IMG/VR virus record: IMGVR_UViG_3300027733_000003
Location: 1 to 57,955 of that record
Source: a virus
Lineage: Duplodnaviria > Caudoviricetes
Strand: one strand, 5' to 3'
Length of the DNA: 57,955 nt
Under the pieces are notes generated by a model, which worked only from the letters and a program-made list of their open reading frames with translations, searched no databases and had not been told where the DNA came from. Position numbers and translations under genes: made by a program. How positions within the stretch are numbered: the stretch's first letter is position 1; each line of letters opens with the position of its first letter. Below, piece by piece: positions 1 to 57,955 of this stretch.

Positions 1-127
1 ACAGAAAGCTTCATTGGCATTGCCCAAAGGGGAGCGTTACCGATTCTGCTGAACTACTGGGGAGCGCACACTGGTAGAGCAAGCGGTGGAGACAAGATGA
101 ATCTCCAGAACTTACCAAGAGGCGGCG
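1..127. repeat. Terminal direct repeat, copy 1 (127 bp; circular assembly overlap)
   Basis: Bases 1-127 are identical to 57829-57955 and lie inside the polA reading frame; 127 is a common assembler k-mer length. Confidence 0.95.
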
Positions 128-972
128 CACTTCGTAGATCAATCATTGCACCCAAGGGACATGTGTTGGTGGCGTGTGACTCAGCGCAGATTGAAGCACG
201 TGTTGTCGCATGGCTTGCGGGGGAAGCTACTCTTCTAGAAGACTTTCGCAAGGGTGAAGACATCTACTCTAAGTTTGCCAGTAGTGTGTACAACAAGACC
301 GTGACCAAGGCTGACAAGATTGAACGATTCGTCGGTAAGACTTGTATTCTTGGCCTAGGTTACGGCATGGGGGCTGAGAAGTTTCAGAACACCTTGAAGA
401 TCGGCATGGGTGGTGTGTCGGCTGACATAAGTATTGAGGACGCCAAGCGAGTGGTCACGCTGTACAGAAACACCTATCATAGAATTTCTCAGCTATGGAA
501 TGAATGCACCAAGGCGCTGGACAGAATGGCAAGGGGGAATGAGTACTTCTTGGATGTAGGACTTCAGCTACGCTGTGACAGCAGTGGCGTTCTATTACCC
601 AACGGCACCATGATCAGATACCCCAACCTACGCAAGACTACCGATGGATATGAGTACGATGGTCGCTACGGCCCTGTCAAGCTGTACGGTGGTAAGTTGG
701 TTGAGAACATAGTTCAAGCTCTGGCCCGTATCGTCGTGTTTGATCAGATGGCAAAGATCGATCAACAGATGCGTCAGCGTGACCGTACCGACGGACGATA
801 CAGAACTGTCCTGACAGTACACGATGAGGTTGTTTGTATAGTCCCAGAGGCTCAGGAGCAGTGGTGCAAAGACCTGATGGTGCATGAGATGTCTATACCA
901 CCACGGTGGTGTGCTGACTTGCCTGTGTCGTGTGAATGTGAATCAGGAAATAATTATGCAGACGCCAAATAA
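1..972 (+). CDS. polA: Family A DNA polymerase, C-terminal part (continues from 56956 across the junction; about 614 aa total)
   Basis: HTGRASGGDKMNLQNL, motif A DSAQIEAR, motif B RFVGKTCILGLGYG, motif C TVHDE; frame continuous with the ORF starting at 56956. Confidence 0.95.
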   Translation, partial: TESFIGIAQRGALPILLNYWGAHTGRASGGDKMNLQNLPRGGALRRSIIAPKGHVLVACDSAQIEARVVAWLAGEATLLEDFRKGEDIYSKFASSVYNKTVTKADKIERFVGKTCILGLGYGMGAEKFQNTLKIGMGGVSADISIEDAKRVVTLYRNTYHRISQLWNECTKALDRMARGNEYFLDVGLQLRCDSSGVLLPNGTMIRYPNLRKTTDGYEYDGRYGPVKLYGGKLVENIVQALARIVVFDQMAKIDQQMRQRDRTDGRYRTVLTVHDEVVCIVPEAQEQWCKDLMVHEMSIPPRWCADLPVSCECESGNNYADAK

Positions 973-977
973 ACCCC

Positions 978-1005
978 TTGACTTTCTGTACAGGGAGCCT
1001 AACAT
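978..1005 (+). promoter_or_regulatory. Putative sigma70-type promoter
   Basis: TTGACT-N16-TAACAT in the gap before the nuclease gene. Confidence 0.45.
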
Positions 1006-1047
1006 ACACACCTACTCCAACGAATTGTGTGTTGGGGATGGAGACCT

Positions 1048-1701
1048 ATGACTGTTCCTGCTTGGACGTATTCTCAGCTTGAGAAATTTGAAACCTGCCC
1101 TCGGCAGTTCTACCACGTGCGTGTCAAAAAAGACTGGGTGGAAGCACCCACAGACGCGACAAAGTGGGGCGAGAAAGTTCACACTGCGATGGAGCATCGT
1201 GTTCTCAATGGCACGGCATTGCCTGAGGGTATGGGTCAATGGGAAGGTATTGCTACCAAGATTGCATCCATGAAGGGGGAGATCAAATGCGAACAGAAGA
1301 TGGCAGTCGACAGTGGCTTCCAACCCGCTGATTGGGGTTCTGCTTGGTCACGTGGTATCGCTGACGTGGTCATTACACACAAGGGCACTGCGTTAATTCT
1401 GGACTACAAGACGGGAAAGCGTAAGCCTACTGAACAGTTGATGTTGTACGCTGGTTATGCGTTTGCTCACTACCCCCAAGTGCAGACAGTGACAACAGGG
1501 TTTGTCTGGCTCAAAGAAAAGAAGATCGACAAGACACCATTTCACAGGTCAGATGTGTCCACGATATGGCTTGAGTTTTTACCCAGAGTGCGTAAACTTG
1601 AGGTGGCATACGAGAAAGACAAATGGTTGGCTAGGCCAAGTGGTTTGTGTAATGGTTGGTGTCCTGTTAAGTCTTGTGAGTTTTACAAGGATAAGAAATG
1701 A
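1048..1701 (+). CDS. PD-(D/E)XK (Cas4/RecB-like) exonuclease
   Basis: YSQLEKFETCPR, GIAD...LDYKTG, C-terminal CxxxCxxxxC; GGAG RBS before ATG 1048. Confidence 0.85.
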   Translation: MTVPAWTYSQLEKFETCPRQFYHVRVKKDWVEAPTDATKWGEKVHTAMEHRVLNGTALPEGMGQWEGIATKIASMKGEIKCEQKMAVDSGFQPADWGSAWSRGIADVVITHKGTALILDYKTGKRKPTEQLMLYAGYAFAHYPQVQTVTTGFVWLKEKKIDKTPFHRSDVSTIWLEFLPRVRKLEVAYEKDKWLARPSGLCNGWCPVKSCEFYKDKK

Positions 1702-1958
1702 CAACACAGTTTATGGGTCGGCACCAATTGGTTGACCGCTTAGCGGCGCAGGTTGGCAATCGTGAAGAAGCAATTAAGATTCTGATTGCACGTGGTCATA
1801 TGAAAGAAGATGGCAAGACACTTACTGCTGAAGGCAAACGACGAGACTCAATGACTGCGGAAGAACGCGCCAAAGATCGTGCGATGAAAGCCAGTGGCAA
1901 CAAGAACCCAAACGCATACACATACGATGCGCAAACGAATAGGGCAAAACTGAAATGA
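1698..1958 (+). CDS. Hypothetical phage protein
   Basis: 86-aa ORF coupled to both neighbours by ATGA overlaps. Confidence 0.75.
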   Translation: MTTQFMGRHQLVDRLAAQVGNREEAIKILIARGHMKEDGKTLTAEGKRRDSMTAEERAKDRAMKASGNKNPNAYTYDAQTNRAKLK

Positions 1959-2248
1959 CACCCGAAGGTAAAGTTAAGGACGCTGTAAAGAAAGTGTTGA
2001 AGAAACACGGCATCTGGTATTTCATGCCAATGCAGAATGGCTTTGGTGTGGTTGGTGTCCCTGACTTTATCTGTTGCTTTCATGGAATGTTTCTTGGTGT
2101 AGAGACCAAGGCCCCCGGAAAGCGTGAGCAAACAACTCCGAATCAAGATCGCGTGTTGCGTGAGATTGTGGAACACGGCGGGTACACCCTTGTGGTGGAT
2201 GATGCCAAACAACTTGAAGACTACATAATTTTTTTAAGGAGTGAGTGA
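1955..2248 (+). CDS. VRR-NUC domain nuclease (putative Holliday junction resolvase)
   Basis: TPEGKVK...GVPDFICC...GVETKAPG...TPNQ. Confidence 0.85.
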   Translation: MTPEGKVKDAVKKVLKKHGIWYFMPMQNGFGVVGVPDFICCFHGMFLGVETKAPGKREQTTPNQDRVLREIVEHGGYTLVVDDAKQLEDYIIFLRSE

Positions 2249-2511
2249 TGAATAAAGGTGGCCCTACCAAAGCAGCGTATGACAAAAAATACGAATCATC
2301 CCCTGAGCAAGTCAAGAAGCGTGAGATGCGTAACCAAGCACGTGCGGAGTTGACAAAGGCTGGCAAAGTATCCAAGGGTGACGGCAAAGATGTCGATCAC
2401 AAGAACATGCTCGATGGCAACGGAACAAACGCCAAGAGTAATCTACGTGCAATTCCAAAAGAACAAAACAGAGGCTGGAGAAAAACGAATGGCGATAAAT
2501 ACGGTTCCTAA
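2248..2511 (+). CDS. Small HNH-like protein
   Basis: DVDHKN...GTNAKSNLRAIPKEQNR. Confidence 0.7.
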   Translation: MNKGGPTKAAYDKKYESSPEQVKKREMRNQARAELTKAGKVSKGDGKDVDHKNMLDGNGTNAKSNLRAIPKEQNRGWRKTNGDKYGS

Positions 2512-2725
2512 TGTTGTTATCCAAAACAGCCCAAGAATAATTTCTTTTTTTGGGCGAGAAGTTCCAAAGGGAGTTATCCATATTGATGTGATTAACAACT
2601 TCGTAAACGACAGCAAGCTCGCTTGTTGGACGACAAAAACAGGCAACCACACAATGCCTATTGACCTAGATAATTTAGATGACAGTTTAACAGCTGTGAT
2701 CGTAACTATGAGGATGACATGTTAG
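2489..2725 (+). CDS. Hypothetical protein
   Basis: GGAG RBS before ATG 2489; fills the gap before the helicase. Confidence 0.6.
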   Translation: MAINTVPNVVIQNSPRIISFFGREVPKGVIHIDVINNFVNDSKLACWTTKTGNHTMPIDLDNLDDSLTAVIVTMRMTC

Positions 2726-4284
2726 TTAGGACTGACAAACGAGCACTGATACTAAAACTTCGTAATCCCTCTAGGGTTACTGTTCCCATACCAACTTCCA
2801 AGCTGGTAACTCACAATGGGAATACGTATGTAGCTGTCCCTCACCGGCCAGACGAAGTCAAGGTACTACGTAACCTAGGGTTTAACGCACCAGACCCTAT
2901 GAAGTATTACTACAAATTTCCGGGGAGGTTTGCGCCGTTCGATGCACAAATTGAAACTGCAAATTTTCTTTCGATGCACGATAGAGCGTTCTGCTTAAAC
3001 AGTATGGGTTTAGGTAAAACGGTAACCGCCCTATGGACGTACGACTACATGCGAGATGCAAAGATGGTCAACAAAGTCTTGGTGGTCTGTCCTCTATCCA
3101 CGATGGAAAGAACATGGGCTGACGAAGTGTTCAAGACATTTCCACACCTTGATGCAGTTGTGTTGTATGGCTCACGTGAACGAAGAAAGAAACTTCTAAA
3201 TCAAGACGCACACATCTACATAATTAACACGGATGGTTTGAAAACTATTCATGAAGATTTGAAGAACAGACCAGACATAAACCTCATCATCGTGGATGAG
3301 ATCGCCATGTTTAGAAACTCAAGCACTGATCGTTGGAAGACGCTCAATGAGATTTGTAACAAGCAGTCGCAACGACGTATCTGGGCATTGACTGGTGCGC
3401 CAACTCCGCATGAACCAACAGACGCATGGGCACAGTGCCGCATCGTGTGTCCAACGAACCCTGACGTACCCAAGTACTTCGGTAAGTTCAGAGACATGGT
3501 GATGAAGCAGATCACATCGTTCAAGTGGGTGCCAAGACCAAACGCAGTAGACATCGTCAAGCAAGTGATGCAACCCGCTGTTAGGTTTGCGTTGGATGAC
3601 TGTGTTGATCTGCCCGAACAAATAATGATGTCGCACGATGTGGAGATGACACCTGAGCAGAAGAAGGCATACAAAGCCATGCTGGAAAAACTCATGATGG
3701 AGTATGAAGGCGGCGAAGTATTGGCAGTCAACGAAGCAGTCAAGGCCAACAAGCTTGTTCAGATCGCCTGTGGCGTTGCATATGGCAAAGACGGCGAGTA
3801 CATAAACATTCCAAGCAAGCCGCGTATAGATGTACTCAAGGAAATTATTGAGTCATCTGAAGGCAAGGTACTGGTGTTTGTCCCGCTGACTGGAGTGCTT
3901 GAACACGTGGTCAGAGAACTTGAAAACGATTGGGTAGTGGCATCAATCCATGGCGGCACACCCAAGGCTGAGCGTGATGAAATCTTTGGCAAGTTCCAGT
4001 CGACAAAAGAGCCACATGTAATTGTGGCAAACCCTGCCACGATGAGCCACGGTTTAACTTTAACTGCGGCTACTACTATTGTTTGGTACGCACCCATCCA
4101 CTCAAACGATGTGTACGAACAAGCATGCGCTCGGGTTAGAAGGCCGGGGCAGACTCGCACGACAGTGATTGCTCACATTGCCGCAAGCGAGATCGAAAGA
4201 CGTATTTATTTAAGACTACAAAAGAAACAGAAGCTGCAAGGCTCACTACTGGAATTGATGAAAGGATACGACCCCGACCAGTAA
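2719..4284 (+). CDS. SNF2-family superfamily 2 helicase
   Basis: SMGLGKT, IVDE, LTGAP, HGLTLTAA, QACARVRRPGQ. Confidence 0.92.
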   Translation: MLVRTDKRALILKLRNPSRVTVPIPTSKLVTHNGNTYVAVPHRPDEVKVLRNLGFNAPDPMKYYYKFPGRFAPFDAQIETANFLSMHDRAFCLNSMGLGKTVTALWTYDYMRDAKMVNKVLVVCPLSTMERTWADEVFKTFPHLDAVVLYGSRERRKKLLNQDAHIYIINTDGLKTIHEDLKNRPDINLIIVDEIAMFRNSSTDRWKTLNEICNKQSQRRIWALTGAPTPHEPTDAWAQCRIVCPTNPDVPKYFGKFRDMVMKQITSFKWVPRPNAVDIVKQVMQPAVRFALDDCVDLPEQIMMSHDVEMTPEQKKAYKAMLEKLMMEYEGGEVLAVNEAVKANKLVQIACGVAYGKDGEYINIPSKPRIDVLKEIIESSEGKVLVFVPLTGVLEHVVRELENDWVVASIHGGTPKAERDEIFGKFQSTKEPHVIVANPATMSHGLTLTAATTIVWYAPIHSNDVYEQACARVRRPGQTRTTVIAHIAASEIERRIYLRLQKKQKLQGSLLELMKGYDPDQ

Positions 4285-4341
4285 AAACCCCTATGCAGAC
4301 AGTATTGACATCTGGTAACCTCACACCCCCACGGAGATAGT

Positions 4342-4725
4342 ATGAAACTCTCAGAACTCATTGACAAGTACATAGAAATAAGAGACAAGAAGGCGCAACT
4401 CAAAGCTGAGTATGACGTCAAGAAGAACAAGATGGATGACGCTTTGGATAAAATCGAAGCTGTAATCCTCAAGACCTTTGATGCCAGCGGTATGGACTCA
4501 GCAAAGACTGAGAATGGCACTGCATACACTTCTAGGTTGATCACTGCAACAGTGGCTGACCCAGATATATTTATGCAGCATGTCATCGCAACCGAAGCAT
4601 GGCATATGATCGAAAAGCGTTGCTCAAAAGTTGGCGTAGAACAATATAGAGCAGAGCATGACGAAGTCCCCCCCGGCGTTAACTGGCGTGAAGAGCGCGT
4701 AGTTAATGTTCGCCGTTCATCTTAA
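4342..4725 (+). CDS. Conserved phage replication-region protein (coiled-coil N-terminus)
   Basis: GGAG RBS; 127 aa; position between helicase and SSB-like gene. Confidence 0.75.
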   Translation: MKLSELIDKYIEIRDKKAQLKAEYDVKKNKMDDALDKIEAVILKTFDASGMDSAKTENGTAYTSRLITATVADPDIFMQHVIATEAWHMIEKRCSKVGVEQYRAEHDEVPPGVNWREERVVNVRRSS

Positions 4726-4741
4726 CCACTGGAGAAAATTG

Positions 4742-5632
4742 ATGTCAAACATCATCCCATTCGACTCGGGCAATCTGCCCTCCCACTTTAAATCTGGCGG
4801 TGCTGTGTCAGTTAACTCTGACTTGACTGCACACGCTGGAGGTGGGTTCCCTGTCATCAGCATCAAAGGTAAAGTATTCGCTATCGTCCGCGATGGTGAC
4901 CGCACAGTCCTGACCAACCCAAAAGACCCTGAAAGTCCTGCCACAAGCATTGAGGTAGTGATCATCAAGGCCAACAAGGGTCTGTCCAAGGTGTATTACA
5001 TCAAGGGCTACCAAGAAGGTGCAGAGGCTACCAAGCCTGACTGCTTTAGTAATGAAGGCGTTAAGCCTGACCCAAGCGTGGAAGAACCCCAGTCCCGCAC
5101 CTGTGCCGTCTGCCCACATAACCAATGGGGTAGCAAGATTGGTGAACATGGTGGTAAGGGTAAAGCCTGTCAAGACTCCAAGCGTCTGGCTATTGCACAG
5201 CCTGACATGCTGAATGACCCCTACCTGATTCGTGTTCCTCCTGCGTCTATCAAGCCGCTGAGCGAGTACGCTGTGGCGTTGGGCAAGCGTGGTGCAGAGT
5301 ACAACCAAGTACTTACCAAGATTTCCTTTGACATGGAAGCTCCAACCTCCAAATTGGTCTTTAAACCCATTGGTCTTTTGTCTGACGCTACGTACAATGA
5401 AGTCAAGGACGCAATCGACAGTGAAGTTGTTCAGAACATTCTGGGTGCTAAGCCGACTGAGCTTCCTATGCTTGAGAATCTGGAGCCAAAGGCTGAGTCA
5501 AAACCTGCACCTGTTGCAGAAAAACCTGCGGTGAAAGCAAAAGCGAAAGTTGAGCCAAAGGCTGAACCAAAGCCAGAGCCTATTGTTGAAGCAGGTGATT
5601 TGAATCTCGATGACTTGAACTTCGACGATTAA
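4742..5632 (+). CDS. Putative ssDNA-binding/annealing protein
   Basis: CAVCPHNQWGS...GKAC Zn-type motif, Pro/Lys/Glu linker, acidic tail DLNLDDLNFDD. Confidence 0.65.
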   Translation: MSNIIPFDSGNLPSHFKSGGAVSVNSDLTAHAGGGFPVISIKGKVFAIVRDGDRTVLTNPKDPESPATSIEVVIIKANKGLSKVYYIKGYQEGAEATKPDCFSNEGVKPDPSVEEPQSRTCAVCPHNQWGSKIGEHGGKGKACQDSKRLAIAQPDMLNDPYLIRVPPASIKPLSEYAVALGKRGAEYNQVLTKISFDMEAPTSKLVFKPIGLLSDATYNEVKDAIDSEVVQNILGAKPTELPMLENLEPKAESKPAPVAEKPAVKAKAKVEPKAEPKPEPIVEAGDLNLDDLNFDD

Positions 5633-5636
5633 ATTT

Positions 5637-5709
5637 TGGGGGGAAAGCGGATGTTGGCGGCATAGCAGTTGCGTGTCGAAAGTCACTTCCAAACGCAGCG
5701 AGTACCCCA
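5637..5709 (+). ncRNA. Candidate structured RNA with loop-E-like internal loop
   Basis: TGGGG/CCCCA outer stem, GAA/AGTA opposed, TTGG/CCAA inner stem; directly followed by a terminator. Confidence 0.45.
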
Positions 5710-5712
5710 CCC

Positions 5713-5733
5713 AGCCCTTCGGGGCTTTTTGTT
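5713..5733 (+). terminator. Rho-independent terminator
   Basis: AGCCC-TTCG-GGGCT followed by T-run. Confidence 0.8.
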
Positions 5734-5747
5734 TCTGGAGAATACAA

Positions 5748-5999
5748 ATGTCATATGAAATTGATCAGCGCAAAGTTGTCGGAGTTGTCTTAGAAGCCAA
5801 TGGTGCTTTGGGCGACAAAGGTTTTAATCATGGTGAAATCATTCTTGGTCTCTCTGAATTGATAGGACGTGTAATTGTCGAAGCATCAGACACTTCAGTC
5901 CAAGCTGGAGAGTTGATGAAAGTTGCTATCGCACATATGGAGAAGACCATACGTGTGGGCGCTGAAGCTACAGGGAAACAACAAATCACAGCGGGTTGA
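5748..5999 (+). CDS. Hypothetical protein
   Basis: GGAG RBS before ATG 5748; 83 aa. Confidence 0.7.
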   Translation: MSYEIDQRKVVGVVLEANGALGDKGFNHGEIILGLSELIGRVIVEASDTSVQAGELMKVAIAHMEKTIRVGAEATGKQQITAG

Positions 6000-6001
6000 G
6001 C

Positions 6002-8959
6002 ATGGACACACTAACATTTCTTAAAACTATTCTCCCTGAGGATGGCTTCAAGTTTGTTGGTTTAAGTAGGGCTGGGTCTAAGGGTATCGCTCACAAGGCG
6101 TACGACTCATTGGAGTTGATGGCGAAAGCTATTGAGTCTTATGATCGGCAACCGAACCTGACTATTTACCATGCTTGCTGTGCATACAAAGAACCCAGCT
6201 ATGAAGTTACCATAGATGGCGAGGTAAAGACCAAGTACCGTGGCGAACCGAATTGGCTGAAGGTCAAATCGTTCTGGGCTGACATCGACTGTGGCGAACA
6301 AAAAGCTGCTGAGGGGAAAGGCTATGCAACGAAAAATGATGCAGCTAAAGCGATTATTGGATTTTGCCGTGACAATCAATTTCCTGACCCTATGCTTATT
6401 GATAGTGGTGGTGGTCTCCATTGCTACTGGCCACTTACCCGAACAGTGGGGCCTAAATCATGGCGCACCATGGCCAATGGTTTCAAAGCTGCTCTTGCTG
6501 GCGCTGGTCTCATTGTTGACCCTACTAGAACTGCTGATCTGTCTTCGGTGCTACGCCCTGTCGGGAGCCACAATAGAAAGCCCGGACGAGACCCAAGAGA
6601 CGTCAAAGTAAAAACACAACCAAACCCAGTCAGTCCAGAAGATTTCAACAAAGCAGTAGAAGCTGCCGTAGCCAAGTATCAAGTTACGCCACAGAGAACA
6701 ATATCAACCAGCTTAAATGATGACTTGATCTCCGAGTACACAGGGCCGAAGTTTGAATCCTCTGCTCACATCATTGCAGAGAACTGCCAGCAGATGGCGG
6801 TGATGCGGGACACTCAAGGGGATATAGGCTACGAACCATGGCGTGGGTTGGTTGGCATCATCAAGCATTGTGTTGAGGGGCGAGAGATTGCCCATGCGTG
6901 GAGTGAGAGACGAGCAGAAACAGGCCATAGCAATACAGATACTGATGTACGTTATGACTCTTGGAGTACCGGCCCGACGTCCTGTGAGTTCTTTGAGAAG
7001 TCCAACCCTACCGGCTGCGATGGTTGCGTACACAGAGGAAACATCAAGACCCCCATAGTCCTTGGTCGTATTGAACCAACTCCCGAAGAAGCTATTATTG
7101 AAGTCGTTGCAGACGACGAGCTTGTTGAAACAGTTGTTCCAGCTTTCCCAGAGTCCTATGTCTACGATGCTGGACGGATGATTAGGTTTATTAAGGACAA
7201 GGACGGTATCCTTCAACCATATTCATTCTGCCAATCCCTGTTCTACCCAATCCAACGTATTAAAAAGGCAGACCAGACCTTTGCTTCCACGATCAGGATG
7301 CACTTACCCGACAAGCGGATTCGGGATTTTGAGATGGATACCGCAGTACTGGCGTCATCATCTGATCTGCTTAAAGCGTTGGCAAAGTACGAGTTGATGC
7401 CCACGAACAATAAGGATGCAACCATGCACATGACCGCATACATCAAGGACTCTATCCATAAGCTCATGGCTGAGCAACGTGAAACCGATACCCTGACTTC
7501 ATTTGGCTGGCGTGACAACATGAACGGCTTCCTACTGGGAGACAGGCTGTATCACACCGATGGCTCAGTCCGTAAGGTGTTCATTGGTGGCTACGCCGCT
7601 GAGCAGAAGAAAGCTTATCCTGTTCCACGTGGAACATTGAGTGCATACTCTGAAGCCGTCAACTTCGTCTACAACCGCCCAAGCAGTGAGGCCGCACAGT
7701 ATGCGTTCTGTAATGGATATGGGTCGCTGTTATCTCCATTTGCAGAGGACAGTTTTAACGGCGCACTTGTATCGCTTGTAAGTAATCAGTCAGGTAAAGG
7801 TAAAACCACGGTCTGCCGTGCTGCCCTTTATGGTTTGGGAGACGCCAACAACTTGATTTTTGCTGGCAAGCAAGGCGCAACTCGTAACGCTCGGTGGGCG
7901 CTGGTCGGAGTACACAAGAACATCCCCATCGTGTTTGATGAGATGACGGACACAGACCCCGGCGAGATGAGCGACATGTCCTACACGATCTCCCAAGGTA
8001 CGGACAGAGCAAGGCTTACATCCAGTGGCGGCAAGGTCGGGTTTGCAGAACAGCACACTTGGAAGATGAGTCCATGGCTGACGGCCAACGAGGATATGTA
8101 CACGAAGCTGGCGTCTCACAACGCCAACACTCAGGCCGAAGCTGTACGGATGATGCAGATTAACTTCGTCAAATACAACGTACCCATCATCAGCCCAACC
8201 ACCGATGTATCAGACGCTGTCGACCGCATGCGTGAGAACTGGGGCAACGCTGGCGATATGTTTATCAGGTATATCGTCGCACACCAGAAGGAAGTAGCTG
8301 ACTTGTTTTCCAAAGTTGAGAACAAGCTATCTGCATTATTGCCTGAGAGTGAGTACCGTTTCTTTCGCAGTCACGCAGCTTGTACATTGACCGCCGCACG
8401 AATCCTGATTGATCTGAACATCGTGGCTTTTGATTACGACGAACTGGTCAAGTTCACTGTAACCATGATCACAGACTTGGTGGACAACGTAGTGCTGAAC
8501 AACACTACAACCCCCGGAGATGGCTTGAACCGCATGATTCGGGAACTGTCCAGCCGTATCTTGGTCACCAACGAGTATCGTGATCTGCGCACTGACAGTC
8601 GTGGCCCTGAGGACTCAATGTCCAGAATTCAAGGCACAGTGGCTGGTCGTAGGATACTGGGTAGCCAGACATACAAGGACGTCAAGTACGTTGGCAAGAT
8701 GTTCTTGGCCAAGAAAGAAGTGTCGGACTGGTGTTCTAAGAATCGCCTTGAACCCAAGGACTTGATTGATCATGCAGCACTCAGCGGATGGCTTACGATT
8801 TGGCCAGACAAGTTCAACATGGGTAGGGGAACAATCCACTCAACAGGTAGCTGTGGATGCTACGTGTTCGATTACTCAGCGATGGAGGGGGCTGTAGAAA
8901 AAACCAGTGGCCCTGCTCTGGTCAAGACATCTGATTCTGCGGTAGCATCTCAGAGTTAG
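6002..8959 (+). CDS. Primase-helicase (AEP/RepB-like primase, Cys cluster, DUF927/SF3-like helicase)
   Basis: WADIDCG, SGGGLHCYW, VLRPVGSHN; CEFF..GCDGC; Walker A QSGKGKTT, Walker B IVFDE. Confidence 0.88.
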   Translation: MDTLTFLKTILPEDGFKFVGLSRAGSKGIAHKAYDSLELMAKAIESYDRQPNLTIYHACCAYKEPSYEVTIDGEVKTKYRGEPNWLKVKSFWADIDCGEQKAAEGKGYATKNDAAKAIIGFCRDNQFPDPMLIDSGGGLHCYWPLTRTVGPKSWRTMANGFKAALAGAGLIVDPTRTADLSSVLRPVGSHNRKPGRDPRDVKVKTQPNPVSPEDFNKAVEAAVAKYQVTPQRTISTSLNDDLISEYTGPKFESSAHIIAENCQQMAVMRDTQGDIGYEPWRGLVGIIKHCVEGREIAHAWSERRAETGHSNTDTDVRYDSWSTGPTSCEFFEKSNPTGCDGCVHRGNIKTPIVLGRIEPTPEEAIIEVVADDELVETVVPAFPESYVYDAGRMIRFIKDKDGILQPYSFCQSLFYPIQRIKKADQTFASTIRMHLPDKRIRDFEMDTAVLASSSDLLKALAKYELMPTNNKDATMHMTAYIKDSIHKLMAEQRETDTLTSFGWRDNMNGFLLGDRLYHTDGSVRKVFIGGYAAEQKKAYPVPRGTLSAYSEAVNFVYNRPSSEAAQYAFCNGYGSLLSPFAEDSFNGALVSLVSNQSGKGKTTVCRAALYGLGDANNLIFAGKQGATRNARWALVGVHKNIPIVFDEMTDTDPGEMSDMSYTISQGTDRARLTSSGGKVGFAEQHTWKMSPWLTANEDMYTKLASHNANTQAEAVRMMQINFVKYNVPIISPTTDVSDAVDRMRENWGNAGDMFIRYIVAHQKEVADLFSKVENKLSALLPESEYRFFRSHAACTLTAARILIDLNIVAFDYDELVKFTVTMITDLVDNVVLNNTTTPGDGLNRMIRELSSRILVTNEYRDLRTDSRGPEDSMSRIQGTVAGRRILGSQTYKDVKYVGKMFLAKKEVSDWCSKNRLEPKDLIDHAALSGWLTIWPDKFNMGRGTIHSTGSCGCYVFDYSAMEGAVEKTSGPALVKTSDSAVASQS

Positions 8960-8993
8960 CAGTTGCCCTAGCTAACGTCTCCAGTGAGTCTTT

Positions 8994-9024
8994 CCCCCCA
9001 GCCTAAACAACTGGGGGGTTTTTT
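8994..9024 (+). terminator. Terminator at the convergence of the replication and late transcription units
   Basis: CCCCCCAG-N9-CTGGGGGG followed by TTTTTT. Confidence 0.8.
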
Positions 9025-9268
9025 ATTTACCGGATACGTAATGAGCCAACTGAGTAAGGGCTGCACCTACTGTGCCACTGGCACCGCCGATCAACATCAG
9101 CATACGCCATCCACCCTTGGCTTCAGACAGCGTAGTTTGTATAGCTTGGAGCGTGGCTTTGATGTCGTTCATATCAGAAATTAACTTGTCCATGTCGTCT
9201 TGCAGATGTTTAATGTCTGCGGCATGGGTAGCCAATTCACGTGCGGTTTGTATATCTGGTTCGGCCAT
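9023..9268 (-). CDS. Coiled-coil plus C-terminal TM protein (XhlA/holin-like)
   Basis: Heptad N-terminus, KGGWRMLMLIGGASGTVGAAL hydrophobic end. Confidence 0.6.
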   Translation of the reverse strand: MAEPDIQTARELATHAADIKHLQDDMDKLISDMNDIKATLQAIQTTLSEAKGGWRMLMLIGGASGTVGAALTQLAHYVSGK

Positions 9269-9270
9269 GA

Positions 9271-9525
9271 TTAACACTTCCAAGCTCTAAGGCTTTTGTT
9301 GATACGAGAGTCAGGATCTTTGGCTGTCTTTTCAGAAGTCAGTTTCTTCTTCATACCTTCCATTCTTGCGCAGAATGAATCTTTACGTGAGCCGCCCTCA
9401 GGCTGGGGGGCTTTAAGTCCGGGTTTGCCGGGGTTTGCTTTGTTGTAGGAAGCACGACCCTTGGCGTTCAAACCGCCCTCTGGATTCTTCCCCTCTGCTC
9501 TTTGCCATGCAGGTGTTTTAGCCAT
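9271..9525 (-). CDS. Small basic phage protein (DUF6321-like)
   Basis: MAKTPAWQRAEGKNPEGGLNAKGRASY...SFCARM...SLRAWKC. Confidence 0.75.
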   Translation of the reverse strand: MAKTPAWQRAEGKNPEGGLNAKGRASYNKANPGKPGLKAPQPEGGSRKDSFCARMEGMKKKLTSEKTAKDPDSRINKSLRAWKC

Positions 9526-9527
9526 GA

Positions 9528-9815
9528 TTATTTTCCGTAAAAAACTGTAATTTTTGCCGATGTAGACAAAGTTACATGCAAGTCAGTTTCAAACAAAATA
9601 CCAGCGCCGGGAATATTAACACCAGCAGAATTGTTTGTATTTGCAGGCACGTTAAATTGGCAAACCACAGCACCTGATGCCCCGCCGTCTCTGAGAATAA
9701 TGTCACCAGCTGTACCACCAGACAAAAAGATTAGACCTTTAAGGTAGTAACTACCAGTGACAAGAGTGCCAGTGGTTTCAAGATGGGCTGATTTAACTCC
9801 TACGGGATCACTCAT
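9528..9815 (-). CDS. Hypothetical beta-rich virion protein
   Basis: AGGAG RBS; 95 aa. Confidence 0.7.
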   Translation of the reverse strand: MSDPVGVKSAHLETTGTLVTGSYYLKGLIFLSGGTAGDIILRDGGASGAVVCQFNVPANTNNSAGVNIPGAGILFETDLHVTLSTSAKITVFYGK

Positions 9816-9825
9816 GATTCACTCC

Positions 9826-12800
9826 TTAAATTTGACTTGCAAGTTGTACAAAACCTTTGTTTTGTTTGGTAGTTTCTACTCCGCCAATTACACCACGTTC
9901 CCGCTTCATTGCGGCCATTGGTGCTTTTAAAAGTTCGGACATAGGCAAACGTTTGTATCCATTTGACACACGGGATTCTTCCATACGTTGGAATTCTTCA
10001 CGTGCTTTAGCCATACCTTGGGCATCTCCTGCCCTGTACGCATTGACGTACTCACCCTTAATATCTGTCGACTTCTGGTGATAGAACTTGTCGTACTCAG
10101 CTTTTACGTTCTGAGTAAATTGACGATCAGTCACAGTATTCGTTGGCAAACCCACAGCTTGGAAGGCGGCATCCACCATGCCAAAGTCTTCTGGCTTAAG
10201 AACGAGGTCACCATTACGCATGGTGATACCCTCAGTAGCAAAACGACCAGCCTTCATCACATTGGCAACCCCATTGGGCATCGCCATCTCTAGGCCTTTG
10301 TAATAGTCGCCATGCAACAACATCCCAAACGCATCAGCAAACTTCATCCCCATACTTGCACTTGGCCCCATTGCTGCCACAATAATCTTCTCTGCACCAG
10401 AACGACTGGTCAAGTCACCTTGAGCAAATGGCAGGATAGAAGCCACACGACCCATACCCAGCTTGTCACTCACATCCACACCCAATGCAGCAGGCACACC
10501 TCTGAGCAGTAAGTCAGATACCACCTTGTTGTTTATCATGCGGCGCAGTTTGAACTCAAAGTCATCTGGCTCATCAGGGTCGCCAAGAATCTTGGACATC
10601 ATCCAAGCAATCTGACTCATGAATGGAACAGCCATTGCTCCACCAAGCACGGACATCTGAGCAACAATAAATCCAAGGGCTTTACGAGCCACCATCTTTT
10701 CTTCAGTCGATGCCCCCTTGAACGAGTTGTGCATTAGTCTTGCCAGCATGGACAACTGAATGATCTGGAAACGGCGGAACTGACCAACCACACGGCCTAT
10801 ACCGTTAGACAACGCACGTGGGGTGTTGAAGCCATCGTATGAACCATGAGTATCGGACACCACCTGAGCAGCGTATTGAGTGGCTGCTTCGGTATTGTTG
10901 TTGCCGTACTTCTCAAGGTATCCACGATACGCAGCAATGGCAGCTACAGAACGGTTGACCGATTCGATGCGGTTGTTCACGCCCTGCATCTTGTACATCA
11001 CCTTGGCAAAGACTCCCTTTTCATCAGCCGTGGCTCGTTCAGCAGAATCCATACTGATATCAATCTTGCCCATACCAACCAGCTTGTTGAGCATGTCACG
11101 CACATCAGCTGGGGCCTTGCTGAAGTCAATGTGTTCGTTGATACCCAGACCCTTAATCAACCCAGCGATCTCTTTGTACCCACGATTGACTTGGGATACA
11201 GCGTTGCCATACCCAATACGACCAGCCAAATATGGCACGGATATCACCGCAGTCTGAGTAATCTGTTGCAAGTAGAACGCAGGGCTGAACGTCAAGCTCC
11301 ACAGTGTGTTCATACGTGTGAGTGCAACTGACAACGGGCCGGGAGACTTGTACTCCATGCTGTTGGCTTGACGCTTTATCAACTCGTTGTAGATCGGCAT
11401 GGCTTCACGGCGATGATTTCTAGCCTCATTCCGCATACGTTCCATCGAATCTGTAATGGCGTCGTTGTGTTCCAGCGAAGACAGGAAGTGAGCATCAGCC
11501 CGACCACTTGTGGCCAAGTTACGCATCATGTTGTCATCAGCACCAGACACATTTTTACGCTGCATTTCTGATTTACGGGCGCTGGCTTCAGCCACGGTCA
11601 TCAAGTACAAGTCCCCAACCATCTTGTTCATGGAGTGGAAGTTCACAGATGACATGTCGCCATCACTGACTTGACGCTGTAGCAGATTACGCAGACGACC
11701 AACAGCCAGATGGATATCTCCGCCACCAGTGTAGGATTCTTCAGCTTCTTTCACACCAGCATCTTCTGGCATGATGTCGTACTTGCCTGTGGCGTGCAGC
11801 TTCTCAGCAATGTTGTCAGCTTCGGCTTGTGTTTCAGCGAACTGAACCACGTAGTGATCAGAGTTGGAAACATTGTCTTGCAGCCATTGCTTGGCTTGTT
11901 CTACATCCCAGTCACCCAGCTTGGCACGTTCTTCATAGTGCTTGAACTCGGCAGACTTGGCCACAACCACATGGTCACCATAGCGGCCAAGGTAGGCATA
12001 GGGGGACGAAACATCCACACCACGTACTTTGGCTTCACGGGCAAGTAACAGTTTCTTTTCCGCAGCCAGTTCTTTCATTTGCTCTGCGTCGCCCATAACG
12101 GCTTTTTCACGGTCAGCAAACTCACGGTCAATTGCAGCTTCCACAGCTTTCTTCTTGAGCATCAGGGCTTCATAGCCATGCTCAAACACTGCCTTGATTA
12201 CTTTCTGGGCTGACTCATCAAAGGCATCAAACCGCAGTTTCATGTCTGGGTCGACAGTAAACAAATCAGTGCCAACACGATGTTCGCCGGGGTAGTAGCC
12301 CCACTTGCCACTAACTGTGGAGTCCTTGATGAACTTGTTGACTGAGTTGGCTCCAGTGCCTTTGTACTCGCCAGACAGCTTGTCAAAGTCAGACAGAATT
12401 TTATTGATGCGCTGTTCAAACTGGATGCGTGTAGCTTGCCGTGCGTACTGTGCATTCAGATAGTCATTGGCAGACTTCATGTATTTGGAAGCCATCTTCA
12501 CCACATCTTCTGTGATGGCAGATGCGTAGATACCGTTCTTGGCTTGATGCAACAGGTTGGTTACCAGACTGCGCGTAGGAGTACGCACAAATGGCGGCAG
12601 TCGATTTATTGTTTCATCGACTGTAGCGGCAGGGTTGATACCAAACTTAACCTTTTCTTTTGATGCACTGACATTGGTTTGTAGGGTAACAATATTTTTG
12701 TCATTGAAAACTACGTAGTTAAAACTACCATCGTTTGCAACCGCATCAGCGTATTGAACACCCTTTATTCCGGCTTTATCGAGCATAGCCGCAAATTTTT

Positions 12801-15800
12801 TAGGGCCGTATGCTTTCTCTTGTTCTTTAAACCACTTAATGGATATATTTCCATTTTGGTCATACAACCCTAAACTTTCAAGCCCTTTGCGCACTACATC
12901 GCTTTGCGCATTCATGGGTTGTTTTGCCTTCAGCCACTCGTCAGATGCAACACCAAGACTGGTGCGATAAAGAACAGCTTTAGCCCCCACTGGGGAATCC
13001 CCGTCAATAGCAGCATACCCTTCAGCAGTTGGCTTAGCTTGGGCAAAATACGATCCCTGACCCCACAGCTGCCCTCCAACGCCAGTGCCTATTTTTGTAG
13101 TTGAAAATTGTCTAAACAATACGTTTGAACCATGCCATGTACCAGCAATTTCTAAACGGGCAGCACCGTAAGCCATGTTGACCACGTCTTGTGCAGTCAA
13201 AGATTCTGGTTTAAAGCCAAGTTTACGGACGGCGTTCTTAAAGCCAGCCCACAATGTACGGAACCAGCTACCAAAAGCTCCAGTCATCTTGGCAGCAGCA
13301 TTTGGATCAACACCCGCCAACATAGCTTCTTCAACAAAATATGCAATCAACTCAGACATCACGTCTTCATCAGCTACATTGGCGTTGCCAACACGTTCAA
13401 CGGCTTTACGTGCTAGCGTAGATTCTTTGGAATTGTCATTGAGGTCAGCCCACTTACTAATTTGGCCAGCCAAAGAAACAATATCTTTTTCTGCAAGCAT
13501 CCGGTCAAGTCCAAGGTGGCCACCTACTTCGTGCATAAACTTGGCACGTCCCTGACCTTCTTGGATACGGCTTGCAACTAGAATAGCTTTGCCACTTCGT
13601 GTCCAACCAAAGGCTTTATCGTTTGACCATCCAATAGCTTGGTCACGCATATCTTCAAGCTCAGCTACATCATCAACGATGATCACATTGCGGCCAAGAG
13701 TGTCAACACGCATGAATGCTTTGAGTTCAGCAATCAAGGACTTGGCAGTGTATGGTTTTGCAGGTGCGGTGCTTTTGCCAAACTGCGCTGATTCCAACCC
13801 CACAGGCATAGTTACACCCTTCATCATAGAAGAAGGGGCATACTTCAAAAGATTTGATGCTTGTTTTGTATTACCGTTTCGGTTTGCTACTGCATCTGTT
13901 AATACGTAAGAAGGAAAAGATCCTTCTGGGTCTATCGTGGCTTGAATAACTATTTGAAAGATAGACTGTCGAAGTGAAGTGCTTCTTTCATATAGACGCA
14001 ACGTGTCCATATCTTTATCAGCAACAGCTTGAAGCGCAAGTTTTTCATTTCTTGTGAGTGGGGCATATTCTGTATGTAGTAAACGTGCTTTTGTCAATTC
14101 CTGCTGCGCTTGCTGCCTTACTTCTTTGGGTTCTTTGTTCCGCAATAGGTTTTCTTGACCTTCTGGACGTCCTTTAAAAGCATCCCACAAACCTTGGCTT
14201 ACCAACTCAAAAGTTTTGGTTACTTTACCATTTACGATCAAGTCCAATGTTCTACCGTTTTCTTTTAGGTATGGTTCCTCATTGTGTGTTTCATTGTCTA
14301 TGTTCTTACCAAACTTAACATCTTCTTCCCGACCAACCACTGATACCTTAGAAGTTGTGGCTTGTCCGCCTTTTTGAGCAGGGGTGGTTGTTGTGACTGT
14401 CTCTGTCTTTGGCGTGAACGGTGTACGAGTCAACTCGTCTTTGTTGGCCTTGTTCTGGGCAGTCGCTCCAGTCAGAAACTCACCGACCAGTTCTTGTTTG
14501 TCAGGAACGATGAACAGCGCAGCGCCGTCCATCTGTTGGAGGTTGTTGGCTACCAGCGAACCGTACGTGGCTTTGTCGACGTTGATACAACCGAACGAGT
14601 AGCGGGAATCTGCTGCGCCTTCTTTCTGCAATGCAGCCAGCCGTTGCTGGGCATCTTTCTCTTTTGTCCACACAGAGTGGAACAGGGTTACGCTGTACTC
14701 GCCGTCAATCGCCTTGTCCAGAACGAACACCTTACCAAAATCATACCCACCAGCTGTATGAGCTTCACCGCCACCACGCTTAGCATCTCGCAAGCCCATA
14801 GTGAACAGGCCAGCAGGTGTGATGCGATTCTGAACTTTGTCAGTGTTGCCCTTGTAGTAATCCCCAACGGTCTTACCAATCAGGACTTTCTTTTGCAAGA
14901 ACAAAGAACCATCAGGGTTAAATATAAATACCCGTGCGTTTGGCTTGTCAGTCAGTACAAAGAACTTGTTCTCTGCTTTGAGCTTGGCAGCGATGCTTGG
15001 GTAGATCGTGCTGTAGGCTTCTTGCGCAGCCTTGGACATGTTGGCCTTAGCCACTGCTGGAACTTCTGCTTTGACTTCCCTCACTTGGGAAACAGTACGT
15101 GGAGCGATAACCACAACTTCACTGTTCTTCGTCATGAGCGATGGGTTAAAGACCATAGCCGTGGCCAACACGCCAGCGTGAATTGCCTTAATGATGTCGC
15201 GGATGGCGGCAGCAACTGCCTGAGCGCCCTTGGTAGCGTAAGCTGTTACATCTTCTTGCAGCTTGGTAAAGAACTCTGACGTTCCACGTGTTTCACCATA
15301 GTGGTTTTCCAGTCGCGCAATCTGTGCTTCTGGTAACGCAGCAATAGGTTCTTCCAGAATTGTCTGTTGCTCAGGGTTTATTTCAGCAGCCTCTGGGCTT
15401 TCCTCAATGATTTCTTCAGCGGTCAGTTCTTCTTCAGCTACTGGTTCAGTCTGTTCTTCAACTACAGGCTCAGTCTGTTCTTCAGCAACAACATCACTTA
15501 TTGTTTGTCGCTTTTCGGTGGCGATTTCGGTGGCAGGAGCCGTGACAATTTGGTTGACAACAGCTGCAAGGTTGGCTTTACCACGGTTTGCCAAGTCGTC
15601 AAAACGAATCCTTTGATCTTTGTTAAGGTCTGCGTAAGCAGGAAGTTCAGGCGCGAGAGTACGTAGTTCATTCCATTGCTCCTCTGGGGTTTTTACTTCT
15701 TCTGGGACGACTTCTGTTTTGGCTTGCTTAGTTTGTTTGGCAGGCTTTTCGGGTTTGGCGTTTCCTTCGCCCACCGTTTTGCCACTTCTGGCTGGTTTGC

Positions 15801-18800
15801 GAACATTTCCCTCATCTGCGCTTTCGACTTGAACGGCATTTGTTTTCTCCAATTTTGCTGATGCTACAGATAAAGTTTTTGTAAGTCCATTTTGGAATTT
15901 CACAGTAACAGTAGTTTCTGCGCCATCACCAGAAAAACTTTCAATAACACCAGTTCCCAGTTTGGGATTGACTACAGTGTTTCCAACCTCTAATCCTTTG
16001 CGGTCGGCCTTGCGTTTTGTACGAGTTTCGGCAACCAGCTTATCTCGCTTTGTTTGCTCAGCGACGTCAACTTCTGGTTTTGCTTCTGCTTCTACTTTTG
16101 TAGTTTCACCTGTTAAATCAACTTCTTCCTCTTCTTCATAGGCAACACTCTTTTCACCTTTGGCGGCTCTTTCTTTTTGCAACGCAGAATAAGTATTCCA
16201 AGCCTTGGCTAAGTCTGCCGCAGCTTTTGCGTCAGCTGGATTAGCATTTACTTTGGCTTGTAGTTTGTCAATACGGTTTAGTATGACTTTACCTTCAGAG
16301 TCAACAGCCCCTTGGCTTCCGCCCGCTTTTGCAATGGTGCCCATAGTGCGGTCTTCGCCGCCTTCACCACGGTTCATCTCCTCGGCCAATAATTTGCTAC
16401 GGTCGCCTTCTTGCTCACCAGCTTCAAGTTCTTCAGCCAATGTTTGAGATTTGTTGGTCTCATACTCTGAACGAGTGGCGTACAACCCAGCTAACTCACC
16501 CTCACCAATACCGTCAGGGAATTCCGCAGAACGGAAGTTGGCAGCTTCTGTCACCATCTGCAAAGCAATTGCAGGATCAGTCACAACATATTGACCAATT
16601 TTTCTGTCCATCTTGACGCCCATACGCTCAAGTTGTTTTTGAACAGCAGCTTCTGACATGCCCACCAAATCAGCAATGTCTTTTTCCTTGAACTGTTCCA
16701 ACAAAGACAACCGCAAAATTTCAGTGCGGGTCTCAGCATTAGCACCCTTTACGGAAGCCAGTATCTTTCCAAACAACTCACGAATGATCTCTATGCGGCG
16801 TTCGCTTGAGATGTGGGAGAGGTCTGAGGCGTAGTATCCGATGGTTGGGCTGTAGACTCTTGGGCCGTTTTGAACAGCTTGCTCACCCACAGCGCCTGTG
16901 GCGGTTTGTTGAGGTTGATTGGGTACTTGCCCTTCACCCAACCCACTTGTGGCTTGTTCATTTACTTGCCCCGGCTGCTGACTACCAGAAAGGTCGGTGG
17001 CGACACCGGTGCCAGTCCGTATTCCTTCTCCTGATGGCTGTCCAGTTTGCTGGCCAGTCTGTCCTTGAGGCTCACTTCCTGTAAGGAGGGATTGAACTCC
17101 GCTGGGTTGTACATCCCCAGTGTTTGCCCCGCTACCTTCTCCTGTTCCGCTTTGGATTGGTACTGTTCCCAGCCCGGAAGTTGTTTGCAATGTTTGTCCA
17201 TTTTTAGCTCCTTTGGTTTGTTGCGATGCGGTGTAGCCGCTGGTATCCTTGCCTGTCAAGGCTTGGTGGATGGCGTTAAGCTGCTCAAGCTGCGCACCCT
17301 TAGTGCTTTGAGACAACTGTTCTAAGATTTGTGCGGCTTCTTCCACAGAACCCACGTGGGCAATTTGGAATTTGGCAGCGACTTCAGCTACCTTTTCAAA
17401 AGTCTTACGGACAGAGTCCGTGGCTTTCAGTGGATTAAAATTTACGTTGACCAGCTTGCCGCCGGTCTGTTCATTGGCTACGTTTATAGCGCGGGTAATT
17501 TGGTTCTGAAAACCTTTTAACGACCCAACTAGATCAGCAGTGGCTTTGGCGGCTTCTTGAATTGCTGGGCCAAATACAGGCTTACCAAAGAAGTCCCAAC
17601 GTTGCCCCTCAGGTTTTGGCAAACCTACTCGGTCTGCCATGTAGCTTACACGTTCAGTTTCTTTTTGTTGTTGCTGTGTTGCAAAATCTGCTTGTGTTTG
17701 TTGTTGGTTTTGTTGTTGAGTAGCAGCTTGCGATTGAGCAATATCTGTAGTTCCGCCTGTTACAGCTGGAGCCGTGATAGGTGCAGCGGTTTGATCGACC
17801 AGTGAAGAACGACCAGCCAGTGGGTTAACTCTGTCAGCAGTGCCGCTCATCTGAGCAGCCATGTCAAACTCAGGAGTTGTACCTGCCTGAGTACCAACCA
17901 AAGAAGAACGGCCTGTCAGCGGATCAACCCTACCAGCAGTACCACTCATCTGAGCGGCCATGTCAAATCCGGGGGTTGTACCCACTGGGGTGATTGTTGG
18001 GTTCTGCTGGAACGCTTGTTCAACCTCATTGGTAGCTGTTTGGCCAGTCTGTGGATTGGCAGCTGTATTCGCTCCGGGAACAAAACTTTCACTACGTCTC
18101 CAACCACCTGCACCACCACCGATAAGCCCGCCAAGTGTGGCTCCACCGATAAACGATTCTTTGAACCGCTCGTTGGATTTCTCGTTGAAGAACTGTTCTG
18201 TGGGGTCGACCGCCATGCGGCCCGCTTGGTTTACAAATTCTTGTGATGTCTCTTGAGCGCCTTCTTTGACAGCCGCTGTTGTTCCAGTAGCAGCAGTTCG
18301 CGCCAATGCACCTTTGGCTCCTGATACGTTGTCAAGCAAGTTCAGTGGGTTACGGAAAAGCTGCCCACGGCCTAAAGCACCTTCAAGGCCCACCACATTC
18401 AAGGCAGCGTAGGGAACACCTAACGCAAACGCAGAAGCTGCATCAGTCGTGCCTGATTGTTCACGTTGGTTGGACAGCACATCGCCCACAGAGGATGGAT
18501 AAGACGCAGCGACTACACCAGCATCAGAACCAAGGGACAACGATTTTTGAGCAACCTCAGCTGCTTTTTTGGCTTTTGCTGCTGCAACTACATCACCTGA
18601 AGCTTGTGCTGCCCTATATGCAGTAGTGGCTTCTTCTAAAGCAAGGCGAGTACCGCCCATAGCCAATCGACCACCAATACCGCCAACCAAGGCTTCAGCA
18701 AGATATGGGGCAGACTGAATGGCTAAACCTTTTGCGTAGCTACCAAAATCCCCTACACCTTGAACATCCGCAAATGTATCAATAGCGCCCAGTTTTCTGG

Positions 18801-19110
18801 CTTTTTGCGCAGATATATCAGCACGTAGTTCATTCTCAGATCGCTGTTTAGCAAGCCAACTGCTTGTATCTTTTGCGCCAACCGCACCTGCAACTTCTTC
18901 GGCTACGCCATACAACCCAGCTTGATAGCGATCAACAGACGCAGATGCTTGTTGTCCTGTAATACCGCTATTGGAAGCACCAAACCGCAGTTTGGCAGCA
19001 ACTTCTTTTTCGTCCCAACCCAAAGTCTTTGAGACTTCTTGGACAATGTCGTAATCAGACATCTTGTCCCCACCGGGGATCAGGGCGCGGAACTGATTAA
19101 TCGTTGGCAT
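9826..19110 (-). CDS. Giant internal virion/DNA ejection polyprotein (T7 gp16-like position), multi-domain
   Basis: 3094-aa ORF last in the GNAT + three-gene block; contains HTH, Tudor-like, YkuD-like (H...SFGCINV), HEVGGH and ART-like (WHGS...GSYFA) segments and a helical hydrophobic C-terminus. Confidence 0.85.
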   Translation of the reverse strand: MPTINQFRALIPGGDKMSDYDIVQEVSKTLGWDEKEVAAKLRFGASNSGITGQQASASVDRYQAGLYGVAEEVAGAVGAKDTSSWLAKQRSENELRADISAQKARKLGAIDTFADVQGVGDFGSYAKGLAIQSAPYLAEALVGGIGGRLAMGGTRLALEEATTAYRAAQASGDVVAAAKAKKAAEVAQKSLSLGSDAGVVAASYPSSVGDVLSNQREQSGTTDAASAFALGVPYAALNVVGLEGALGRGQLFRNPLNLLDNVSGAKGALARTAATGTTAAVKEGAQETSQEFVNQAGRMAVDPTEQFFNEKSNERFKESFIGGATLGGLIGGGAGGWRRSESFVPGANTAANPQTGQTATNEVEQAFQQNPTITPVGTTPGFDMAAQMSGTAGRVDPLTGRSSLVGTQAGTTPEFDMAAQMSGTADRVNPLAGRSSLVDQTAAPITAPAVTGGTTDIAQSQAATQQQNQQQTQADFATQQQQKETERVSYMADRVGLPKPEGQRWDFFGKPVFGPAIQEAAKATADLVGSLKGFQNQITRAINVANEQTGGKLVNVNFNPLKATDSVRKTFEKVAEVAAKFQIAHVGSVEEAAQILEQLSQSTKGAQLEQLNAIHQALTGKDTSGYTASQQTKGAKNGQTLQTTSGLGTVPIQSGTGEGSGANTGDVQPSGVQSLLTGSEPQGQTGQQTGQPSGEGIRTGTGVATDLSGSQQPGQVNEQATSGLGEGQVPNQPQQTATGAVGEQAVQNGPRVYSPTIGYYASDLSHISSERRIEIIRELFGKILASVKGANAETRTEILRLSLLEQFKEKDIADLVGMSEAAVQKQLERMGVKMDRKIGQYVVTDPAIALQMVTEAANFRSAEFPDGIGEGELAGLYATRSEYETNKSQTLAEELEAGEQEGDRSKLLAEEMNRGEGGEDRTMGTIAKAGGSQGAVDSEGKVILNRIDKLQAKVNANPADAKAAADLAKAWNTYSALQKERAAKGEKSVAYEEEEEVDLTGETTKVEAEAKPEVDVAEQTKRDKLVAETRTKRKADRKGLEVGNTVVNPKLGTGVIESFSGDGAETTVTVKFQNGLTKTLSVASAKLEKTNAVQVESADEGNVRKPARSGKTVGEGNAKPEKPAKQTKQAKTEVVPEEVKTPEEQWNELRTLAPELPAYADLNKDQRIRFDDLANRGKANLAAVVNQIVTAPATEIATEKRQTISDVVAEEQTEPVVEEQTEPVAEEELTAEEIIEESPEAAEINPEQQTILEEPIAALPEAQIARLENHYGETRGTSEFFTKLQEDVTAYATKGAQAVAAAIRDIIKAIHAGVLATAMVFNPSLMTKNSEVVVIAPRTVSQVREVKAEVPAVAKANMSKAAQEAYSTIYPSIAAKLKAENKFFVLTDKPNARVFIFNPDGSLFLQKKVLIGKTVGDYYKGNTDKVQNRITPAGLFTMGLRDAKRGGGEAHTAGGYDFGKVFVLDKAIDGEYSVTLFHSVWTKEKDAQQRLAALQKEGAADSRYSFGCINVDKATYGSLVANNLQQMDGAALFIVPDKQELVGEFLTGATAQNKANKDELTRTPFTPKTETVTTTTPAQKGGQATTSKVSVVGREEDVKFGKNIDNETHNEEPYLKENGRTLDLIVNGKVTKTFELVSQGLWDAFKGRPEGQENLLRNKEPKEVRQQAQQELTKARLLHTEYAPLTRNEKLALQAVADKDMDTLRLYERSTSLRQSIFQIVIQATIDPEGSFPSYVLTDAVANRNGNTKQASNLLKYAPSSMMKGVTMPVGLESAQFGKSTAPAKPYTAKSLIAELKAFMRVDTLGRNVIIVDDVAELEDMRDQAIGWSNDKAFGWTRSGKAILVASRIQEGQGRAKFMHEVGGHLGLDRMLAEKDIVSLAGQISKWADLNDNSKESTLARKAVERVGNANVADEDVMSELIAYFVEEAMLAGVDPNAAAKMTGAFGSWFRTLWAGFKNAVRKLGFKPESLTAQDVVNMAYGAARLEIAGTWHGSNVLFRQFSTTKIGTGVGGQLWGQGSYFAQAKPTAEGYAAIDGDSPVGAKAVLYRTSLGVASDEWLKAKQPMNAQSDVVRKGLESLGLYDQNGNISIKWFKEQEKAYGPKKFAAMLDKAGIKGVQYADAVANDGSFNYVVFNDKNIVTLQTNVSASKEKVKFGINPAATVDETINRLPPFVRTPTRSLVTNLLHQAKNGIYASAITEDVVKMASKYMKSANDYLNAQYARQATRIQFEQRINKILSDFDKLSGEYKGTGANSVNKFIKDSTVSGKWGYYPGEHRVGTDLFTVDPDMKLRFDAFDESAQKVIKAVFEHGYEALMLKKKAVEAAIDREFADREKAVMGDAEQMKELAAEKKLLLAREAKVRGVDVSSPYAYLGRYGDHVVVAKSAEFKHYEERAKLGDWDVEQAKQWLQDNVSNSDHYVVQFAETQAEADNIAEKLHATGKYDIMPEDAGVKEAEESYTGGGDIHLAVGRLRNLLQRQVSDGDMSSVNFHSMNKMVGDLYLMTVAEASARKSEMQRKNVSGADDNMMRNLATSGRADAHFLSSLEHNDAITDSMERMRNEARNHRREAMPIYNELIKRQANSMEYKSPGPLSVALTRMNTLWSLTFSPAFYLQQITQTAVISVPYLAGRIGYGNAVSQVNRGYKEIAGLIKGLGINEHIDFSKAPADVRDMLNKLVGMGKIDISMDSAERATADEKGVFAKVMYKMQGVNNRIESVNRSVAAIAAYRGYLEKYGNNNTEAATQYAAQVVSDTHGSYDGFNTPRALSNGIGRVVGQFRRFQIIQLSMLARLMHNSFKGASTEEKMVARKALGFIVAQMSVLGGAMAVPFMSQIAWMMSKILGDPDEPDDFEFKLRRMINNKVVSDLLLRGVPAALGVDVSDKLGMGRVASILPFAQGDLTSRSGAEKIIVAAMGPSASMGMKFADAFGMLLHGDYYKGLEMAMPNGVANVMKAGRFATEGITMRNGDLVLKPEDFGMVDAAFQAVGLPTNTVTDRQFTQNVKAEYDKFYHQKSTDIKGEYVNAYRAGDAQGMAKAREEFQRMEESRVSNGYKRLPMSELLKAPMAAMKRERGVIGGVETTKQNKGFVQLASQI
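15693..15839 (-). CDS. Nested +1-frame small basic protein MPFKSKAQMREMFANQPEVAKRWAKETP... (48 aa)
   Basis: TGGAG RBS 7 nt before ATG; resembles the MPFKSxAQ...PExAKRWxKETP small-protein family I recall as free-standing phage late genes. Confidence 0.7.
   Translation of the reverse strand: MPFKSKAQMREMFANQPEVAKRWAKETPNPKSLPNKLSKPKQKSSQKK
16791..16961 (-). CDS. Nested +1-frame ORF MNKPQVGWVKGKYPINLNKPP... (56 aa)
   Basis: ATG immediately follows the TAA of the nested 79-aa ORF (TAAATG). Confidence 0.45.
   Translation of the reverse strand: MNKPQVGWVKGKYPINLNKPPQALWVSKLFKTAQESTAQPSDTTPQTSPTSQANAA
16962..17201 (-). CDS. Nested +1-frame ORF MDKHCKQLPGWEQY... (79 aa)
   Basis: AAAGGAG RBS 6 nt before ATG; host frame is low-complexity G/Q/T/S here. 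Confidence 0.55.
   Translation of the reverse strand: MDKHCKQLPGWEQYQSKAEQEKVAGQTLGMYNPAEFNPSLQEVSLKDRLASKLDSHQEKEYGLAPVSPPTFLVVSSRGK
17800..17985 (-). repeat. Two tandem 33-aa (99-bp) repeats in the giant protein
   Basis: GTTPxFDMAAQMSGTAxRVxPLxGRSSLV twice. Confidence 0.85.
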
Positions 19111-19122
19111 TACTTATCCTTA

Positions 19123-21417
19123 TTAATTTCTACCAGCTTTTCTATACATCCTGTCTTGTTCTTCATGAAGCTTTTTAGCATAGGCATCAGCAGCTTCAGT
19201 TGTTTTAAACTTACCAAGATGCTCACCAGTTTTTTTGTAATGAGCAATAGCTTCGTTGTCACTAACAATTTTTCCATTAACCACTGTTGGAATAAGAACT
19301 TCAACATTCTCGTTCATAGGTTTAAAAGATATAGAACGAACAGTGCTTATAGAACCATCTTTGTTTGTAACAACAGGACGTTTTGTAAGATTAATGTTAC
19401 CTGATTCTACAAGGCCAGCAGACTTAGCCCCACTAGAATCTGCGCTGGCAGGTATCGCACTTTTATTTTGTTTGGCTGCGCGGTCTGCTTTAATTCTTGC
19501 TGTTTCCGCATCCATATCAGCTTTGAATTTTGCTTCTTTTGCCACGGCTTCTTTGTCTGGATTACCTTTGTACGTTCCGCCGCCGCCAACCGCTGCTGCA
19601 TCTGTATTATCTGTAGTAGATATAGGAAGGGCTGACTTATTTTTTCCTGCATCAGTTTTATCAGTCTTGTCGTTGCCTTTAGCTTTCTTAAAAGCTGTGA
19701 CCATGGGGTCTTCCCCAAACACGTTTGGCCATTTTTCTTTGACGGCTTCAATTTGTTCTGGAGTAACTGCATTTTCAAGATCGCGGTATGCAGCAGTCCG
19801 TTCTTCCGAGCTTACTACGGAGCGATCAGGTTTTTTCAGGGCATTGATAAGTCCGGTGATGTCTCCACTTTTCTTAGCGGCAGCAGTAGCTGCTTTTAAT
19901 AACACGGCTTGACCTTCTGGGCCGTTTTGCTGTTCTGGTGTGAGTTTGGAGAATTCTTCCATATAAGGTTTCATCAAGGCCCCAGCTTCAGCATTTACTG
20001 TTGCCACTTTAGCTAACGCGTTATGCAAATTAGCATTGGCGTTAGAAGCCTTAGCCGCAGCGTTTGCTTGGTTAGCCGTTGCTGCAAAAGTACCTGCATC
20101 TTCTTTTGCTTTAAGTTCTTTAGCAGATGTGGCGGCATTAGCTGTGGCAGCAGCAGCTTGCGCAGTTTGAGCAGTTGCAGAAATTCCATGGGTTTTCAAT
20201 TCTTGTTCTTTTTGCAAGAACGTAACCAGTTCTTTTTCGTCCCTGAACAAACCTTCTTTCATCAGTTTGCTTTTTAAATTGTTCGCATATTCTGTCTGCG
20301 CCAATTCTTGCAACGCACCCTTGGCTTGGTCTAAATTTGTAATTGGTTGGCCAATAGGTTTACCTTGATCGTCCAAAACAACAATAGCGCCGTTTTTAAA
20401 TTGAACATCATGACCAAGAGCTTTTTTTAGTTCAGGGCCAAAAGTAGATACCAAGCCTTCCATGCCCTTACTTTTTGCAACTTCTGAAATTTGATCCAAG
20501 CGGGCTGCTGATGTTCTACGAACATCCTCCATGGCGGCATTGAACTTCTGGTCAAATTTTTCTGTTGTATCTGCTTGCCGAATTTTGTAACTATTCAGAG
20601 TCATAGTCTGATCGCCAACTTTTATTGTCTGTTGGTTGGCAAGCGTCTGTGTATATTTGGACTCCATGTCCATGGCTTTATCAAGGGCGTACGAATTCCC
20701 TGACTTCATCGCCAAGTCTTTCAACTTTTGAATTTTAAGAAGGTGCGGGTCGTTCGACAATGCGGCTGTTGCTGAAGTTTCCGCTGGTGTAGGTGCAGAT
20801 GCAGGTGCTGCTTTATTCGTTGCTATTGCTTGTGCAGGTGCTGCCGCTGCCGCTGGTGCTGTTTTTTCAAAAAGAGCAGTTGTTCTAGCCAAACTTTCTC
20901 TACTGAGAGGCTCTACCTCAGAATCAGGTGTTGGCGCAGCAGGTGTATTTTTTTGATTAACCCAATCTGTAAAATCTAACTTAGTTGTTTTGTCAGCTAT
21001 CCAAGCATTGTAATTTTCATTACTGCGGTCAAAAACAGGCGTACTACCTGAAGATTTAATTACTGACCCATCGGCGGGCGGCATAGCGGCTGTTTGCGCT
21101 GTTGTTGGTATCGCCGTAGGTGCCTTTGCAGCTGCCGCCGCAGAAGCAGCACTCATTTCATCACCACCGGCAAATCTTGCAGTAACATTACCCACTTTGT
21201 CAGGCGCATCCATGCCAAAGGCTTGCTTTAGCAGGTCGTTGAATTCTACTTTTTGCTTTTGTTCAGTTTCTTCCCAACCAAACTTTTTCTTTTGCATGCC
21301 AAGAGCTTCTTCACGCATCGCCATTTCTTTTTCACGAAACGCTTGTTCTTGATACGCAGATATGCCTTTGGCGACACCGCCAGCAAAATTACCTAAAGCA
21401 GCAATATTAAGCCCCAT
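19123..21417 (-). CDS. Putative internal virion/ejection protein (gp15-like position)
   Basis: 764 aa, Ala-rich helical, N-terminal [11 protein letters not shown]; distinct globular C-terminal domain. Confidence 0.7.
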
Positions 21418-22540
21418 GATTCAGTACCTTTCCATAATCAACCATTTTGTAGCCATTGCTACCAATAAGAACGGCGTCAGGAATAACTTTTTCAACATCA
21501 TGAGCCATAACACCAATTTGAAAACCATGCCCAGCTTCACCACGAAACTCTGGTTTGTATTGGAATGAATACAGCAAAAGCCCATTCCCCAACTGACCAA
21601 TCTTGGTGATATCTTGTTTGATGCGGATGTCTGAATATTTTGTAATAGCTGCTGATCCAGCTTGGCCAATCAGCGAACCAAACCCACTCATACCAGCGCC
21701 TTCAGCTTGTTGTTGTGCTTGATACGCGCCAACGTCGGCTTGGTATTTTTGAACACCCAGAGTACCAACTTGACCCCAGCCGCCCATAGCAGTCTGTGTA
21801 GCGGCGTTACTTACGCCACTTATAGCAGCGGCATTACCCACCATGTTTTGACCAGCAGCAGCACCTTGGCTATTAGCACCCAGACCAACATTGGTCTGAT
21901 TCAAAGACTGAGCAGGTAAGCCCGCGTACATGTTGTACACGTTAGCTTGTTTCTGAAGACCAACTTGTTTGGCGGCTTCCCGTGTCTGATTCATCGCAGC
22001 AGCAGTTGCCGCAGCTTGGGCAACTTGATTTGAGTTAGCTTGTCCTTGTGCTACACCAGATGTCGGGTCAATACCATAAGACCGTTGGCGCATGGCCGTC
22101 TGTTCACGTTGAACTTGTGCTGCTGTTCCAATATCGCCTGCGGCTTGTGAGGCCAGTTGTTCTTGATATGCCTCTTCGTTATATTTATTTGCGTCGTCCC
22201 GCAATTTCTCCATGGCAGGAATACCTGATTCCTTGTACATGGCATAAGACTCATCCGCCCGTGTTAAATTTTTCTTGGCAGCTTCTTGGGTAACATCATA
22301 AGTACCTTGAAGGCGTGCGTTTTGAGCTTCGGTCTGCTTTAGTAAGTCAGGATAAATTTTGGTTTTAAATTCAGCCCACTGCTCAGTAGCCAACTTGGAT
22401 AACTCGCGTTGAGCAATACCAATATTAGGGTCTGCATCTGGAGCAGAACTACCGCCTTTACCCCACAGAGTTGAAAGACGACCTTTGGCGGTTGGCTTAA
22501 ACGCCAACTCAGGCAACATCTCAAAATCGTGCATCTTCAT
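21407..22540 (-). CDS. Putative ejection/pilot protein with C-terminal Peptidase_S74-like chaperone domain
   Basis: GKGGSSAP start, Gln/Ala/Gly-rich body, [10 protein letters not shown]...[15 protein letters not shown]...VDY. Confidence 0.75.
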
Positions 22541-22956
22541 ACGTACCCCTTAATCCATCTGCATTCTTCACGCAGCATCCCATAGATAAACATATCGGAG
22601 CCATCAACATGGGCACGGCGCAAAAGACCTTCACGTTTGTACCCGATATCTTCTACAAATTTGTTTGACACGTTGTTGTCCACTTTCACAAGAGCCGTGA
22701 CTCGGTAACATCTCAGTTGAAGGAACGGATACGCAAACGAGCGAAACAAGAACTCACGGTTCAACCAGTTTTTTCCGGGAGCTGCAACAACATTCATACT
22801 GATTGAAGCACCAGTGTACATATTGAACACAACCCCCGCAATCAATTCTCCGTCTCGTTCAAGACCAATTGCTTCACCGCCGCTATCTTCTTCCCCCAGC
22901 TGTTCCCAGACCCATTTTGATATCTTTTCTTTCTGTCCATAAACAACTGTCTTCAT
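22537..22956 (-). CDS. GNAT-fold acetyltransferase-like protein (T7 gp13/DUF2824-like)
   Basis: YPFLQLRCYRVTALV...NNVS...GYKREGLLR...YGML. Confidence 0.8.
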   Translation of the reverse strand: MKTVVYGQKEKISKWVWEQLGEEDSGGEAIGLERDGELIAGVVFNMYTGASISMNVVAAPGKNWLNREFLFRSFAYPFLQLRCYRVTALVKVDNNVSNKFVEDIGYKREGLLRRAHVDGSDMFIYGMLREECRWIKGYV

Positions 22957-22967
22957 GGGGCTGTATC

Positions 22968-23171
22968 TTACCCACTTTGGTTGATTCTGGAAAGTATTTG
23001 GTTGACTTTTGTGATGACGTCTGATAACACAGCGTCTGACCCTAGAGGAGCCAGAGAAGTAGACCCCGGTCGTGCGCCAGTGATTAACTCCACATTGGTC
23101 TTCAGTGGTTCAAGAATTTGCGACAGTTCACGAGGTAGGCTCCCCGTTGCTGGGATCGCTGGCTTCTTCAT
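22968..23171 (-). CDS. Hypothetical tail-associated protein
   Basis: 67 aa, ATGA-coupled to the upstream gene. Confidence 0.65.
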   Translation of the reverse strand: MKKPAIPATGSLPRELSQILEPLKTNVELITGARPGSTSLAPLGSDAVLSDVITKVNQILSRINQSG

Positions 23172-25000
23172 ATCTGTTTCAACTCACCAATGGTGGAAGC
23201 CATACGGAACTGGCGAATTGGAGCATTGCCAGTCAACTTGACCTCATACACGTAGTTCTTGTTGGCCGCTGGCATACGCACAGGTTCTTGATCTGTAATA
23301 CCAGCAGAAAATATCTGAGCATCATCAGCATTTATAACAACTTGTACGTTTCGTACGTCAGCAGCATTAGGAATAGGAGTCAAAATACTTCCATTAATCG
23401 CAAAAATATTAACAGCCGCACCATCTACTCGTCCCCCCAACGGGGTTCCCGCTGCCCAAATTACTTGGTTTGCCGCAATAATTGCCGCCACATACGTGTT
23501 GTATGAAGACGTGTCTGCTATGTAAATCCAGTCAGCTTGCAGCTTCAGCGCCCCAAAATTAGTAGGGGATGGCATGACAAACTTCTTTGACTTCCATTCA
23601 AAAAACAAGTTGTTGATGGGGTCTGCGTCCAGCTGATAAATTTTGTTATCTGAAGAATCGACGGTGTATACGTTGGCTGTTGTGCGCTCAAGGAATATGG
23701 CATATCCCGGAACAGCTAAGGTAACCAGAGGGGGTGTGTCCCCGCGAGTAATGACAAGTGCAGCCTTGGTGTTTCCCGATTCATAGAACGCCAAGTACAT
23801 GTTCTGGTAAATCGCCCCCACTATAGAAGTCGGCAGGTATGCACTCCACTCATTTCGGGTAAACAACGCACGGGTAACAACATCTGTGCTGCCCGGAGCG
23901 ATGGCTACGATACCGTTGGGGCTGGCGTACAACACGCCATACTGGTCGCTGGCAATAGATTTCTTGGACACGCATGGCTCAAAAATACTGAGCTTTTCCT
24001 GAGTCATTGATCCGGGAGTAGAACCAGAGATCAGATATGTAGAGTACGTTGTACATACAACAAGGGTCTGGCCAAACACACCCATACCTATGATTGGAAA
24101 TCCAACCGTCATCATGTAGCTTGTTGGCCACGCATGCGGAAGGTACGGCTCACAGAACCAGACTTGGTTATCTACAAAACCCGCCACAATGCCGTTGGGC
24201 ATAGGTATTAACCCTTTAAGGGTCGCAGGAGGAGGTGCGTAGTACAAGGACGGAAGTGCTGTTCCAAGGTCGGCTGCAAGAATATTGTCAGCAAAAGAAC
24301 CGCTGGCCACGCCAGTTGCGGGAGTAACCGATACAGTACCCACATACAAATAAGACACTGAGGTTGCGCCCGTCACGGCTCGGTAAATCCGAATGGCTGT
24401 AATGTTGTATCCAGCTGCTGTGGTTGGCGCAGTGGCAAAAGCACTGACTGTTACAGTAGCCCCAGTCGCCCATGTTGCAATAGAAGCCGCAGGGCTTGGG
24501 CCAGATTCTTCAAGCACAGAACCAAACGTGCTGATGTACGTATACACATACGCCCTGTTTTCAGCAGTCGTACCAGCCGTTGTAGCAAGTGTGGGGGCAG
24601 CTGTAGGGTTTGGTACGCCCATCTGGTAGTAGGCATCTGGGAACGGCTTTGTGCCTGACCCACTTGTCGTGGCCAAGTTCCAGTTGGTTTTTTTGGGGCC
24701 AACACCATCGGTGTAGTAAACACGAAAATCAGTGGTATCTACCACAGGGCTTGGAACAACGTCTACATCACTCGTCCACTCAAGCCACGCTTTATCGCCT
24801 GTTGTTAGCTTTTCCAGCTGGTATATGGTTTTTACACCAGACTGACCAAGCGTGTACACAGCAACTGGTTTGCGCCACGGTCGGATTTCACCCGACTGCA
24901 ACTTTAAATTTGACGCAGTTTGTGCCTGCGTAGGCCCAAGCTCAGTTGGGCCAATACGGGGGGCGATCCCTGAGAACTGTTCTAACTTAATTACAGACAT
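23168..25000 (-). CDS. Tail nozzle/head-stabilisation protein (tubular protein B-like)
   Basis: 610 aa beta-rich; VWFCEPYLPHAWP, CVSKKSI, LYASPNG, WKSK motifs; synteny. Confidence 0.7.
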   Translation of the reverse strand: MSVIKLEQFSGIAPRIGPTELGPTQAQTASNLKLQSGEIRPWRKPVAVYTLGQSGVKTIYQLEKLTTGDKAWLEWTSDVDVVPSPVVDTTDFRVYYTDGVGPKKTNWNLATTSGSGTKPFPDAYYQMGVPNPTAAPTLATTAGTTAENRAYVYTYISTFGSVLEESGPSPAASIATWATGATVTVSAFATAPTTAAGYNITAIRIYRAVTGATSVSYLYVGTVSVTPATGVASGSFADNILAADLGTALPSLYYAPPPATLKGLIPMPNGIVAGFVDNQVWFCEPYLPHAWPTSYMMTVGFPIIGMGVFGQTLVVCTTYSTYLISGSTPGSMTQEKLSIFEPCVSKKSIASDQYGVLYASPNGIVAIAPGSTDVVTRALFTRNEWSAYLPTSIVGAIYQNMYLAFYESGNTKAALVITRGDTPPLVTLAVPGYAIFLERTTANVYTVDSSDNKIYQLDADPINNLFFEWKSKKFVMPSPTNFGALKLQADWIYIADTSSYNTYVAAIIAANQVIWAAGTPLGGRVDGAAVNIFAINGSILTPIPNAADVRNVQVVINADDAQIFSAGITDQEPVRMPAANKNYVYEVKLTGNAPIRQFRMASTIGELKQI

Positions 25001-25015
25001 GACCGCCCCTTAGAT

Positions 25016-25264
25016 TTACTCAGCTGCGGTGACAGCCACAGTATCAGTTACATCAACACTAGAGTCAGTCTTCTTACGGGTTTTCTTGACAGGGTTGTTC
25101 TGAATTTCTTCAGCCATTGTCTTGCCTTCATCCGTCAAACTGAACACACCATCTGTACCAAGCTCACCAACTTTACGTCGGTCGCTCATAACACCAATGA
25201 TGATATTGCCAGCGCAAATTTCTGCGCCTGTGGCTTCCATGAACTGCTCAAAACTGATTGCCAT
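25016..25264 (-). CDS. Hypothetical protein
   Basis: AAGGAG RBS; 82 aa. Confidence 0.7.
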   Translation of the reverse strand: MAISFEQFMEATGAEICAGNIIIGVMSDRRKVGELGTDGVFSLTDEGKTMAEEIQNNPVKKTRKKTDSSVDVTDTVAVTAAE

Positions 25265-25273
25265 AAATTCTCC

Positions 25274-25702
25274 TTATGCGTAGGCACGAGTGCCTGCTTT
25301 ATCAATGATCAAAGCCATATTCCGTGGATCATGACCTTCTTCATTCGGAATTGAGACATGTGTCCAGCGGTCAAATTCCCGAATAACCTGATCATAGGGC
25401 AAACCGGATGCCATGATTGCAGAAACAACTTCATCAGGGGTCATGCCGGGAACACGAATGTCCGCTGCGCAACCACGCCGATGCTGTGATTTGTCGGACG
25501 ATCCTACTGCTTTATTGACTTCAGCGCAACGAAAAGCTGAGTTCACGATGATTGGTTTGCCACCAATAACTTCTTTGACTTGTTCCAAAAACTCGGCAAG
25601 ACGAACCAAGTTGGCCATCTCTTCGTCGTTTGGTGTGTTGTCAAATTCGCGGTGGTCTGTGTGGGTCAGTTCGTCAAGGGTGAAGCTGGGGCTGAGGTTC
25701 AT
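25274..25702 (-). CDS. Endolysin, Peptidase M15A family
   Basis: LSPSFTLDEL, SAFRC..VNKAVG...SQH..GCAAD, WTHVS. Confidence 0.9.
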   Translation of the reverse strand: MNLSPSFTLDELTHTDHREFDNTPNDEEMANLVRLAEFLEQVKEVIGGKPIIVNSAFRCAEVNKAVGSSDKSQHRRGCAADIRVPGMTPDEVVSAIMASGLPYDQVIREFDRWTHVSIPNEEGHDPRNMALIIDKAGTRAYA

Positions 25703-26181
25703 GGTTTACTCCTTAAGGTTTGGAAGGCTGAGTTGTAGGCGTCGATACAGGCGTTGAGTTGCCTGATGGCTTTGTCTCCGTCGTCGGTGATGGCGATAAG
25801 ACGTCGAGCAACCTCTGGGTCAAGCTCGGCTGTTGCTTGAACGCTATTTCCGGCGGCAGGGGTGGAATCTCCGGCGGTTGATACGGGGCACTCGGGGGCT
25901 TTGATAGCGACCCGCAGCTTGAGATTGCCAGAGGCAATAGCAGCATCACGCTCTTTTGAAATAGACTTTGCTTTCTCATTTGACATCCTCAAGGAATTTG
26001 CGGTAGTGGTAACAGCAGCAGATAAAGCCTGTTCTTTCTGTCTGGCTTCGCCGTTCAGTCGGGCAATCTCCAACTGTTGTCGGGTTGTCTCGTCACGCTT
26101 GCCTTTGTAGTACCCACTTCCAAAACTACCAAGAATAGCCAGCAAGACACCCAATAAAACATATGGGTTAAATATGCTCAT
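25699..26181 (-). CDS. Rz-like inner-membrane spanin
   Basis: N-terminal TM, coiled coil, AELD...GD.AI.QLNAC. Confidence 0.85.
   Translation of the reverse strand: MSIFNPYVLLGVLLAILGSFGSGYYKGKRDETTRQQLEIARLNGEARQKEQALSAAVTTTANSLRMSNEKAKSISKERDAAIASGNLKLRVAIKAPECPVSTAGDSTPAAGNSVQATAELDPEVARRLIAITDDGDKAIRQLNACIDAYNSAFQTLRSKP
25713..25979 (-). CDS. Rz1-like outer-membrane lipoprotein spanin embedded in Rz
   Basis: Signal plus lipobox LAISSC, Pro-rich mature part, fully nested in +1 frame. Confidence 0.75.
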   Translation of the reverse strand: MRKQSLFQKSVMLLLPLAISSCGSLSKPPSAPYQPPEIPPLPPEIAFKQQPSLTQRLLDVLSPSPTTETKPSGNSTPVSTPTTQPSKP

Positions 26182-26537
26182 GGAACTTCCGTGTTGCTAT
26201 TTGGCGGTAGATTGGCGCTCAAAGGTTTGACCATTGGTTTTGGCGGCTCATCATTGTCGGTGGCTTCTGCTTTGGCAACAGCCTTGGCAACCGCTTTGAC
26301 CCCGGATCTACCGGCAACACCGCCCAGTACGCCTGAGACAAACACCATGATGGTGCTGATTTGCTGGGTGTATATCTTGTCGATAGGCGCAAGGCCACTC
26401 ATTGGCTGGGTCACAAAGCTTACCGAATAGAGAAACATCGCCATTGACCCCAAAAGGATCAGCACCAAAGAAACAATCACAAAGGCCCATACACGGGCTT
26501 CAATCTCATCAGGGGTAAGACGGGTGTGGAACGCCAT
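26178..26537 (-). CDS. Two-TM membrane protein (holin candidate)
   Basis: Two hydrophobic helices; adjacent to spanin and endolysin. Confidence 0.6.
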   Translation of the reverse strand: MAFHTRLTPDEIEARVWAFVIVSLVLILLGSMAMFLYSVSFVTQPMSGLAPIDKIYTQQISTIMVFVSGVLGGVAGRSGVKAVAKAVAKAEATDNDEPPKPMVKPLSANLPPNSNTEVP

Positions 26538-26722
26538 TATTTCTTCTCCTGTTCGGGTTTAACAAGCATTTCAGGGCAAGTGCTTGTAGCGGTGCAGATA
26601 GGGGGCTTGCACTCAGCATTTTGCCAGTTCTTAGGGTCTTGGCAAGGGTATCTAAAATGATCTTCGCAGCCTGTCAGCAGCACCAACAAGATTGACAGCC
26701 CCCAAATACAGTAGATGTTCAT
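26537..26722 (-). CDS. Small Cys-rich lipoprotein
   Basis: LLTGC lipobox; RYPCQDP.NW..CKPPIC...CP. Confidence 0.75.
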   Translation of the reverse strand: MNIYCIWGLSILLVLLTGCEDHFRYPCQDPKNWQNAECKPPICTATSTCPEMLVKPEQEKK

Positions 26723-27006
26723 TTATCTTTCTCCCTTTCTTTTTGCTCAATCTTCTGCCGCATCTTCTCAACTTTTTCAACTTGAGACTTAACCTCATTC
26801 TTAGCGTCCAAGATGTCAAGATAAAGAAACCCCATCAGTGGCAACAACAAGGCAATCAGCAAGCAAGCAGCGATCCATCCCACTATGTCTTCCTCCACTG
26901 GCTTACGAATATCAGCCACATCCATATATACAGAAGGAATATTCCTGTTACGACTAGGTACGCCGACTTTGCTTGGAAGTTTCTTTGCCTTTCCTTGCGT
27001 AGCCAT
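26719..27006 (-). CDS. Single-TM plus coiled-coil protein (start uncertain)
   Basis: WIAACLLIALLLPLMGFLYL then charged helix; overlaps the upstream gene. Confidence 0.6.
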   Translation of the reverse strand: MATQGKAKKLPSKVGVPSRNRNIPSVYMDVADIRKPVEEDIVGWIAACLLIALLLPLMGFLYLDILDAKNEVKSQVEKVEKMRQKIEQKEREKDK

Positions 27007-27593
27007 TCCTTGTACCTTTCCTTTGCTTCCTGCTTCAGTCTGGCTTGTTCTTGCTCCTCTTGTATGATTTCTCGCATCTCAAACACTTCAGAGTACAAAG
27101 CACCCATCTCTGGGGGACTCTGATACACCATACATTCACGAATCTGAACCACCAACTCAGCCATCTGCTGTTGAGCCATAACCCTGTTCAGGGCGGCTTC
27201 CATGTGATTCTGGTCAGGATCGTAAACGCTTCTAGACTTTTCTTCTTCTTCCCTTATGTGAGCGGCAAGTTGTTCTTGAATCTTGAAGAATTCAGTAAGT
27301 TGTTTGACAATATTGACTTTGACTTGAGTTTCATCAACAGCGACAAACTTTTCTTTCTTTTTCGCCAGAGGCTTGGGCGGGGTGGCGGCAACTGCTGCTG
27401 GCTTGTTCTTAGGCTTGAAGAAGTTACTAAAGTTACTCCAAAATCCAGTAACTTCCTTATATACCTTGGCGGCTTCGTCAACAGTAGACTTGACTTCCAT
27501 AAAGGAAGTCTTGACCTGCTTGTAAAGCTCACAGCCTTCTTTGATTGCTGCAACACAAGCATTGGCGGCAAAGAGTAGACTGATCGGATCAAT
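26883..27593 (-). CDS. Coiled-coil membrane protein, probable ATT start (IDPISLLFAANACVAAIK...)
   Basis: Frame stays open 31 codons upstream of ATG 27500 to an ATT with AAGG 7 nt upstream; C-terminal TM. Confidence 0.6.
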   Translation of the reverse strand: MDPISLLFAANACVAAIKEGCELYKQVKTSFMEVKSTVDEAAKVYKEVTGFWSNFSNFFKPKNKPAAVAATPPKPLAKKKEKFVAVDETQVKVNIVKQLTEFFKIQEQLAAHIREEEEKSRSVYDPDQNHMEAALNRVMAQQQMAELVVQIRECMVYQSPPEMGALYSEVFEMREIIQEEQEQARLKQEAKERYKEWLRKERQRNFQAKSAYLVVTGIFLLYIWMWLIFVSQWRKT

Positions 27594-27596
27594 TTT

Positions 27597-27764
27597 TTAG
27601 CCTTGCGCTGGAGGCTGTGCTTCCAGTCGTGCTGCTTCTTCTGCTGCGGCTTGTTCTGCTGCTTGCTGTGCTACTGCCGCATCGTATGCGGCTTGTTCTT
27701 CAGCGGTGTACTCAACTTGAGTGGTTACGCCTGTTTCTACGTTTACTTCAATTCTGTGTGTCAT
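27597..27764 (-). CDS. Small tail-region protein MTHRIEVNVETG... (55 aa; not in ORF track)
   Basis: Translated by hand; Ala/Glu/Gln-rich helix. Confidence 0.7.
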   Translation of the reverse strand: MTHRIEVNVETGVTTQVEYTAEEQAAYDAAVAQQAAEQAAAEEAARLEAQPPAQG

Positions 27765-27769
27765 GATGT

Positions 27770-28309
27770 TTACTCGTAAAGAATATTGATTGAACCTGCG
27801 TCAAAAGTGTCAGTGCCGTTGGTGGTGGTGATGCGTAATCGGTCAAGAGCGCCAGATGTTGTTTTAGTGCCGCTAAAAAAATTAATTGCGGGGGTTGTGC
27901 CACTACTTCTAAAAGTATTCCCTGTTAATGTCCAAATATTTGACCCTGCCAAGCTAAGAATTGCAGTGCCGCTTAAGGTATCAGTATTTACGTTAAGCCC
28001 ACCTATTTGAAACATAGTCGTAAGAACACTATCCCATGCTGCTGCTGGCGTATTGGTAATTCGTGCAGAACTACCTACATAACCTGTTGCTTCTACTGAG
28101 CCAGAACCAATTTGTAAACTTACGTTGGGTACGTTAGTGCTGGTACTTACCCCAATAAGCATCACAGTAATACGCTTTACCCATGACGGTATAGATGTAA
28201 AGTCAATGCTTGTACCGCTGGTAGATGCAACAGCAGTGCCAGAGGTAATGCCAAGAATTGCGCCAGAGTTGATCGTGACGCTTGCTGAACCATCAATAGT
28301 AGTTGTCAT
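27770..28309 (-). CDS. Tail fibre/adhesin-like protein
   Basis: STSGTSIDFTSIPSWVKRI...TFDAGSINILYE, beta-rich. Confidence 0.7.
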   Translation of the reverse strand: MTTTIDGSASVTINSGAILGITSGTAVASTSGTSIDFTSIPSWVKRITVMLIGVSTSTNVPNVSLQIGSGSVEATGYVGSSARITNTPAAAWDSVLTTMFQIGGLNVNTDTLSGTAILSLAGSNIWTLTGNTFRSSGTTPAINFFSGTKTTSGALDRLRITTTNGTDTFDAGSINILYE

Positions 28310-28929
28310 GCCCATGTCCCCACGTTAGTTGCTGCGCCAGATGCGGAAAGCGGATTGATTCGGATGTAGCTACCAATGGCTGTTGAGTAAGCCCCGCCCG
28401 GTGCGGCTGACAGCGTGTATTGCGGAATGAATGTACCGCCAGCGTTTATTGATACTGTGCCTTTTACCATAAACACATACGATCTAAATGCTGAGGTTGA
28501 TGCGTTAGTAATTACGCTGCTTGACGCTGTTTGTATAAAACTTGCTGTAACAGTTTGTCCCGTAGAAGAAAATACCGCGCCATCAGTATGGAAGGTGACG
28601 TCATGAGCAATGTTATTAACTGTTGCCGTTCCACCAAACCCTAGCGCGGTTGTGTGCGATGTTGTGCCAGCGGTTTTGCTTATTGCGACTACCAATTCAA
28701 ACTCGTATACAGTGCTTGCTGATAGCGTTACACCAACACCAAACAAACTTTGTGCGCCTGTAGCGTTTGACCCTACATAAGCAGAATCCAATCTGTAATA
28801 CTGTTGAGTCGGAACAATGCCTCGCTGTGTGCCGATAGGTGTAGCCGCAAAGATAGGGCTTGTGTATTCAATCTGCCCAGCGGCGGCTGGACTTGATAGC
28901 GTGTCAGAAGTTAAAACAAGTATTGACAT
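28306..28929 (-). CDS. Tail fibre/adhesin-like protein
   Basis: 207 aa Ser/Thr/Gly-rich, in tail cluster. Confidence 0.65.
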   Translation of the reverse strand: MSILVLTSDTLSSPAAAGQIEYTSPIFAATPIGTQRGIVPTQQYYRLDSAYVGSNATGAQSLFGVGVTLSASTVYEFELVVAISKTAGTTSHTTALGFGGTATVNNIAHDVTFHTDGAVFSSTGQTVTASFIQTASSSVITNASTSAFRSYVFMVKGTVSINAGGTFIPQYTLSAAPGGAYSTAIGSYIRINPLSASGAATNVGTWA

Positions 28930-28931
28930 GA

Positions 28932-29198
28932 TTAAGCCTTTGGATATTTATCTTTGACTGCTTGAATTGCGGCTTTCCATGCGTCCATGCCGCCGTGATA
29001 AAGCAAATCAAACTGGTCTGTAATTGATGGGTATTCATCGGCACGTTTCTGTGTGTAAGGCCGTGCCGCTTGTTGTTCGGCACGAATGTCTTCAGCTTCA
29101 GCATCAGTGATTGATATTTTGTCGCCAATCAAATCGTCCTGTGAGCCATCAAGCTCATAAGCAAAAATGTTGTTGCTAGCATCTTTAAATAATTTCAT
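28932..29198 (-). CDS. Tail fibre assembly chaperone-like protein
   Basis: RADEYPSITDQFDLLYH...WKAAIQAVKDKYPK. Confidence 0.7.
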   Translation of the reverse strand: MKLFKDASNNIFAYELDGSQDDLIGDKISITDAEAEDIRAEQQAARPYTQKRADEYPSITDQFDLLYHGGMDAWKAAIQAVKDKYPKA

Positions 29199-29207
29199 GA
29201 TTTATCC

Positions 29208-29585
29208 TTATCTCAACTCAAGCCAGAATACACCACTGTTTACGCTTGCAATTCTGTATGTGTCACCGTTTGGAACTATAAAAGTTACAGGGACAAATGC
29301 CGCAAATGTTTGCGTAGTTAACCCGCCGATAATTACGCTATTACTTGCAGAACTACCACCCATAATAAACACAGTAATCGGCCTGCCTGAACTATTTGTG
29401 TACGTTGTTGCAGCGGCTCTACTTGCGCTTAAGTTTTGCCATGTTTGACCAATGCCAATTACATCTGCTTGCAATGCCACCGTGCCTGTAACCGCTTGCA
29501 AAGTCAGCGTGTTTGTACCCGCAACGGCTGGCGCGGCAACAGTGATCGTGCCGCTGGTGTCGCCTGTTAAAACAAGTGAACTCAT
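29208..29585 (-). CDS. Short tail fibre tip/adhesin protein
   Basis: MSSLVLTGDTSG; GIGQTWQNL..SRA..TTYTNSSGRPI; W.ELR end. Confidence 0.75.
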   Translation of the reverse strand: MSSLVLTGDTSGTITVAAPAVAGTNTLTLQAVTGTVALQADVIGIGQTWQNLSASRAAATTYTNSSGRPITVFIMGGSSASNSVIIGGLTTQTFAAFVPVTFIVPNGDTYRIASVNSGVFWLELR

Positions 29586-29594
29586 ATTATTCCT

Positions 29595-30524
29595 TTACAA
29601 AACAACGTAACGGCTACCAGTGGGTACGGTCAACGTCACACCAGTTCCAAGAATTATAGGGCCAACAGAATGGGCATTTTTGTTGGTTGTAATGGCGTAA
29701 CTTGCCGATATGGTGAGAAAGTTTTCAAAGATTACACCGCCAGCCACTGCGCCAGTACCAGTAGCAACACCACTGGTTAGTTGAAATTGAGTGCCATCAT
29801 AGATAATCTGTACGGCAGCACCAATAAGTATGTCGTTAGATGCAAGAGCAGTGCTACCAAACTTGGTAATAGCTTTAGCACCTAGACCGTTTAGGTTAAT
29901 TGTTACCGCCCCAATATTAGAAGCAGCAGCAACAAACCTAAATGTTTGACCAGTTGCGTAAGACGCAATTGAAGGAGTTACAGTACCTGTAATAGTACTA
30001 GTACCAGCAACACTTCCAATTAATATCTCAGTACCATTCTGACCAACAGCAGCTAAATTGGTACGAGCGCCGCTAGCTGTAGTAGAACCTGTACCACCAC
30101 TTGCTACGGGCAAAGCGCCACCAGCAAAAGTAGGAACGTTTGTGAAAGATACAGCAGGCCCAGTAAAACTGTTTGTACCTGAAAATGTATTCGCCGCAGA
30201 AAATGTATTGGGGCCGTCTTGAGTAGCAAAGTTGGTAAGGGCCGCAGCGGTTACACGAAGTTCAAGTTTGTCAGCTGCTGCATATGCACGGGCTGTGGTG
30301 CCTTCTTGCGCACGAGTAGCAGTCAAAGTATCTCCCGAACGGGCTGTAATTTTGACAATCTCAATATTGTTACTGGAGTCCACCAATGTGGCGTAGAAAT
30401 AATCTCCAGCACCCAAAGTTGGAAACAAAGCTCCTTGGCTAGTTGTTACAGTCAAGCTGGTCGACGAAGTTGTTATAGACGCTGCAAGCGTTGCTGTTGC
30501 GTTGTTTGTAAATTTGATACTCAT
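29595..30524 (-). CDS. Tail fibre protein
   Basis: FTNNATATL...EIVKITARSGDTLTATRAQEGT...ELRVTA; LPVASGGTG. Confidence 0.8.
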   Translation of the reverse strand: MSIKFTNNATATLAASITTSSTSLTVTTSQGALFPTLGAGDYFYATLVDSSNNIEIVKITARSGDTLTATRAQEGTTARAYAAADKLELRVTAAALTNFATQDGPNTFSAANTFSGTNSFTGPAVSFTNVPTFAGGALPVASGGTGSTTASGARTNLAAVGQNGTEILIGSVAGTSTITGTVTPSIASYATGQTFRFVAAASNIGAVTINLNGLGAKAITKFGSTALASNDILIGAAVQIIYDGTQFQLTSGVATGTGAVAGGVIFENFLTISASYAITTNKNAHSVGPIILGTGVTLTVPTGSRYVVL

Positions 30525-30535
30525 TTAGCTACCTT

Positions 30536-30907
30536 TTATTTCAGGTTACGCAGCTTGTACAGCGTGCTCAAGTACAACGCCACAGCTTCGTCAATCAAGT
30601 TTTGAATGGCAGTTTCTGTGCGCTCAACAGCGGTGTACCGAAGTTTTTCAATGGCCGCAAGCTGCTGTTCCAGAACCACGTCAATTGAGCCAGTCATATC
30701 ATTATCCAAAAGGGGTATTTTGTCAATGATTCCGTTCCGTCCTTGGTAGGCTTCAGCAATTGAGTCGGCAATCTCTACGACTTCATTGTAAAACGTGCTT
30801 AGCGCCATGTGTTGGGAAAAGCTTTTTGTACGCAGATGTTCCCGGTGGGCAATTTCCCGTCCTAGGAACAACATGGCAATAAGCTGCCCAATCTTGGTTG
30901 AGTCCAT
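30536..30907 (-). CDS. Ferritin/Dps-like four-helix protein (DUF5856-like)
   Basis: AHREHLRTKSFSQHMAL..FY...D.IAEAYQG...IQNLIDE...TLYKL. Confidence 0.75.
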   Translation of the reverse strand: MDSTKIGQLIAMLFLGREIAHREHLRTKSFSQHMALSTFYNEVVEIADSIAEAYQGRNGIIDKIPLLDNDMTGSIDVVLEQQLAAIEKLRYTAVERTETAIQNLIDEAVALYLSTLYKLRNLK

Positions 30908-30919
30908 TATGTGTTTCCT

Positions 30920-32665
30920 TTATAAAATAACCCAACGGCTACCGCTGGAAACTGTAACTGACTGACCAGATGCAATTGTCATTTTTCCAACTGACATCGC
31001 TGAATTGCCCGTTGCAATCGTGTAACTTGTAGCTACAGTTTGGCTATTAACATGAATTCCGTTGGTTGCATTGACAATAGATGACTGCAATTCACCTGTG
31101 GATGGCTTGTAAAGGTATTTTGCATTGCTTGTGTAAACAGTTAATGCTGTACCAGTCGTAGCAGACGCAAATAATGGGTAGACATTGGTTGCCGTAGTGG
31201 TGTCGTTGCTGATTGCCGCGCCGCCTACTGATGCCCATGTAGTGCCGTTATGCCCTTCAAATTGCGTTGTAGTGGTGTTGAAACGCAAATAACCAGCAAC
31301 TCCTGTTGGCTGCTGTGCTGTTGTTCCTTTAGGGATTAGTACGGCATCTGTTGCGCTGATAGCCAAGGTAACGGCTGGAGATGCTGTGCCAAGTCCGACT
31401 TTACCGGTTGCATCTTTGTAAATCTGATTTGTGCCGATAGCAATAATGCCCGTGCCGCCTGTCAGTGTGGTCGTGTAAGCAAGCGCAGTAAATGAACCTG
31501 CCGCAGATGCTGTTCCACCAATAGCTGGAGGACTGGCCAAATAAGTGCTGAAACCTGTACCGCTGACAGTACTGGACGCAGACAACGTAGTGAACGCGCC
31601 TGCCGCTGCCGCTGTACCGCCAATTGCTGGGGGTGACGCTAAGTATGTAGAGAATCCAGTGCCACTGACGGTACTTGATGCAGATAAGGTGGTAAACGCC
31701 CCGGCAGCTGCTGCGGTACCGCCAATAGCTGGAGGGCTGGCCAAATACGTAGAGAACCCAGTGCCGCTAACAGTACTGGACGCAGCCAACGTTGTGAATG
31801 CGCCTGTTGATGCTGTTGTTGCCCCAACCGTTCCGTTAATGTTGAAGTTGGTGGCAGTACCTGTAATGTTTGTACCAACCAATGCAGACGGTGTGCCAAG
31901 GGCCGGAGTCACTAATGTAGGCGATGTAGCAAGAACAACTACAGTTCCTGTACCTGTTGTCGAATAGGATGTACCCCAAGCTGAGCCTGTACTGTTAGCA
32001 ATACCTGTTGCTGGATATGTAAATAAATATGGCGCAGCAAATTGAGTAAACGTAATAGCTGTAGTTCCAACAGTAATTGGGAGTGGTGTTTGCTGCACCC
32101 ATGAGCTATTGGATAAGCTGCCACCAGACAATACAAGGATAAAGTCGCCAGCGTCAATTTCGTTTGTACCAGACCCGCTGGTATCGTAATCAGTTGCACG
32201 GGTCAGGATATAAGGCAGTACCGCTGTACCCGCTTGAGTCAGCGTGTATACCCCATTGTTAGCGCCAGCTACTTCATTCTTTATTAAAAGCCGTTTACCA
32301 ACATCGCCAATAACCAATGTATAGCCATCAATGGTTAGCGTACCAACTGCTACAGCAGTTAAGGTAGCCCCCACCCCGCTTGAACCGTTGTTATAGGTGT
32401 TTGCTGCTAGGGCTGCTATTGTTGCGTAGTTACAAGCCGAGTGAAAATTAAGGCCAGAAGCAATTCCATCAACATATAACTTATTTGCAATATCAGTATT
32501 TGCAGATGGCGCTGTAGAGATTGTTCCTGTCGTCAAAGCAACGGAAGTAATATCCGTGTTTGCGCCTACCGCTGCTTTACCGGTGTTTAAGTTGGTAAAG
32601 TTGGCATCAACTTCCGTATTGGTTAACGGAGAACCTTTACCGGCCCGAGTGACAATCGTTACCAT
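30920..32665 (-). CDS. Tail fibre protein
   Basis: RAGKGSPLTNTEVDANF, NGVY...LTRATDYD, YLRFNTTTTQFEG. Confidence 0.85.
   Translation of the reverse strand: MVTIVTRAGKGSPLTNTEVDANFTNLNTGKAAVGANTDITSVALTTGTISTAPSANTDIANKLYVDGIASGLNFHSACNYATIAALAANTYNNGSSGVGATLTAVAVGTLTIDGYTLVIGDVGKRLLIKNEVAGANNGVYTLTQAGTAVLPYILTRATDYDTSGSGTNEIDAGDFILVLSGGSLSNSSWVQQTPLPITVGTTAITFTQFAAPYLFTYPATGIANSTGSAWGTSYSTTGTGTVVVLATSPTLVTPALGTPSALVGTNITGTATNFNINGTVGATTASTGAFTTLAASSTVSGTGFSTYLASPPAIGGTAAAAGAFTTLSASSTVSGTGFSTYLASPPAIGGTAAAAGAFTTLSASSTVSGTGFSTYLASPPAIGGTASAAGSFTALAYTTTLTGGTGIIAIGTNQIYKDATGKVGLGTASPAVTLAISATDAVLIPKGTTAQQPTGVAGYLRFNTTTTQFEGHNGTTWASVGGAAISNDTTTATNVYPLFASATTGTALTVYTSNAKYLYKPSTGELQSSIVNATNGIHVNSQTVATSYTIATGNSAMSVGKMTIASGQSVTVSSGSRWVIL
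31495..31805 (-). repeat. Three tandem 34-aa (102-bp) repeats in the tail fibre
   Basis: GAFTTLxASSTVSGTGFSTYLASPPAIGGTAxAA three times with synonymous divergence. Confidence 0.9.
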
Positions 32666-32676
32666 CTACTCTCCAA

Positions 32677-33123
32677 TCAGGAGACTGTAATAGTCCAAGT
32701 GATGCTCATTGCATCAGCAGCACCTTTATTGACAACAGAAAATACTGTGCGGCAAAGCATTGTTCCTGCGGAAGCCGCATTAAAAATACCTGCTTCAGTA
32801 ACTGCACCAGTACCAGTTCCGGCCGGAAAACTTGCTATGTATTCAATAGCATTTGTAGTCACAGTAGTCGAGGTCAGAGTTACCCGAGAACCAGAAATTA
32901 CGGTTTGTAAAGTTGTATCGCCTACTGCGGCTGCTGTAGTTCCAGTGCCTAACTCCATGTGTGTCATGGCAGTAGCAGTCGCATCTTTCATACGTGACGC
33001 TATGTAGTTTTTGCCTACAGTGACTACCAAATTTTTAATTTCGCGGGTGTCTTTAACCATGCCGCTTTCATCAAAAAGGTCAATTCGGACATCACCGGTA
33101 ATTTTGATACTGTCGTTAATCAT
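32677..33123 (-). CDS. Tail/baseplate-like structural protein
   Basis: KNLVVTVGK...TEAGIFNAASAGTMLCR...ITWTITV. Confidence 0.75.
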   Translation of the reverse strand: MINDSIKITGDVRIDLFDESGMVKDTREIKNLVVTVGKNYIASRMKDATATAMTHMELGTGTTAAAVGDTTLQTVISGSRVTLTSTTVTTNAIEYIASFPAGTGTGAVTEAGIFNAASAGTMLCRTVFSVVNKGAADAMSITWTITVS

Positions 33124-33135
33124 GGTTGCTCCTGC

Positions 33136-33864
33136 TTAGAAAGTTCTGGACTCGCCAACATAATCCGCAGCAAAGTATGTAATGTCGCAATAATTCTGCG
33201 CAACTACCAGCCCGCTGTCTGATGTAGACATTGTCTCTGAAAAAAGTTTACTTGTCGCTAATCTTGTAACATCTGGTGAAGAAACAGTATCACTGTATGC
33301 CGGTGAATAAACAACAGCTGTAAAGTCGCTTAACGAAAAAGAATCTGCTTTTGTGATACCAACCGCAATTACTTTTGTGTCTGATGTAGAAACTGTTTCA
33401 ACGTAAGCTGGGCTAATTAACTTAGCTGCACTATCAACTAAAGAAATTGTTTCTGCAAAGTCCCGAATAAATATCAAAACAGTAACAACGTTATCTGACA
33501 TAGCCACGCTGTCTGAAGTTGCTTGATCAAAAGCAATAGTAGTTGCGTCGTCAAGATAAAAAGAATCTGCATCAGCAATTTTTGAAACAACAAATGCTGT
33601 GTTTTCAACAACAGTGACTAAGTCTGTAGTGTATTTAAACAAGCCTGTTGTATCTAAGTAAGCAGCAGATGCGAGAAGAATATATGAAATATCCGATACT
33701 GGGTACACATGAGCAACAGTGGCTGCGGCAATTTGCGCAGAGGTAGCAACTACAGGGTACTGATTACTTTCAGAAACTACCGGCGAGACAACTACAACAC
33801 CTGCTCTCAGTTTGACTGATGTGACGCTAGATGTTGGGTTGGCAAGGGTAATTTTTGCGGGCAT
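33136..33864 (-). CDS. Structural protein with Ser/Thr/Asp beta repeats
   Basis: 242 aa, repeated (D/E)(T/S)x(S)xSD pattern. Confidence 0.65.
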   Translation of the reverse strand: MPAKITLANPTSSVTSVKLRAGVVVVSPVVSESNQYPVVATSAQIAAATVAHVYPVSDISYILLASAAYLDTTGLFKYTTDLVTVVENTAFVVSKIADADSFYLDDATTIAFDQATSDSVAMSDNVVTVLIFIRDFAETISLVDSAAKLISPAYVETVSTSDTKVIAVGITKADSFSLSDFTAVVYSPAYSDTVSSPDVTRLATSKLFSETMSTSDSGLVVAQNYCDITYFAADYVGESRTF

Positions 33865-34196
33865 TAGAAATCAGCCCTTACTTTAAATTTCAACACGTCA
33901 TACACTGTTTGAATAGTACCGTCGGCAAATGTAATTTCTATCTCACCTTCATAGTCTCCTGCGTCTCCTGTCAACATGGCAGGATTAGACGATGGATAGA
34001 AAGTAACTTCTCCATTGGGGCCATTAGTAATTGAGCCAGTCACTGTAGCTTGTAAAGTAGACGAACCAAGTGCACGAAATTTTAATAGAACTGTTGCACC
34101 AGTAATAGGAATTACAGCACCAGTTGTGTCGTCTGTGATATTACACACCAACGCAGGGCGGGTATCATCTTTAACCAGTTTAATTTTGTCAGTCAT
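33864..34196 (-). CDS. BppU-like N-terminal (Ig-like) domain protein
   Basis: DTRPAL...AGDYEGEIEITFADG.IQT. Confidence 0.65.
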   Translation of the reverse strand: MTDKIKLVKDDTRPALVCNITDDTTGAVIPITGATVLLKFRALGSSTLQATVTGSITNGPNGEVTFYPSSNPAMLTGDAGDYEGEIEITFADGTIQTVYDVLKFKVRADF

Positions 34197-34843
34197 ACAA
34201 GCCTCTGAAATTCAATTTGAACTGACGCACGAGTCAAGCCCTTATTCACTTGGGTACGAACATCAGCCATAACATCATTGAAACGCTTCAGGTATTCCAT
34301 TGATGTTTTGAGATCGTAGTATGGTTGGTTTGGTGTGTTGTACAACCTTGCTCGTGCACCATACGCAATGTCTTCAAGAAACCGTTCAAAGATTTCTTCT
34401 TGTATGGTTGTAGATGCACGACTTGGCTTCAACGCAGCCAACACACGAATTTTGTTTGCCTCAGTTACTTTAGGGTAAGGCACTAAACGAATCTCTTGTG
34501 AAGACGGGCGGTAGTAGTAATAGGGATTTCCATCTAACGTATTCCAGTTAGTTGTGCGGTAAATCTGTGTCAACTGCTCAATTGACTTTGGCACAAGAAA
34601 CTGTTCGCCGTACCAGCACTCAATAATGTCAGCAATTTTGTATGTGCCTTCATTAGCTTCAAGGTCATATGTGCCAATTGTTGCAACACCAGCCATTGGG
34701 TCAAGGTGCTGTTGAATGTACCGAGTCTCTTGGCAGAATTCTACGCAAGCATTCCGAATTGCGTTAAACGCAACAACCTCAGGCACGTCCTTAACAAACT
34801 GCATAACTTCTGGCAAAAACAAGTCGTATGCAACTTCGCTCAT
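34193..34843 (-). CDS. Head-tail adaptor/tail tubular protein
   Basis: AIRNACVEFC, ALKPS, IAYGARARL...PNQPY; synteny. Confidence 0.7.
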   Translation of the reverse strand: MSEVAYDLFLPEVMQFVKDVPEVVAFNAIRNACVEFCQETRYIQQHLDPMAGVATIGTYDLEANEGTYKIADIIECWYGEQFLVPKSIEQLTQIYRTTNWNTLDGNPYYYYRPSSQEIRLVPYPKVTEANKIRVLAALKPSRASTTIQEEIFERFLEDIAYGARARLYNTPNQPYYDLKTSMEYLKRFNDVMADVRTQVNKGLTRASVQIEFQRLV

Positions 34844-35526
34844 GATATTGATCCGGGCATAGTGGGGTTACGAGGCAACAAGCCCAATTCAGGTGAACCT
34901 GTTGTTTCAGACTGACCTTTAACGCTTGTAGAGGCTGAAAATGTAGTCAGATACATCTGACCCAAAGTGACACCTGCTGCGTACTCAGCATCTTTGGTAC
35001 AGGCACGGAACATGATGTAGTCCAGCAAAGGGCCTTGGTACACATCAAAGATTGGAATAACTTGAGCCTCAGAAGTTAAATCAACAGGCTGCAATGAATA
35101 GTTGATCTCAATATAGTTTGTGCCCGTGCTTGGCGGATATACGTAATACGCCGTCTGGTCTTGCAAGTCGTAAATATAATTTTTAGTAATCGCACTAGCA
35201 GTGGTTGTGTGCCAGTCTGGATTAAACGCATCCAACAACTCTCGAGAAATGATGCGAACAGCACGACCCGGAGTTGTGCCTGTAGTACCCATATTCCGGT
35301 AAATGCCTAAAAGCATCCACCCGCCCGTAGGCAAAGTTTGTCTTGTTCCCGCTACAAGCTGCACCGCAACGGGTGTATTTGTAGCATTTGGCTGCATGAG
35401 CACAATTTGACGTAAGCCGTCATTGAGCCATTTTAATAGCTCCGCCCTTGTCCAGCGAACGCCAGAAATGTCGATAAGCTGTATTACAGCTTTATCAATA
35501 ATAGCCCCAGCGGTAACTGTACCCAT
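34840..35526 (-). CDS. Head-tail adaptor (DUF6682-like)
   Basis: RWTRAELLKWLNDG...YVYPP...LLDYIMFRA..KDAEY. Confidence 0.75.
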   Translation of the reverse strand: MGTVTAGAIIDKAVIQLIDISGVRWTRAELLKWLNDGLRQIVLMQPNATNTPVAVQLVAGTRQTLPTGGWMLLGIYRNMGTTGTTPGRAVRIISRELLDAFNPDWHTTTASAITKNYIYDLQDQTAYYVYPPSTGTNYIEINYSLQPVDLTSEAQVIPIFDVYQGPLLDYIMFRACTKDAEYAAGVTLGQMYLTTFSASTSVKGQSETTGSPELGLLPRNPTMPGSIS

Positions 35527-35542
35527 GCAACTTCCTTCAATT

Positions 35543-35564
35543 AATAGGGGCCGAAGCCCCTATT
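35543..35564. terminator. Terminator-like hairpin
   Basis: AATAGGGGC-CGAA-GCCCCTATT. Confidence 0.7.
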
Positions 35565-35567
35565 TTA

Positions 35568-35957
35568 TCAAGCACCTTTAATGGCGATCCAAGTTGCAGC
35601 TGTGTCATCCACTTTAATAAATTGAGCAACTGTAACAGTTGATAGCGAATAGGCTGCACCTGCCGTGCCTCCATTTATAACGCCTGTCGATGCTGTTGCA
35701 GAACCATAAACTTTTAAAGTAGCAGCTGAAGTGTTTGCCACCACAACTGTATCACCAGCTACACGGTTTGTAGGAAGAGTTACCCCATCTGTTGTACTAG
35801 CGACAACTGTCGATACCACGTTTATATCAGCAGTCAAAGCCGTACCAGTTGTAATGGTAGTACCAGCAGCAGCAATACCAGTTGCCACAGTACCAACAAC
35901 ACCGAGGGCTTGAGTGCCGTATAAACCGCTAATTATCAAGTCATTTTTCGTAGTCAT
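35568..35957 (-). CDS. Capsid decoration/cement-like protein
   Basis: Directly after the capsid gene, AAGGA RBS, Thr/Ala/Gly-rich. Confidence 0.6.
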   Translation of the reverse strand: MTTKNDLIISGLYGTQALGVVGTVATGIAAAGTTITTGTALTADINVVSTVVASTTDGVTLPTNRVAGDTVVVANTSAATLKVYGSATASTGVINGGTAGAAYSLSTVTVAQFIKVDDTAATWIAIKGA

Positions 35958-35976
35958 GTTTTTTCCTTTAGGTAAG

Positions 35977-35998
35977 AAAAGCGGGGCCAAAGCCCCGC
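35977..35998 (-). terminator. Terminator after the major capsid gene
   Basis: GCGGGGC-TTTG-GCCCCGC-TTTT on the - strand. Confidence 0.75.
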
Positions 35999-36006
35999 CT
36001 TATTCT

Positions 36007-37029
36007 TTAGCCTGCGACTTGCAACAGGGCCAAACCGTTTGTCTGAGCGACTTGGGTGCCGTACACATTCAAACCGCGAACCAATGTACCGAAGTCATTG
36101 GGGTTTTGCAGTGACTCAACCTTGGCGATTTGAGATGCAAAAGTGATTGCTGACTTGTGGCCTGCGATCACAGCATGACGCTTCAATGCGCTGGTCAGAG
36201 TTGCGTCTGTACCAGTGTTAGGGTTCATGTAAGTCTTACCAACAGCGCCACGTGGAACGAGGTTAGAGACATACACTGTGAAGCGGTCGATCATACCGAT
36301 CTTGCCGTTGCGCAAAACGCTGGCAGAGTCACCCATAAACTGGGCTTGTGCCAAGTTTGATTGCATCAGGATTTGACGCTCTGTAGGGGTGATGATCAAC
36401 CAACGGTCAGTCTCAGGGACGTTGTTCTCATCCAGCACGCTTGACAAAGCAGTGATGCTTGACAAGATGTTGGAAGCGGTCAAAGTCACAGGAGCCAGAT
36501 CGGTGCCCAGATTGAAAGAACCAGAGATTGCACCAGCGGTAGCGCCTTGGTTGGCAGCTGCGCCTTGGTTGAAGTTGGTATACAGAACGTCTTTGTCGAT
36601 CTGAATCTTCATCTGCATAGCAGCATCATTGGTGAACATGTCCATCAATTTAGGCTTAGCTTGCAACTCCAACACGTTGTTCACGTTGACGCCGAAGTAT
36701 TTACCCTTGTTGATGACCAGAGTGATGGTGCTGGGAGCAGGCACTTCATAAGCCAGATTCTGGCCAACAGAGTAGCTGTTGATGGTGATGGTAGGGATTG
36801 TATTGATGATCACGGTGTCGCCCATACCAGTAATGTCACCTTGCCAGTCAGTGTTGGCAATCTCACCGAAAACGGTGGCGGCATAGAATTTCTGTGCCAG
36901 TTTGCCAGACCAAAGGGCTGGGATGAAAGAACCAGAGTAGGCGGTGCCGGAATAGGCAACTTGACCTCCGGGGGTATTAAAACCGCCGGAGTTAATGGGA
37001 TAGGCTGCTGCTGCGGTGATCGTGGACAT
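36007..37029 (-). CDS. Major capsid protein
   Basis: FIPALWSGKL...ANTDWQGDI..MGDTVII...LDENNVPETDRW...RGLNVYG; follows the scaffold. Confidence 0.9.
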   Translation of the reverse strand: MSTITAAAAYPINSGGFNTPGGQVAYSGTAYSGSFIPALWSGKLAQKFYAATVFGEIANTDWQGDITGMGDTVIINTIPTITINSYSVGQNLAYEVPAPSTITLVINKGKYFGVNVNNVLELQAKPKLMDMFTNDAAMQMKIQIDKDVLYTNFNQGAAANQGATAGAISGSFNLGTDLAPVTLTASNILSSITALSSVLDENNVPETDRWLIITPTERQILMQSNLAQAQFMGDSASVLRNGKIGMIDRFTVYVSNLVPRGAVGKTYMNPNTGTDATLTSALKRHAVIAGHKSAITFASQIAKVESLQNPNDFGTLVRGLNVYGTQVAQTNGLALLQVAG

Positions 37030-37084
37030 GGTATTTCCTTTTTATGAAACGGTTTTGGTTTTCACCGCCATGTCCGGGGAATCT

Positions 37085-38035
37085 TTATCGGATTCGGCCT
37101 TCGGCATAGGCGGCATTGATATCTTTTTCAATTCGCTCCGCTTCTGCTTGGTCTAAATGCCCCTTGATCCACTCGTTATAGAAATTAGCAATTTGATCTT
37201 GTGACCAAACTGTTTTATCCCCAGCAGAAGTAGCAGGCGCAGGCGACGCACGTGAGCGGGTCGGTGCAACTTGACTCTGTAGCTGTTGGCTCGGCTTCTG
37301 TTGCATGGGGGCTACCTTACCTTGATACTGATTGAAAATGATTGCGGTGCGGTTTGCGTCAAGCGACTCATATGCGTTTGTCAACGCAACTTGTCTAGGC
37401 AATCCATACACAGGATCAACTTCAGCCAGCCAAGCTAGAAATCCTTGATCTATGTTCAAAGTTTCCCAGTTCGGTACTTGAGCGGACAGGTTGGCCAAGA
37501 ATTTGTCTTTATCAGACACAACTTGACGTTCAGTCACATTCCCAAGTTTGCCCTGTAGCTCCTCAATCCTCGACACCAAATGAGCGTTTTGACTACGAAA
37601 CTCCGCAACCTTTTGCTCAGATGCACGGTCAATAAGATCAAGCAGATCAGAACCAAATGCTTCTTTGTCTTGTTCAGTGATAAGAGTCTTCGCCGTAGAC
37701 GGTTGGGTCACAGTTTGCTGTACTCGGGCTGTTGCGTTTTCCGCAATGAGTTGCTGGACTTGTCCATTCATCTCACGCATCTGCGCGTGCAACCTTGGTA
37801 CTTCTGCGTCATACATTCCTTTAAGCGTCAGGTACTTGCGTTCCCACGTCTCTTCTGGAATTGTCGGCTTCGGTTCTGGCTCTTGCGAGATCGGTAGCTG
37901 TGGGGGTTCAGGGGCTGAGGCCGGGTTTGGTGCTAGGTTTGGGTCAGTCTCCGTGTTATCGGTCTGTCCTGTCATCTGGGCTACAAACGCATCTGCGTCA
38001 TCAACTTGTTTCTGAATCGCCTTTGGCAATGCCAT
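37085..38035 (-). CDS. Capsid scaffolding protein
   Basis: MALPKAIQ, KYLTLKGMYDAEVPRL, C-terminal A..EGRIR; position before capsid. Confidence 0.8.
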   Translation of the reverse strand: MALPKAIQKQVDDADAFVAQMTGQTDNTETDPNLAPNPASAPEPPQLPISQEPEPKPTIPEETWERKYLTLKGMYDAEVPRLHAQMREMNGQVQQLIAENATARVQQTVTQPSTAKTLITEQDKEAFGSDLLDLIDRASEQKVAEFRSQNAHLVSRIEELQGKLGNVTERQVVSDKDKFLANLSAQVPNWETLNIDQGFLAWLAEVDPVYGLPRQVALTNAYESLDANRTAIIFNQYQGKVAPMQQKPSQQLQSQVAPTRSRASPAPATSAGDKTVWSQDQIANFYNEWIKGHLDQAEAERIEKDINAAYAEGRIR

Positions 38036-38043
38036 ATCTCTAT

Positions 38044-38155
38044 CTCCTTCGCTCCGACTACGCTTGGGACTCCGACTTTACGGTCAGTCCGGGTACGCTT
38101 ACGGTCTGCTACTTGGTTTAAAAATTTAACTGTAAGCTCCGACTTAACGGTCTGC
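38044..38155 (-). promoter_or_regulatory. Repeated GACCGT/AGTCGGAG motifs in the scaffold 5' leader
   Basis: Three AGTCGGAG and three GACCGT copies just upstream of the AAGGAG RBS. Confidence 0.55.
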
Positions 38156-38389
38156 CTACTGTCTTCGGGTTTTGGCAATCAAGGCAGAACCTTGATCCAC
38201 CAACTCAAGAATTTCCTTGAGTTCGACAGCACGCCCTTGCAGGCGAACCATCTGATCTGTACTTTGCGCGTCTACAAGTCTATCGAGAGTCTCTTGTTGC
38301 CGCGCTTGCAAAAATTCTAACAGCGGTTTGAATTCGGCGGATTGCAACTGCAATAAGCAGCGGGCAACCCTTTCATCGACTCTAACCAA
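38156..38389 (-). CDS. Small helical head-region protein
   Basis: RLQGRAVELKEIL motif; position between portal and scaffold. Confidence 0.7.
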   Translation of the reverse strand: MVRVDERVARCLLQLQSAEFKPLLEFLQARQQETLDRLVDAQSTDQMVRLQGRAVELKEILELVDQGSALIAKTRRQ

Positions 38390-38581
38390 TTACTTGCACA
38401 TGCCGTCAGTTTTGGCAGTCATAGCAGTGTATTCAGCACCGCCACGTTTGCCCAAATTGATGATGTCGCCATCAGAACCACCAGCGCCTTGCGTTGCGGG
38501 GCCTTTAGACATGCCGTCAGTTTTGGCTGATTCTTGTTTGTACTCAGCTGAACGCTTTTCCACTGGATTTACTGCTTGCAT
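38390..38581 (-). CDS. Small protein with internal repeat (AKTDGM x2)
   Basis: AAGGAG RBS; EY...AKTDGM twice. Confidence 0.65.
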   Translation of the reverse strand: MQAVNPVEKRSAEYKQESAKTDGMSKGPATQGAGGSDGDIINLGKRGGAEYTAMTAKTDGMCK

Positions 38582-38607
38582 AAGAAACTCCTTTTGCGAT
38601 GTTGCGT

Positions 38608-38635
38608 ATTATCACTTGTTGCTGACACTTGTCAA
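38608..38635 (-). promoter_or_regulatory. Putative sigma70-type promoter for head genes
   Basis: TTGACA-N16-GATAAT. Confidence 0.55.
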
Positions 38636-40779
38636 CTACTTACACCAACCATTGGTGCAAAATTGTTTGTAACGGGTGCTCCGTCTTGCAATTGTGCTCC
38701 CGGCTGAGGGGCTGGAGGAGAACCTCCGGCTTGGGCTTGACCATTCTGCTGCTGAGCCATGGCTTGTTGCTGCATCATAGCTTGCTGTTGTTGCATGGCC
38801 ATACGCTGCTTGATGATCTCAATCGGTGGCACGATGTGGTCAGGGTTGAGATCAAGTGTCTTGGCCGACTGGCGCAGGAGTTCTGCGATGCCTTCCATGC
38901 CGATGACTTGCTGAACAACGGGACTCTGCAAGGCAATCTGAAGGAACTGGTTCTGACGAACCTGAGCTTGTTCTTTGACCACCAACGACGTGGCACCACG
39001 GGCAATGATATTGATGTCACCCTTCAAGTCGGGGTCGTCACCATAGCGCATGTTGTAGTAGTACAACCGCTCAATGATCGGAGCAATGACGCTCTCGTCG
39101 ATATTGGCAATCACCTGCTTGATAGACTTGCCAGCGTTGCTCATCAGCATAGACATACCGGACGCTGTACGGCCAGCGCCACCTGCTGGGCTGTCACCCG
39201 ACATATATCGGGGAATACCCGTGTATTCATCGGCCAACGTAGCAAACTTCTCATACACCGCCATAAGCTCAGCAGCAAGCGAATTAGGCTGGTAGAACTG
39301 CATTGGAGGGGCAGAGCCTGCAAGTGGGTCAGAAGTGACCTGCCAGACCTTCCAAGGGTACATTTGAGTGATATTTTCGCCTTGTGGAAGCCTGTCAATG
39401 TTGTAAACCACCTGTGGGCCAGATGAAATTGACATGTTATTGACCAAAGAACGGGCTGCTGCGTTGCAAATATCCTGCGTATCGCGGCACAAATCAGAGA
39501 CAGAATTGCCCCAAAATGCCCCCGGAACCTCTTCATATGAGGCTTTAAAGTACGGTTTACGCCCCAATGGGTCGGGATTTACCACTGCTTTGATGACCCA
39601 ATGGCCTACAACCCACCCCTCAATGGGGTAATCTATCAACGGATCGGGTACATCTTCCTCAGACATACCCCAGTCTCGCAGTAATTGACCCTGTACGCTG
39701 CCCCAATACTGGAGTGCATCGATCAATTGAGACGGGTTTTGCTGCACGCCCATGGTAGATTTACCCTCGGCAGCAGCTTTATTCATGTCAACGTAGATCC
39801 AATCGCGCAAACCGCCCTTGCCATACTCCTCAAGCACCGCACGGATCGCGCCATCGCTGTAACCTTCAACGCCCATCATGGCCTGTAAGTCAGACCGATG
39901 CAATTTATGGCGTTCAATCATGTAGCCATCGTCAATATTCGTGGCATCCGCTGCGGGATAGATGTTAAACGGGTCGACTCGCTCCCACTCGAGAACCAGT
40001 GCGTCCTGCACATCCATGTTGTAGTGCCCATTCTGCCCCGGAACCCATTTCATTTTGGGTCGTTTACGGACAACTGGGCCTTTCATGATGGCCGAAGGGA
40101 ATGTAGTGATGTCGTCGAGGAAGTCAGCAAAGGCGTGTGTCCACTTACCTTCTTTCAGCTGGTCATCCATCTTCAATTCCATACGCTCAGCCGTGCGCTT
40201 GGCCATATCCTTCAGATGCGACATGGCAATGTCTTTCATCTCAAGTAAGCGCTCACGTACCTGCTGATCCGTTGGTGGCGTACCTGCCGCCCACAGCTGC
40301 TGCACTTCCTGCTGTGCCTGCTGCATGATTGACTCAACTTGATCGGGGGGTACTTCTGGCATCGGGCTTGGCTCAATAGTCCAAGGCTTATCTTCGGTAG
40401 CTGTTACAAGTGTGTCTTTTAACCAACTGGACGCTGCACGGCACTTGTTGCTGGTGAGCATCATATAAATCGTTGCACTGCCCTGTTCTCTCAGCTGCGC
40501 TAGCTTGTCGGGGTCATATTCGCCCCTGCGCGCGCGAACAGATTTCAACATTTTTATCTCTGAAGTCTGCTGCTTGGCCATCATTGCAGACATCCACTGT
40601 TTACGGATATACCCTGCAAGGGCTTGAACTACGGGCTGGGAATTGGCTTCCTGCGCTTTAGCTCTTGCCTCTTCCTGCATCGCCTTGAGGGATTTAATAG
40701 TGACAAGGCCGCCGCCCGCCGAGATTGTCCCCGGCGCATTGCTATTCGTAATGTTTAATCCAAGTTGCATATGCGTCAC
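38632..40779 (-). CDS. Portal protein
   Basis: 715 aa after TerL; VDPFNIYP, TASGMSMLM, Q-rich C-terminus. Confidence 0.88.
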   Translation of the reverse strand: MTHMQLGLNITNSNAPGTISAGGGLVTIKSLKAMQEEARAKAQEANSQPVVQALAGYIRKQWMSAMMAKQQTSEIKMLKSVRARRGEYDPDKLAQLREQGSATIYMMLTSNKCRAASSWLKDTLVTATEDKPWTIEPSPMPEVPPDQVESIMQQAQQEVQQLWAAGTPPTDQQVRERLLEMKDIAMSHLKDMAKRTAERMELKMDDQLKEGKWTHAFADFLDDITTFPSAIMKGPVVRKRPKMKWVPGQNGHYNMDVQDALVLEWERVDPFNIYPAADATNIDDGYMIERHKLHRSDLQAMMGVEGYSDGAIRAVLEEYGKGGLRDWIYVDMNKAAAEGKSTMGVQQNPSQLIDALQYWGSVQGQLLRDWGMSEEDVPDPLIDYPIEGWVVGHWVIKAVVNPDPLGRKPYFKASYEEVPGAFWGNSVSDLCRDTQDICNAAARSLVNNMSISSGPQVVYNIDRLPQGENITQMYPWKVWQVTSDPLAGSAPPMQFYQPNSLAAELMAVYEKFATLADEYTGIPRYMSGDSPAGGAGRTASGMSMLMSNAGKSIKQVIANIDESVIAPIIERLYYYNMRYGDDPDLKGDINIIARGATSLVVKEQAQVRQNQFLQIALQSPVVQQVIGMEGIAELLRQSAKTLDLNPDHIVPPIEIIKQRMAMQQQQAMMQQQAMAQQQNGQAQAGGSPPAPQPGAQLQDGAPVTNNFAPMVGVSS

Positions 40780-40822
40780 ACTTTAAACATGTTTGGGGGT
40801 GTAACAGATCGCAATGACTGTG

Positions 40823-42223
40823 TCAAGACCAGACGTAGTCTATCTTCTTGACTTCCACTGCTTTCCTCTGCCACGTGTCTCCGGTCACATTACCGTCTGC
40901 ATGCAGGCACGCATATTGATGCGCATCAGCAATGTGGGAGTGGGAATTCTTCTCCGGCTTATCGTCCTTCTCGCCGTTTTGTCGGATTTTATACCTATAT
41001 CCGCCGCGAAGGGAAGTAATTAAATTTGTACAGCACGGATCAATTAGATGGGCAGGTTTCCCATCCACAACTCTAGTGAGCATCTTGTCAACTGCATTGA
41101 TACGTGCCACGACACTGTTTGACTTGGCCGAGATGACTCTAAACCCCTCGGCACGCAGGATATCAAACACTGACCGCTCGTCTGTCTGCGCGCGCTGCTG
41201 CCCCGCTGGGTCTCCGATGATCAACACATTCATACCCGGAAATCTGTTGGCCAGTAGAGGTTTCAACTTCTCTCGGCAGAACCGCAATGTGCCCATGCCG
41301 TCAGACACAAGGTCAGCAAAAGTCAACAACCGCCCCTGCATGTCGATCTGGTTTATAGTGCATGCCGGTGTAAGCCCGAAGTCCATCCCGATGATGAGCG
41401 GGTGTGTGGACAGCTTGATGTAGTTCAGTGTCTGCTTGGACACGTGGGTGTCTCGATCAAACGCTCTAAACACTGGCTGGCCAGACAGCGACTTACCAAA
41501 GTCCCCGTGCACATACACATCGACCCAGTCCTCAGACTTACCCTCACACAAGTTCTCATAGTACCCATCGGGTAGGAACTGCACCCAGTCCGCTTCTTGG
41601 CTCAGACCACTGGGCTGTATGGTGACGTGCGTGTTCTTTGGAGGTTCGGTAAGTATCTTCTCCCAAAACGTATCCATGTCCGGCGGGTTAGTTGCCCCCC
41701 AAACTTTGTGTATCTGTCTGCCGTGGTCATCACACGCACCAACCCCGTTCATCGTCCTGTCTGGGTAGCGCCCCAGTCGACCAGTCAGCGCGTTGTAAAT
41801 GTCTGGGTTAATCTCGCGGAACTCATCCATAACGCCAAATGTCAACTGCAACGAGAGTAGACGACGTACGTCATTGGCATCATCCAGTCCACGAAACAGT
41901 ACTTCACACTCGACGTCATCAAACTTCAACTGAAACTTACTGTTCGTCTTCTCCAGTATCCCCGCTTCCCCATCTGGGTACCACTTGATGAAGTCCGGTA
42001 TGGTCGTGTCCCACAGCATCTGGCGGGTGTTACGAATGACGGCCACCCTGCTACGACGTATGCCGTCCGGTGACGGTGCAATACGCTGAGCCTCATAACC
42101 AATCTTGATGAGCGCCGCCGTGGTCTTTGTCGAACCCACTGGCCCCACAATGAAATTGGCAAACTTGTCTGCGGTAAGGAATGGAACTACCGACGCTGGC
42201 GGTGTGTAGACTAGGTTAGCCAT
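40823..42223 (-). CDS. terL: Terminase large subunit
   Basis: GPVGSTKTT, VMDE, ATNPP, GMDFGLTPA, GDPAG, SHIADAHQY. Confidence 0.93.
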   Translation of the reverse strand: MANLVYTPPASVVPFLTADKFANFIVGPVGSTKTTAALIKIGYEAQRIAPSPDGIRRSRVAVIRNTRQMLWDTTIPDFIKWYPDGEAGILEKTNSKFQLKFDDVECEVLFRGLDDANDVRRLLSLQLTFGVMDEFREINPDIYNALTGRLGRYPDRTMNGVGACDDHGRQIHKVWGATNPPDMDTFWEKILTEPPKNTHVTIQPSGLSQEADWVQFLPDGYYENLCEGKSEDWVDVYVHGDFGKSLSGQPVFRAFDRDTHVSKQTLNYIKLSTHPLIIGMDFGLTPACTINQIDMQGRLLTFADLVSDGMGTLRFCREKLKPLLANRFPGMNVLIIGDPAGQQRAQTDERSVFDILRAEGFRVISAKSNSVVARINAVDKMLTRVVDGKPAHLIDPCCTNLITSLRGGYRYKIRQNGEKDDKPEKNSHSHIADAHQYACLHADGNVTGDTWQRKAVEVKKIDYVWS

Positions 42224-42692
42224 CTATTGTCATCGGTTGTGTGGTCTGCGGAAGGTTAATCGTAATGCTGAACTTCGGTGCCGTGTTCACATTGCTTGTG
42301 TCATTCTTTGGCGCTTTAAGCCCAGCGACGTCTGTCAGTGCTTGAAACACCGAGAGCTTCTGGAGAATGGTGCTGTCGTTACTTACTGCCTGCTTGAACA
42401 TCATGGCCATCATCTCCTCAGCCATAAGACCGGCCTTGAGTCTGAAAGTCATCCCGTTTCGTTCAAACTCCGCACGCTGAGTCTGTACTGCACTGATGAA
42501 CGGTGGCCACTGCGCCAGTCGTTCCCACTTGTCACCTTCAAACCCAAACCGCTGGGCTATGGCCGCAGGGTCTTCCAAGCCAGCCGCACACTCCCATATC
42601 AACTGGGGCGGAATATCCAACGTGACATGCGCTTCTGACGCAGTCGGTGACAACGCAAATTCTGTGTGGTCGTCTATCAGGTCTTCATTCAT
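42216..42692 (-). CDS. terS: Putative terminase small subunit
   Basis: Immediately upstream of TerL; helical with C-terminal FSITINL strand. Confidence 0.6.
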   Translation of the reverse strand: MNEDLIDDHTEFALSPTASEAHVTLDIPPQLIWECAAGLEDPAAIAQRFGFEGDKWERLAQWPPFISAVQTQRAEFERNGMTFRLKAGLMAEEMMAMMFKQAVSNDSTILQKLSVFQALTDVAGLKAPKNDTSNVNTAPKFSITINLPQTTQPMTIDG

Positions 42693-42886
42693 GCTATGCG
42701 GTATCCATGCTGCGCCAAAATAGCAACCACTCTTCTACCTTGCCGCTCAGCAAGGGCTATAGCTTTGAGGTCATGCCCAGATACGCCGCCCAATGCTTCC
42801 CACTCACGGCTAACTCTAGCGGAGTCTTTTTCAAGTTTTGCGTCTAAGGTTTCCATAGCTGCCACTCGTTTTTCAAACTCATTCAT
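42689..42886 (-). CDS. Hypothetical protein
   Basis: 65 aa, coupled to neighbours. Confidence 0.55.
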   Translation of the reverse strand: MNEFEKRVAAMETLDAKLEKDSARVSREWEALGGVSGHDLKAIALAERQGRRVVAILAQHGYRIA

Positions 42887-43022
42887 GCTCAGCGACAGTC
42901 TGTTTTATAAAGTCCGACAAGGCCCGGCGGATTAATTCCGACACAGTCAGCCCCGTCGCTTCCGACATATCGCGCAGTTCATCCATGATCTGCTCTGGCA
43001 GATGGAAGTTATACCGCTTCAA
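42879..43022 (-). CDS. Ribbon-helix-helix (CopG/Arc-like) regulator, 47 aa, TTG start (not in ORF track)
   Basis: MKRYNFHLPEQIMDELRDMSEATGLTVSELIRRAL; TTGA overlap with the upstream gene. Confidence 0.8.
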   Translation of the reverse strand: MKRYNFHLPEQIMDELRDMSEATGLTVSELIRRALSDFIKQTVAEHE

Positions 43023-43186
43023 TATTTACCCTTAGTAACAGGCTTACCAGCTTTTTTCATTGCGGCTTCTTCTTTCTTCTCGCCTTTTTTATACATGGCG
43101 GCTGGCATTTTTTTCTCAGTCTTTTCTTCTTTGGTGGATTCATTGCCTTTAAATGCGGCAAAAGGGTTGGGTTTTTTGGTGGCCAT
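43019..43186 (-). CDS. Small Lys-rich protein MATKKPNPFAAFKG... (55 aa; not in ORF track)
   Basis: GGAG RBS; first gene of the late unit. Confidence 0.7.
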   Translation of the reverse strand: MATKKPNPFAAFKGNESTKEEKTEKKMPAAMYKKGEKKEEAAMKKAGKPVTKGKY

Positions 43187-43217
43187 GAAAGTACTCCGTT
43201 GGGTTGCTGACGTGTGT

Positions 43218-43245
43218 ATGGTAGCTATATGGGCGCTGTTGTCAA
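43218..43245 (-). promoter_or_regulatory. Putative late-operon promoter
   Basis: TTGACA-N16-TACCAT about 30 nt upstream of the first late gene. Confidence 0.6.
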
Positions 43246-43426
43246 GTGGGTGAGGTGTGGCAAACGTGTGTATATTGGGGATTTTTGGCCTTGTTAAGTG
43301 AGCAACAGGTAAACAGACGCACCCCCTCGCCGTGTCCGTGTCCCTCCCCCCTACCCCCCTAAGGGTTTACCCTATGGTTGTCGGGTCAAAACCATTAGTG
43401 TAGGGCATCGTATCCCTCGGCTTTCG

Positions 43427-43440
43427 TGATCTTTAACAAT
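43427..43440 (+). promoter_or_regulatory. boxA-like antitermination element
   Basis: TGATCTTTAACAAT versus rrn boxA TGCTCTTTAACAA; a second copy GTTCATTAAAAAT at 43535. Confidence 0.6.
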
Positions 43441-43721
43441 CGACATTGTCCATCTTATGCTGTGCTTCGCAGTTCAAGGCGTAATGCTTTCGGATTCAAG
43501 CATGGGTAAACATAAGTTGTACTTTGTGAAAGCAGTTCATTAAAAATTTAATAGCGTTTTGCGTGTTTGGGTGAAGTAACACGCCGGTGATGTCCGACTC
43601 TATTGCCTAACCCGTAAGGCATGGCATAAACACGCATGGCAAGCGTGGGAGTCGGTTTCAAGATGTACATTGCATGGTGTAGTGTGCATCTTCCAAACCT
43701 AACTTACTTAAGGATTTCATC

Positions 43722-44120
43722 ATGAATCTCGTAAACATCATCGACAATGGCACTTCTATCGTTTTGTCTTCTAAGACCGGCAAAACTGGTTCGTTTGCAC
43801 GGGCTGTGGCTTTCGCTGATCGCCAAACCCGCATGGACATGGGTCACGCCATGTACGCCAAATGGCTTGCAAATGGTCAGTATCGCCCCTTGGTGAATGA
43901 CATTCTCGATACGCTTGTGCCAAAGTCAGCCGCGCCTTTTATCGGTGGTTTAGTTCCACAGTATGGTTCCGTGTCAAAAGAGCAACTGATCGGCTTGTGC
44001 TTGGCTGTCAATAATGCAGTCGTGACCAAGGGCAAAGAACTCAAGGGTCAAAAGGGTTTCGTGTACGGCATCGTTCAGCGTATCGCCGAGCAGGGTGCGC
44101 CAGAAATTGTCGAAGCCTAA
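43722..44120 (+). CDS. First early protein, hypothetical
   Basis: AAGGA RBS, 132 aa, strong codon bias. Confidence 0.8.
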   Translation: MNLVNIIDNGTSIVLSSKTGKTGSFARAVAFADRQTRMDMGHAMYAKWLANGQYRPLVNDILDTLVPKSAAPFIGGLVPQYGSVSKEQLIGLCLAVNNAVVTKGKELKGQKGFVYGIVQRIAEQGAPEIVEA

Positions 44121-44323
44121 GCAGTCTCACTTCTGAAGCCCACAACATTGTGGGTTTTGGTAGGTAGATTCAAATGCTAAAGCGTTGGGTGTTGGGGTGA
44201 GAATCCCCATTGGATGCCCAAGTGTGTAGGCGGAGACCTTGTCACACCATATTGAATGACCACAACAATTCCTGAGCATGAATCAAACTGCTCACCCTCA
44301 TTCACTTAATCACGGAGTAACTC

Positions 44324-44560
44324 ATGCGTATTCATTCTGTCCCACGCGGTTCGATGTATCCCATGCCATCGCTTGCAACAGGCGATAAAGATAAAGTATT
44401 ACCCGGCGGTCTGCCACCAGTACCTAACCGGAATATATATTCCAAGCTGACTGGTCACCACAAAACCACGCACAAACACACACAACAATGGCGTGACAAT
44501 CGTAGTCACGGAAACGTGGCGACATACGTGGGTGCATGGGCGCAAGCCAAGCTGTCTTGA
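44324..44560 (+). CDS. Hypothetical protein
   Basis: GGAG RBS; 78 aa. Confidence 0.55.
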   Translation: MRIHSVPRGSMYPMPSLATGDKDKVLPGGLPPVPNRNIYSKLTGHHKTTHKHTQQWRDNRSHGNVATYVGAWAQAKLS

Positions 44561-44917
44561 ATATTCTCAGGGTTTGCCACAAGAATATTCACCGGAATAT
44601 TCAGTACTACAAAAAATATAGTTGGCTTATCAACGACTTACGTTAAAACTAATACTTTGAATATTCCAATATTCCAATATTCCATATAAATATAGGCTGC
44701 TACACGTAGCCATGTTTCCGAACAGTCACGCGCTGATGCGACCACATAATCCGCATCATTCACAAACCCGCCTGACCCTTTCCAAAACACGGAATATTGG
44801 AATATTCACGTTAGTGCCCACTAACTACGCTCGTAAGTCGTTGATAAGCTAACTGTTTTTTTGTTAGTACTCACTCACGTAAATATTCTCTTATCAATCC
44901 TATCGCGGAATATTCAC
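44559..44917. repeat. Symmetric element: inverted IHF-like sites plus GAATATTC/AATATTCC repeats (candidate origin)
   Basis: Perfect 18-bp inverted repeat 44625-44642/44832-44849; about ten AATATT cores. Confidence 0.7.
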
Positions 44918-45031
44918 CCGCAAAAGTGCGCCAGCACCTATCACGCCCCGAAATCCCCAGCCAAGCAGTCAGGCATCGTTGACTGCATTTCACCCACCAA
45001 CTTACCTTTAACTCACTTACTTGGACAACCT

Positions 45032-45211
45032 ATGAAAACCCAACTGATGTACTTGACCATCCCAACCGACTTGGACCACCTCATTGTCGACCCCAACTTC
45101 GCCAGTAATGACCACGAGTTCGTGTTTGAGTGCGACATGAACGACAACCCTATGGATGCCGATGACCCTGAGTTCTATCTGCGCCAGTACTACAAATCTG
45201 TGGGGGTATGA
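45032..45211 (+). CDS. Small acidic hypothetical protein
   Basis: GGA RBS before ATG 45032. Confidence 0.55.
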   Translation: MKTQLMYLTIPTDLDHLIVDPNFASNDHEFVFECDMNDNPMDADDPEFYLRQYYKSVGV

Positions 45212-45378
45212 TGAATCCTATTTACTACATTGGCGGGACAATCATGTCCTGCGGCTTTATCTTCGTTGGATGGGGTAGCGAAGGCTATCTGTCCAACCTT
45301 TGTCTTATTCTCGGTGGCTTGTATTTCGGTCACCTTGTCACTGATGCACTCAACAGTCCAACCAAGGAATCCTTATGA
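45208..45378 (+). CDS. Small membrane protein (56 aa; not in ORF track)
   Basis: MMNPIYYIGGTIMSCGFIFVGWG...LCLILGGLYFG; ATGA overlaps at both ends. Confidence 0.6.
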   Translation: MMNPIYYIGGTIMSCGFIFVGWGSEGYLSNLCLILGGLYFGHLVTDALNSPTKESL

Positions 45379-45656
45379 AAGTTGTAATCAATGATTGTCA
45401 TGGTGGTTTCGGTTTGACCGATGCCGCATTGGAAGAATACAAAAACCGTAAAAACATCACAAGCCCTAATTTCTACTGTTTCGACATTCCTCGGGAGTGC
45501 CCAGTGTTGGTTGCAATGGTTGAAGAACAAGGAACCGCAATCAATGCCGACTATTCTGATTTGAAAGTTGTGGAAATACCCGATGATGTAAATTGGTATA
45601 TCAAAGACTACGACGGCCTTGAACACGTGGCCGAACGTCACAGGACTTGGGGTTAA
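45375..45656 (+). CDS. Conserved phage early protein
   Basis: MKVVINDCHGGFGL...LKVVEIPDDVNWYIKDYDGLEHVAE.HRTW. Confidence 0.8.
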   Translation: MKVVINDCHGGFGLTDAALEEYKNRKNITSPNFYCFDIPRECPVLVAMVEEQGTAINADYSDLKVVEIPDDVNWYIKDYDGLEHVAERHRTWG

Positions 45657-45658
45657 AA

Positions 45659-45868
45659 ATGACAATCAAATCCATCACAGTCGAAGTCCGTAATGTATAC
45701 GGCAACACGCTGGTCTATCCGATCTGCGACACAGCCAAACTCTTTGCACGCATCGCCAACAAGACCACACTGAACGCATCTATCCTCAACGATGTAGTAC
45801 AGCTTGGATTCCAAGTCAACACAACCAGCAGCGTGCTGCCCTTCAAACTCGATACACCCAAGGAGTAA
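45659..45868 (+). CDS. Hypothetical phage protein
   Basis: VRNVYGNTLVYPIC..AKLFA. Confidence 0.7.
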   Translation: MTIKSITVEVRNVYGNTLVYPICDTAKLFARIANKTTLNASILNDVVQLGFQVNTTSSVLPFKLDTPKE

Positions 45869-46126
45869 CCATGTTTCGTGTATTTATCCCCAACCTCAAT
45901 CGCTGGATTGAAAACGTCCCTGCCACCGAAGCCCTTGTCTACAAGGAAGAAGGCTATCAAGTAGAACGCATGGAGGCAACATGAGGACATACAAAGTTCG
46001 AGAATTTCACGCAGGACTCCATTGGTATCACGTGGTGGAGTTGTTTGTCGATGGTGAATGTATTGGCGAAATGAATCTCACCAATGTATCTGAACGCGAT
46101 GCTTTCATCAAAGAATGGATTGCCTC

Positions 46127-46342
46127 ATGAGCGAAGACTACCACCTACCTATATGCACTCACTGTTATGCAGTGCGTGTCGAGCCACAACGTAAACACCT
46201 ATCACGCCCGACCTGTGCGTCATGTGGTGACAAGATCGCCAAAGAACGTAAGTTCACTGTGGTGTGTAACAACAAGCAGGGGTATGAACTTATCACGAAC
46301 CCTGACTACCTTAAACAACTCAACCCCAAGAGGACAACATGA
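46127..46342 (+). CDS. Small zinc-finger protein
   Basis: CTHC...CASCG; NKQGYEL. Confidence 0.7.
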   Translation: MSEDYHLPICTHCYAVRVEPQRKHLSRPTCASCGDKIAKERKFTVVCNNKQGYELITNPDYLKQLNPKRTT

Positions 46343-46536
46343 TTAGCGACGAAGAATGGGAAAGGCGCAAGCCTGAGTTTGCCCAGTGGTATGCCAAGCA
46401 CATGATCGAGGTATTCGGCCCTTGCATGGCTAGAGGTATTGCCAACCGAGAAGTGCTTGTCGACAAAATAATAAAGCTTGACCCGAACAGCTTTTGGGAA
46501 CTGGTACTCGAAATCATAAACAAGGAGACAACATGA
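46339..46536 (+). CDS. Hypothetical protein
   Basis: GAGGA RBS, ATGA coupling. Confidence 0.6.
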   Translation: MISDEEWERRKPEFAQWYAKHMIEVFGPCMARGIANREVLVDKIIKLDPNSFWELVLEIINKETT

Positions 46537-46715
46537 TGGGCAAAAGATTCAAAGAACTTGCTGAGCAAGCGGGACTGTACGACTTTGTATTTGAAGCAAT
46601 GGGTGTCGACGAGGAGTTAACAAACTTTGCCGAGTCAATTGTGCGGGAATGTGCCACGGTTGCTGGTAGAGATGTTGCGCATTTTGTATTAAAACACTTT
46701 GAACTGGAGAATTGA
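46533..46715 (+). CDS. Hypothetical protein (ELAEQAG...FAESIVREC type)
   Basis: AAGGAG RBS; resembles 55618-55911. Confidence 0.65.
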   Translation: MMGKRFKELAEQAGLYDFVFEAMGVDEELTNFAESIVRECATVAGRDVAHFVLKHFELEN

Positions 46716-46716
46716 T

Positions 46717-46944
46717 ATGACAATCAAAACGATATACACAGAAGTCGAGGTAGACGTGGACTTGAGCGACTTCGACACTGCTGACTTGGTCGAGGAACTG
46801 AATGATCGTGGCTCACATGGCTTGAGCTTTGACGACACTGAGACGCTGACCAAAGCGTGGCAACACGACCGAGAGGGGCGCAGAGATGAGGCATACGCCA
46901 TCCTGCGTGAGTACATGTTATGGAAACTGGGGAGAGTTATATGA
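46717..46944 (+). CDS. Hypothetical acidic protein
   Basis: GGAG RBS; EVEVDVDLSDFDTADLVEEL. Confidence 0.7.
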   Translation: MTIKTIYTEVEVDVDLSDFDTADLVEELNDRGSHGLSFDDTETLTKAWQHDREGRRDEAYAILREYMLWKLGRVI

Positions 46945-47405
46945 GTGCATTTCCAAGCCCAGAACACAAAATCATTCTGCTGACCCAACTGAGAACCCTT
47001 GGAGTCAAGACGGTCGAGGTCACCTTCTCTGGTGGGGGCGACTCAGGCAGTATCGACGACGTTAACGTCTACGATAACGACAATGATGACGTCAACCTGA
47101 CGATACACCACCTCGACTGGCCTGAGGAAAGTTCTATACATGACCCTGATACCAACGCATGGATAACTGAGGTCAAGGTGGTAACCATACCCTTGGACGA
47201 AGTACTTAAACGTGTAACCATTGATGCGCTGGCGGAATCAGGGCTTGACTGGTACAACAACGATGGCGGTCAAGGTAGCTTGCTCATCGACTTCAACAAG
47301 TCGCCGCCTGAAATCAGCCTAGATGTAGGCATCAACTACACAACTACCGAAGACCATACGATTGACCTAAACGAGGAGGACGAAGATGCACCCATGTCAC
47401 CATAG
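46941..47405 (+). CDS. DUF6878-like protein
   Basis: VEVTFSGGGDSGSI...DWYNNDGGQG. Confidence 0.7.
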   Translation: MSAFPSPEHKIILLTQLRTLGVKTVEVTFSGGGDSGSIDDVNVYDNDNDDVNLTIHHLDWPEESSIHDPDTNAWITEVKVVTIPLDEVLKRVTIDALAESGLDWYNNDGGQGSLLIDFNKSPPEISLDVGINYTTTEDHTIDLNEEDEDAPMSP

Positions 47406-47718
47406 TATGACCAGCGTGAAGGTGTGGGGAGGTAAGTTAGAAGACTACCAAGCCATACACGACTGGTTTGATGCGACCAAAGAACTGTGGGCAGATGCCA
47501 GACATCGTGCCCTGCGACACCATAGCCAAGGGATATTTGAGGCTGAGCGTGTGTTTGGACATGCCATAACAAACAGTGACGGCAGACTTGTGCCTGTACG
47601 TTACATCGGCGAGCAGCATGTCAAAGAGGACTGCGGTGGACGTATCCCGACCATCGTGGATTGGCTAGGCAAGATACCCATGGAAGTATGGATGAACCGA
47701 AGTTATAAGGTGGAATGA
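47386..47718 (+). CDS. DUF6915-like His-rich protein
   Basis: HP..HS...WGG..EDY..IHDWFD...RHRALRHHSQGIF...EQHVKED. Confidence 0.75.
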   Translation: MHPCHHSMTSVKVWGGKLEDYQAIHDWFDATKELWADARHRALRHHSQGIFEAERVFGHAITNSDGRLVPVRYIGEQHVKEDCGGRIPTIVDWLGKIPMEVWMNRSYKVE

Positions 47719-47719
47719 C

Positions 47720-47980
47720 ATGATGCACCGCAAATTCTATGCACGAAAGAACCCATGGGCGGCACATGGTGGACGCATGACCATACAGAAAGCATTCAGA
47801 CATTGGGTGCAACCACATAAAGCTGAGAAAGCATCCAGTATGTCGGCATGGCGGTATGAGCGTGAGCTTGCTTCATTCGATATGAACAAAGATCGCAATC
47901 GTTCAGCAGTTGGATTGGTGCGAGCATTCGGCTCACCAACATTCTTTAATGGTGCATACCGCAACGCAGAGAACGACTAG
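47720..47980 (+). CDS. Hypothetical basic protein
   Basis: 86-aa ORF in operon. Confidence 0.5.
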   Translation: MMHRKFYARKNPWAAHGGRMTIQKAFRHWVQPHKAEKASSMSAWRYERELASFDMNKDRNRSAVGLVRAFGSPTFFNGAYRNAEND

Positions 47981-48140
47981 CGCAGCAGGTGAGCTACCAG
48001 ACTACACAATCAAATCAAACACAAGCGTAGAACTTGTGACAACAGCAGTGGGCTAGGAAAAACACCTATCACAACTGCATATCACACGGCGATCCAAACG
48101 GCGTCGACTTCAAATCAAACTGTAACTTACTGAGGGACTT

Positions 48141-49145
48141 ATGAAATACTCCGACATCAAAAGCTCTGTACTGAGCAACTTCTCCATTGGCAACAAGCTT
48201 GTGCCCTTCATCAAGGGTAGGCCCGGCGGCGGTAAGAGTGCACTTGCACGTGATATCGTCAACTCTCTAGGTATTAACCCTGAGCGTGTGACCGAGTTCA
48301 ACCCAAGTCTGCGTGACCCTGTGGACATCATGGGTGTGCCACGCACGGACAACGACGTAGCCAAGTGGATACCAATGCCTGAGTTCTGGCGTATTCGTGA
48401 CGACGGCACTGACCAACCATGTGCCTTGATCGTGGAGGAATTGAGCGATGCGCCTGTCCCCATGCAGAACCCAATGTGCCGAGTCATCCTTGACCGGTAC
48501 GCGGGCGAACTTGGACTTCACAAAAAGCTGGTCATTATCGCCACAGGTAACCGAACCGAGGACAAGTCAGGTGCGAACCGCATGACTACCAAGCTGAGCA
48601 ATCGTATGCAGAACTTGGACTACGACGAGAACCTTGATGACTGGGTTAACTGGGCGCTAGATAAGGGGATACGCCTTGACCTGATTCAGTTTCTACGCTT
48701 CCGGCCCAACCTGTTGTCTGACTTCCAACCCAACCGAGAACTTAACCCGACTCCCCGTACATGGGAATTCGTGAATGAGGTCAACGCTAGCTTGCCAAGT
48801 GATCTGTACTTCGGCAACATCGCTGGTCTCGTCGGTGAGGGTGCGGCGGCTGAGTACACAGGCTTCAAGCGTATCTTTGAGAACTTGCCCAACATCGACG
48901 GCATCATCATGAACCCTGCCAAGGCTGAAGTCCCCAAGGACATGGCTGTGCTGTATGCCTTAACTGGTGCGCTAGCACACCGAGTGTCAGTGGACAACAT
49001 CGACCGAGTAGCTGAGTACATCAATCGTATGCCGCAGGACTTCCAAGTCATGTGCATGCTGGATGCTCAGACACTTGCCCCCAAGATTCGCAATACCAAG
49101 GCATATGTGCAGTGGACTGTGAAGAACGCCAACGTCTTAATGTAA
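48141..49145 (+). CDS. MoxR-like AAA+ ATPase
   Basis: GRPGGGKS, IVEE, ATGNR, LSNR, PTPRTW. Confidence 0.88.
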   Translation: MKYSDIKSSVLSNFSIGNKLVPFIKGRPGGGKSALARDIVNSLGINPERVTEFNPSLRDPVDIMGVPRTDNDVAKWIPMPEFWRIRDDGTDQPCALIVEELSDAPVPMQNPMCRVILDRYAGELGLHKKLVIIATGNRTEDKSGANRMTTKLSNRMQNLDYDENLDDWVNWALDKGIRLDLIQFLRFRPNLLSDFQPNRELNPTPRTWEFVNEVNASLPSDLYFGNIAGLVGEGAAAEYTGFKRIFENLPNIDGIIMNPAKAEVPKDMAVLYALTGALAHRVSVDNIDRVAEYINRMPQDFQVMCMLDAQTLAPKIRNTKAYVQWTVKNANVLM

Positions 49146-49155
49146 GGAGAACTTA

Positions 49156-50052
49156 ATGAAACTGACGACACTTGCTGAGAAAGCCGTACTGGTCAAGCTG
49201 ACCACACGCCGAGCCAACCTGACCAAGCGAGACACTATCGCAGAGGAATTTGTGCAGGAGGAACTGGGCGACACGTCGCTCATCGTTAACAAGAAGTTGT
49301 TTAGGGACGCAATGAACCCTGTCAACATACTGGTTAGCAAGATGAGTGAACCATACACCTATCACAAAACGCACACACTGCCATACGTTGACAAGGGGCC
49401 AAGGCTTCTACCAACTACACAGTATCTTGATTACACAGCGAACATGAGGCGTATCAATCAAGAGGTGGACACGATGAAGGCCAACGTCATGCCCAAGTAT
49501 GACCAGTATGTACAGCTTGACATCCAATCTCGCATCGCACGGGATGCAGGCAAAGCTAAGCCGCCAAAGTACATCGCCCCAAGCTTGGAAGACTACCCAA
49601 CGTCTGAACAGTTTGAGCAAGCGATAAGCACGACACTGGTGTTCTCACCATTGCCTGATGCACGACACTTCCTGTTTGATATCAGTGAAGAAGACATGGG
49701 ACAGTTCAACGATCAGATGGACGCAGTCTCACAACGCGCAAGGTCGGAGGTCATTAAACGCATGATGGAGCCGCTGAAGCACTTGGTGGACAAGCTCAAC
49801 AAGCCTATCGGTACTGAGGGACATATCTTCCGTGACTCTGCGGTTGAGAATGTGATCGAGGGTATCGACATGGCGAAGAAGCTCAACGTCAATGATGACC
49901 CTGACATCGTGGACATGGCGAACACCATCGGTGAGGCCATATCTAAGTACTCCACTAACGTGGACGTGTTGCGTGAGTCTCCTATTGTCCGGGAGCAGGC
50001 TGCGGCGAAGCTGGACTATATTGCACGACAGATGGGAGGTTTGTATCAATGA
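49156..50052 (+). CDS. DUF3150-like helical protein
   Basis: HKTHTLPYVDKGPRLLP, DYPT, IFRDSAVEN; position between MoxR and vWA genes. Confidence 0.65.
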   Translation: MKLTTLAEKAVLVKLTTRRANLTKRDTIAEEFVQEELGDTSLIVNKKLFRDAMNPVNILVSKMSEPYTYHKTHTLPYVDKGPRLLPTTQYLDYTANMRRINQEVDTMKANVMPKYDQYVQLDIQSRIARDAGKAKPPKYIAPSLEDYPTSEQFEQAISTTLVFSPLPDARHFLFDISEEDMGQFNDQMDAVSQRARSEVIKRMMEPLKHLVDKLNKPIGTEGHIFRDSAVENVIEGIDMAKKLNVNDDPDIVDMANTIGEAISKYSTNVDVLRESPIVREQAAAKLDYIARQMGGLYQ

Positions 50053-50252
50053 TCACATTCACGGAACTTGAGGTAGTACTCATCATCGGATGGGTGGTAA
50101 CAGTCTTTGCGTTCATGAACTTGAGCAAGAGGTTGACTATCAGCCGCAACAGAATGGGTGCAATGGACAGGCTTCTCCAAGAGATAGCCGACAAGAAGGT
50201 GCATATCGAGCGAGATAGCGACAACAACATCAACATAATAACACTGGAGTGA
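50049..50252 (+). CDS. Small single-TM protein
   Basis: N-terminal hydrophobic helix; GGAGG RBS. Confidence 0.65.
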   Translation: MITFTELEVVLIIGWVVTVFAFMNLSKRLTISRNRMGAMDRLLQEIADKKVHIERDSDNNINIITLE

Positions 50253-50255
50253 CAC

Positions 50256-51404
50256 ATGGCAACTAAACTGGAGAAAGCCAAGGCGCAGATCATTCTCGAT
50301 CATGCGTTCTTTGCATCAATACTACTCAAGCGTAAGCTGGTAGAGACACGCAAGATACCAACGCTAGCGGTAGATCAGAAGTCAACGATCTACTACAACC
50401 CTGACTTCATTGAAGGGCTACCTGTGCCACAGATAGTGTGGGGCTTGTGTCATGAGGTCGGTCACGTTATCGGTCAGCATGCTAGCCGCAAGGGTACACG
50501 ACAACACAAGAAGTGGAACTATGCTGGTGACGCATGGATTAACGACATGCTTGACTCATGCAAGATCGGTCAGCGTATTCCCAACTGTGTGGACATGGCA
50601 GGGTCTAAGGACTTGACTGTCGAGACTATCTACGACAACTTGCCTGATAACGGGGGCGGCGGTGGAGGTGGAGGTGGAGGTGGAGGTGGTCAGGGCGGAG
50701 GAGGTGACTTCGATATGGGTGACATCGGTGAAGACATCATCCAAGGTGATGGCGGTAAGCCTATGACTCAGGACGAGATCAACGAACACAACGCTGAGAT
50801 CAAGGTGCAGATCGCTGAAGCTGCGCAGGCAGCCAAGACACGTGGTGCATTAAGCGGTACGCTAGCTGGTATTGTGGCTGAGATTCTGGACGTCAAGACG
50901 CCTTGGTATGAAATCCTTGAGAAGCATTGTGTCAGTCGTGTCAATCAGGGTCAGACATGGCGCAGACCGAATCGTCGCTTTGAGGATGTGTACTTGCCAA
51001 GCGTAGACAAGCTGCCACAGATGGGAGAACTTGTCGTGCAGATCGACGTATCTGGATCGATCTCTAAGCAGGAGTTAGATCACTACTCAGGTCACCTATC
51101 ACGCATTGCTGAGCAGTGCAGACCGGAGAAAGTTCATGTCTTGTACACAGACACAGACGTCGTCAAGCACGTTGAGTTTGAATGTGGTGAGGAAGTCACC
51201 CTTGAGTTCTACTCAGGCGGTGGTACAGACATGCCAGCAGGATTTACCTACTGTGATGAGCATGGCATCAACCCCGACGTGTTCGTGTGTCTTACCGATG
51301 GTTATACAGACTTCGGTGAAGCGCAGAACTACCCAATCGTGTGGTGTATCAGCAGTGACATTGAAGCCCCTCACGGCGAGAATGTTCACTTCGAAATGGT
51401 GTGA
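50256..51404 (+). CDS. Metallopeptidase (DUF2201-like) plus vWA domain protein
   Basis: HEVGH, WNYAGD..IN, poly-Gly linker, MIDAS DVSGS, GGGTD, LTDG. Confidence 0.88.
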   Translation: MATKLEKAKAQIILDHAFFASILLKRKLVETRKIPTLAVDQKSTIYYNPDFIEGLPVPQIVWGLCHEVGHVIGQHASRKGTRQHKKWNYAGDAWINDMLDSCKIGQRIPNCVDMAGSKDLTVETIYDNLPDNGGGGGGGGGGGGGQGGGGDFDMGDIGEDIIQGDGGKPMTQDEINEHNAEIKVQIAEAAQAAKTRGALSGTLAGIVAEILDVKTPWYEILEKHCVSRVNQGQTWRRPNRRFEDVYLPSVDKLPQMGELVVQIDVSGSISKQELDHYSGHLSRIAEQCRPEKVHVLYTDTDVVKHVEFECGEEVTLEFYSGGGTDMPAGFTYCDEHGINPDVFVCLTDGYTDFGEAQNYPIVWCISSDIEAPHGENVHFEMV

Positions 51405-51604
51405 TTACCTTTAAAGAAAGCGTGGCATGGGGCTGGATTATGAAAGACTCGACCAGACCCCATACCGTCGCCAGAATATACGCGTACTGGGAAAAAGGTA
51501 AACCACAGAAGCTATATCGTGCTGAAGTACTCGATTGCGAAATCATGGTGTTCGACACACTTGAAGAAGCAAAAGCGTGGGCGGCGATGGCGCTCAGAAT
51601 TTAA
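51401..51604 (+). CDS. Hypothetical protein
   Basis: FDTLEEAKAW motif; GTGA coupling. Confidence 0.6.
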   Translation: MITFKESVAWGWIMKDSTRPHTVARIYAYWEKGKPQKLYRAEVLDCEIMVFDTLEEAKAWAAMALRI

Positions 51605-51616
51605 TCAGGAGGAGGT

Positions 51617-52015
51617 ATGAGACTTACTAAATACGCCATCATGATAATACGTGAGCGAACCAAAGAAATTGAAGCGTTAACCAAAGGCATGGCTCGCATG
51701 GGGGCGTTTGATGATCTTGTAAAACACAGGATGAAATATAAAACACCACCCCAACCTAAGTTCTCTGATATCAATTTAGATGATCTTAAAGGCGACGATG
51801 CCCGTATGGTTGTCATTGCTGGACTTCACAACGTGCCAACGCCGAACATGAGTTACTTCAAAGACGGCACATGGGAACAACGTACCGCAGAACAACAACG
51901 TAAAGTGTTGCTCAACACAGCAGTAGAGAAGGGATTGGATTTATTCAGAAAAGAATTACGTAAAAACATGGAGAATGGTTATGTCAAGATGCCAGCTAAA
52001 CCACGAAACACTTGA
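51617..52015 (+). CDS. Hypothetical protein
   Basis: AGGAGGAGG RBS; 132 aa. Confidence 0.7.
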   Translation: MRLTKYAIMIIRERTKEIEALTKGMARMGAFDDLVKHRMKYKTPPQPKFSDINLDDLKGDDARMVVIAGLHNVPTPNMSYFKDGTWEQRTAEQQRKVLLNTAVEKGLDLFRKELRKNMENGYVKMPAKPRNT

Positions 52016-52550
52016 GAAGTATCGCTACGTTAACGTAGAGGATGTTGAATGGTGGGAATATATTTTTTCTGACTTTGAAGAAGACATGCGTAAGCATGGA
52101 GTCAAGGTTGACCAAATATACTTCAGCGGTTTTTGGAGCCAAGGTGATGGTGCATGTTTCGATGGGAGTGTCCAAGATTGGGGTTTGTATCTATTGCACC
52201 TAGGGTACGACGACCAGATACTCACATCCCTTGCGAACCAAACATGGTGGGGTAACTGGGAACGTAGAGGGCGCTACTCTCATGAGAACAGTGTATTGAT
52301 CGACAGTGATTTGCACATGGGTGAGAACCCATATTGTTCGACTTCAGATGGGCTTAGGCATGATGCGTGGCAACACAAGATTCACACCTATGACTTCCTT
52401 GCGATACATGAGGAGATTGAGAAGAACTTGAGGGGGCACATGAATGATTTGTACGACAAACTTAGAAAGGAGTATGACCACTTAATAACGGATGAAGCAG
52501 TAATTGAATGGCTTGAATTTAACAACAAATTAACTGAACTGGAGATTTAA
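51981..52550 (+). CDS. Conserved phage early protein
   Basis: WWE..., IYFSGFWSQGDGACF, GRYSHE, LRKEYDHL. Confidence 0.75.
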   Translation: MSRCQLNHETLEKYRYVNVEDVEWWEYIFSDFEEDMRKHGVKVDQIYFSGFWSQGDGACFDGSVQDWGLYLLHLGYDDQILTSLANQTWWGNWERRGRYSHENSVLIDSDLHMGENPYCSTSDGLRHDAWQHKIHTYDFLAIHEEIEKNLRGHMNDLYDKLRKEYDHLITDEAVIEWLEFNNKLTELEI

Positions 52551-52551
52551 C

Positions 52552-53208
52552 ATGGCATACGTAGCAATCAGCGGAAACTTAGTAGCATCAGTCAAGAACC
52601 ACATGGACATGATGCACGACAAAGACAAGAGATCGATTCCTGAGGTAGACGGCACACTTGATATCAATACAGTCCCGAACGATATCATGGACAAAGTGTG
52701 GGGGGAGCATATGCACCTTGCAAATCAAATGCCGCAAGAGTGGAAGAAATACAAAGACGAGGTAGAACTCAGAGTTGATATACCACGTGGAGATGGTACG
52801 TCTTACAAGATAGACCGCACTATGAGACTTGTTGGTGGCATCCATATGATGTGCCCACCGGATACGCCTAACTATGGGTTTCGTATCCAAGTACCCGCCG
52901 ACCATGAATTGATGGCAGAGTATGTTGCGTATCAAATTCAAGTCGACGAAGTCAAACAGCGATGGAACAAAGTTTCAACAGAGATAGTCAAGTTCTTAAA
53001 GAACTGCAAGTCACTCAATGAAGCGTTGAAGCTCTGGCCAGATGTTCGCATCTACATACCCAAAGAGTTCATTGATCGTGTGGAGCATAAGGCTGAACGT
53101 AGTGCGGCTACATCCACAGCGTTAGATGTACTGAAGTCCATAGACACAGACGGTGCAGTTGCGGCGGCAGTTGGTGCACGTTTGGCAGCAGCACGGAGTC
53201 AATCATGA
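52552..53208 (+). CDS. Nmad5-like protein
   Basis: LKNCKSLNEALKLWPD resembles the Nmad5 core; GGAG RBS. Confidence 0.5.
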   Translation: MAYVAISGNLVASVKNHMDMMHDKDKRSIPEVDGTLDINTVPNDIMDKVWGEHMHLANQMPQEWKKYKDEVELRVDIPRGDGTSYKIDRTMRLVGGIHMMCPPDTPNYGFRIQVPADHELMAEYVAYQIQVDEVKQRWNKVSTEIVKFLKNCKSLNEALKLWPDVRIYIPKEFIDRVEHKAERSAATSTALDVLKSIDTDGAVAAAVGARLAAARSQS

Positions 53209-53351
53209 ATGAAGGCATCTTGGAATCTATTGAGAAACGCCTGATTCGTATTGAGTCACGACTTGTTCAGTTGATGCTCCACATGGGGCTTGACCCCTAT
53301 GCGCAATCGTACGAAACAGAACAACCCACCTATCACAAACGGAGTAGCTAA
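53205..53351 (+). CDS. Small hypothetical protein (48 aa; not in ORF track)
   Basis: MNEGILESIEKRLIRIESRLVQLM; GGAG RBS. Confidence 0.6.
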   Translation: MNEGILESIEKRLIRIESRLVQLMLHMGLDPYAQSYETEQPTYHKRSS

Positions 53352-53677
53352 TGGCAATTTCAAATTCTATATTTAATTCGGCACAACAATCCTCTGGATT
53401 TACTAATATACCTATTGGCAACGGCGGTATTGGTTCATCGATTGGCAACGGCGCTATTTCAAGTACTGCGATGCACCAAACCGCACATTATCAATCTGAA
53501 ATGACGGTCGACCATAACAAACAAACAAACATCCGAATCACCCACGTGGAGAACGGGTTCATTGTTGAGGTTGGTAGTGAAGCATTACTCATTAGGAAGT
53601 ACGTCGCCAAAGACATGGATGAGGTACGTGACCTAATCACAAGTGACATGGTCACACAACGTATGGAAGGAAAGTAA
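53351..53677 (+). CDS. Hypothetical protein
   Basis: ITHVENGFIV motif; GGAG RBS. Confidence 0.65.
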   Translation: MAISNSIFNSAQQSSGFTNIPIGNGGIGSSIGNGAISSTAMHQTAHYQSEMTVDHNKQTNIRITHVENGFIVEVGSEALLIRKYVAKDMDEVRDLITSDMVTQRMEGK

Positions 53678-53679
53678 TC

Positions 53680-54180
53680 ATGCCAGACTTAAAGACTGAA
53701 CTTATGAAACTCGACAACCTAGTATTTGATGACGATGCACAGCCACAAGCTCAGGAAGTTATCGTGCATACAACAGACGACAAACCAACAAGCATGATGG
53801 AAGTTATTTGGAAACACATCAAGGCAAACCCTGCGGCTAACTATAGAGAAATCTGTAAAGCCCTTGGAAAGTCACAGTCCGATGTATCGACCCGTCTGAC
53901 TCAGATGTACCACAGTGGCAAGCTCACACGTAACGCCAAGGATGGGATATATCAATGGTACGTTACTGGGGACAACTACAACAAGCATGTGCGTGGGTTA
54001 AAAACAGATACTCGTAAGAGCAAGGTAGCAAAGAAAGTTAAGGCTGTAGTTAAGGCTGCGGCCCCCCGGGTAGAGACTAAGTACCCAACTAAGTACGACG
54101 TTAACGAGTTGCTTAGTACGATGTCTATCGTTGAGGCCCGTGCTCTATACGACAAGCTCAAAGCCTTGTTCGGAGGTTGA
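53680..54180 (+). CDS. Winged-HTH DNA-binding protein
   Basis: IWKHIKANP..NYREICKALGKSQSDVSTRLTQMYHSGKLTR. Confidence 0.7.
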   Translation: MPDLKTELMKLDNLVFDDDAQPQAQEVIVHTTDDKPTSMMEVIWKHIKANPAANYREICKALGKSQSDVSTRLTQMYHSGKLTRNAKDGIYQWYVTGDNYNKHVRGLKTDTRKSKVAKKVKAVVKAAAPRVETKYPTKYDVNELLSTMSIVEARALYDKLKALFGG

Positions 54181-54294
54181 CCATGTGGGACGTACTGGTA
54201 ACCTTACTGCTCATGTTCTTTGGCGCACTGGTTGTAGTTGTCGGCGGTGCAGTGTTTGTGTGGACAATCTTTCATTTGCAAAACGGAGGTGAGG

Positions 54295-54525
54295 ATGATT
54301 AAAGACCCAAGAATTCCTGATCAACAAGGGTTTATGGCAGTTTCGCCAAGTGACCCTAACCCCCGAGGTATGTTGTATTTCACAGAGGCGTCAGCACTTA
54401 ACCAGAAGGTAGCCATGGATGCCTTGCGGGAGAAGTATCCAGAAGGCTGGAACACTGAGTATTGGAAAGAAAAGCCTGAACCTTGGCAAGTTTTTAAATT
54501 AACAATCAGCGAAAGAATTGCATGA
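54295..54525 (+). CDS. Hypothetical protein
   Basis: GGAGGTGAGG RBS before ATG 54295. Confidence 0.6.
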   Translation: MIKDPRIPDQQGFMAVSPSDPNPRGMLYFTEASALNQKVAMDALREKYPEGWNTEYWKEKPEPWQVFKLTISERIA

Positions 54526-54685
54526 CTGAATTTAATAAACCAACAGAGCCGAAGACACAGCAACAGGTCTACGATGAGTTGCGCAATGGTGTGATTGAAG
54601 AAGTGGCAATGGCAATGGAGCGTATGAAAGGCTTTGGCACTGACACGATTGATTCGTTGACTGTTTACATCAGGGAGATGAAGAA

Positions 54686-54868
54686 ATGAAAATGAGGGTG
54701 AGGCGTATCAAGCAAACACGCCATTGTTTACAAGGCTGGTTTGAAGCAGGTTTTTTGGCTAGAGAAAAACGCAACAAAGAAAATCGTAGGTTACTGCGTG
54801 AGAGATACATGCGTGGTGACTATGTGGTTATCGACGGCGAAGCTTGGATGAAAGATTTAAAATTATGA
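54686..54868 (+). CDS. Small basic hypothetical protein
   Basis: ATGA coupling, GGAG RBS. Confidence 0.5.
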   Translation: MKMRVRRIKQTRHCLQGWFEAGFLAREKRNKENRRLLRERYMRGDYVVIDGEAWMKDLKL

Positions 54869-55149
54869 ACATTGAAGACCAAAAATTCTTATCCGAGGTA
54901 GCGCATCGTTCCAAAGACCCAGTGATGATGCAAAGCATTGTCTTGTCTGCAATCAATGGTATGAAACGTGGCGCTGAAGAAGTTCGCTCTCATGCTGTTG
55001 ACATGGAAACAGTGGCAAGCATGGCATTAAACACACGCTTGTTCAAAGGCAATGAGACATTCATAGCTGACAAGCTGGAGAAGTGGAAACACATGAACAG
55101 CAATCGTTGGGATGCTCAAATAGAAAGACTGCGGGAGAAAGCAAAATGA
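54865..55149 (+). CDS. Hypothetical protein
   Basis: ATGA coupling. Confidence 0.6.
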   Translation: MNIEDQKFLSEVAHRSKDPVMMQSIVLSAINGMKRGAEEVRSHAVDMETVASMALNTRLFKGNETFIADKLEKWKHMNSNRWDAQIERLREKAK

Positions 55150-55370
55150 ATAACCCACCACTAGTTCCAGTGGAGCGACCTGACTTTGAGTTTCGCTGGC
55201 TGCTCAATGAGAAAGACTACGAACATACAAGACATGTGTTTGAGGAATACGTGAAGACACAGCTTGGTACGCCACCAGTGCGGGATGGGGACAAGTACCT
55301 ATTTGAAAAGCATGAAGTCTATTGGCGTGTGTGGCAAGCCGCTTATCGTTCAAAGGGGTTCTACGCATGA
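55146..55370 (+). CDS. Hypothetical protein (WxxWQAA motif)
   Basis: GGAG RBS; FEEY...WRVWQAA. Confidence 0.6.
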   Translation: MNNPPLVPVERPDFEFRWLLNEKDYEHTRHVFEEYVKTQLGTPPVRDGDKYLFEKHEVYWRVWQAAYRSKGFYA

Positions 55371-55621
55371 ACAAGAGATGTAAGCACATTGGGAAAGATG
55401 GATTCCACAGATGCGGAAGCTATGCTTTTAATTTAGAAAAAGATGACATTGACCAAGGTGACTTGTGCGATGTTCACTATTGGCAAAAGAGAGCGTTGGA
55501 AGCAGTGAACATTGAGCGTGAAGCCTGTGCTGTTGCTTGTGAACAAGAGCAAGAATATTGGGGTTGGGACAAGGTTTTTGATGCCGCAAAACTTATCAGA
55601 GCCAGAGGAGAACAAGCATGA
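55367..55621 (+). CDS. Small protein ending EREACA...IRARG
   Basis: Cys/His N-terminus; shared C-terminal module. Confidence 0.7.
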   Translation: MNKRCKHIGKDGFHRCGSYAFNLEKDDIDQGDLCDVHYWQKRALEAVNIEREACAVACEQEQEYWGWDKVFDAAKLIRARGEQA

Positions 55622-55911
55622 CACAAGATGAAATCATTGATTTGGCTACTGAGGCTGGATTGGCTTACAACCATGATGACTATCCAGACATTTGGGATAC
55701 CTACATGAATGTTGGGCGTGAAGAAATTATGGTTTTTGCCAAACTGGTAGTCGCTAAAGAACGTGAAGCCTGTGCAAAGCTAGCTGGAGAATTTGCTCAA
55801 AAGTGGTGGTCGATTCACTGTGACAGCAATAAGCACATGGAAACAACCCGCAAGGCGCATGATGATTTTTGTGCTTTACAAGTCGCCATCAGAGCCAGAG
55901 GTGAAGCATGA
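55618..55911 (+). CDS. Small protein ending EREACA...IRARG
   Basis: MTQDEII.LA.EAG; shared C-terminal module. Confidence 0.7.
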   Translation: MTQDEIIDLATEAGLAYNHDDYPDIWDTYMNVGREEIMVFAKLVVAKEREACAKLAGEFAQKWWSIHCDSNKHMETTRKAHDDFCALQVAIRARGEA

Positions 55912-56135
55912 TTGAAGCAGAACAAATCATGAAACGGTGTCAGGCTGGCACACGCAATTACGAAGAAGCAAACAATCTTCATGCGGCATGTTATGGAATG
56001 ATTGGAAAGCTGTTGGCACAGCGCACGTGGGTTGACTTAACCCAACAAGAACTTGACGAATTAGATGAACAAAGCCCATCACTACATGATTTTGTTCAAA
56101 ATTTAATGTCCAAACTCAAGGAGAAGAACACATGA
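55908..56135 (+). CDS. Small protein ending QRTWVDLT...KLKEKN
   Basis: Shared C-terminal module with the next gene. Confidence 0.7.
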   Translation: MIEAEQIMKRCQAGTRNYEEANNLHAACYGMIGKLLAQRTWVDLTQQELDELDEQSPSLHDFVQNLMSKLKEKNT

Positions 56136-56359
56136 CAACAGCCTACAACCGTATTGACCGCTTTTTGCGGAAAAACCTCAATGACGATGACTATCCAGCA
56201 TATAAAGAAGAACTAGATGCGTTATGCCAAGCAAAGTTACAGCGCACATGGGTTGATCTGACACCACAGGACTACGCCGAGATATTTAGAACCGCCCGAA
56301 GCGTTGACTACGCCGCTCGACTTGCCGCCACCAAACTCAAGGAGAAGAACAATGCTTGA
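56132..56359 (+). CDS. Small protein ending QRTWVDLT...KLKEKN
   Basis: Shared C-terminal module with the previous gene. Confidence 0.7.
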   Translation: MTTAYNRIDRFLRKNLNDDDYPAYKEELDALCQAKLQRTWVDLTPQDYAEIFRTARSVDYAARLAATKLKEKNNA

Positions 56360-56513
56360 AATGATTAGAACATTCTGGGGTAAGGTGCGTGGACTACATG
56401 GTGAACGTAGAACAATCGTAGAGCAGGGGCTGGTGTACAGATGCACCAAGTGCCATTTAATTTTCATAACCAAAATAGCGGGGGAGCAACATGAGTGCCG
56501 TGAACGCATTTAA
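56352..56513 (+). CDS. Small zinc-finger-like protein
   Basis: YRCTKCHLIF...EQHEC; AAGGAG RBS. Confidence 0.6.
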   Translation: MLEMIRTFWGKVRGLHGERRTIVEQGLVYRCTKCHLIFITKIAGEQHECRERI

Positions 56514-56763
56514 CTGGAAAGAATACACAGATGAGGAACATGCAAAGAAGGGCGGGGCAAGACTGGGGTCTGGTAGGAAGATACCCAACGTAGATATGCG
56601 TAGAGCCATGGCTATGCTGAATGAAGGACTGACCAAAAAAGAAATTGCCAACAGGTTTGACATCCCGTACAAATCAATGCTGACGCTATTCAAGAACGTG
56701 GGTGCGCAAGAATCACGTGGCCCATACGAATGGACAGGTAAATACAAAGGAACAAAGAAATGA
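56491..56763 (+). CDS. HTH DNA-binding protein
   Basis: GGAR.GSGRK then LNEGLTKKEIANRFDIPYKS. Confidence 0.7.
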   Translation: MSAVNAFNWKEYTDEEHAKKGGARLGSGRKIPNVDMRRAMAMLNEGLTKKEIANRFDIPYKSMLTLFKNVGAQESRGPYEWTGKYKGTKK

Positions 56764-56975
56764 CTGACTTAGTAAATCACCCCGACCACTACAAAGTTGG
56801 CGGCATTGAAACCATTGACTTCATTGAGGCCAAGAAGCTTAACTACAACATGGGCAACGCTGTGAAGTACATCAGTCGAGCCGAATATAAAGGCAACAAG
56901 CGGCAGGACTTGGAAAAAGCCATTTGGTATATCAACAGAGAACTGGGCAAACTTAATGAAAACAATAACGCTTGA
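56760..56975 (+). CDS. DUF3310 (SaV/T7 gp1.7-like) protein
   Basis: VNHPDHY..GGIETIDFI...GNAVKYISRA..KG...DLEKAIWY. Confidence 0.88.
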   Translation: MTDLVNHPDHYKVGGIETIDFIEAKKLNYNMGNAVKYISRAEYKGNKRQDLEKAIWYINRELGKLNENNNA

Positions 56976-57955
56976 CTTTGAGACGTACTACTCCAAGGAG
57001 TTCAGCCTATCCAAGATGACAACTGAGGAATACATACGGGACTTGCAGTTCCAAGTCATCGGGTTTGGTTACAAGATAGATGATGGTGAAGTCCACTGGG
57101 TTACCGGGGAAACTGAAGATATCAAACAAGCCCTACACGACCTTGACATCCCTAATGCGTACCTTATATGCCACCACTCAGCCTTTGATGGAGCCATACT
57201 TGCATGGAGGTTTGGCATCATAGCGAAGTACTATATAGATACGTTGTCAATGGCAAGACCTATCACCGGTCAAACTGTTGGGGGTAGTCTGGCTAAGCTA
57301 GCCAAGAAGTTCATGCTTGGTGAGAAAGGTACTGAGGTTGTCAACGCGATGGGTAAACGTAGAGATGACTTCACCCCACAAGAGTTGGCGGCATACGGCG
57401 AGTACTGCAAGAACGACGTGCAGCTTACGTACGACCTGTACCATGTACTGCGTCAGTGGAATCCCCCAAAGGAATTGTTCATACAAGACTTGATGGTGCG
57501 GATGTTCGTTGACCCCATACTTGAGTTGGACAGTGACGTGTTGCATGCACACTTGAAGTCAGTGCAGACTAAGAAGGCTGAGTTGATGCGCCGTATCGAC
57601 GCTACTATCGGCAGAGATGAATTGATGTCCAACCCCAAGTTTGCTGCGGTGTTGCAGAAGTTAGGTGTCACCCCTCCGACCAAGATAAGTTTGAGAACAA
57701 AAAAGGAAACATATGCGTTCGGTAAAACTGATGCGGGGTTCAAAGCCCTACTTGAACACCCAAACCCAGCCGTCCAAGCTGTCGTTACCGCACGTCTCGG
57801 CATCAAGTCAACGCTTGAAGAAACCAGAACAGAAAGCTTCATTGGCATTGCCCAAAGGGGAGCGTTACCGATTCTGCTGAACTACTGGGGAGCGCACACT
57901 GGTAGAGCAAGCGGTGGAGACAAGATGAATCTCCAGAACTTACCAAGAGGCGGCG
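56956..57955 (+). CDS. polA: Family A DNA polymerase, N-terminal part with 3'-5' exonuclease (runs into window start)
   Basis: Hand translation: MKTITLDFETYY (ExoI), HHSAFD (ExoII), YCKNDV (ExoIII); absent from the track because there is no stop before the window end. Confidence 0.93.
   Translation, partial: MKTITLDFETYYSKEFSLSKMTTEEYIRDLQFQVIGFGYKIDDGEVHWVTGETEDIKQALHDLDIPNAYLICHHSAFDGAILAWRFGIIAKYYIDTLSMARPITGQTVGGSLAKLAKKFMLGEKGTEVVNAMGKRRDDFTPQELAAYGEYCKNDVQLTYDLYHVLRQWNPPKELFIQDLMVRMFVDPILELDSDVLHAHLKSVQTKKAELMRRIDATIGRDELMSNPKFAAVLQKLGVTPPTKISLRTKKETYAFGKTDAGFKALLEHPNPAVQAVVTARLGIKSTLEETRTESFIGIAQRGALPILLNYWGAHTGRASGGDKMNLQNLPRGG
57829..57955. repeat. Terminal direct repeat, copy 2
   Basis: Identical to 1-127. 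Confidence 0.95.

Follow-up and report, generated by a model that had tools for sequence, protein, structure and literature searches.

Three small genes probably nested in the +1 frame of a giant ejection-type gene of a tailed phage

Fully nested out-of-frame genes are, to our knowledge, textbook rarities in tailed dsDNA phages, the standard example being lambda Rz1. Rz1 is a small gene contained entirely within Rz on the same strand and in the +1 frame; it has a ribosome-binding site of its own, and its conservation extends across phages. Its product is a lipoprotein with signal sequence and lipobox, which partners with the product of the host gene in lysis. Overprinted genes are also found in tiny ssDNA and ssRNA genomes under size pressure (E in D and B in A of phiX174; L of MS2). 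Small virion proteins encoded next to the portal gene are exemplified by gp6.7 and gp7.3 of T7. Those parts of the literature that our search covered contained general works only on nested or overprinted phage genes.

The window (the whole stretch of phage DNA analysed, 57,955 nt) carries on its minus strand a giant gene (9826..19110; ORF list and translation) for a virion/ejection-type protein of 3094 aa. It is the final gene of an internal-virion-protein block, with genes for an internal virion protein, an acetyltransferase, and an ejection-like protein upstream, and C-terminal residues 2492-3049 of its product show similarity to families of giant phage proteins (phrog_10089, E 9.7e-51, and others). 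The first-pass annotation of this DNA had claimed three same-strand ORFs in the +1 frame of the giant gene, and these were reproduced by ORF list and translation. Nested gene 1 (16962..17201, minus strand) encodes 79 aa (pI 6.7) across host codons 637-717, nested gene 2 (16791..16961, minus strand) 56 aa (pI 9.9) across host codons 717-774, and nested gene 3 (15693..15839, minus strand), a member of the small basic MPFKSKAQ protein family (phrog_1375; see below), 48 aa (pI 10.6) across host codons 1091-1140. Measured from the first nucleotide of the giant gene, their starts are offset by 1909, 2149, and 3271 nt, so that all three fall in frame +1.

The start signals claimed for these ORFs could likewise all be read in the sequence. 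The Shine-Dalgarno (SD) motif AAAGGAG (17208..17214, minus strand) stands 6 nt ahead of the ATG of nested gene 1, the TAA of which (16964-16962) abuts the ATG of nested gene 2 (16961), and the SD-like TGGAG (15847..15851, minus strand) stands 7 nt ahead of the ATG of nested gene 3. An SD-like motif at −16 to −5 precedes 4 of the 100 out-of-frame ATGs of the giant gene, the starts of the 79-aa and 48-aa ORFs being two of these. Host codon mapping and Pfam also agree with the earlier statement that the ORFs cover low-complexity linkers and lie beside a helix-turn-helix (HTH) and a Tudor domain without overlapping them: the host-frame sequence over all three is rich in G/Q/T/S/P/E/K. The HTH, resembling Sigma-70 region 4 (Sigma70_r4_2-type, PF08281; host residues 796-829, 16624..16725, minus strand), scored E 3.1e-4 in a scan of the whole protein and 26.1 bits against a cut-off of 25.7 bits when the segment was rescanned. 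The Tudor-like stretch (15856..15987, minus strand), which stops just short of nested gene 3, resembles PF21196 (PcrA_UvrD_tudor) at E 0.0041 and 17.4 bits, under the 23.9-bit cut-off, and in an alignment of 14 loci only the window and its closest relative have it.

We consider it likely (probability roughly 0.85, from comparison of sequences) that two linker regions of the giant late gene code in both frames, and that the mRNA of this gene also carries three small +1 cistrons which would be initiated internally. Translation of the 79-aa cistron would begin at AAAGGAG-N6-ATG and that of the 48-aa cistron at TGGAG-N7-ATG. The abutment of the 56-aa ATG on the 79-aa stop codon suggests that the 56-aa cistron is started by termination-reinitiation coupling at the TAA-ATG junction.

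The first-pass annotation had placed the 48-aa product in a small basic protein family otherwise found as free-standing phage late genes, and this assignment was borne out. The protein of the window matches phrog_1375 (E 1.8e-4, 22.8 bits), as do 32 of the 48 aligned family members that were scanned (best E 2.2e-10); its 51 called homologues measure between 37 and 68 aa, and free-standing copies are found in head/packaging modules. In a survey of viral contigs, tblastn confirmed 463 of 599 stretches carrying the pattern, and the best 80 of these 463 loci were analysed. Among them, 39 copies were free-standing, 23 were nested in ORFs of at least 1,000 aa, five were nested in an ORF of ∼405–413 aa, and 10 formed the N-terminal module of proteins of 108–379 aa; three had no match to the motif used. 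Nested copies invariably occupied the +1 frame of their host gene, which was either a giant virion gene of one of two phage groups or the ∼405-aa gene, an acidic one located between portal and capsid-type genes. The same arrangement was found in the GenBank records of a Podoviridae phage (MW202828) and of a Flavobacterium phage (MT497078, the one examined for frame and annotation among 68 Flavobacterium-phage records with a match); in neither of these two records is the nested ORF annotated. ORF, start, and stop of the 48-aa gene are kept in 25 nested loci (23 viral loci and the two GenBank phages).

Pfam family DUF3008 (PF11450) is a small protein of phages and bacteria with an N-terminal motif resembling that of the 48-aa family; none of 48 family members matched PF11450 at E values up to 0.1. 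The nearest named neighbour in the Atlas was a cluster with DUF3008 in 15% of its members (score 0.86), which is a lead only. The N-terminal 8-mer of the family had no match in the literature searched.

The +1 segments could also be reached by programmed ribosomal frameshifting, which would yield truncated isoforms of the giant protein rather than independent small proteins. Such a route would profit from the fact that the +1 frame of some loci stays open well 5′ of the conserved methionine, for example for 124 codons in one locus (L004) and over a stretch of 141 codons in three others (L009, L012, and L013). However, in most loci the +1 frame is closed by a stop codon 6–11 codons before the conserved ATG of the 48-aa ORF, the ATG is preceded by an SD motif, and free-standing family members start at the very same Met-Pro-Phe, so that frameshifting is highly improbable. 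The start signals track the hosts: relatives from the clade of the window carry GGAG, GAAGGAG, GGGGA, or GGTGAGG ahead of the same ATG, and leaders in the Flavobacterium-type clade are rich in A and lack SD motifs.

A homologue of the 79-aa ORF was present in 51 of 52 related loci, always nested in the +1 frame of a giant ORF. AGGA or GGAG preceded the chosen ATG in all 52 rows, a count that is biased because ATGs with an SD motif were favoured in the choice. The family alignment (A2) contains 18 invariant residues, and over the same DNA tblastn identities were higher in the +1 frame than in the host frame (75 vs 55%, 73 vs 35%, and 54 vs 37%). No free-standing relative of this family was found among the loci and homologues searched, none of the 25 members scanned matched a PHROG family (best E 0.057), and the 79-aa protein of the window had no match in Pfam. 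Its predicted structure is poor (pLDDT 62.6); in the alignment, family members have N-terminal cysteine residues and no hydrophobic leader. For the 56-aa protein, no called homologue was found. ORFs related to it (type 1) comprise 10 distinct sequences, their best block being 63% identical in amino acids in the nested frame vs 65% in the host frame, and at its position other loci contain unrelated ORFs or none.

The first-pass annotation had proposed to align homologous giant genes and look for depressed synonymous variation in the host frame. Codon-position variability was found to be shifted in the manner of +1 coding, and this shift was confined to the nested intervals. Across 14 loci, host codon positions 1/2/3 varied at about 0.5/0.45/0.65 in the flanks of the 48-aa overlap, and at 0.15–0.41/0.05–0.22/0.01–0.12 within it. 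Host position 1 is therefore the most variable inside the overlap, which means that the third codon position of the nested frame is the freest. A second phage clade (11 loci) was shifted in the same direction over the 48-aa ORF, and in 41 distinct sequences of the 79-aa ORF nested positions 1/2/3 varied at 0.363/0.284/0.443. When the giant gene was scanned in 12 loci, host position 1 was the most variable in seven of 130 scored 20-column windows, all seven at host residues 633–717 or 1095–1134; the HTH displayed the normal host-frame pattern, and the 56-aa interval was not flagged. In the nine loci carrying type 1, the 18 highest of 174 ratios of position 1 to position 3 all touched the three ORFs. 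Within the 56-aa ORF, this ratio was 1.61 (host codons 719–745) and 1.39 (728–754), compared with a maximum of 0.98 and a median of 0.76 in 142 host-only windows. As the loci are related sequences and not independent, these position statistics overstate the sample size. Comparison across loci shows purifying selection on the proteins of the 48-aa and 79-aa frames and, within its own subclade, on that of the 56-aa frame. The 56-aa ORF is the weakest case of the three, with a +1 coding signature that appears clearly only among these nine loci.

The same variability data bear on the notion that what is conserved in these islands is nucleic acid, for instance an RNA structure or a regulatory site in the giant mRNA, with the open +1 frames as a by-product. 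Overall variability falls sharply in the 48-aa island, as would be expected of any constrained element, but it does so with a period of three and with nested position 3 freest, while ATG, stop, and SD are all kept. Moreover, free-standing genes encode the same peptide without a match at the DNA level (positions 15400-17400 of the window yielded no match when compared by blastn with a phage collection), which leaves this notion highly improbable as well.

The lengths of the three ORFs alone are within chance. Shuffling the synonymous codons of the giant gene 500 times gave, on average, 4.72 ATG-initiated +1 ORFs of 48 aa or more, against six in the real sequence; 328 of the 500 shuffled genes contained one of 79 aa or more, and the three spans were free of +1-frame stops in 12%, 43%, and 43% of the shuffled genes. 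The case for coding is therefore based on conservation in other genomes and not on ORF length. Given such shuffles, with equally many and equally long +1 ORFs, the three ORFs might be regarded as chance open frames in low-complexity linkers, coding for nothing. Yet ORFs, starts, and protein sequences are kept down to about 47–57% identity in dozens of loci, the codon-position shift is restricted to the nested intervals, and the 48-aa protein has free-standing homologues. A chance origin is hardly credible overall, and for the 48-aa and 79-aa ORFs it is refuted by the codon-position data and conservation across loci.

Dual coding by the linkers is also argued for from the side of the host frame. 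When nested codons were redrawn synonymously, the host frame remained open with a mean probability of 0.004 for the 79-aa ORF and 0.001 for the 48-aa ORF; although redrawing would thus interrupt it in about 99.6–99.9% of cases, not one copy has it closed (it is open in 41 of 41 and 22 of 22 distinct sequences of the nested ORFs, respectively), which indicates that both frames are under selection and that the linkers are truly dual-coding. That the giant ORF is not one gene but shorter genes split by ordinary small ones, its continuous frame being accidental, is hardly credible either, since the low-complexity, by-product-like host translation across the nested genes is outweighed by this openness and by normal coding patterns in the host-frame domains on both sides.

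The first-pass annotation had regarded the linkers as a nested mini-operon, either overprinted or formed by extension of the giant gene through existing genes. The +1 coding signature, found for all three ORFs, upholds the first part. As free-standing relatives exist (39 of the best 80 of 463 loci, from the homologue search that had been suggested), the likelier route for the 48-aa gene is capture, and it would most likely have become nested when a structural gene extended through it. For the 79-aa gene, of which no such relative was found, overprinting de novo is possible, and the 79-aa/56-aa pair may have originated in this way. A more general reading, which we put forward tentatively and regard as unlikely, is that giant virion genes grow by reading through small neighbours that are kept alive in another frame. 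The MPFKSKAQ gene would then have been swallowed at least twice, once in the giant ejection-protein genes and once in the acidic ∼405-aa gene, the 79-/56-aa pair would have arisen de novo in a linker, and disordered linkers would serve as both nurseries and shelters. If that were true, fully nested out-of-frame genes would be a regular, systematically unannotated feature of the structural modules of tailed phages.

As to function, the 48-aa family protein is predicted by AlphaFold2 to form helices at residues 6–15 and 17–26 (mean pLDDT 85–92 over residues 1–20), suggesting a hairpin of two helices at the N-terminus and, after it, a disordered lysine-rich tail. Nine of the 10 free-standing or mid-size-host loci examined have a terminase or portal gene no more than about 3 kb away, and because free-standing relatives adjoin such genes, the protein is probably a small one associated with the head or internal to the virion. 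By the same token of gene neighbourhood, the 79-aa and 56-aa proteins probably form an accessory pair in this module for ejection or assembly. Our best guess is that all nested products are small proteins of the virion or of head assembly that are co-expressed with the ejection protein. These assignments are drawn from gene neighbourhood, and the family copy of Streptomyces phage FlowerPower lies next to a holin gene instead.

The locus thus combines up to three nested genes within a single gene; dozens of uncultured phages conserve them, and one of the three is present in cultured Flavobacterium phages too. The nested genes represent a class of small phage proteins missed by standard gene callers and reference annotations, and the linker sequence of some giant virion proteins may be dictated by another gene and not by the protein itself. 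With one family in free-standing, fused, and nested states, a natural series is available for the origin of overlapping genes and the sharing of DNA by two proteins. Compared with phrog_1375, the 48-aa protein shares size and basic character, but the member examined in an annotated reference phage, gp48 of FlowerPower, is an ordinary free-standing gene, whereas the copy of the window is nested. The small T7 proteins gp6.7 and gp7.3 are also encoded in the head module beside the portal, and by this analogy of gene position the nested products would be candidate head-internal or ejected components. An Rz1-type o-spanin was rejected for the three nested proteins, which have hydrophilic N-termini without a hydrophobic leader, as judged from the translations. 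The arrangement resembles lambda Rz/Rz1 in that a same-strand +1 gene with its own ribosome-binding signal is nested and conserved in relatives; here, however, the host is a giant virion protein, and there are three nested cistrons instead of one. As in phiX174 and MS2, overprinting is out of frame with both frames functional, but the genome is that of a dsDNA tailed phage of roughly 58 kb, and the overlap is located in the linkers of a 9.3-kb gene.

The minus-strand ORF 19110..9826, which encodes a 3094-aa virion/ejection-type protein (the giant gene; its reading frame is the host frame), holds three smaller ORFs on the same strand, as ORF listing and translation confirmed. P3 (17201-16962, −; 79 aa) starts 1909 nt into the giant gene and overlaps host codons 637-717, P4 (16961-16791, −; 56 aa) starts 2149 nt into it (host codons 717-774), and P2 (15839-15693, −; 48 aa) starts 3271 nt into it (host codons 1091-1140). 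These offsets place all three in frame +1, as the first-pass annotation had claimed. The start signals it had named were all found in the sequence: AAAGGAG 6 nt upstream of the P3 ATG, the P3 TAA directly abutting the P4 ATG, and TGGAG 7 nt upstream of the P2 ATG. Across the three spans, the host frame reads as a linker rich in G/Q/T/S/P/E/K. As had also been described, this linker adjoins a Sigma-70 region-4-type HTH (Pfam) and a Tudor-like stretch (PF21196; E 0.0041, under the Pfam cut-off), both in the host frame.

Within the single sequence, the nested ORFs do not exceed chance. The giant gene has six ATG-initiated +1-frame ORFs of ≥48 aa; 500 synonymous-codon shuffles gave a mean of 4.72, and 328 of them contained an ORF of ≥79 aa. 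The start signals are less common: of the 100 out-of-frame ATGs of the giant gene, 4 are preceded by an SD-like motif at −16..−5, while among the window's long ORFs the start has one in 17 of 32. Two of the 4 belong to P3 and P2; the other two out-of-frame ATGs lie elsewhere in the giant gene (9826-19110, −), in which conservation scans flagged no interval besides the nested ORFs.

Conservation in related phages, by contrast, goes beyond chance. When codons are compared among them, nested position 3 coincides with host position 1. Fourteen loci of the window's clade were aligned codon by codon in the host frame. Variability at host positions 1/2/3 was about 0.5, about 0.45 and about 0.65 in the flanks of the P2 overlap, and 0.15-0.41, 0.05-0.22 and 0.01-0.12 within it, that is, host position 1 became the most variable. 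The P2 overlap shifted in the same direction in a second, Flavobacterium-type clade (11 loci), and a shift of this kind marks purifying selection on a +1-frame protein. The P2 start signals also track the presumed hosts: phages of the window's clade carry GGAG-type motifs upstream of the ATG, and those of the Flavobacterium-type clade have an A-rich leader without SD. Bacteroidota largely do without SD.

When the whole giant gene was scanned in 12 loci (130 windows scored, each 20 alignment columns wide; thinly aligned stretches, notably host residues ∼1240-1781, were omitted), host position 1 was most variable in 7 windows, all at host residues 633-717 (P3) or 1095-1134 (P2). All other scored windows showed the usual position-3 maximum, and P4 was not flagged. 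The best block of P4 was similarly conserved in both frames (63% identity in the nested frame vs 65% in the host frame), and because the 12-locus scan had missed this ORF, its analysis was limited to the nine loci containing its type. In these (174 windows of 27 codons each), the top 18 position 1/position 3 ratios all touched P3, P4 or P2, and among the 142 host-only windows the median was 0.76 and the highest value 0.98. Two P4 windows (host codons 719-745 and 728-754) stood above this, at 1.61 and 1.39; P4 is therefore probably coding within this subclade. No called protein was found as a candidate homologue of P4. Other loci have either no ORF or an unrelated small one just downstream of P3; at least three further types of small +1-frame ORF, again unrelated, occur there, several common to more than one locus (type 2 in L099, L100, L111 and L134; type 3 in L102 and L109; type 4 in L105, L006 and L010).

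For P3, tblastn against the fetched loci gave a higher identity in the +1 frame than in the host frame of the same DNA: 75% vs 55% in L009, 73% vs 35% in L011 and 54% vs 37% in L015. Forty-two called homologues (51-108 aa) were found, and an alignment of 25 of them contained 18 invariant residues. A second scan of viral contigs yielded 52 P3 loci, 51 of which contained the motif (the remaining locus starts within the ORF), and in all 51 a long ORF (555-2118 aa, a length bounded by the available DNA) carried P3 in its +1 frame. AGGA/GGAG preceded the selected P3 ATG in all rows, a count biased by the preference given to ATGs with the motif, and the stop was TAA in 49 of 50 complete copies. Among 41 distinct sequences, variability at nested positions 1/2/3 was 0.363/0.284/0.443. 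A profile search of 1.84 billion protein representatives returned 11 clusters only (55-99 aa) and no distant or larger relatives; neither tblastn against 50,697 GenBank phage records nor PHROG gave a match to P3, and an Atlas search gave no usable one. Relatives outside the nested arrangement were thus found in none of the profile search, GenBank phages and PHROG. As the copies found are exclusively nested, an origin of P3 by de novo overprinting is possible.

One rival reading is that the giant ORF is itself an artefact, either of read-through across small genes or of a split host gene. It is countered by the host frame: when the nested peptides were held fixed and their codons redrawn synonymously, the mean chance of an open host frame was 0.004 for P3 and 0.001 for P2. 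All 41 distinct P3 copies had an open host frame, as did every motif copy. For P2 the count was 22 of 22, in a set of distinct copies chosen for being nested; another 53 motif copies, not being nested, fell outside this set. Such openness, far beyond the redraw odds, indicates that the P2 and P3 stretches are genuinely dual-coding, as judged from the compared sequences. The chance-ORF reading, with which the shuffles of the single sequence agree, was likewise rejected, as were an RNA element and a frameshift isoform. Spanin identity was dismissed; no lipoprotein signal is seen in any of the three translated peptides. We thus regard P2 and P3 as real nested genes with a probability of roughly 0.9 on this comparative evidence; the same reading of P4 is favoured, with distinctly less assurance. 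The proposal that the linkers double as nested genes is therefore supported by +1-frame selection and by the host frame being kept open; the frame is conserved under such selection at P2 and P3, and P4 gave a signal only in the nine-locus subclade.

P2 belongs to a family of small basic proteins that the first-pass annotation had described as otherwise free-standing in phages, and this family proved real and large. P2 itself matched phrog_1375 (E 1.8e-4) and no Pfam family. In the protein collection, 51 of 54 candidates were relatives at E ≤0.01 (37-68 aa), with an invariant N-terminus, two conserved helices and a Lys-rich tail in common; 32 of 48 matched phrog_1375 (best E 2.2e-10). In IMG/VR contigs, tblastn confirmed 463 of 599 pattern stretches. 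Among the best 80 of these 463 loci, 39 were free-standing genes of <100 aa; nested copies numbered 23 in ORFs of ≥1000 aa and 5 in an ORF of ∼405-413 aa, 10 copies made up the N-terminal part of proteins (108-379 aa) whose tails are of low complexity, and 3 were missed by the search motif. All nested copies lay in the host's +1 frame, without exception. Unannotated +1-frame nested homologues were also present in the GenBank Podoviridae isolate MW202828 and in Flavobacterium phage elemoE_10-3D, the one examined among 68 matching Flavobacterium-phage records; gp48 of Streptomyces phage FlowerPower is a free-standing relative.

The ∼405-413-aa ORF (L045:2481-3722, L051, L053, L055, L057:9298-10515) is very acidic and contains the P2 family in the +1 frame at host codon ∼52-59; its host-frame read-out there (DAVQEQS...) is similar to that of Flavobacterium-type giant genes. 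In L057 its neighbours are a portal gene on one side and a virion structural gene on the other, which makes it scaffold-like by position. The fused module (∼35 residues) is N-terminal in proteins of L023:10001-10663, L026, L065:9926-11065, L060, L072, L083, L027, L047 and L074, the remainders of which are Gly-rich, His/Lys-rich or otherwise of low complexity, suggesting a portable N-terminal module. The free-standing copies L022:3713-3865 and L034:5748-5897 are overlapped on the other strand by long ORFs (403 and 284 aa, counted from the earliest possible start); these ORFs have probably been called too long, in an intergenic region between divergent genes.

The family tree (42 columns, 57 rows) is mostly without resolution. 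The copies nested in the ∼405-aa host clustered with free-standing ones (98/92 support), which implies at least two transitions between states, and a single origin of the giant-nested state may be compatible with the tree. Given the free-standing and fused relatives, the likelier route for P2 is that a structural gene, as it lengthened, captured a gene that already existed.

The window is a podovirus-like genome, its nearest cultured capsid relative being Rhizobium phage RHph_TM3_14A (43.5% identity). The block closed by the giant gene includes an internal virion protein, an acetyltransferase, an ejection-like protein and a 764-aa protein without a PHROG match; terminase, portal, capsid and tail-fibre genes lie elsewhere on the same strand. 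An acyl-CoA N-acyltransferase gene within this internal-virion/ejection block (22537-22956, −; phrog_4470, E 5.6e-42) is surrounded by the same gene order in MW202828. The giant protein contains an HExxH-type motif, a weak YkuD (L,D-transpeptidase) match at residues 1384-1513 (E 0.027), and ∼560 C-terminal residues (2492-3049; phrog_10089, E 9.7e-51) in common with giant phage proteins that carry a DarB-like antirestriction label.

Of 10 examined loci with free-standing or mid-size-host P2 relatives, 9 have a terminase or portal gene within ∼3 kb, and some of the relatives directly follow such a gene. An AlphaFold2 model of P2 consists of a confident two-helix hairpin (residues 6-26) and a disordered basic tail. 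These features and a pI of 10.6 favour, if weakly, a small head-associated or internal virion protein that would be co-produced with the ejection protein; the FlowerPower copy, which adjoins the holin, counts against a head-associated role. Foldseek of the model against BFVD returned uncharacterised family members only, none at E ≤0.001, and Pfam gave no meaningful match for the P2, P3 or P4 peptides. P3 (pI 6.7) has a conserved C-terminus, hydrophobic then basic; its model was of low confidence (pLDDT 62.6) and left out of the fold search. The pI of P4 is 9.9.

A blastn-type DNA search of the P2-P4 region against GenBank phages gave no match, and the N-terminal 8-mer of the P2 family was absent from the searched literature. 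The accessible portions of the literature on nested and overprinted phage genes, general works only, do not describe the arrangement. Embedded and overprinted genes as such are classical, namely the lambda Rz/Rz1 pair and those of phiX174 and MS2, and the nesting in the giant gene works alike. It differs from these systems in that the host gene encodes a giant virion protein, that three cistrons are nested, that their products lack a lipoprotein signal, and that one nested family, P2, covers the free, fused and nested states.

Follow-up and report, generated by a model that had tools for sequence, protein, structure and literature searches.

Sequence profile and fold both show that an internal segment of the giant phage protein P0001 is truly homologous to the Tudor domain with which the helicases PcrA and UvrD contact RNA polymerase (RNAP). 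P0001 is encoded in the window, that is, the whole stretch of 57,955 nucleotides that was analysed, and it is a polyvalent, DarB-like giant protein that is probably carried in the virion. Phages that lack an RNAP of their own must seize the host enzyme within seconds of entry, and to our knowledge they are known to do so by means of small early proteins or by injecting the ADP-ribosyltransferase Alt. Among the readings weighed below, the best one is that the Tudor domain would dock the delivered protein onto the host RNAP, which we consider a serious possibility that falls somewhat short of being probable.

The preliminary description of this DNA had stated that the phage encodes no RNAP, and this agrees with the present searches. 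A six-frame search of the genome with PF00940 yielded no single-subunit RNAP, the control genomes giving no match either, and PHROG scans of P0001 and of 20 further large ORFs showed no RNAP family. The genome also contains no tRNA genes.

The giant protein, its setting and its domains

The gene of P0001 closes the block of virion genes in a complete, podophage-like genome of ~57.8 kb, on the same strand as the portal, terminase and capsid genes (Table 1). It follows the gene of an internal virion protein (23168-25000, phrog_511, E 6e-138), and is also preceded by that of a virion structural or ejection-like protein (21407-22540). The C-terminal core, which includes one strongly hydrophobic stretch (aa 2811-2831), matches phrog_10089, 'DarB-like antirestriction', with an E-value of 9.7e-51, and is itself matched by 54 cultured-phage records at 22-28% identity. 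In the case of JC1 gp69, a DarB-like protein of 4515 aa, 51 unique peptides were identified by mass spectrometry in CsCl-purified virions (PMC9144972). The tie of the cultured-phage relatives of the core to Bcep22 and JC1 is taken from a statement in the literature. Gene order and these relatives, distant as they are at such identities, suggest that P0001 would be packaged into the virion and ejected, as had been claimed at the outset.

Table 1. Giant open reading frame and features of its product, with positions in the window
Feature	Residues	Position	Strand	Basis
Giant ORF, P0001	3094 aa	9826..19110	minus	ORF list and translation; longest ORF of the window
Conserved ~100-aa helix-turn-helix (HTH) domain	761-860	16531..16830	minus	Sigma70_r4_2 match, model
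HTH core (segment of the preliminary description)	795-830	16621-16728	minus	
Linker between HTH and Tudor, rich in Glu/Ala/Gly/Lys	861-1025	16036..16530	minus	composition
Tudor conserved unit, including N-terminal basic helix and C-terminal LEKTNAVQ tail	1026-1095	15826-16035	minus	
PcrA/UvrD-type Tudor domain	1039-1089	15844..15996	minus	PF21196, solved-chain profile, Foldseek
YkuD-like L,D-transpeptidase-type domain	1384-1513	14572..14961	minus	PF03734; motif SFGC, aa 1505-1508
Zincin-like metallopeptidase region		13252..13533	minus	HEVGGH, aa 1860-1865; weak MPTase-PolyVal match, aa 1895-1953
ADP-ribosyltransferase (ART) domain, polyvalent-protein type	1992-2145	12676..13137	minus	PF18760 ART-PolyVal
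Conserved C-terminal core, common to DarB-like giant phage proteins	2492-3049	9964..11637	minus	phrog_10089

Ahead of this core, P0001 holds several unrelated domains, namely the HTH, the Tudor, the YkuD-like, the zincin-like and the ART-PolyVal domains. The YkuD-like domain matches PF03734 with E 4.4e-4 and 21.3 bits, under the cut-off of 23.4, and the zincin-like region is likewise under the cut-off of PF18818 (MPTase-PolyVal; E 0.031, 14.8 bits). For the ART domain, the match to PF18760 has E 6.6e-7 and 30.6 bits against a cut-off of 31.2, and the match to PARP has E 0.015. The linker between the HTH and the Tudor domain (of 165 residues, 27 are Glu, 25 Ala, 16 Gly and 15 Lys) matched no Pfam family at E <= 1 when the whole protein was scanned.

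This architecture resembles that of the polyvalent proteins of phages and conjugative elements, in particular the DarB-like Bcep22/PEp14/PBC5 type. P0001 is likewise a many-domain protein encoded among virion genes, with ART-PolyVal and MPTase-PolyVal domains and a DarB-like C-terminal core. Unlike DarB, however, it has no methylase and SWI2/SNF2 helicase pair detectable by Pfam in the whole protein or in pieces of it, and the name 'DarB-like' therefore fits the C-terminal core only.

Relatives of P0001 number 142 at E <= 0.01, each of 1800-3200 aa and many of them on contigs of 55-63 kb; two that have an NCBI source are annotated only as 'hypothetical protein'. Domain co-occurrence was counted in 120 relatives, among which the domain content is mosaic. 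The C-terminal core is present in 117 of them and the Tudor domain in 70, and the front two thirds of the protein is variable, a string of exchangeable cargo domains. An ART domain of the window's type occurs in 20 of the 70 relatives with a Tudor domain and in 20 of the 50 without one. The two domains are thus not associated, and the idea that the Tudor domain aims the ART at RNAP was kept as a possibility only.

The HTH and Tudor domains are both far better conserved than the core. Where the core is less than 60% identical to that of the window (54 Tudor-bearing relatives, median 38.6%), the Tudor domain is 65-79% identical, with a median of 71.3%. The Tudor domain is thus not a one-off, and a domain that keeps ~71% identity in relatives whose remaining sequence has diverged to ~39% probably recognises something conserved in the host. 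Alternatively, its high conservation could stem from a recent lateral spread of the module.

Identity and binding face of the Tudor domain

The peptide GLEVGNTVV...AKLEK, in which the preliminary description had recognised the UvrD/PcrA Tudor pattern, is found letter for letter in P0001 as the Tudor domain of Table 1. With the window's own 64-aa piece, the best Pfam match is PF21196 (PcrA_UvrD_tudor; E 0.0054, 17.0 bits against a cut-off of 23.9), followed by DUF3553 and CarD_TRCF_RID, and the two best solved chains by sequence are the C-terminal domains (CTDs) of E. coli UvrD (6yi2 and 7egs, E 0.005-0.007). The family as a whole gives stronger matches. A profile of 12 representatives, called A1, was searched against 177,635 distinct solved sequences, and all nine matches at E <= 0.05 are CTDs of UvrD, PcrA or UvrD1, the best being 4c2t (2.1e-7) and the others including 7egs (1.1e-5), 6yi2, 5dma and 9dqs. 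PF21196 was found in all 12 representatives at E <= 0.1 (best 5.2e-8), and CarD_TRCF_RID (PF02559) in four of the 12 at the same threshold.

The predicted fold, the small bent antiparallel beta-barrel of Tudor domains, leads to the same assignment. The AlphaFold2 model of the domain (pLDDT 77, pTM 0.62) has strands at 20-23, 27-35, 42-47 and 52-56 and a short one at 62-63. In Foldseek, ranks 1-8 are all UvrD, PcrA or UvrD1 Tudor domains, with target TM-scores of 0.81-0.89 (isolated domains) and rmsd values of 1.0-1.6 Å. Rank 1 is 7egs_B, the UvrD CTD with the E. coli RNAP lobe (E 1.3e-4, TM 0.89, rmsd 1.0 Å over 52 columns, 35% identity). Ranks 9-20 are the RNAP-interaction domains of Mfd and CarD, at 2.9-4 Å and 16-23% identity. 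Among the viral structures in BFVD no match was obtained at E <= 0.001, the best being small uncharacterised phage proteins (E 0.008-0.05).

One could argue that both the Tudor and the HTH segments belong to the unremarkable parts of a large protein of low complexity and resemble these families by chance, since on the window sequence alone both matches are at or below the Pfam cut-offs. This explanation is extremely improbable, because the solved-chain search with the profile reaches E-values as low as 2e-7 and is headed by UvrD/PcrA alone, the representatives match the same families (18 of 19 in the case of the HTH), the models are confident, and both domains are conserved as described above. 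For the Tudor domain, the solved-chain profile, the PF21196 matches and the Foldseek ranks refute it, and they confirm the original call.

The phage domain thus shares its fold and common ancestry with the C-terminal Tudor domains of PcrA, UvrD and UvrD1 (PF21196; 5DMA, 6YI2, 7EGS, 7EGT, 9DQS), and, like these, it is flanked by flexible, low-complexity linkers. In contrast to them, it lies inside the protein and not at the C-terminus of an SF1 helicase, no helicase family being detected by Pfam in the whole of P0001 or in overlapping pieces. It also has a basic N-terminal helix and a LEKTNAVQ tail, invariant in the phage family, that extends past the end of the helicase domain. The phage type forms a tight group, with 14 representatives at E <= 3e-26 and everything else at 1e-18 or weaker.

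We now consider the residues that make contact with the partner. In PcrA, the K712A and L714A mutations are reported to abolish the RNAP pull-down, H681 and W684 are each required too, and F705 belongs to the aromatic cage (PMC5397179). The Lys residue (UvrD K708, PcrA K712) is described as docked against the Glu of a TGE hairpin (PMC8318588), and the cage residues of UvrD are given as F681, W709 and Y714 (PMC7585439). According to the alignment to 5dma, K712, L714 and F705 correspond to K1078, L1080 and F1072 of P0001. L1080 and F1072 are invariant in A1, and each of the 12 representative sequences has Lys or Arg at position 1078, which lies outside A1's invariant and >=90% columns. H681 and W684, on the other hand, correspond to Asn1048 and Leu1051, both invariant in the 12 phage representatives, in keeping with the substitutions of Asn for His and Leu for Phe/Trp that had been noted earlier. 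Two of the four PcrA residues required for RNAP binding are accordingly retained (Lys, Leu) and two replaced (His, Trp). The counterparts of UvrD F681, W709 and Y714 are all non-aromatic, while the position of PcrA F705 is occupied by an aromatic residue, Phe1072, so that three of the four cage positions are lost.

With its binding surface altered, the domain may also have changed partner. A retuned Tudor domain of the same fold could bind UvrB alone, another host protein, phage DNA, or an internal capsid or portal component, the last being one needed for the packing or release of the giant protein. The replaced pull-down residues, the reduced cage, the gap that separates the phage group from all other sequences and the invariant tail would all be consistent with this, and several partners are known for UvrD/PcrA Tudor domains, among them, besides RNAP, UvrB, DNA and, in mycobacteria, Ku (PMC8318588, PMC11975281, PMC7585439). 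However, the two residues of greatest importance for the TGE hairpin, Lys and Leu, are retained, and binding to the RNAP beta subunit is common to all of the nearest families by sequence and fold, namely UvrD/PcrA and then Mfd and CarD. Furthermore, the helicase-interaction motif [VIL]-D-x-x-T-G-E-[VIL]-[VILT] has no strict match in any frame of the window, and its looser form none in ORFs over 100 aa in any frame, which speaks against an internal phage partner of that kind. On balance we hold a different partner to be a real contender, less likely than docking on RNAP.

It should be added that the Mfd and CarD/CdnL Tudor domains (PF02559), although they too bind the beta subunit and are the next-best families, are far less similar to the phage domain than its nearest kin, as the Foldseek values above illustrate. 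They are reported to bind the beta1 lobe by beta-sheet extension and not the SI1 hairpin (PMC5397179).

The preliminary description had proposed a multimer model against a proteobacterial RNAP beta subunit. The predicted complex between the Tudor domain and residues 150-450 of RPOB_ECOLI, where the E. coli enzyme is a stand-in that may not be that of the host, has a score of 0.41, and the best of three controls has 0.00. The runs share at least 87% of the contacts, and the pLDDT of the partner is at least 79. The mark for this score is passed by 58 of 80 solved complexes and by two of 110 mismatched pairs, counts that hold only roughly here because an alignment of our own was used for the prediction. 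Passes at 0.60 or under comprise just seven of the 80 solved complexes, plus both of the mismatches that passed. In addition, a like complex, 7EGS, is already solved, so that the pass may reflect memory and shows likeness, not binding. The model came out on the side of docking, then, as a weak pass that lends the idea weak support.

The HTH domain and its relation to the Tudor domain

The second peptide of the preliminary description, RTEILRLS...QKQLERM, is likewise present letter for letter, as the HTH core of Table 1; the range quoted for it, 16621-16740, corresponds to aa 791-830. Both segments lie on the minus strand, a strand having been given for neither. The best Pfam match of the HTH is Sigma70_r4_2, at E 3.1e-4 and 20.8 bits for the whole protein and at E 7.7e-6 and 25.9 bits for the 97-aa HTH piece, the cut-off being 25.7. 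The match covers the HTH core, at profile positions 15-49 of 54. This family (PF08281) is matched by 18 of 19 HTH representatives at E <= 0.1 (best 3.7e-7), HTH_23 by 15 and PF04545 by four. The pattern is thus real at the level of sequence, yet at threshold and common to generic HTH families.

The model (pLDDT 89.5) comprises five helices and, after the recognition helix, a beta hairpin, which corresponds to a winged HTH to which further helices are added. Foldseek ranks MarR/ArsR winged helices first (E >= 0.027) and a sigma region 4 chain 19th. VIA-align places sigma region 4 chains at Z 5.0-5.8, level with the winged helices of MarR, ArsR, Fur and IclR. The HTH profile, A2, has no sigma factor among its 24 solved-chain matches at E <= 10, and neither Sigma70_r2 nor any other sigma region was found in P0001 at E <= 1 (whole protein) or E <= 0.5 (ten overlapping pieces). 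The top VIA-align neighbour of the model is the N-terminal domain of T4 MotA (Z 7.0; 1bja at Z 6.3). A relationship to MotA was rejected, since a Z of 7.0 is common among unrelated models and hhalign of A2 against MotA gives a probability of 0.1%.

The domain therefore differs from sigma-70 region 4 (PF08281, PF04545) by its predicted beta-hairpin wing, its extra helices and the lack of a region 2, while its core looks, by sequence, most like sigma region 4.2 or LuxR. The earlier assignment to a sigma70 region 4/LuxR-type HTH holds as regards the HTH itself and its best Pfam family; the sigma identity is putative, and the absence of region 2, the wing and the structural ties speak against it. 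The structural comparison that had been suggested for both segments thus leads to UvrD/PcrA for the Tudor domain, and to generic winged helices level with sigma region 4 for the HTH.

The preliminary description had further combined the two domains into one module. In such an arrangement, the Tudor domain would hold RNAP and the sigma region 4-like HTH would recognise promoter-like DNA at the end of the genome that enters, leading to early transcription or to transcription-driven DNA entry. The two domains do share one, presumably delivered, protein, with a spacing of 166-173 aa in the ten relatives that have both, the phage has no recognisable RNAP, and the HTH has Sigma70_r4_2 as its best Pfam match. 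However, the two occur together in only ten of the 120 relatives, the HTH being found alone in 48 and the Tudor domain alone in 60, which argues that they are not an obligatory pair. The structural and profile results on the HTH given above also disfavour the arrangement. Moreover, the genome was assembled as a circle with a 127-bp overlap, and the entering end can therefore not be placed. The joint action is thus unlikely, and the HTH would be a separate cargo domain that probably binds DNA. A scan of the 42.5-47 kb region for promoter-like sites and repeats gave three sigma-70-like sites against 6.2 expected from shuffles, so that nothing there ties to the HTH domain.

Possible docking on the host polymerase

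Returning to docking on RNAP, the proposed course of events is as follows. The C-terminal core would mark P0001 as a DarB-like giant protein that is packed in the particle and enters the cell together with the DNA. Once ejected, P0001, a low-copy protein, would be docked by its Tudor domain onto the beta subunit of the host RNAP, at a TGE hairpin exposed in the lobe/SI1 region, of the kind used by UvrD and PcrA, with Lys1078 pairing with the hairpin Glu. This would bring P0001 with its ART and zincin domains, and perhaps also the end of the incoming DNA, to the host transcription machine, on which a phage without RNAP would depend. The HTH would act separately from the Tudor domain.

A wider form of the proposal, which we put forward with more reserve, as possible rather than likely, is that a large clade of uncultured ~58 kb podophages took the docking Tudor domain of UvrD/PcrA, and that the first-entering protein clamps the SI1 hairpin, tethering the genome end and the ART/protease effectors. 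If true, clamping by a copied host docking domain would be a new way of seizing host RNAP, and the delivered copy would represent a solution unlike the small early proteins or Alt.

Another option considered, which takes up the competition with UvrD proposed in the preliminary description, is that the delivered Tudor domain fills the TGE hairpins of RNAP and UvrB. Host UvrD/PcrA would then not be recruited, and backtracking, R-loop removal or repair would be blocked in early infection. A single giant protein packed in a capsid would, however, to judge from the known copy numbers of ejected proteins, be delivered in few copies, and a cell contains thousands of RNAP molecules, which would make stoichiometric competition implausible. 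RNAP and UvrB do carry the same hairpin and compete for PcrA (PMC8318588), and the isolated UvrD CTD is reported to bind the RNAP core with about threefold higher affinity than the Mfd RID, for which the Kd is 250 nM (PMC7585439). On the other hand, deletion of the UvrD or UvrD1 Tudor domain is described as hardly affecting UV repair in vivo (PMC11975281), so that blocking Tudor recruitment would gain the phage little. We judge such competition to be quite improbable.

For docking itself, a precedent of a related kind is T4 Alt, an ADP-ribosyltransferase that is packaged in the particle and injected, and that modifies host RNAP as soon as infection starts (PMC5512222). P0001 similarly carries an ART domain and would be delivered by the particle, whereas Alt is not known to have a Tudor domain for docking on RNAP and falls in a different ART clade, according to the same source. 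The docking idea is directly testable, since the domain has 50-70 residues and folds by itself in helicases, and its presumed target is a defined hairpin. The variant with Asn and Leu in place of His and Trp is in addition a natural one for the study of partner choice by UvrD/PcrA Tudor domains.

Finally, we comment on the occurrence of the domain elsewhere. The literature search found no report of a UvrD-type Tudor domain in a phage virion protein, nor of an ejected phage Tudor domain tied to RNAP; it also found no paper mentioning PF21196 and none giving the UvrD-RNAP lobe contacts of 7EGS. The word 'Tudor' is absent from the main text, supplements aside, of the founding survey of polyvalent proteins (PMC5512222), and the domain would be an added cargo domain in the catalogue of these proteins. 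In the phage collection, megablast with positions 14000-18000 gave no match, tblastn with aa 737-1137 none at E <= 1e-3, and the 70-aa Tudor piece a single record at E 0.08. As far as these comparisons reach, a Tudor domain of the P0001 type is in no cultured phage of the collection searched. A scan of prokaryote genomes with the Tudor profile yielded one locus, on a 60 kb contig binned with a Phycisphaerales MAG; this was discounted as a pointer to the host, since the contig is probably that of a phage.

The PcrA/UvrD-type Tudor domain

The two peptides singled out in the preliminary description were confirmed at the positions given there. They lie on the minus strand, in a single open reading frame that encodes a DarB-like giant protein of 3094 amino acids, with the helix-turn-helix (HTH) peptide at residues 795–830 and the Tudor segment at 1039–1089. 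Taken alone, the window's Tudor sequence has PF21196 as its top Pfam match, although under the cut-off (E 0.0054, 17.0 bits, cut-off 23.9 bits), followed by two other RNAP-related Tudor families, and its top solved chain is the C-terminal domain (CTD) of E. coli UvrD. With residues 740–1110 as query, 142 relatives were found at E ≤ 0.01, and the best 120 of them were examined. All are 1800–3200 residues long, many of them on contigs of 55–63 kb, and the Tudor segment is present in 70 of these 120.

The domain was then represented by an alignment of 12 members, mutually less than 80% identical and with a mean column identity of 78%. Its profile has nine matches among solved chains at E ≤ 0.05, all of which are CTDs of UvrD, PcrA or UvrD1 (best 2.1e-7), and PF21196 is matched by all 12 representatives (best 5.2e-8). 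In Foldseek, the eight top matches of the AlphaFold2 model (pLDDT 77) are the UvrD, PcrA and UvrD1 Tudor domains, led by 7egs_B (TM 0.89, rmsd 1.0 Å, 35% identity), the UvrD CTD as solved together with the E. coli RNAP lobe; the RNAP-interaction domains of Mfd and CarD rank behind. On these profile, PF21196 and Foldseek matches we regard the proposed homology to the helicase domain as established, with very little doubt left.

Judged from its sequence, the phage-type Tudor is a distinct and tight group. Searching 1.84 billion representative proteins with the profile gave 785 at E ≤ 0.001, of which 14, mostly giant proteins (530–3130 residues), lie at E ≤ 3e-26. A gap follows, and then come many short proteins that have the Tudor domain at their C-terminus, together with helicase-sized ones at 1e-9 to 1e-5. 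Among the Tudor-bearing relatives, 54 have a C-terminal core (residues 2492–3049) that is less than 60% identical to that of the window (median 38.6%); their Tudor domains are 65–79% identical (median 71.3%).

Two further observations concern matches to this domain. Four proteins of 199–399 residues from the public protein library (P0129, P0131, P0135 and P0138) have 3–5 tandem Tudor-matching stretches, another architecture of this domain. A relative of the giant gene with 72% identity in the domain is found at positions 6001–6207 of L002, a contig of 60,447 bp listed under a Phycisphaerales MAG from a lake; judging by its size, this is probably phage DNA that was binned into the MAG.

The HTH domain and the mosaic around it

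A conserved domain of ca 100 residues (761–860) has the HTH peptide as its core; this domain is present in 58 of the best 120 of 142 relatives and was aligned here from 19 representatives. Its top Pfam family is Sigma70_r4_2, for which the fragment scores 25.9 bits against a cut-off of 25.7, while the whole protein, at 20.8, falls below. This family is matched by 18 of the 19 representatives, HTH_23 by 15 and Sigma70_r4 by four. Of the 24 solved chains that the profile of the alignment matches at E ≤ 10, none is a sigma factor; LuxR-type, ArsR and KorA regulators are matched weakly, and Pfam finds no sigma region 2 in the giant protein.

The confident model of the domain (pLDDT 89.5) has five helices and, following the recognition helix, a beta hairpin. 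Foldseek places MarR/ArsR winged helices first, at E of at least 0.027, with a chain of sigma region 4 as far down as rank 19. In VIA-align, winged helices tie with chains of sigma region 4 at Z 5–6, within the range that the tool calls common. The top VIA-align candidate, the N-terminal domain of T4 MotA (Z 7.0, in that same range), was rejected, as hhalign against MotA found nothing. The structural comparison suggested in the preliminary description thus bears out the Tudor segment, but not the sigma assignment: a conserved HTH with Sigma70_r4_2 as its closest Pfam family stands, while equivalence to sigma region 4 is improbable. From sequence and model, we read it as a putative domain of DNA-binding type and uncertain subfamily, rather than a sigma fragment. 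At its start, before the first model helix, the domain has the motif (S/T)DLSHI...RR, which hardly varies: D, H, I and RR are invariant in the 19 representatives.

The HTH and Tudor domains had been taken as one module, which their distribution contradicts. Among the best 120 of 142 relatives, both are present in only 10, the HTH alone in 48, the Tudor alone in 60 and neither in two. The front two thirds of these giant proteins are a mosaic; in the same 120, the C-terminal core is found in 117 and an ART domain of the window's type in 40. Tudor and ART are not associated, the latter occurring in 20 of 70 Tudor-bearing and 20 of 50 Tudor-less relatives. A YkuD-like domain may be a cell-wall-acting part of an ejection protein. 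Near the N-terminal end there are two copies of a unit of ca 33 residues starting GTTP(G/E)FDMAAQMSGTA, followed by a long Gln/Gly/Thr-rich stretch; the unit is seen in 14 of the best 120 of 142 relatives.

Binding face and possible docking on the host polymerase

In the PcrA CTD, Sanders et al. report that H681A, W684A, K712A and L714A each abolish the pull-down of RNAP (PMC5397179). Urrutia-Irazabal et al. describe its target as a TGE hairpin in the SI1 insert of RNAP beta, with the CTD lysine docked against the hairpin glutamate, and the same hairpin is carried by UvrB (PMC8318588). The alignment to 5dma shows the Lys (as K1078), the Leu (as L1080) and Phe705 (as F1072) retained in the phage family. 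The replacement of His by Asn noticed earlier is confirmed (Asn1048), and Leu1051 is found at the Trp position; both are invariant in the family. According to Kawale and Burmann, the four aromatic-cage residues of UvrD include F681, W709 and Y714, residues that give weak DNA binding (PMC7585439). None of these three is aromatic in the phage domain, where Phe1072, at the PcrA F705 position, is the sole aromatic retained among the cage positions. Compared to the helicase Tudor, the phage family has an extra invariant LEKTNAVQ tail and a basic helix in front. Half of its binding face is thus conserved and half remade, alike in all members.

Of the readings considered, docking is the best supported: the Tudor domain would attach the delivered giant protein to host RNAP beta, or to UvrB with its same hairpin. 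This is favoured by the binding of RNAP beta in all of its nearest relatives, by sequence and by fold, by the retention of the critical Lys and Leu, by the strong conservation of the domain and by the reliance of this phage on host RNAP. As had been stated, no RNAP was found: no RNAP family came up when the giant protein and a further 20 large ORFs were scanned with PHROG, and a six-frame search of the window with PF00940 was empty, as it also was for the control genomes. Against docking speak the replaced His and Trp and the lost cage, the several partners known for this domain, and a host polymerase that may differ. Binding to host RNAP beta in particular is therefore a possibility that we rate slightly below an even chance.

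The complex prediction against RNAP beta that had been called for gives weak support. With residues 150–450 of E. coli RpoB, which may not be the host's RNAP, and using our own alignment, the score is 0.41 compared to 0.00 for the best of three controls, with at least 87% contact agreement between runs and a partner pLDDT of at least 79. Of 80 solved complexes, 58 pass the mark used, as do 2 of 110 mismatched pairs. Passes at 0.60 or under include both of these mismatches but just seven of the 80 complexes. As a complex of this type, 7EGS, is already solved, the predictor may have memorised it; the pass indicates likeness rather than binding.

The preliminary description, whose interpretation is partly supported as a whole, also considered competition with UvrD. 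Such a pure decoy role of the delivered domain is unlikely, as the giant protein would enter in few copies and loss of the Tudor domain is reported to hardly alter repair in vivo (PMC11975281).

Probable delivery, precedents and genome setting

In its domain set, the giant protein fits the pattern that Iyer et al. describe for polyvalent proteins. These authors argue for injection of such proteins together with the DNA, and their precedent for an ART that is injected and acts on RNAP is T4 Alt (PMC5512222); the window's ART domain recalls Alt. The C-terminal 560 residues match phrog_10089, "DarB-like antirestriction" (E 1e-50), and the core matches giant proteins in 54 cultured-phage records at 22–28% identity, including Skulduggery, Atu_ph08, PBC5, PEp14, Parlo and Mwe-JY07, with mostly proteobacterial hosts. 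The Atu_ph08 paper links its giant protein to that of Bcep22 (PMC6630229), and purified JC1 virions contained a DarB-like giant protein, with 51 peptides (PMC9144972). From gene order and this distant homology we infer that the window's protein is delivered into the cell.

While this kind of giant protein is already known, the Tudor as a cargo domain appears to be new. It was not found in the cultured phages of the phage collection, BFVD viral structures have no match at E ≤ 0.001, and a full-text literature search found no report of such a domain in phage virion proteins. The word "Tudor" is absent from the main text of the survey by Iyer et al., whose supplements may list further domains (PMC5512222).

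The giant gene closes a long minus-strand block. The window is an entire virus record, 57,955 bases long. Its first 127 bases recur at its end, and the DNA polymerase gene spans the record ends, with phrog_17 matching both pieces. Because this gene is split, the "direct terminal repeat" of the record is read as an overlap of 127 bp left by assembly, on a map that is circular or permuted.

Features of the window and of its giant protein
Feature	Position	Strand	Remarks
Giant gene	9826..19110	-	3094 aa
GTTP(G/E)FDMAAQMSGTA units	17842-17982, aa 377-423	-	two copies
Start of HTH domain	16807-16830, aa 761-768	-	(S/T)DLSHI...RR
YkuD-like, L,D-transpeptidase-type	14572-14961, aa 1384-1513	-	E 4.4e-4, under Pfam cut-off; SFGC motif
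ART-PolyVal (PF18760)	12676-13137, aa 1992-2145	-	E 6.6e-7, 30.6 bits, cut-off 31.2; WHGS aa 1992-1995
Zincin-like region	giant protein	-	HEVGGH
Virion structural/ejection-like protein	21407-22540	-	same block as giant gene
Internal virion protein	23168-25000	-	phrog_511, E 6e-138
Major head protein	36007-37029	-	same block as giant gene
Portal	38632-40779	-	same block as giant gene
Large terminase	40823-42223	-	same block as giant gene
Tail fibre proteins		-	in giant gene's block
Helicase, primase/helicase, DNA polymerase, exonuclease		+	replication genes
DNA polymerase gene	56956-57954, continuing in 1-972	+	phrog_17, both pieces
Recurring ends	1-127 and 57829-57955		127 bases
Inverted repeat	44603-44871	+	40 nt, 88% complementary, arms 189 nt apart

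The inverted repeat lies in a gene-poor stretch where the plus-strand genes begin, and encloses perfect inverted repeats of 16–18 nt made of GGAATATT units. This region is a candidate origin or operator.
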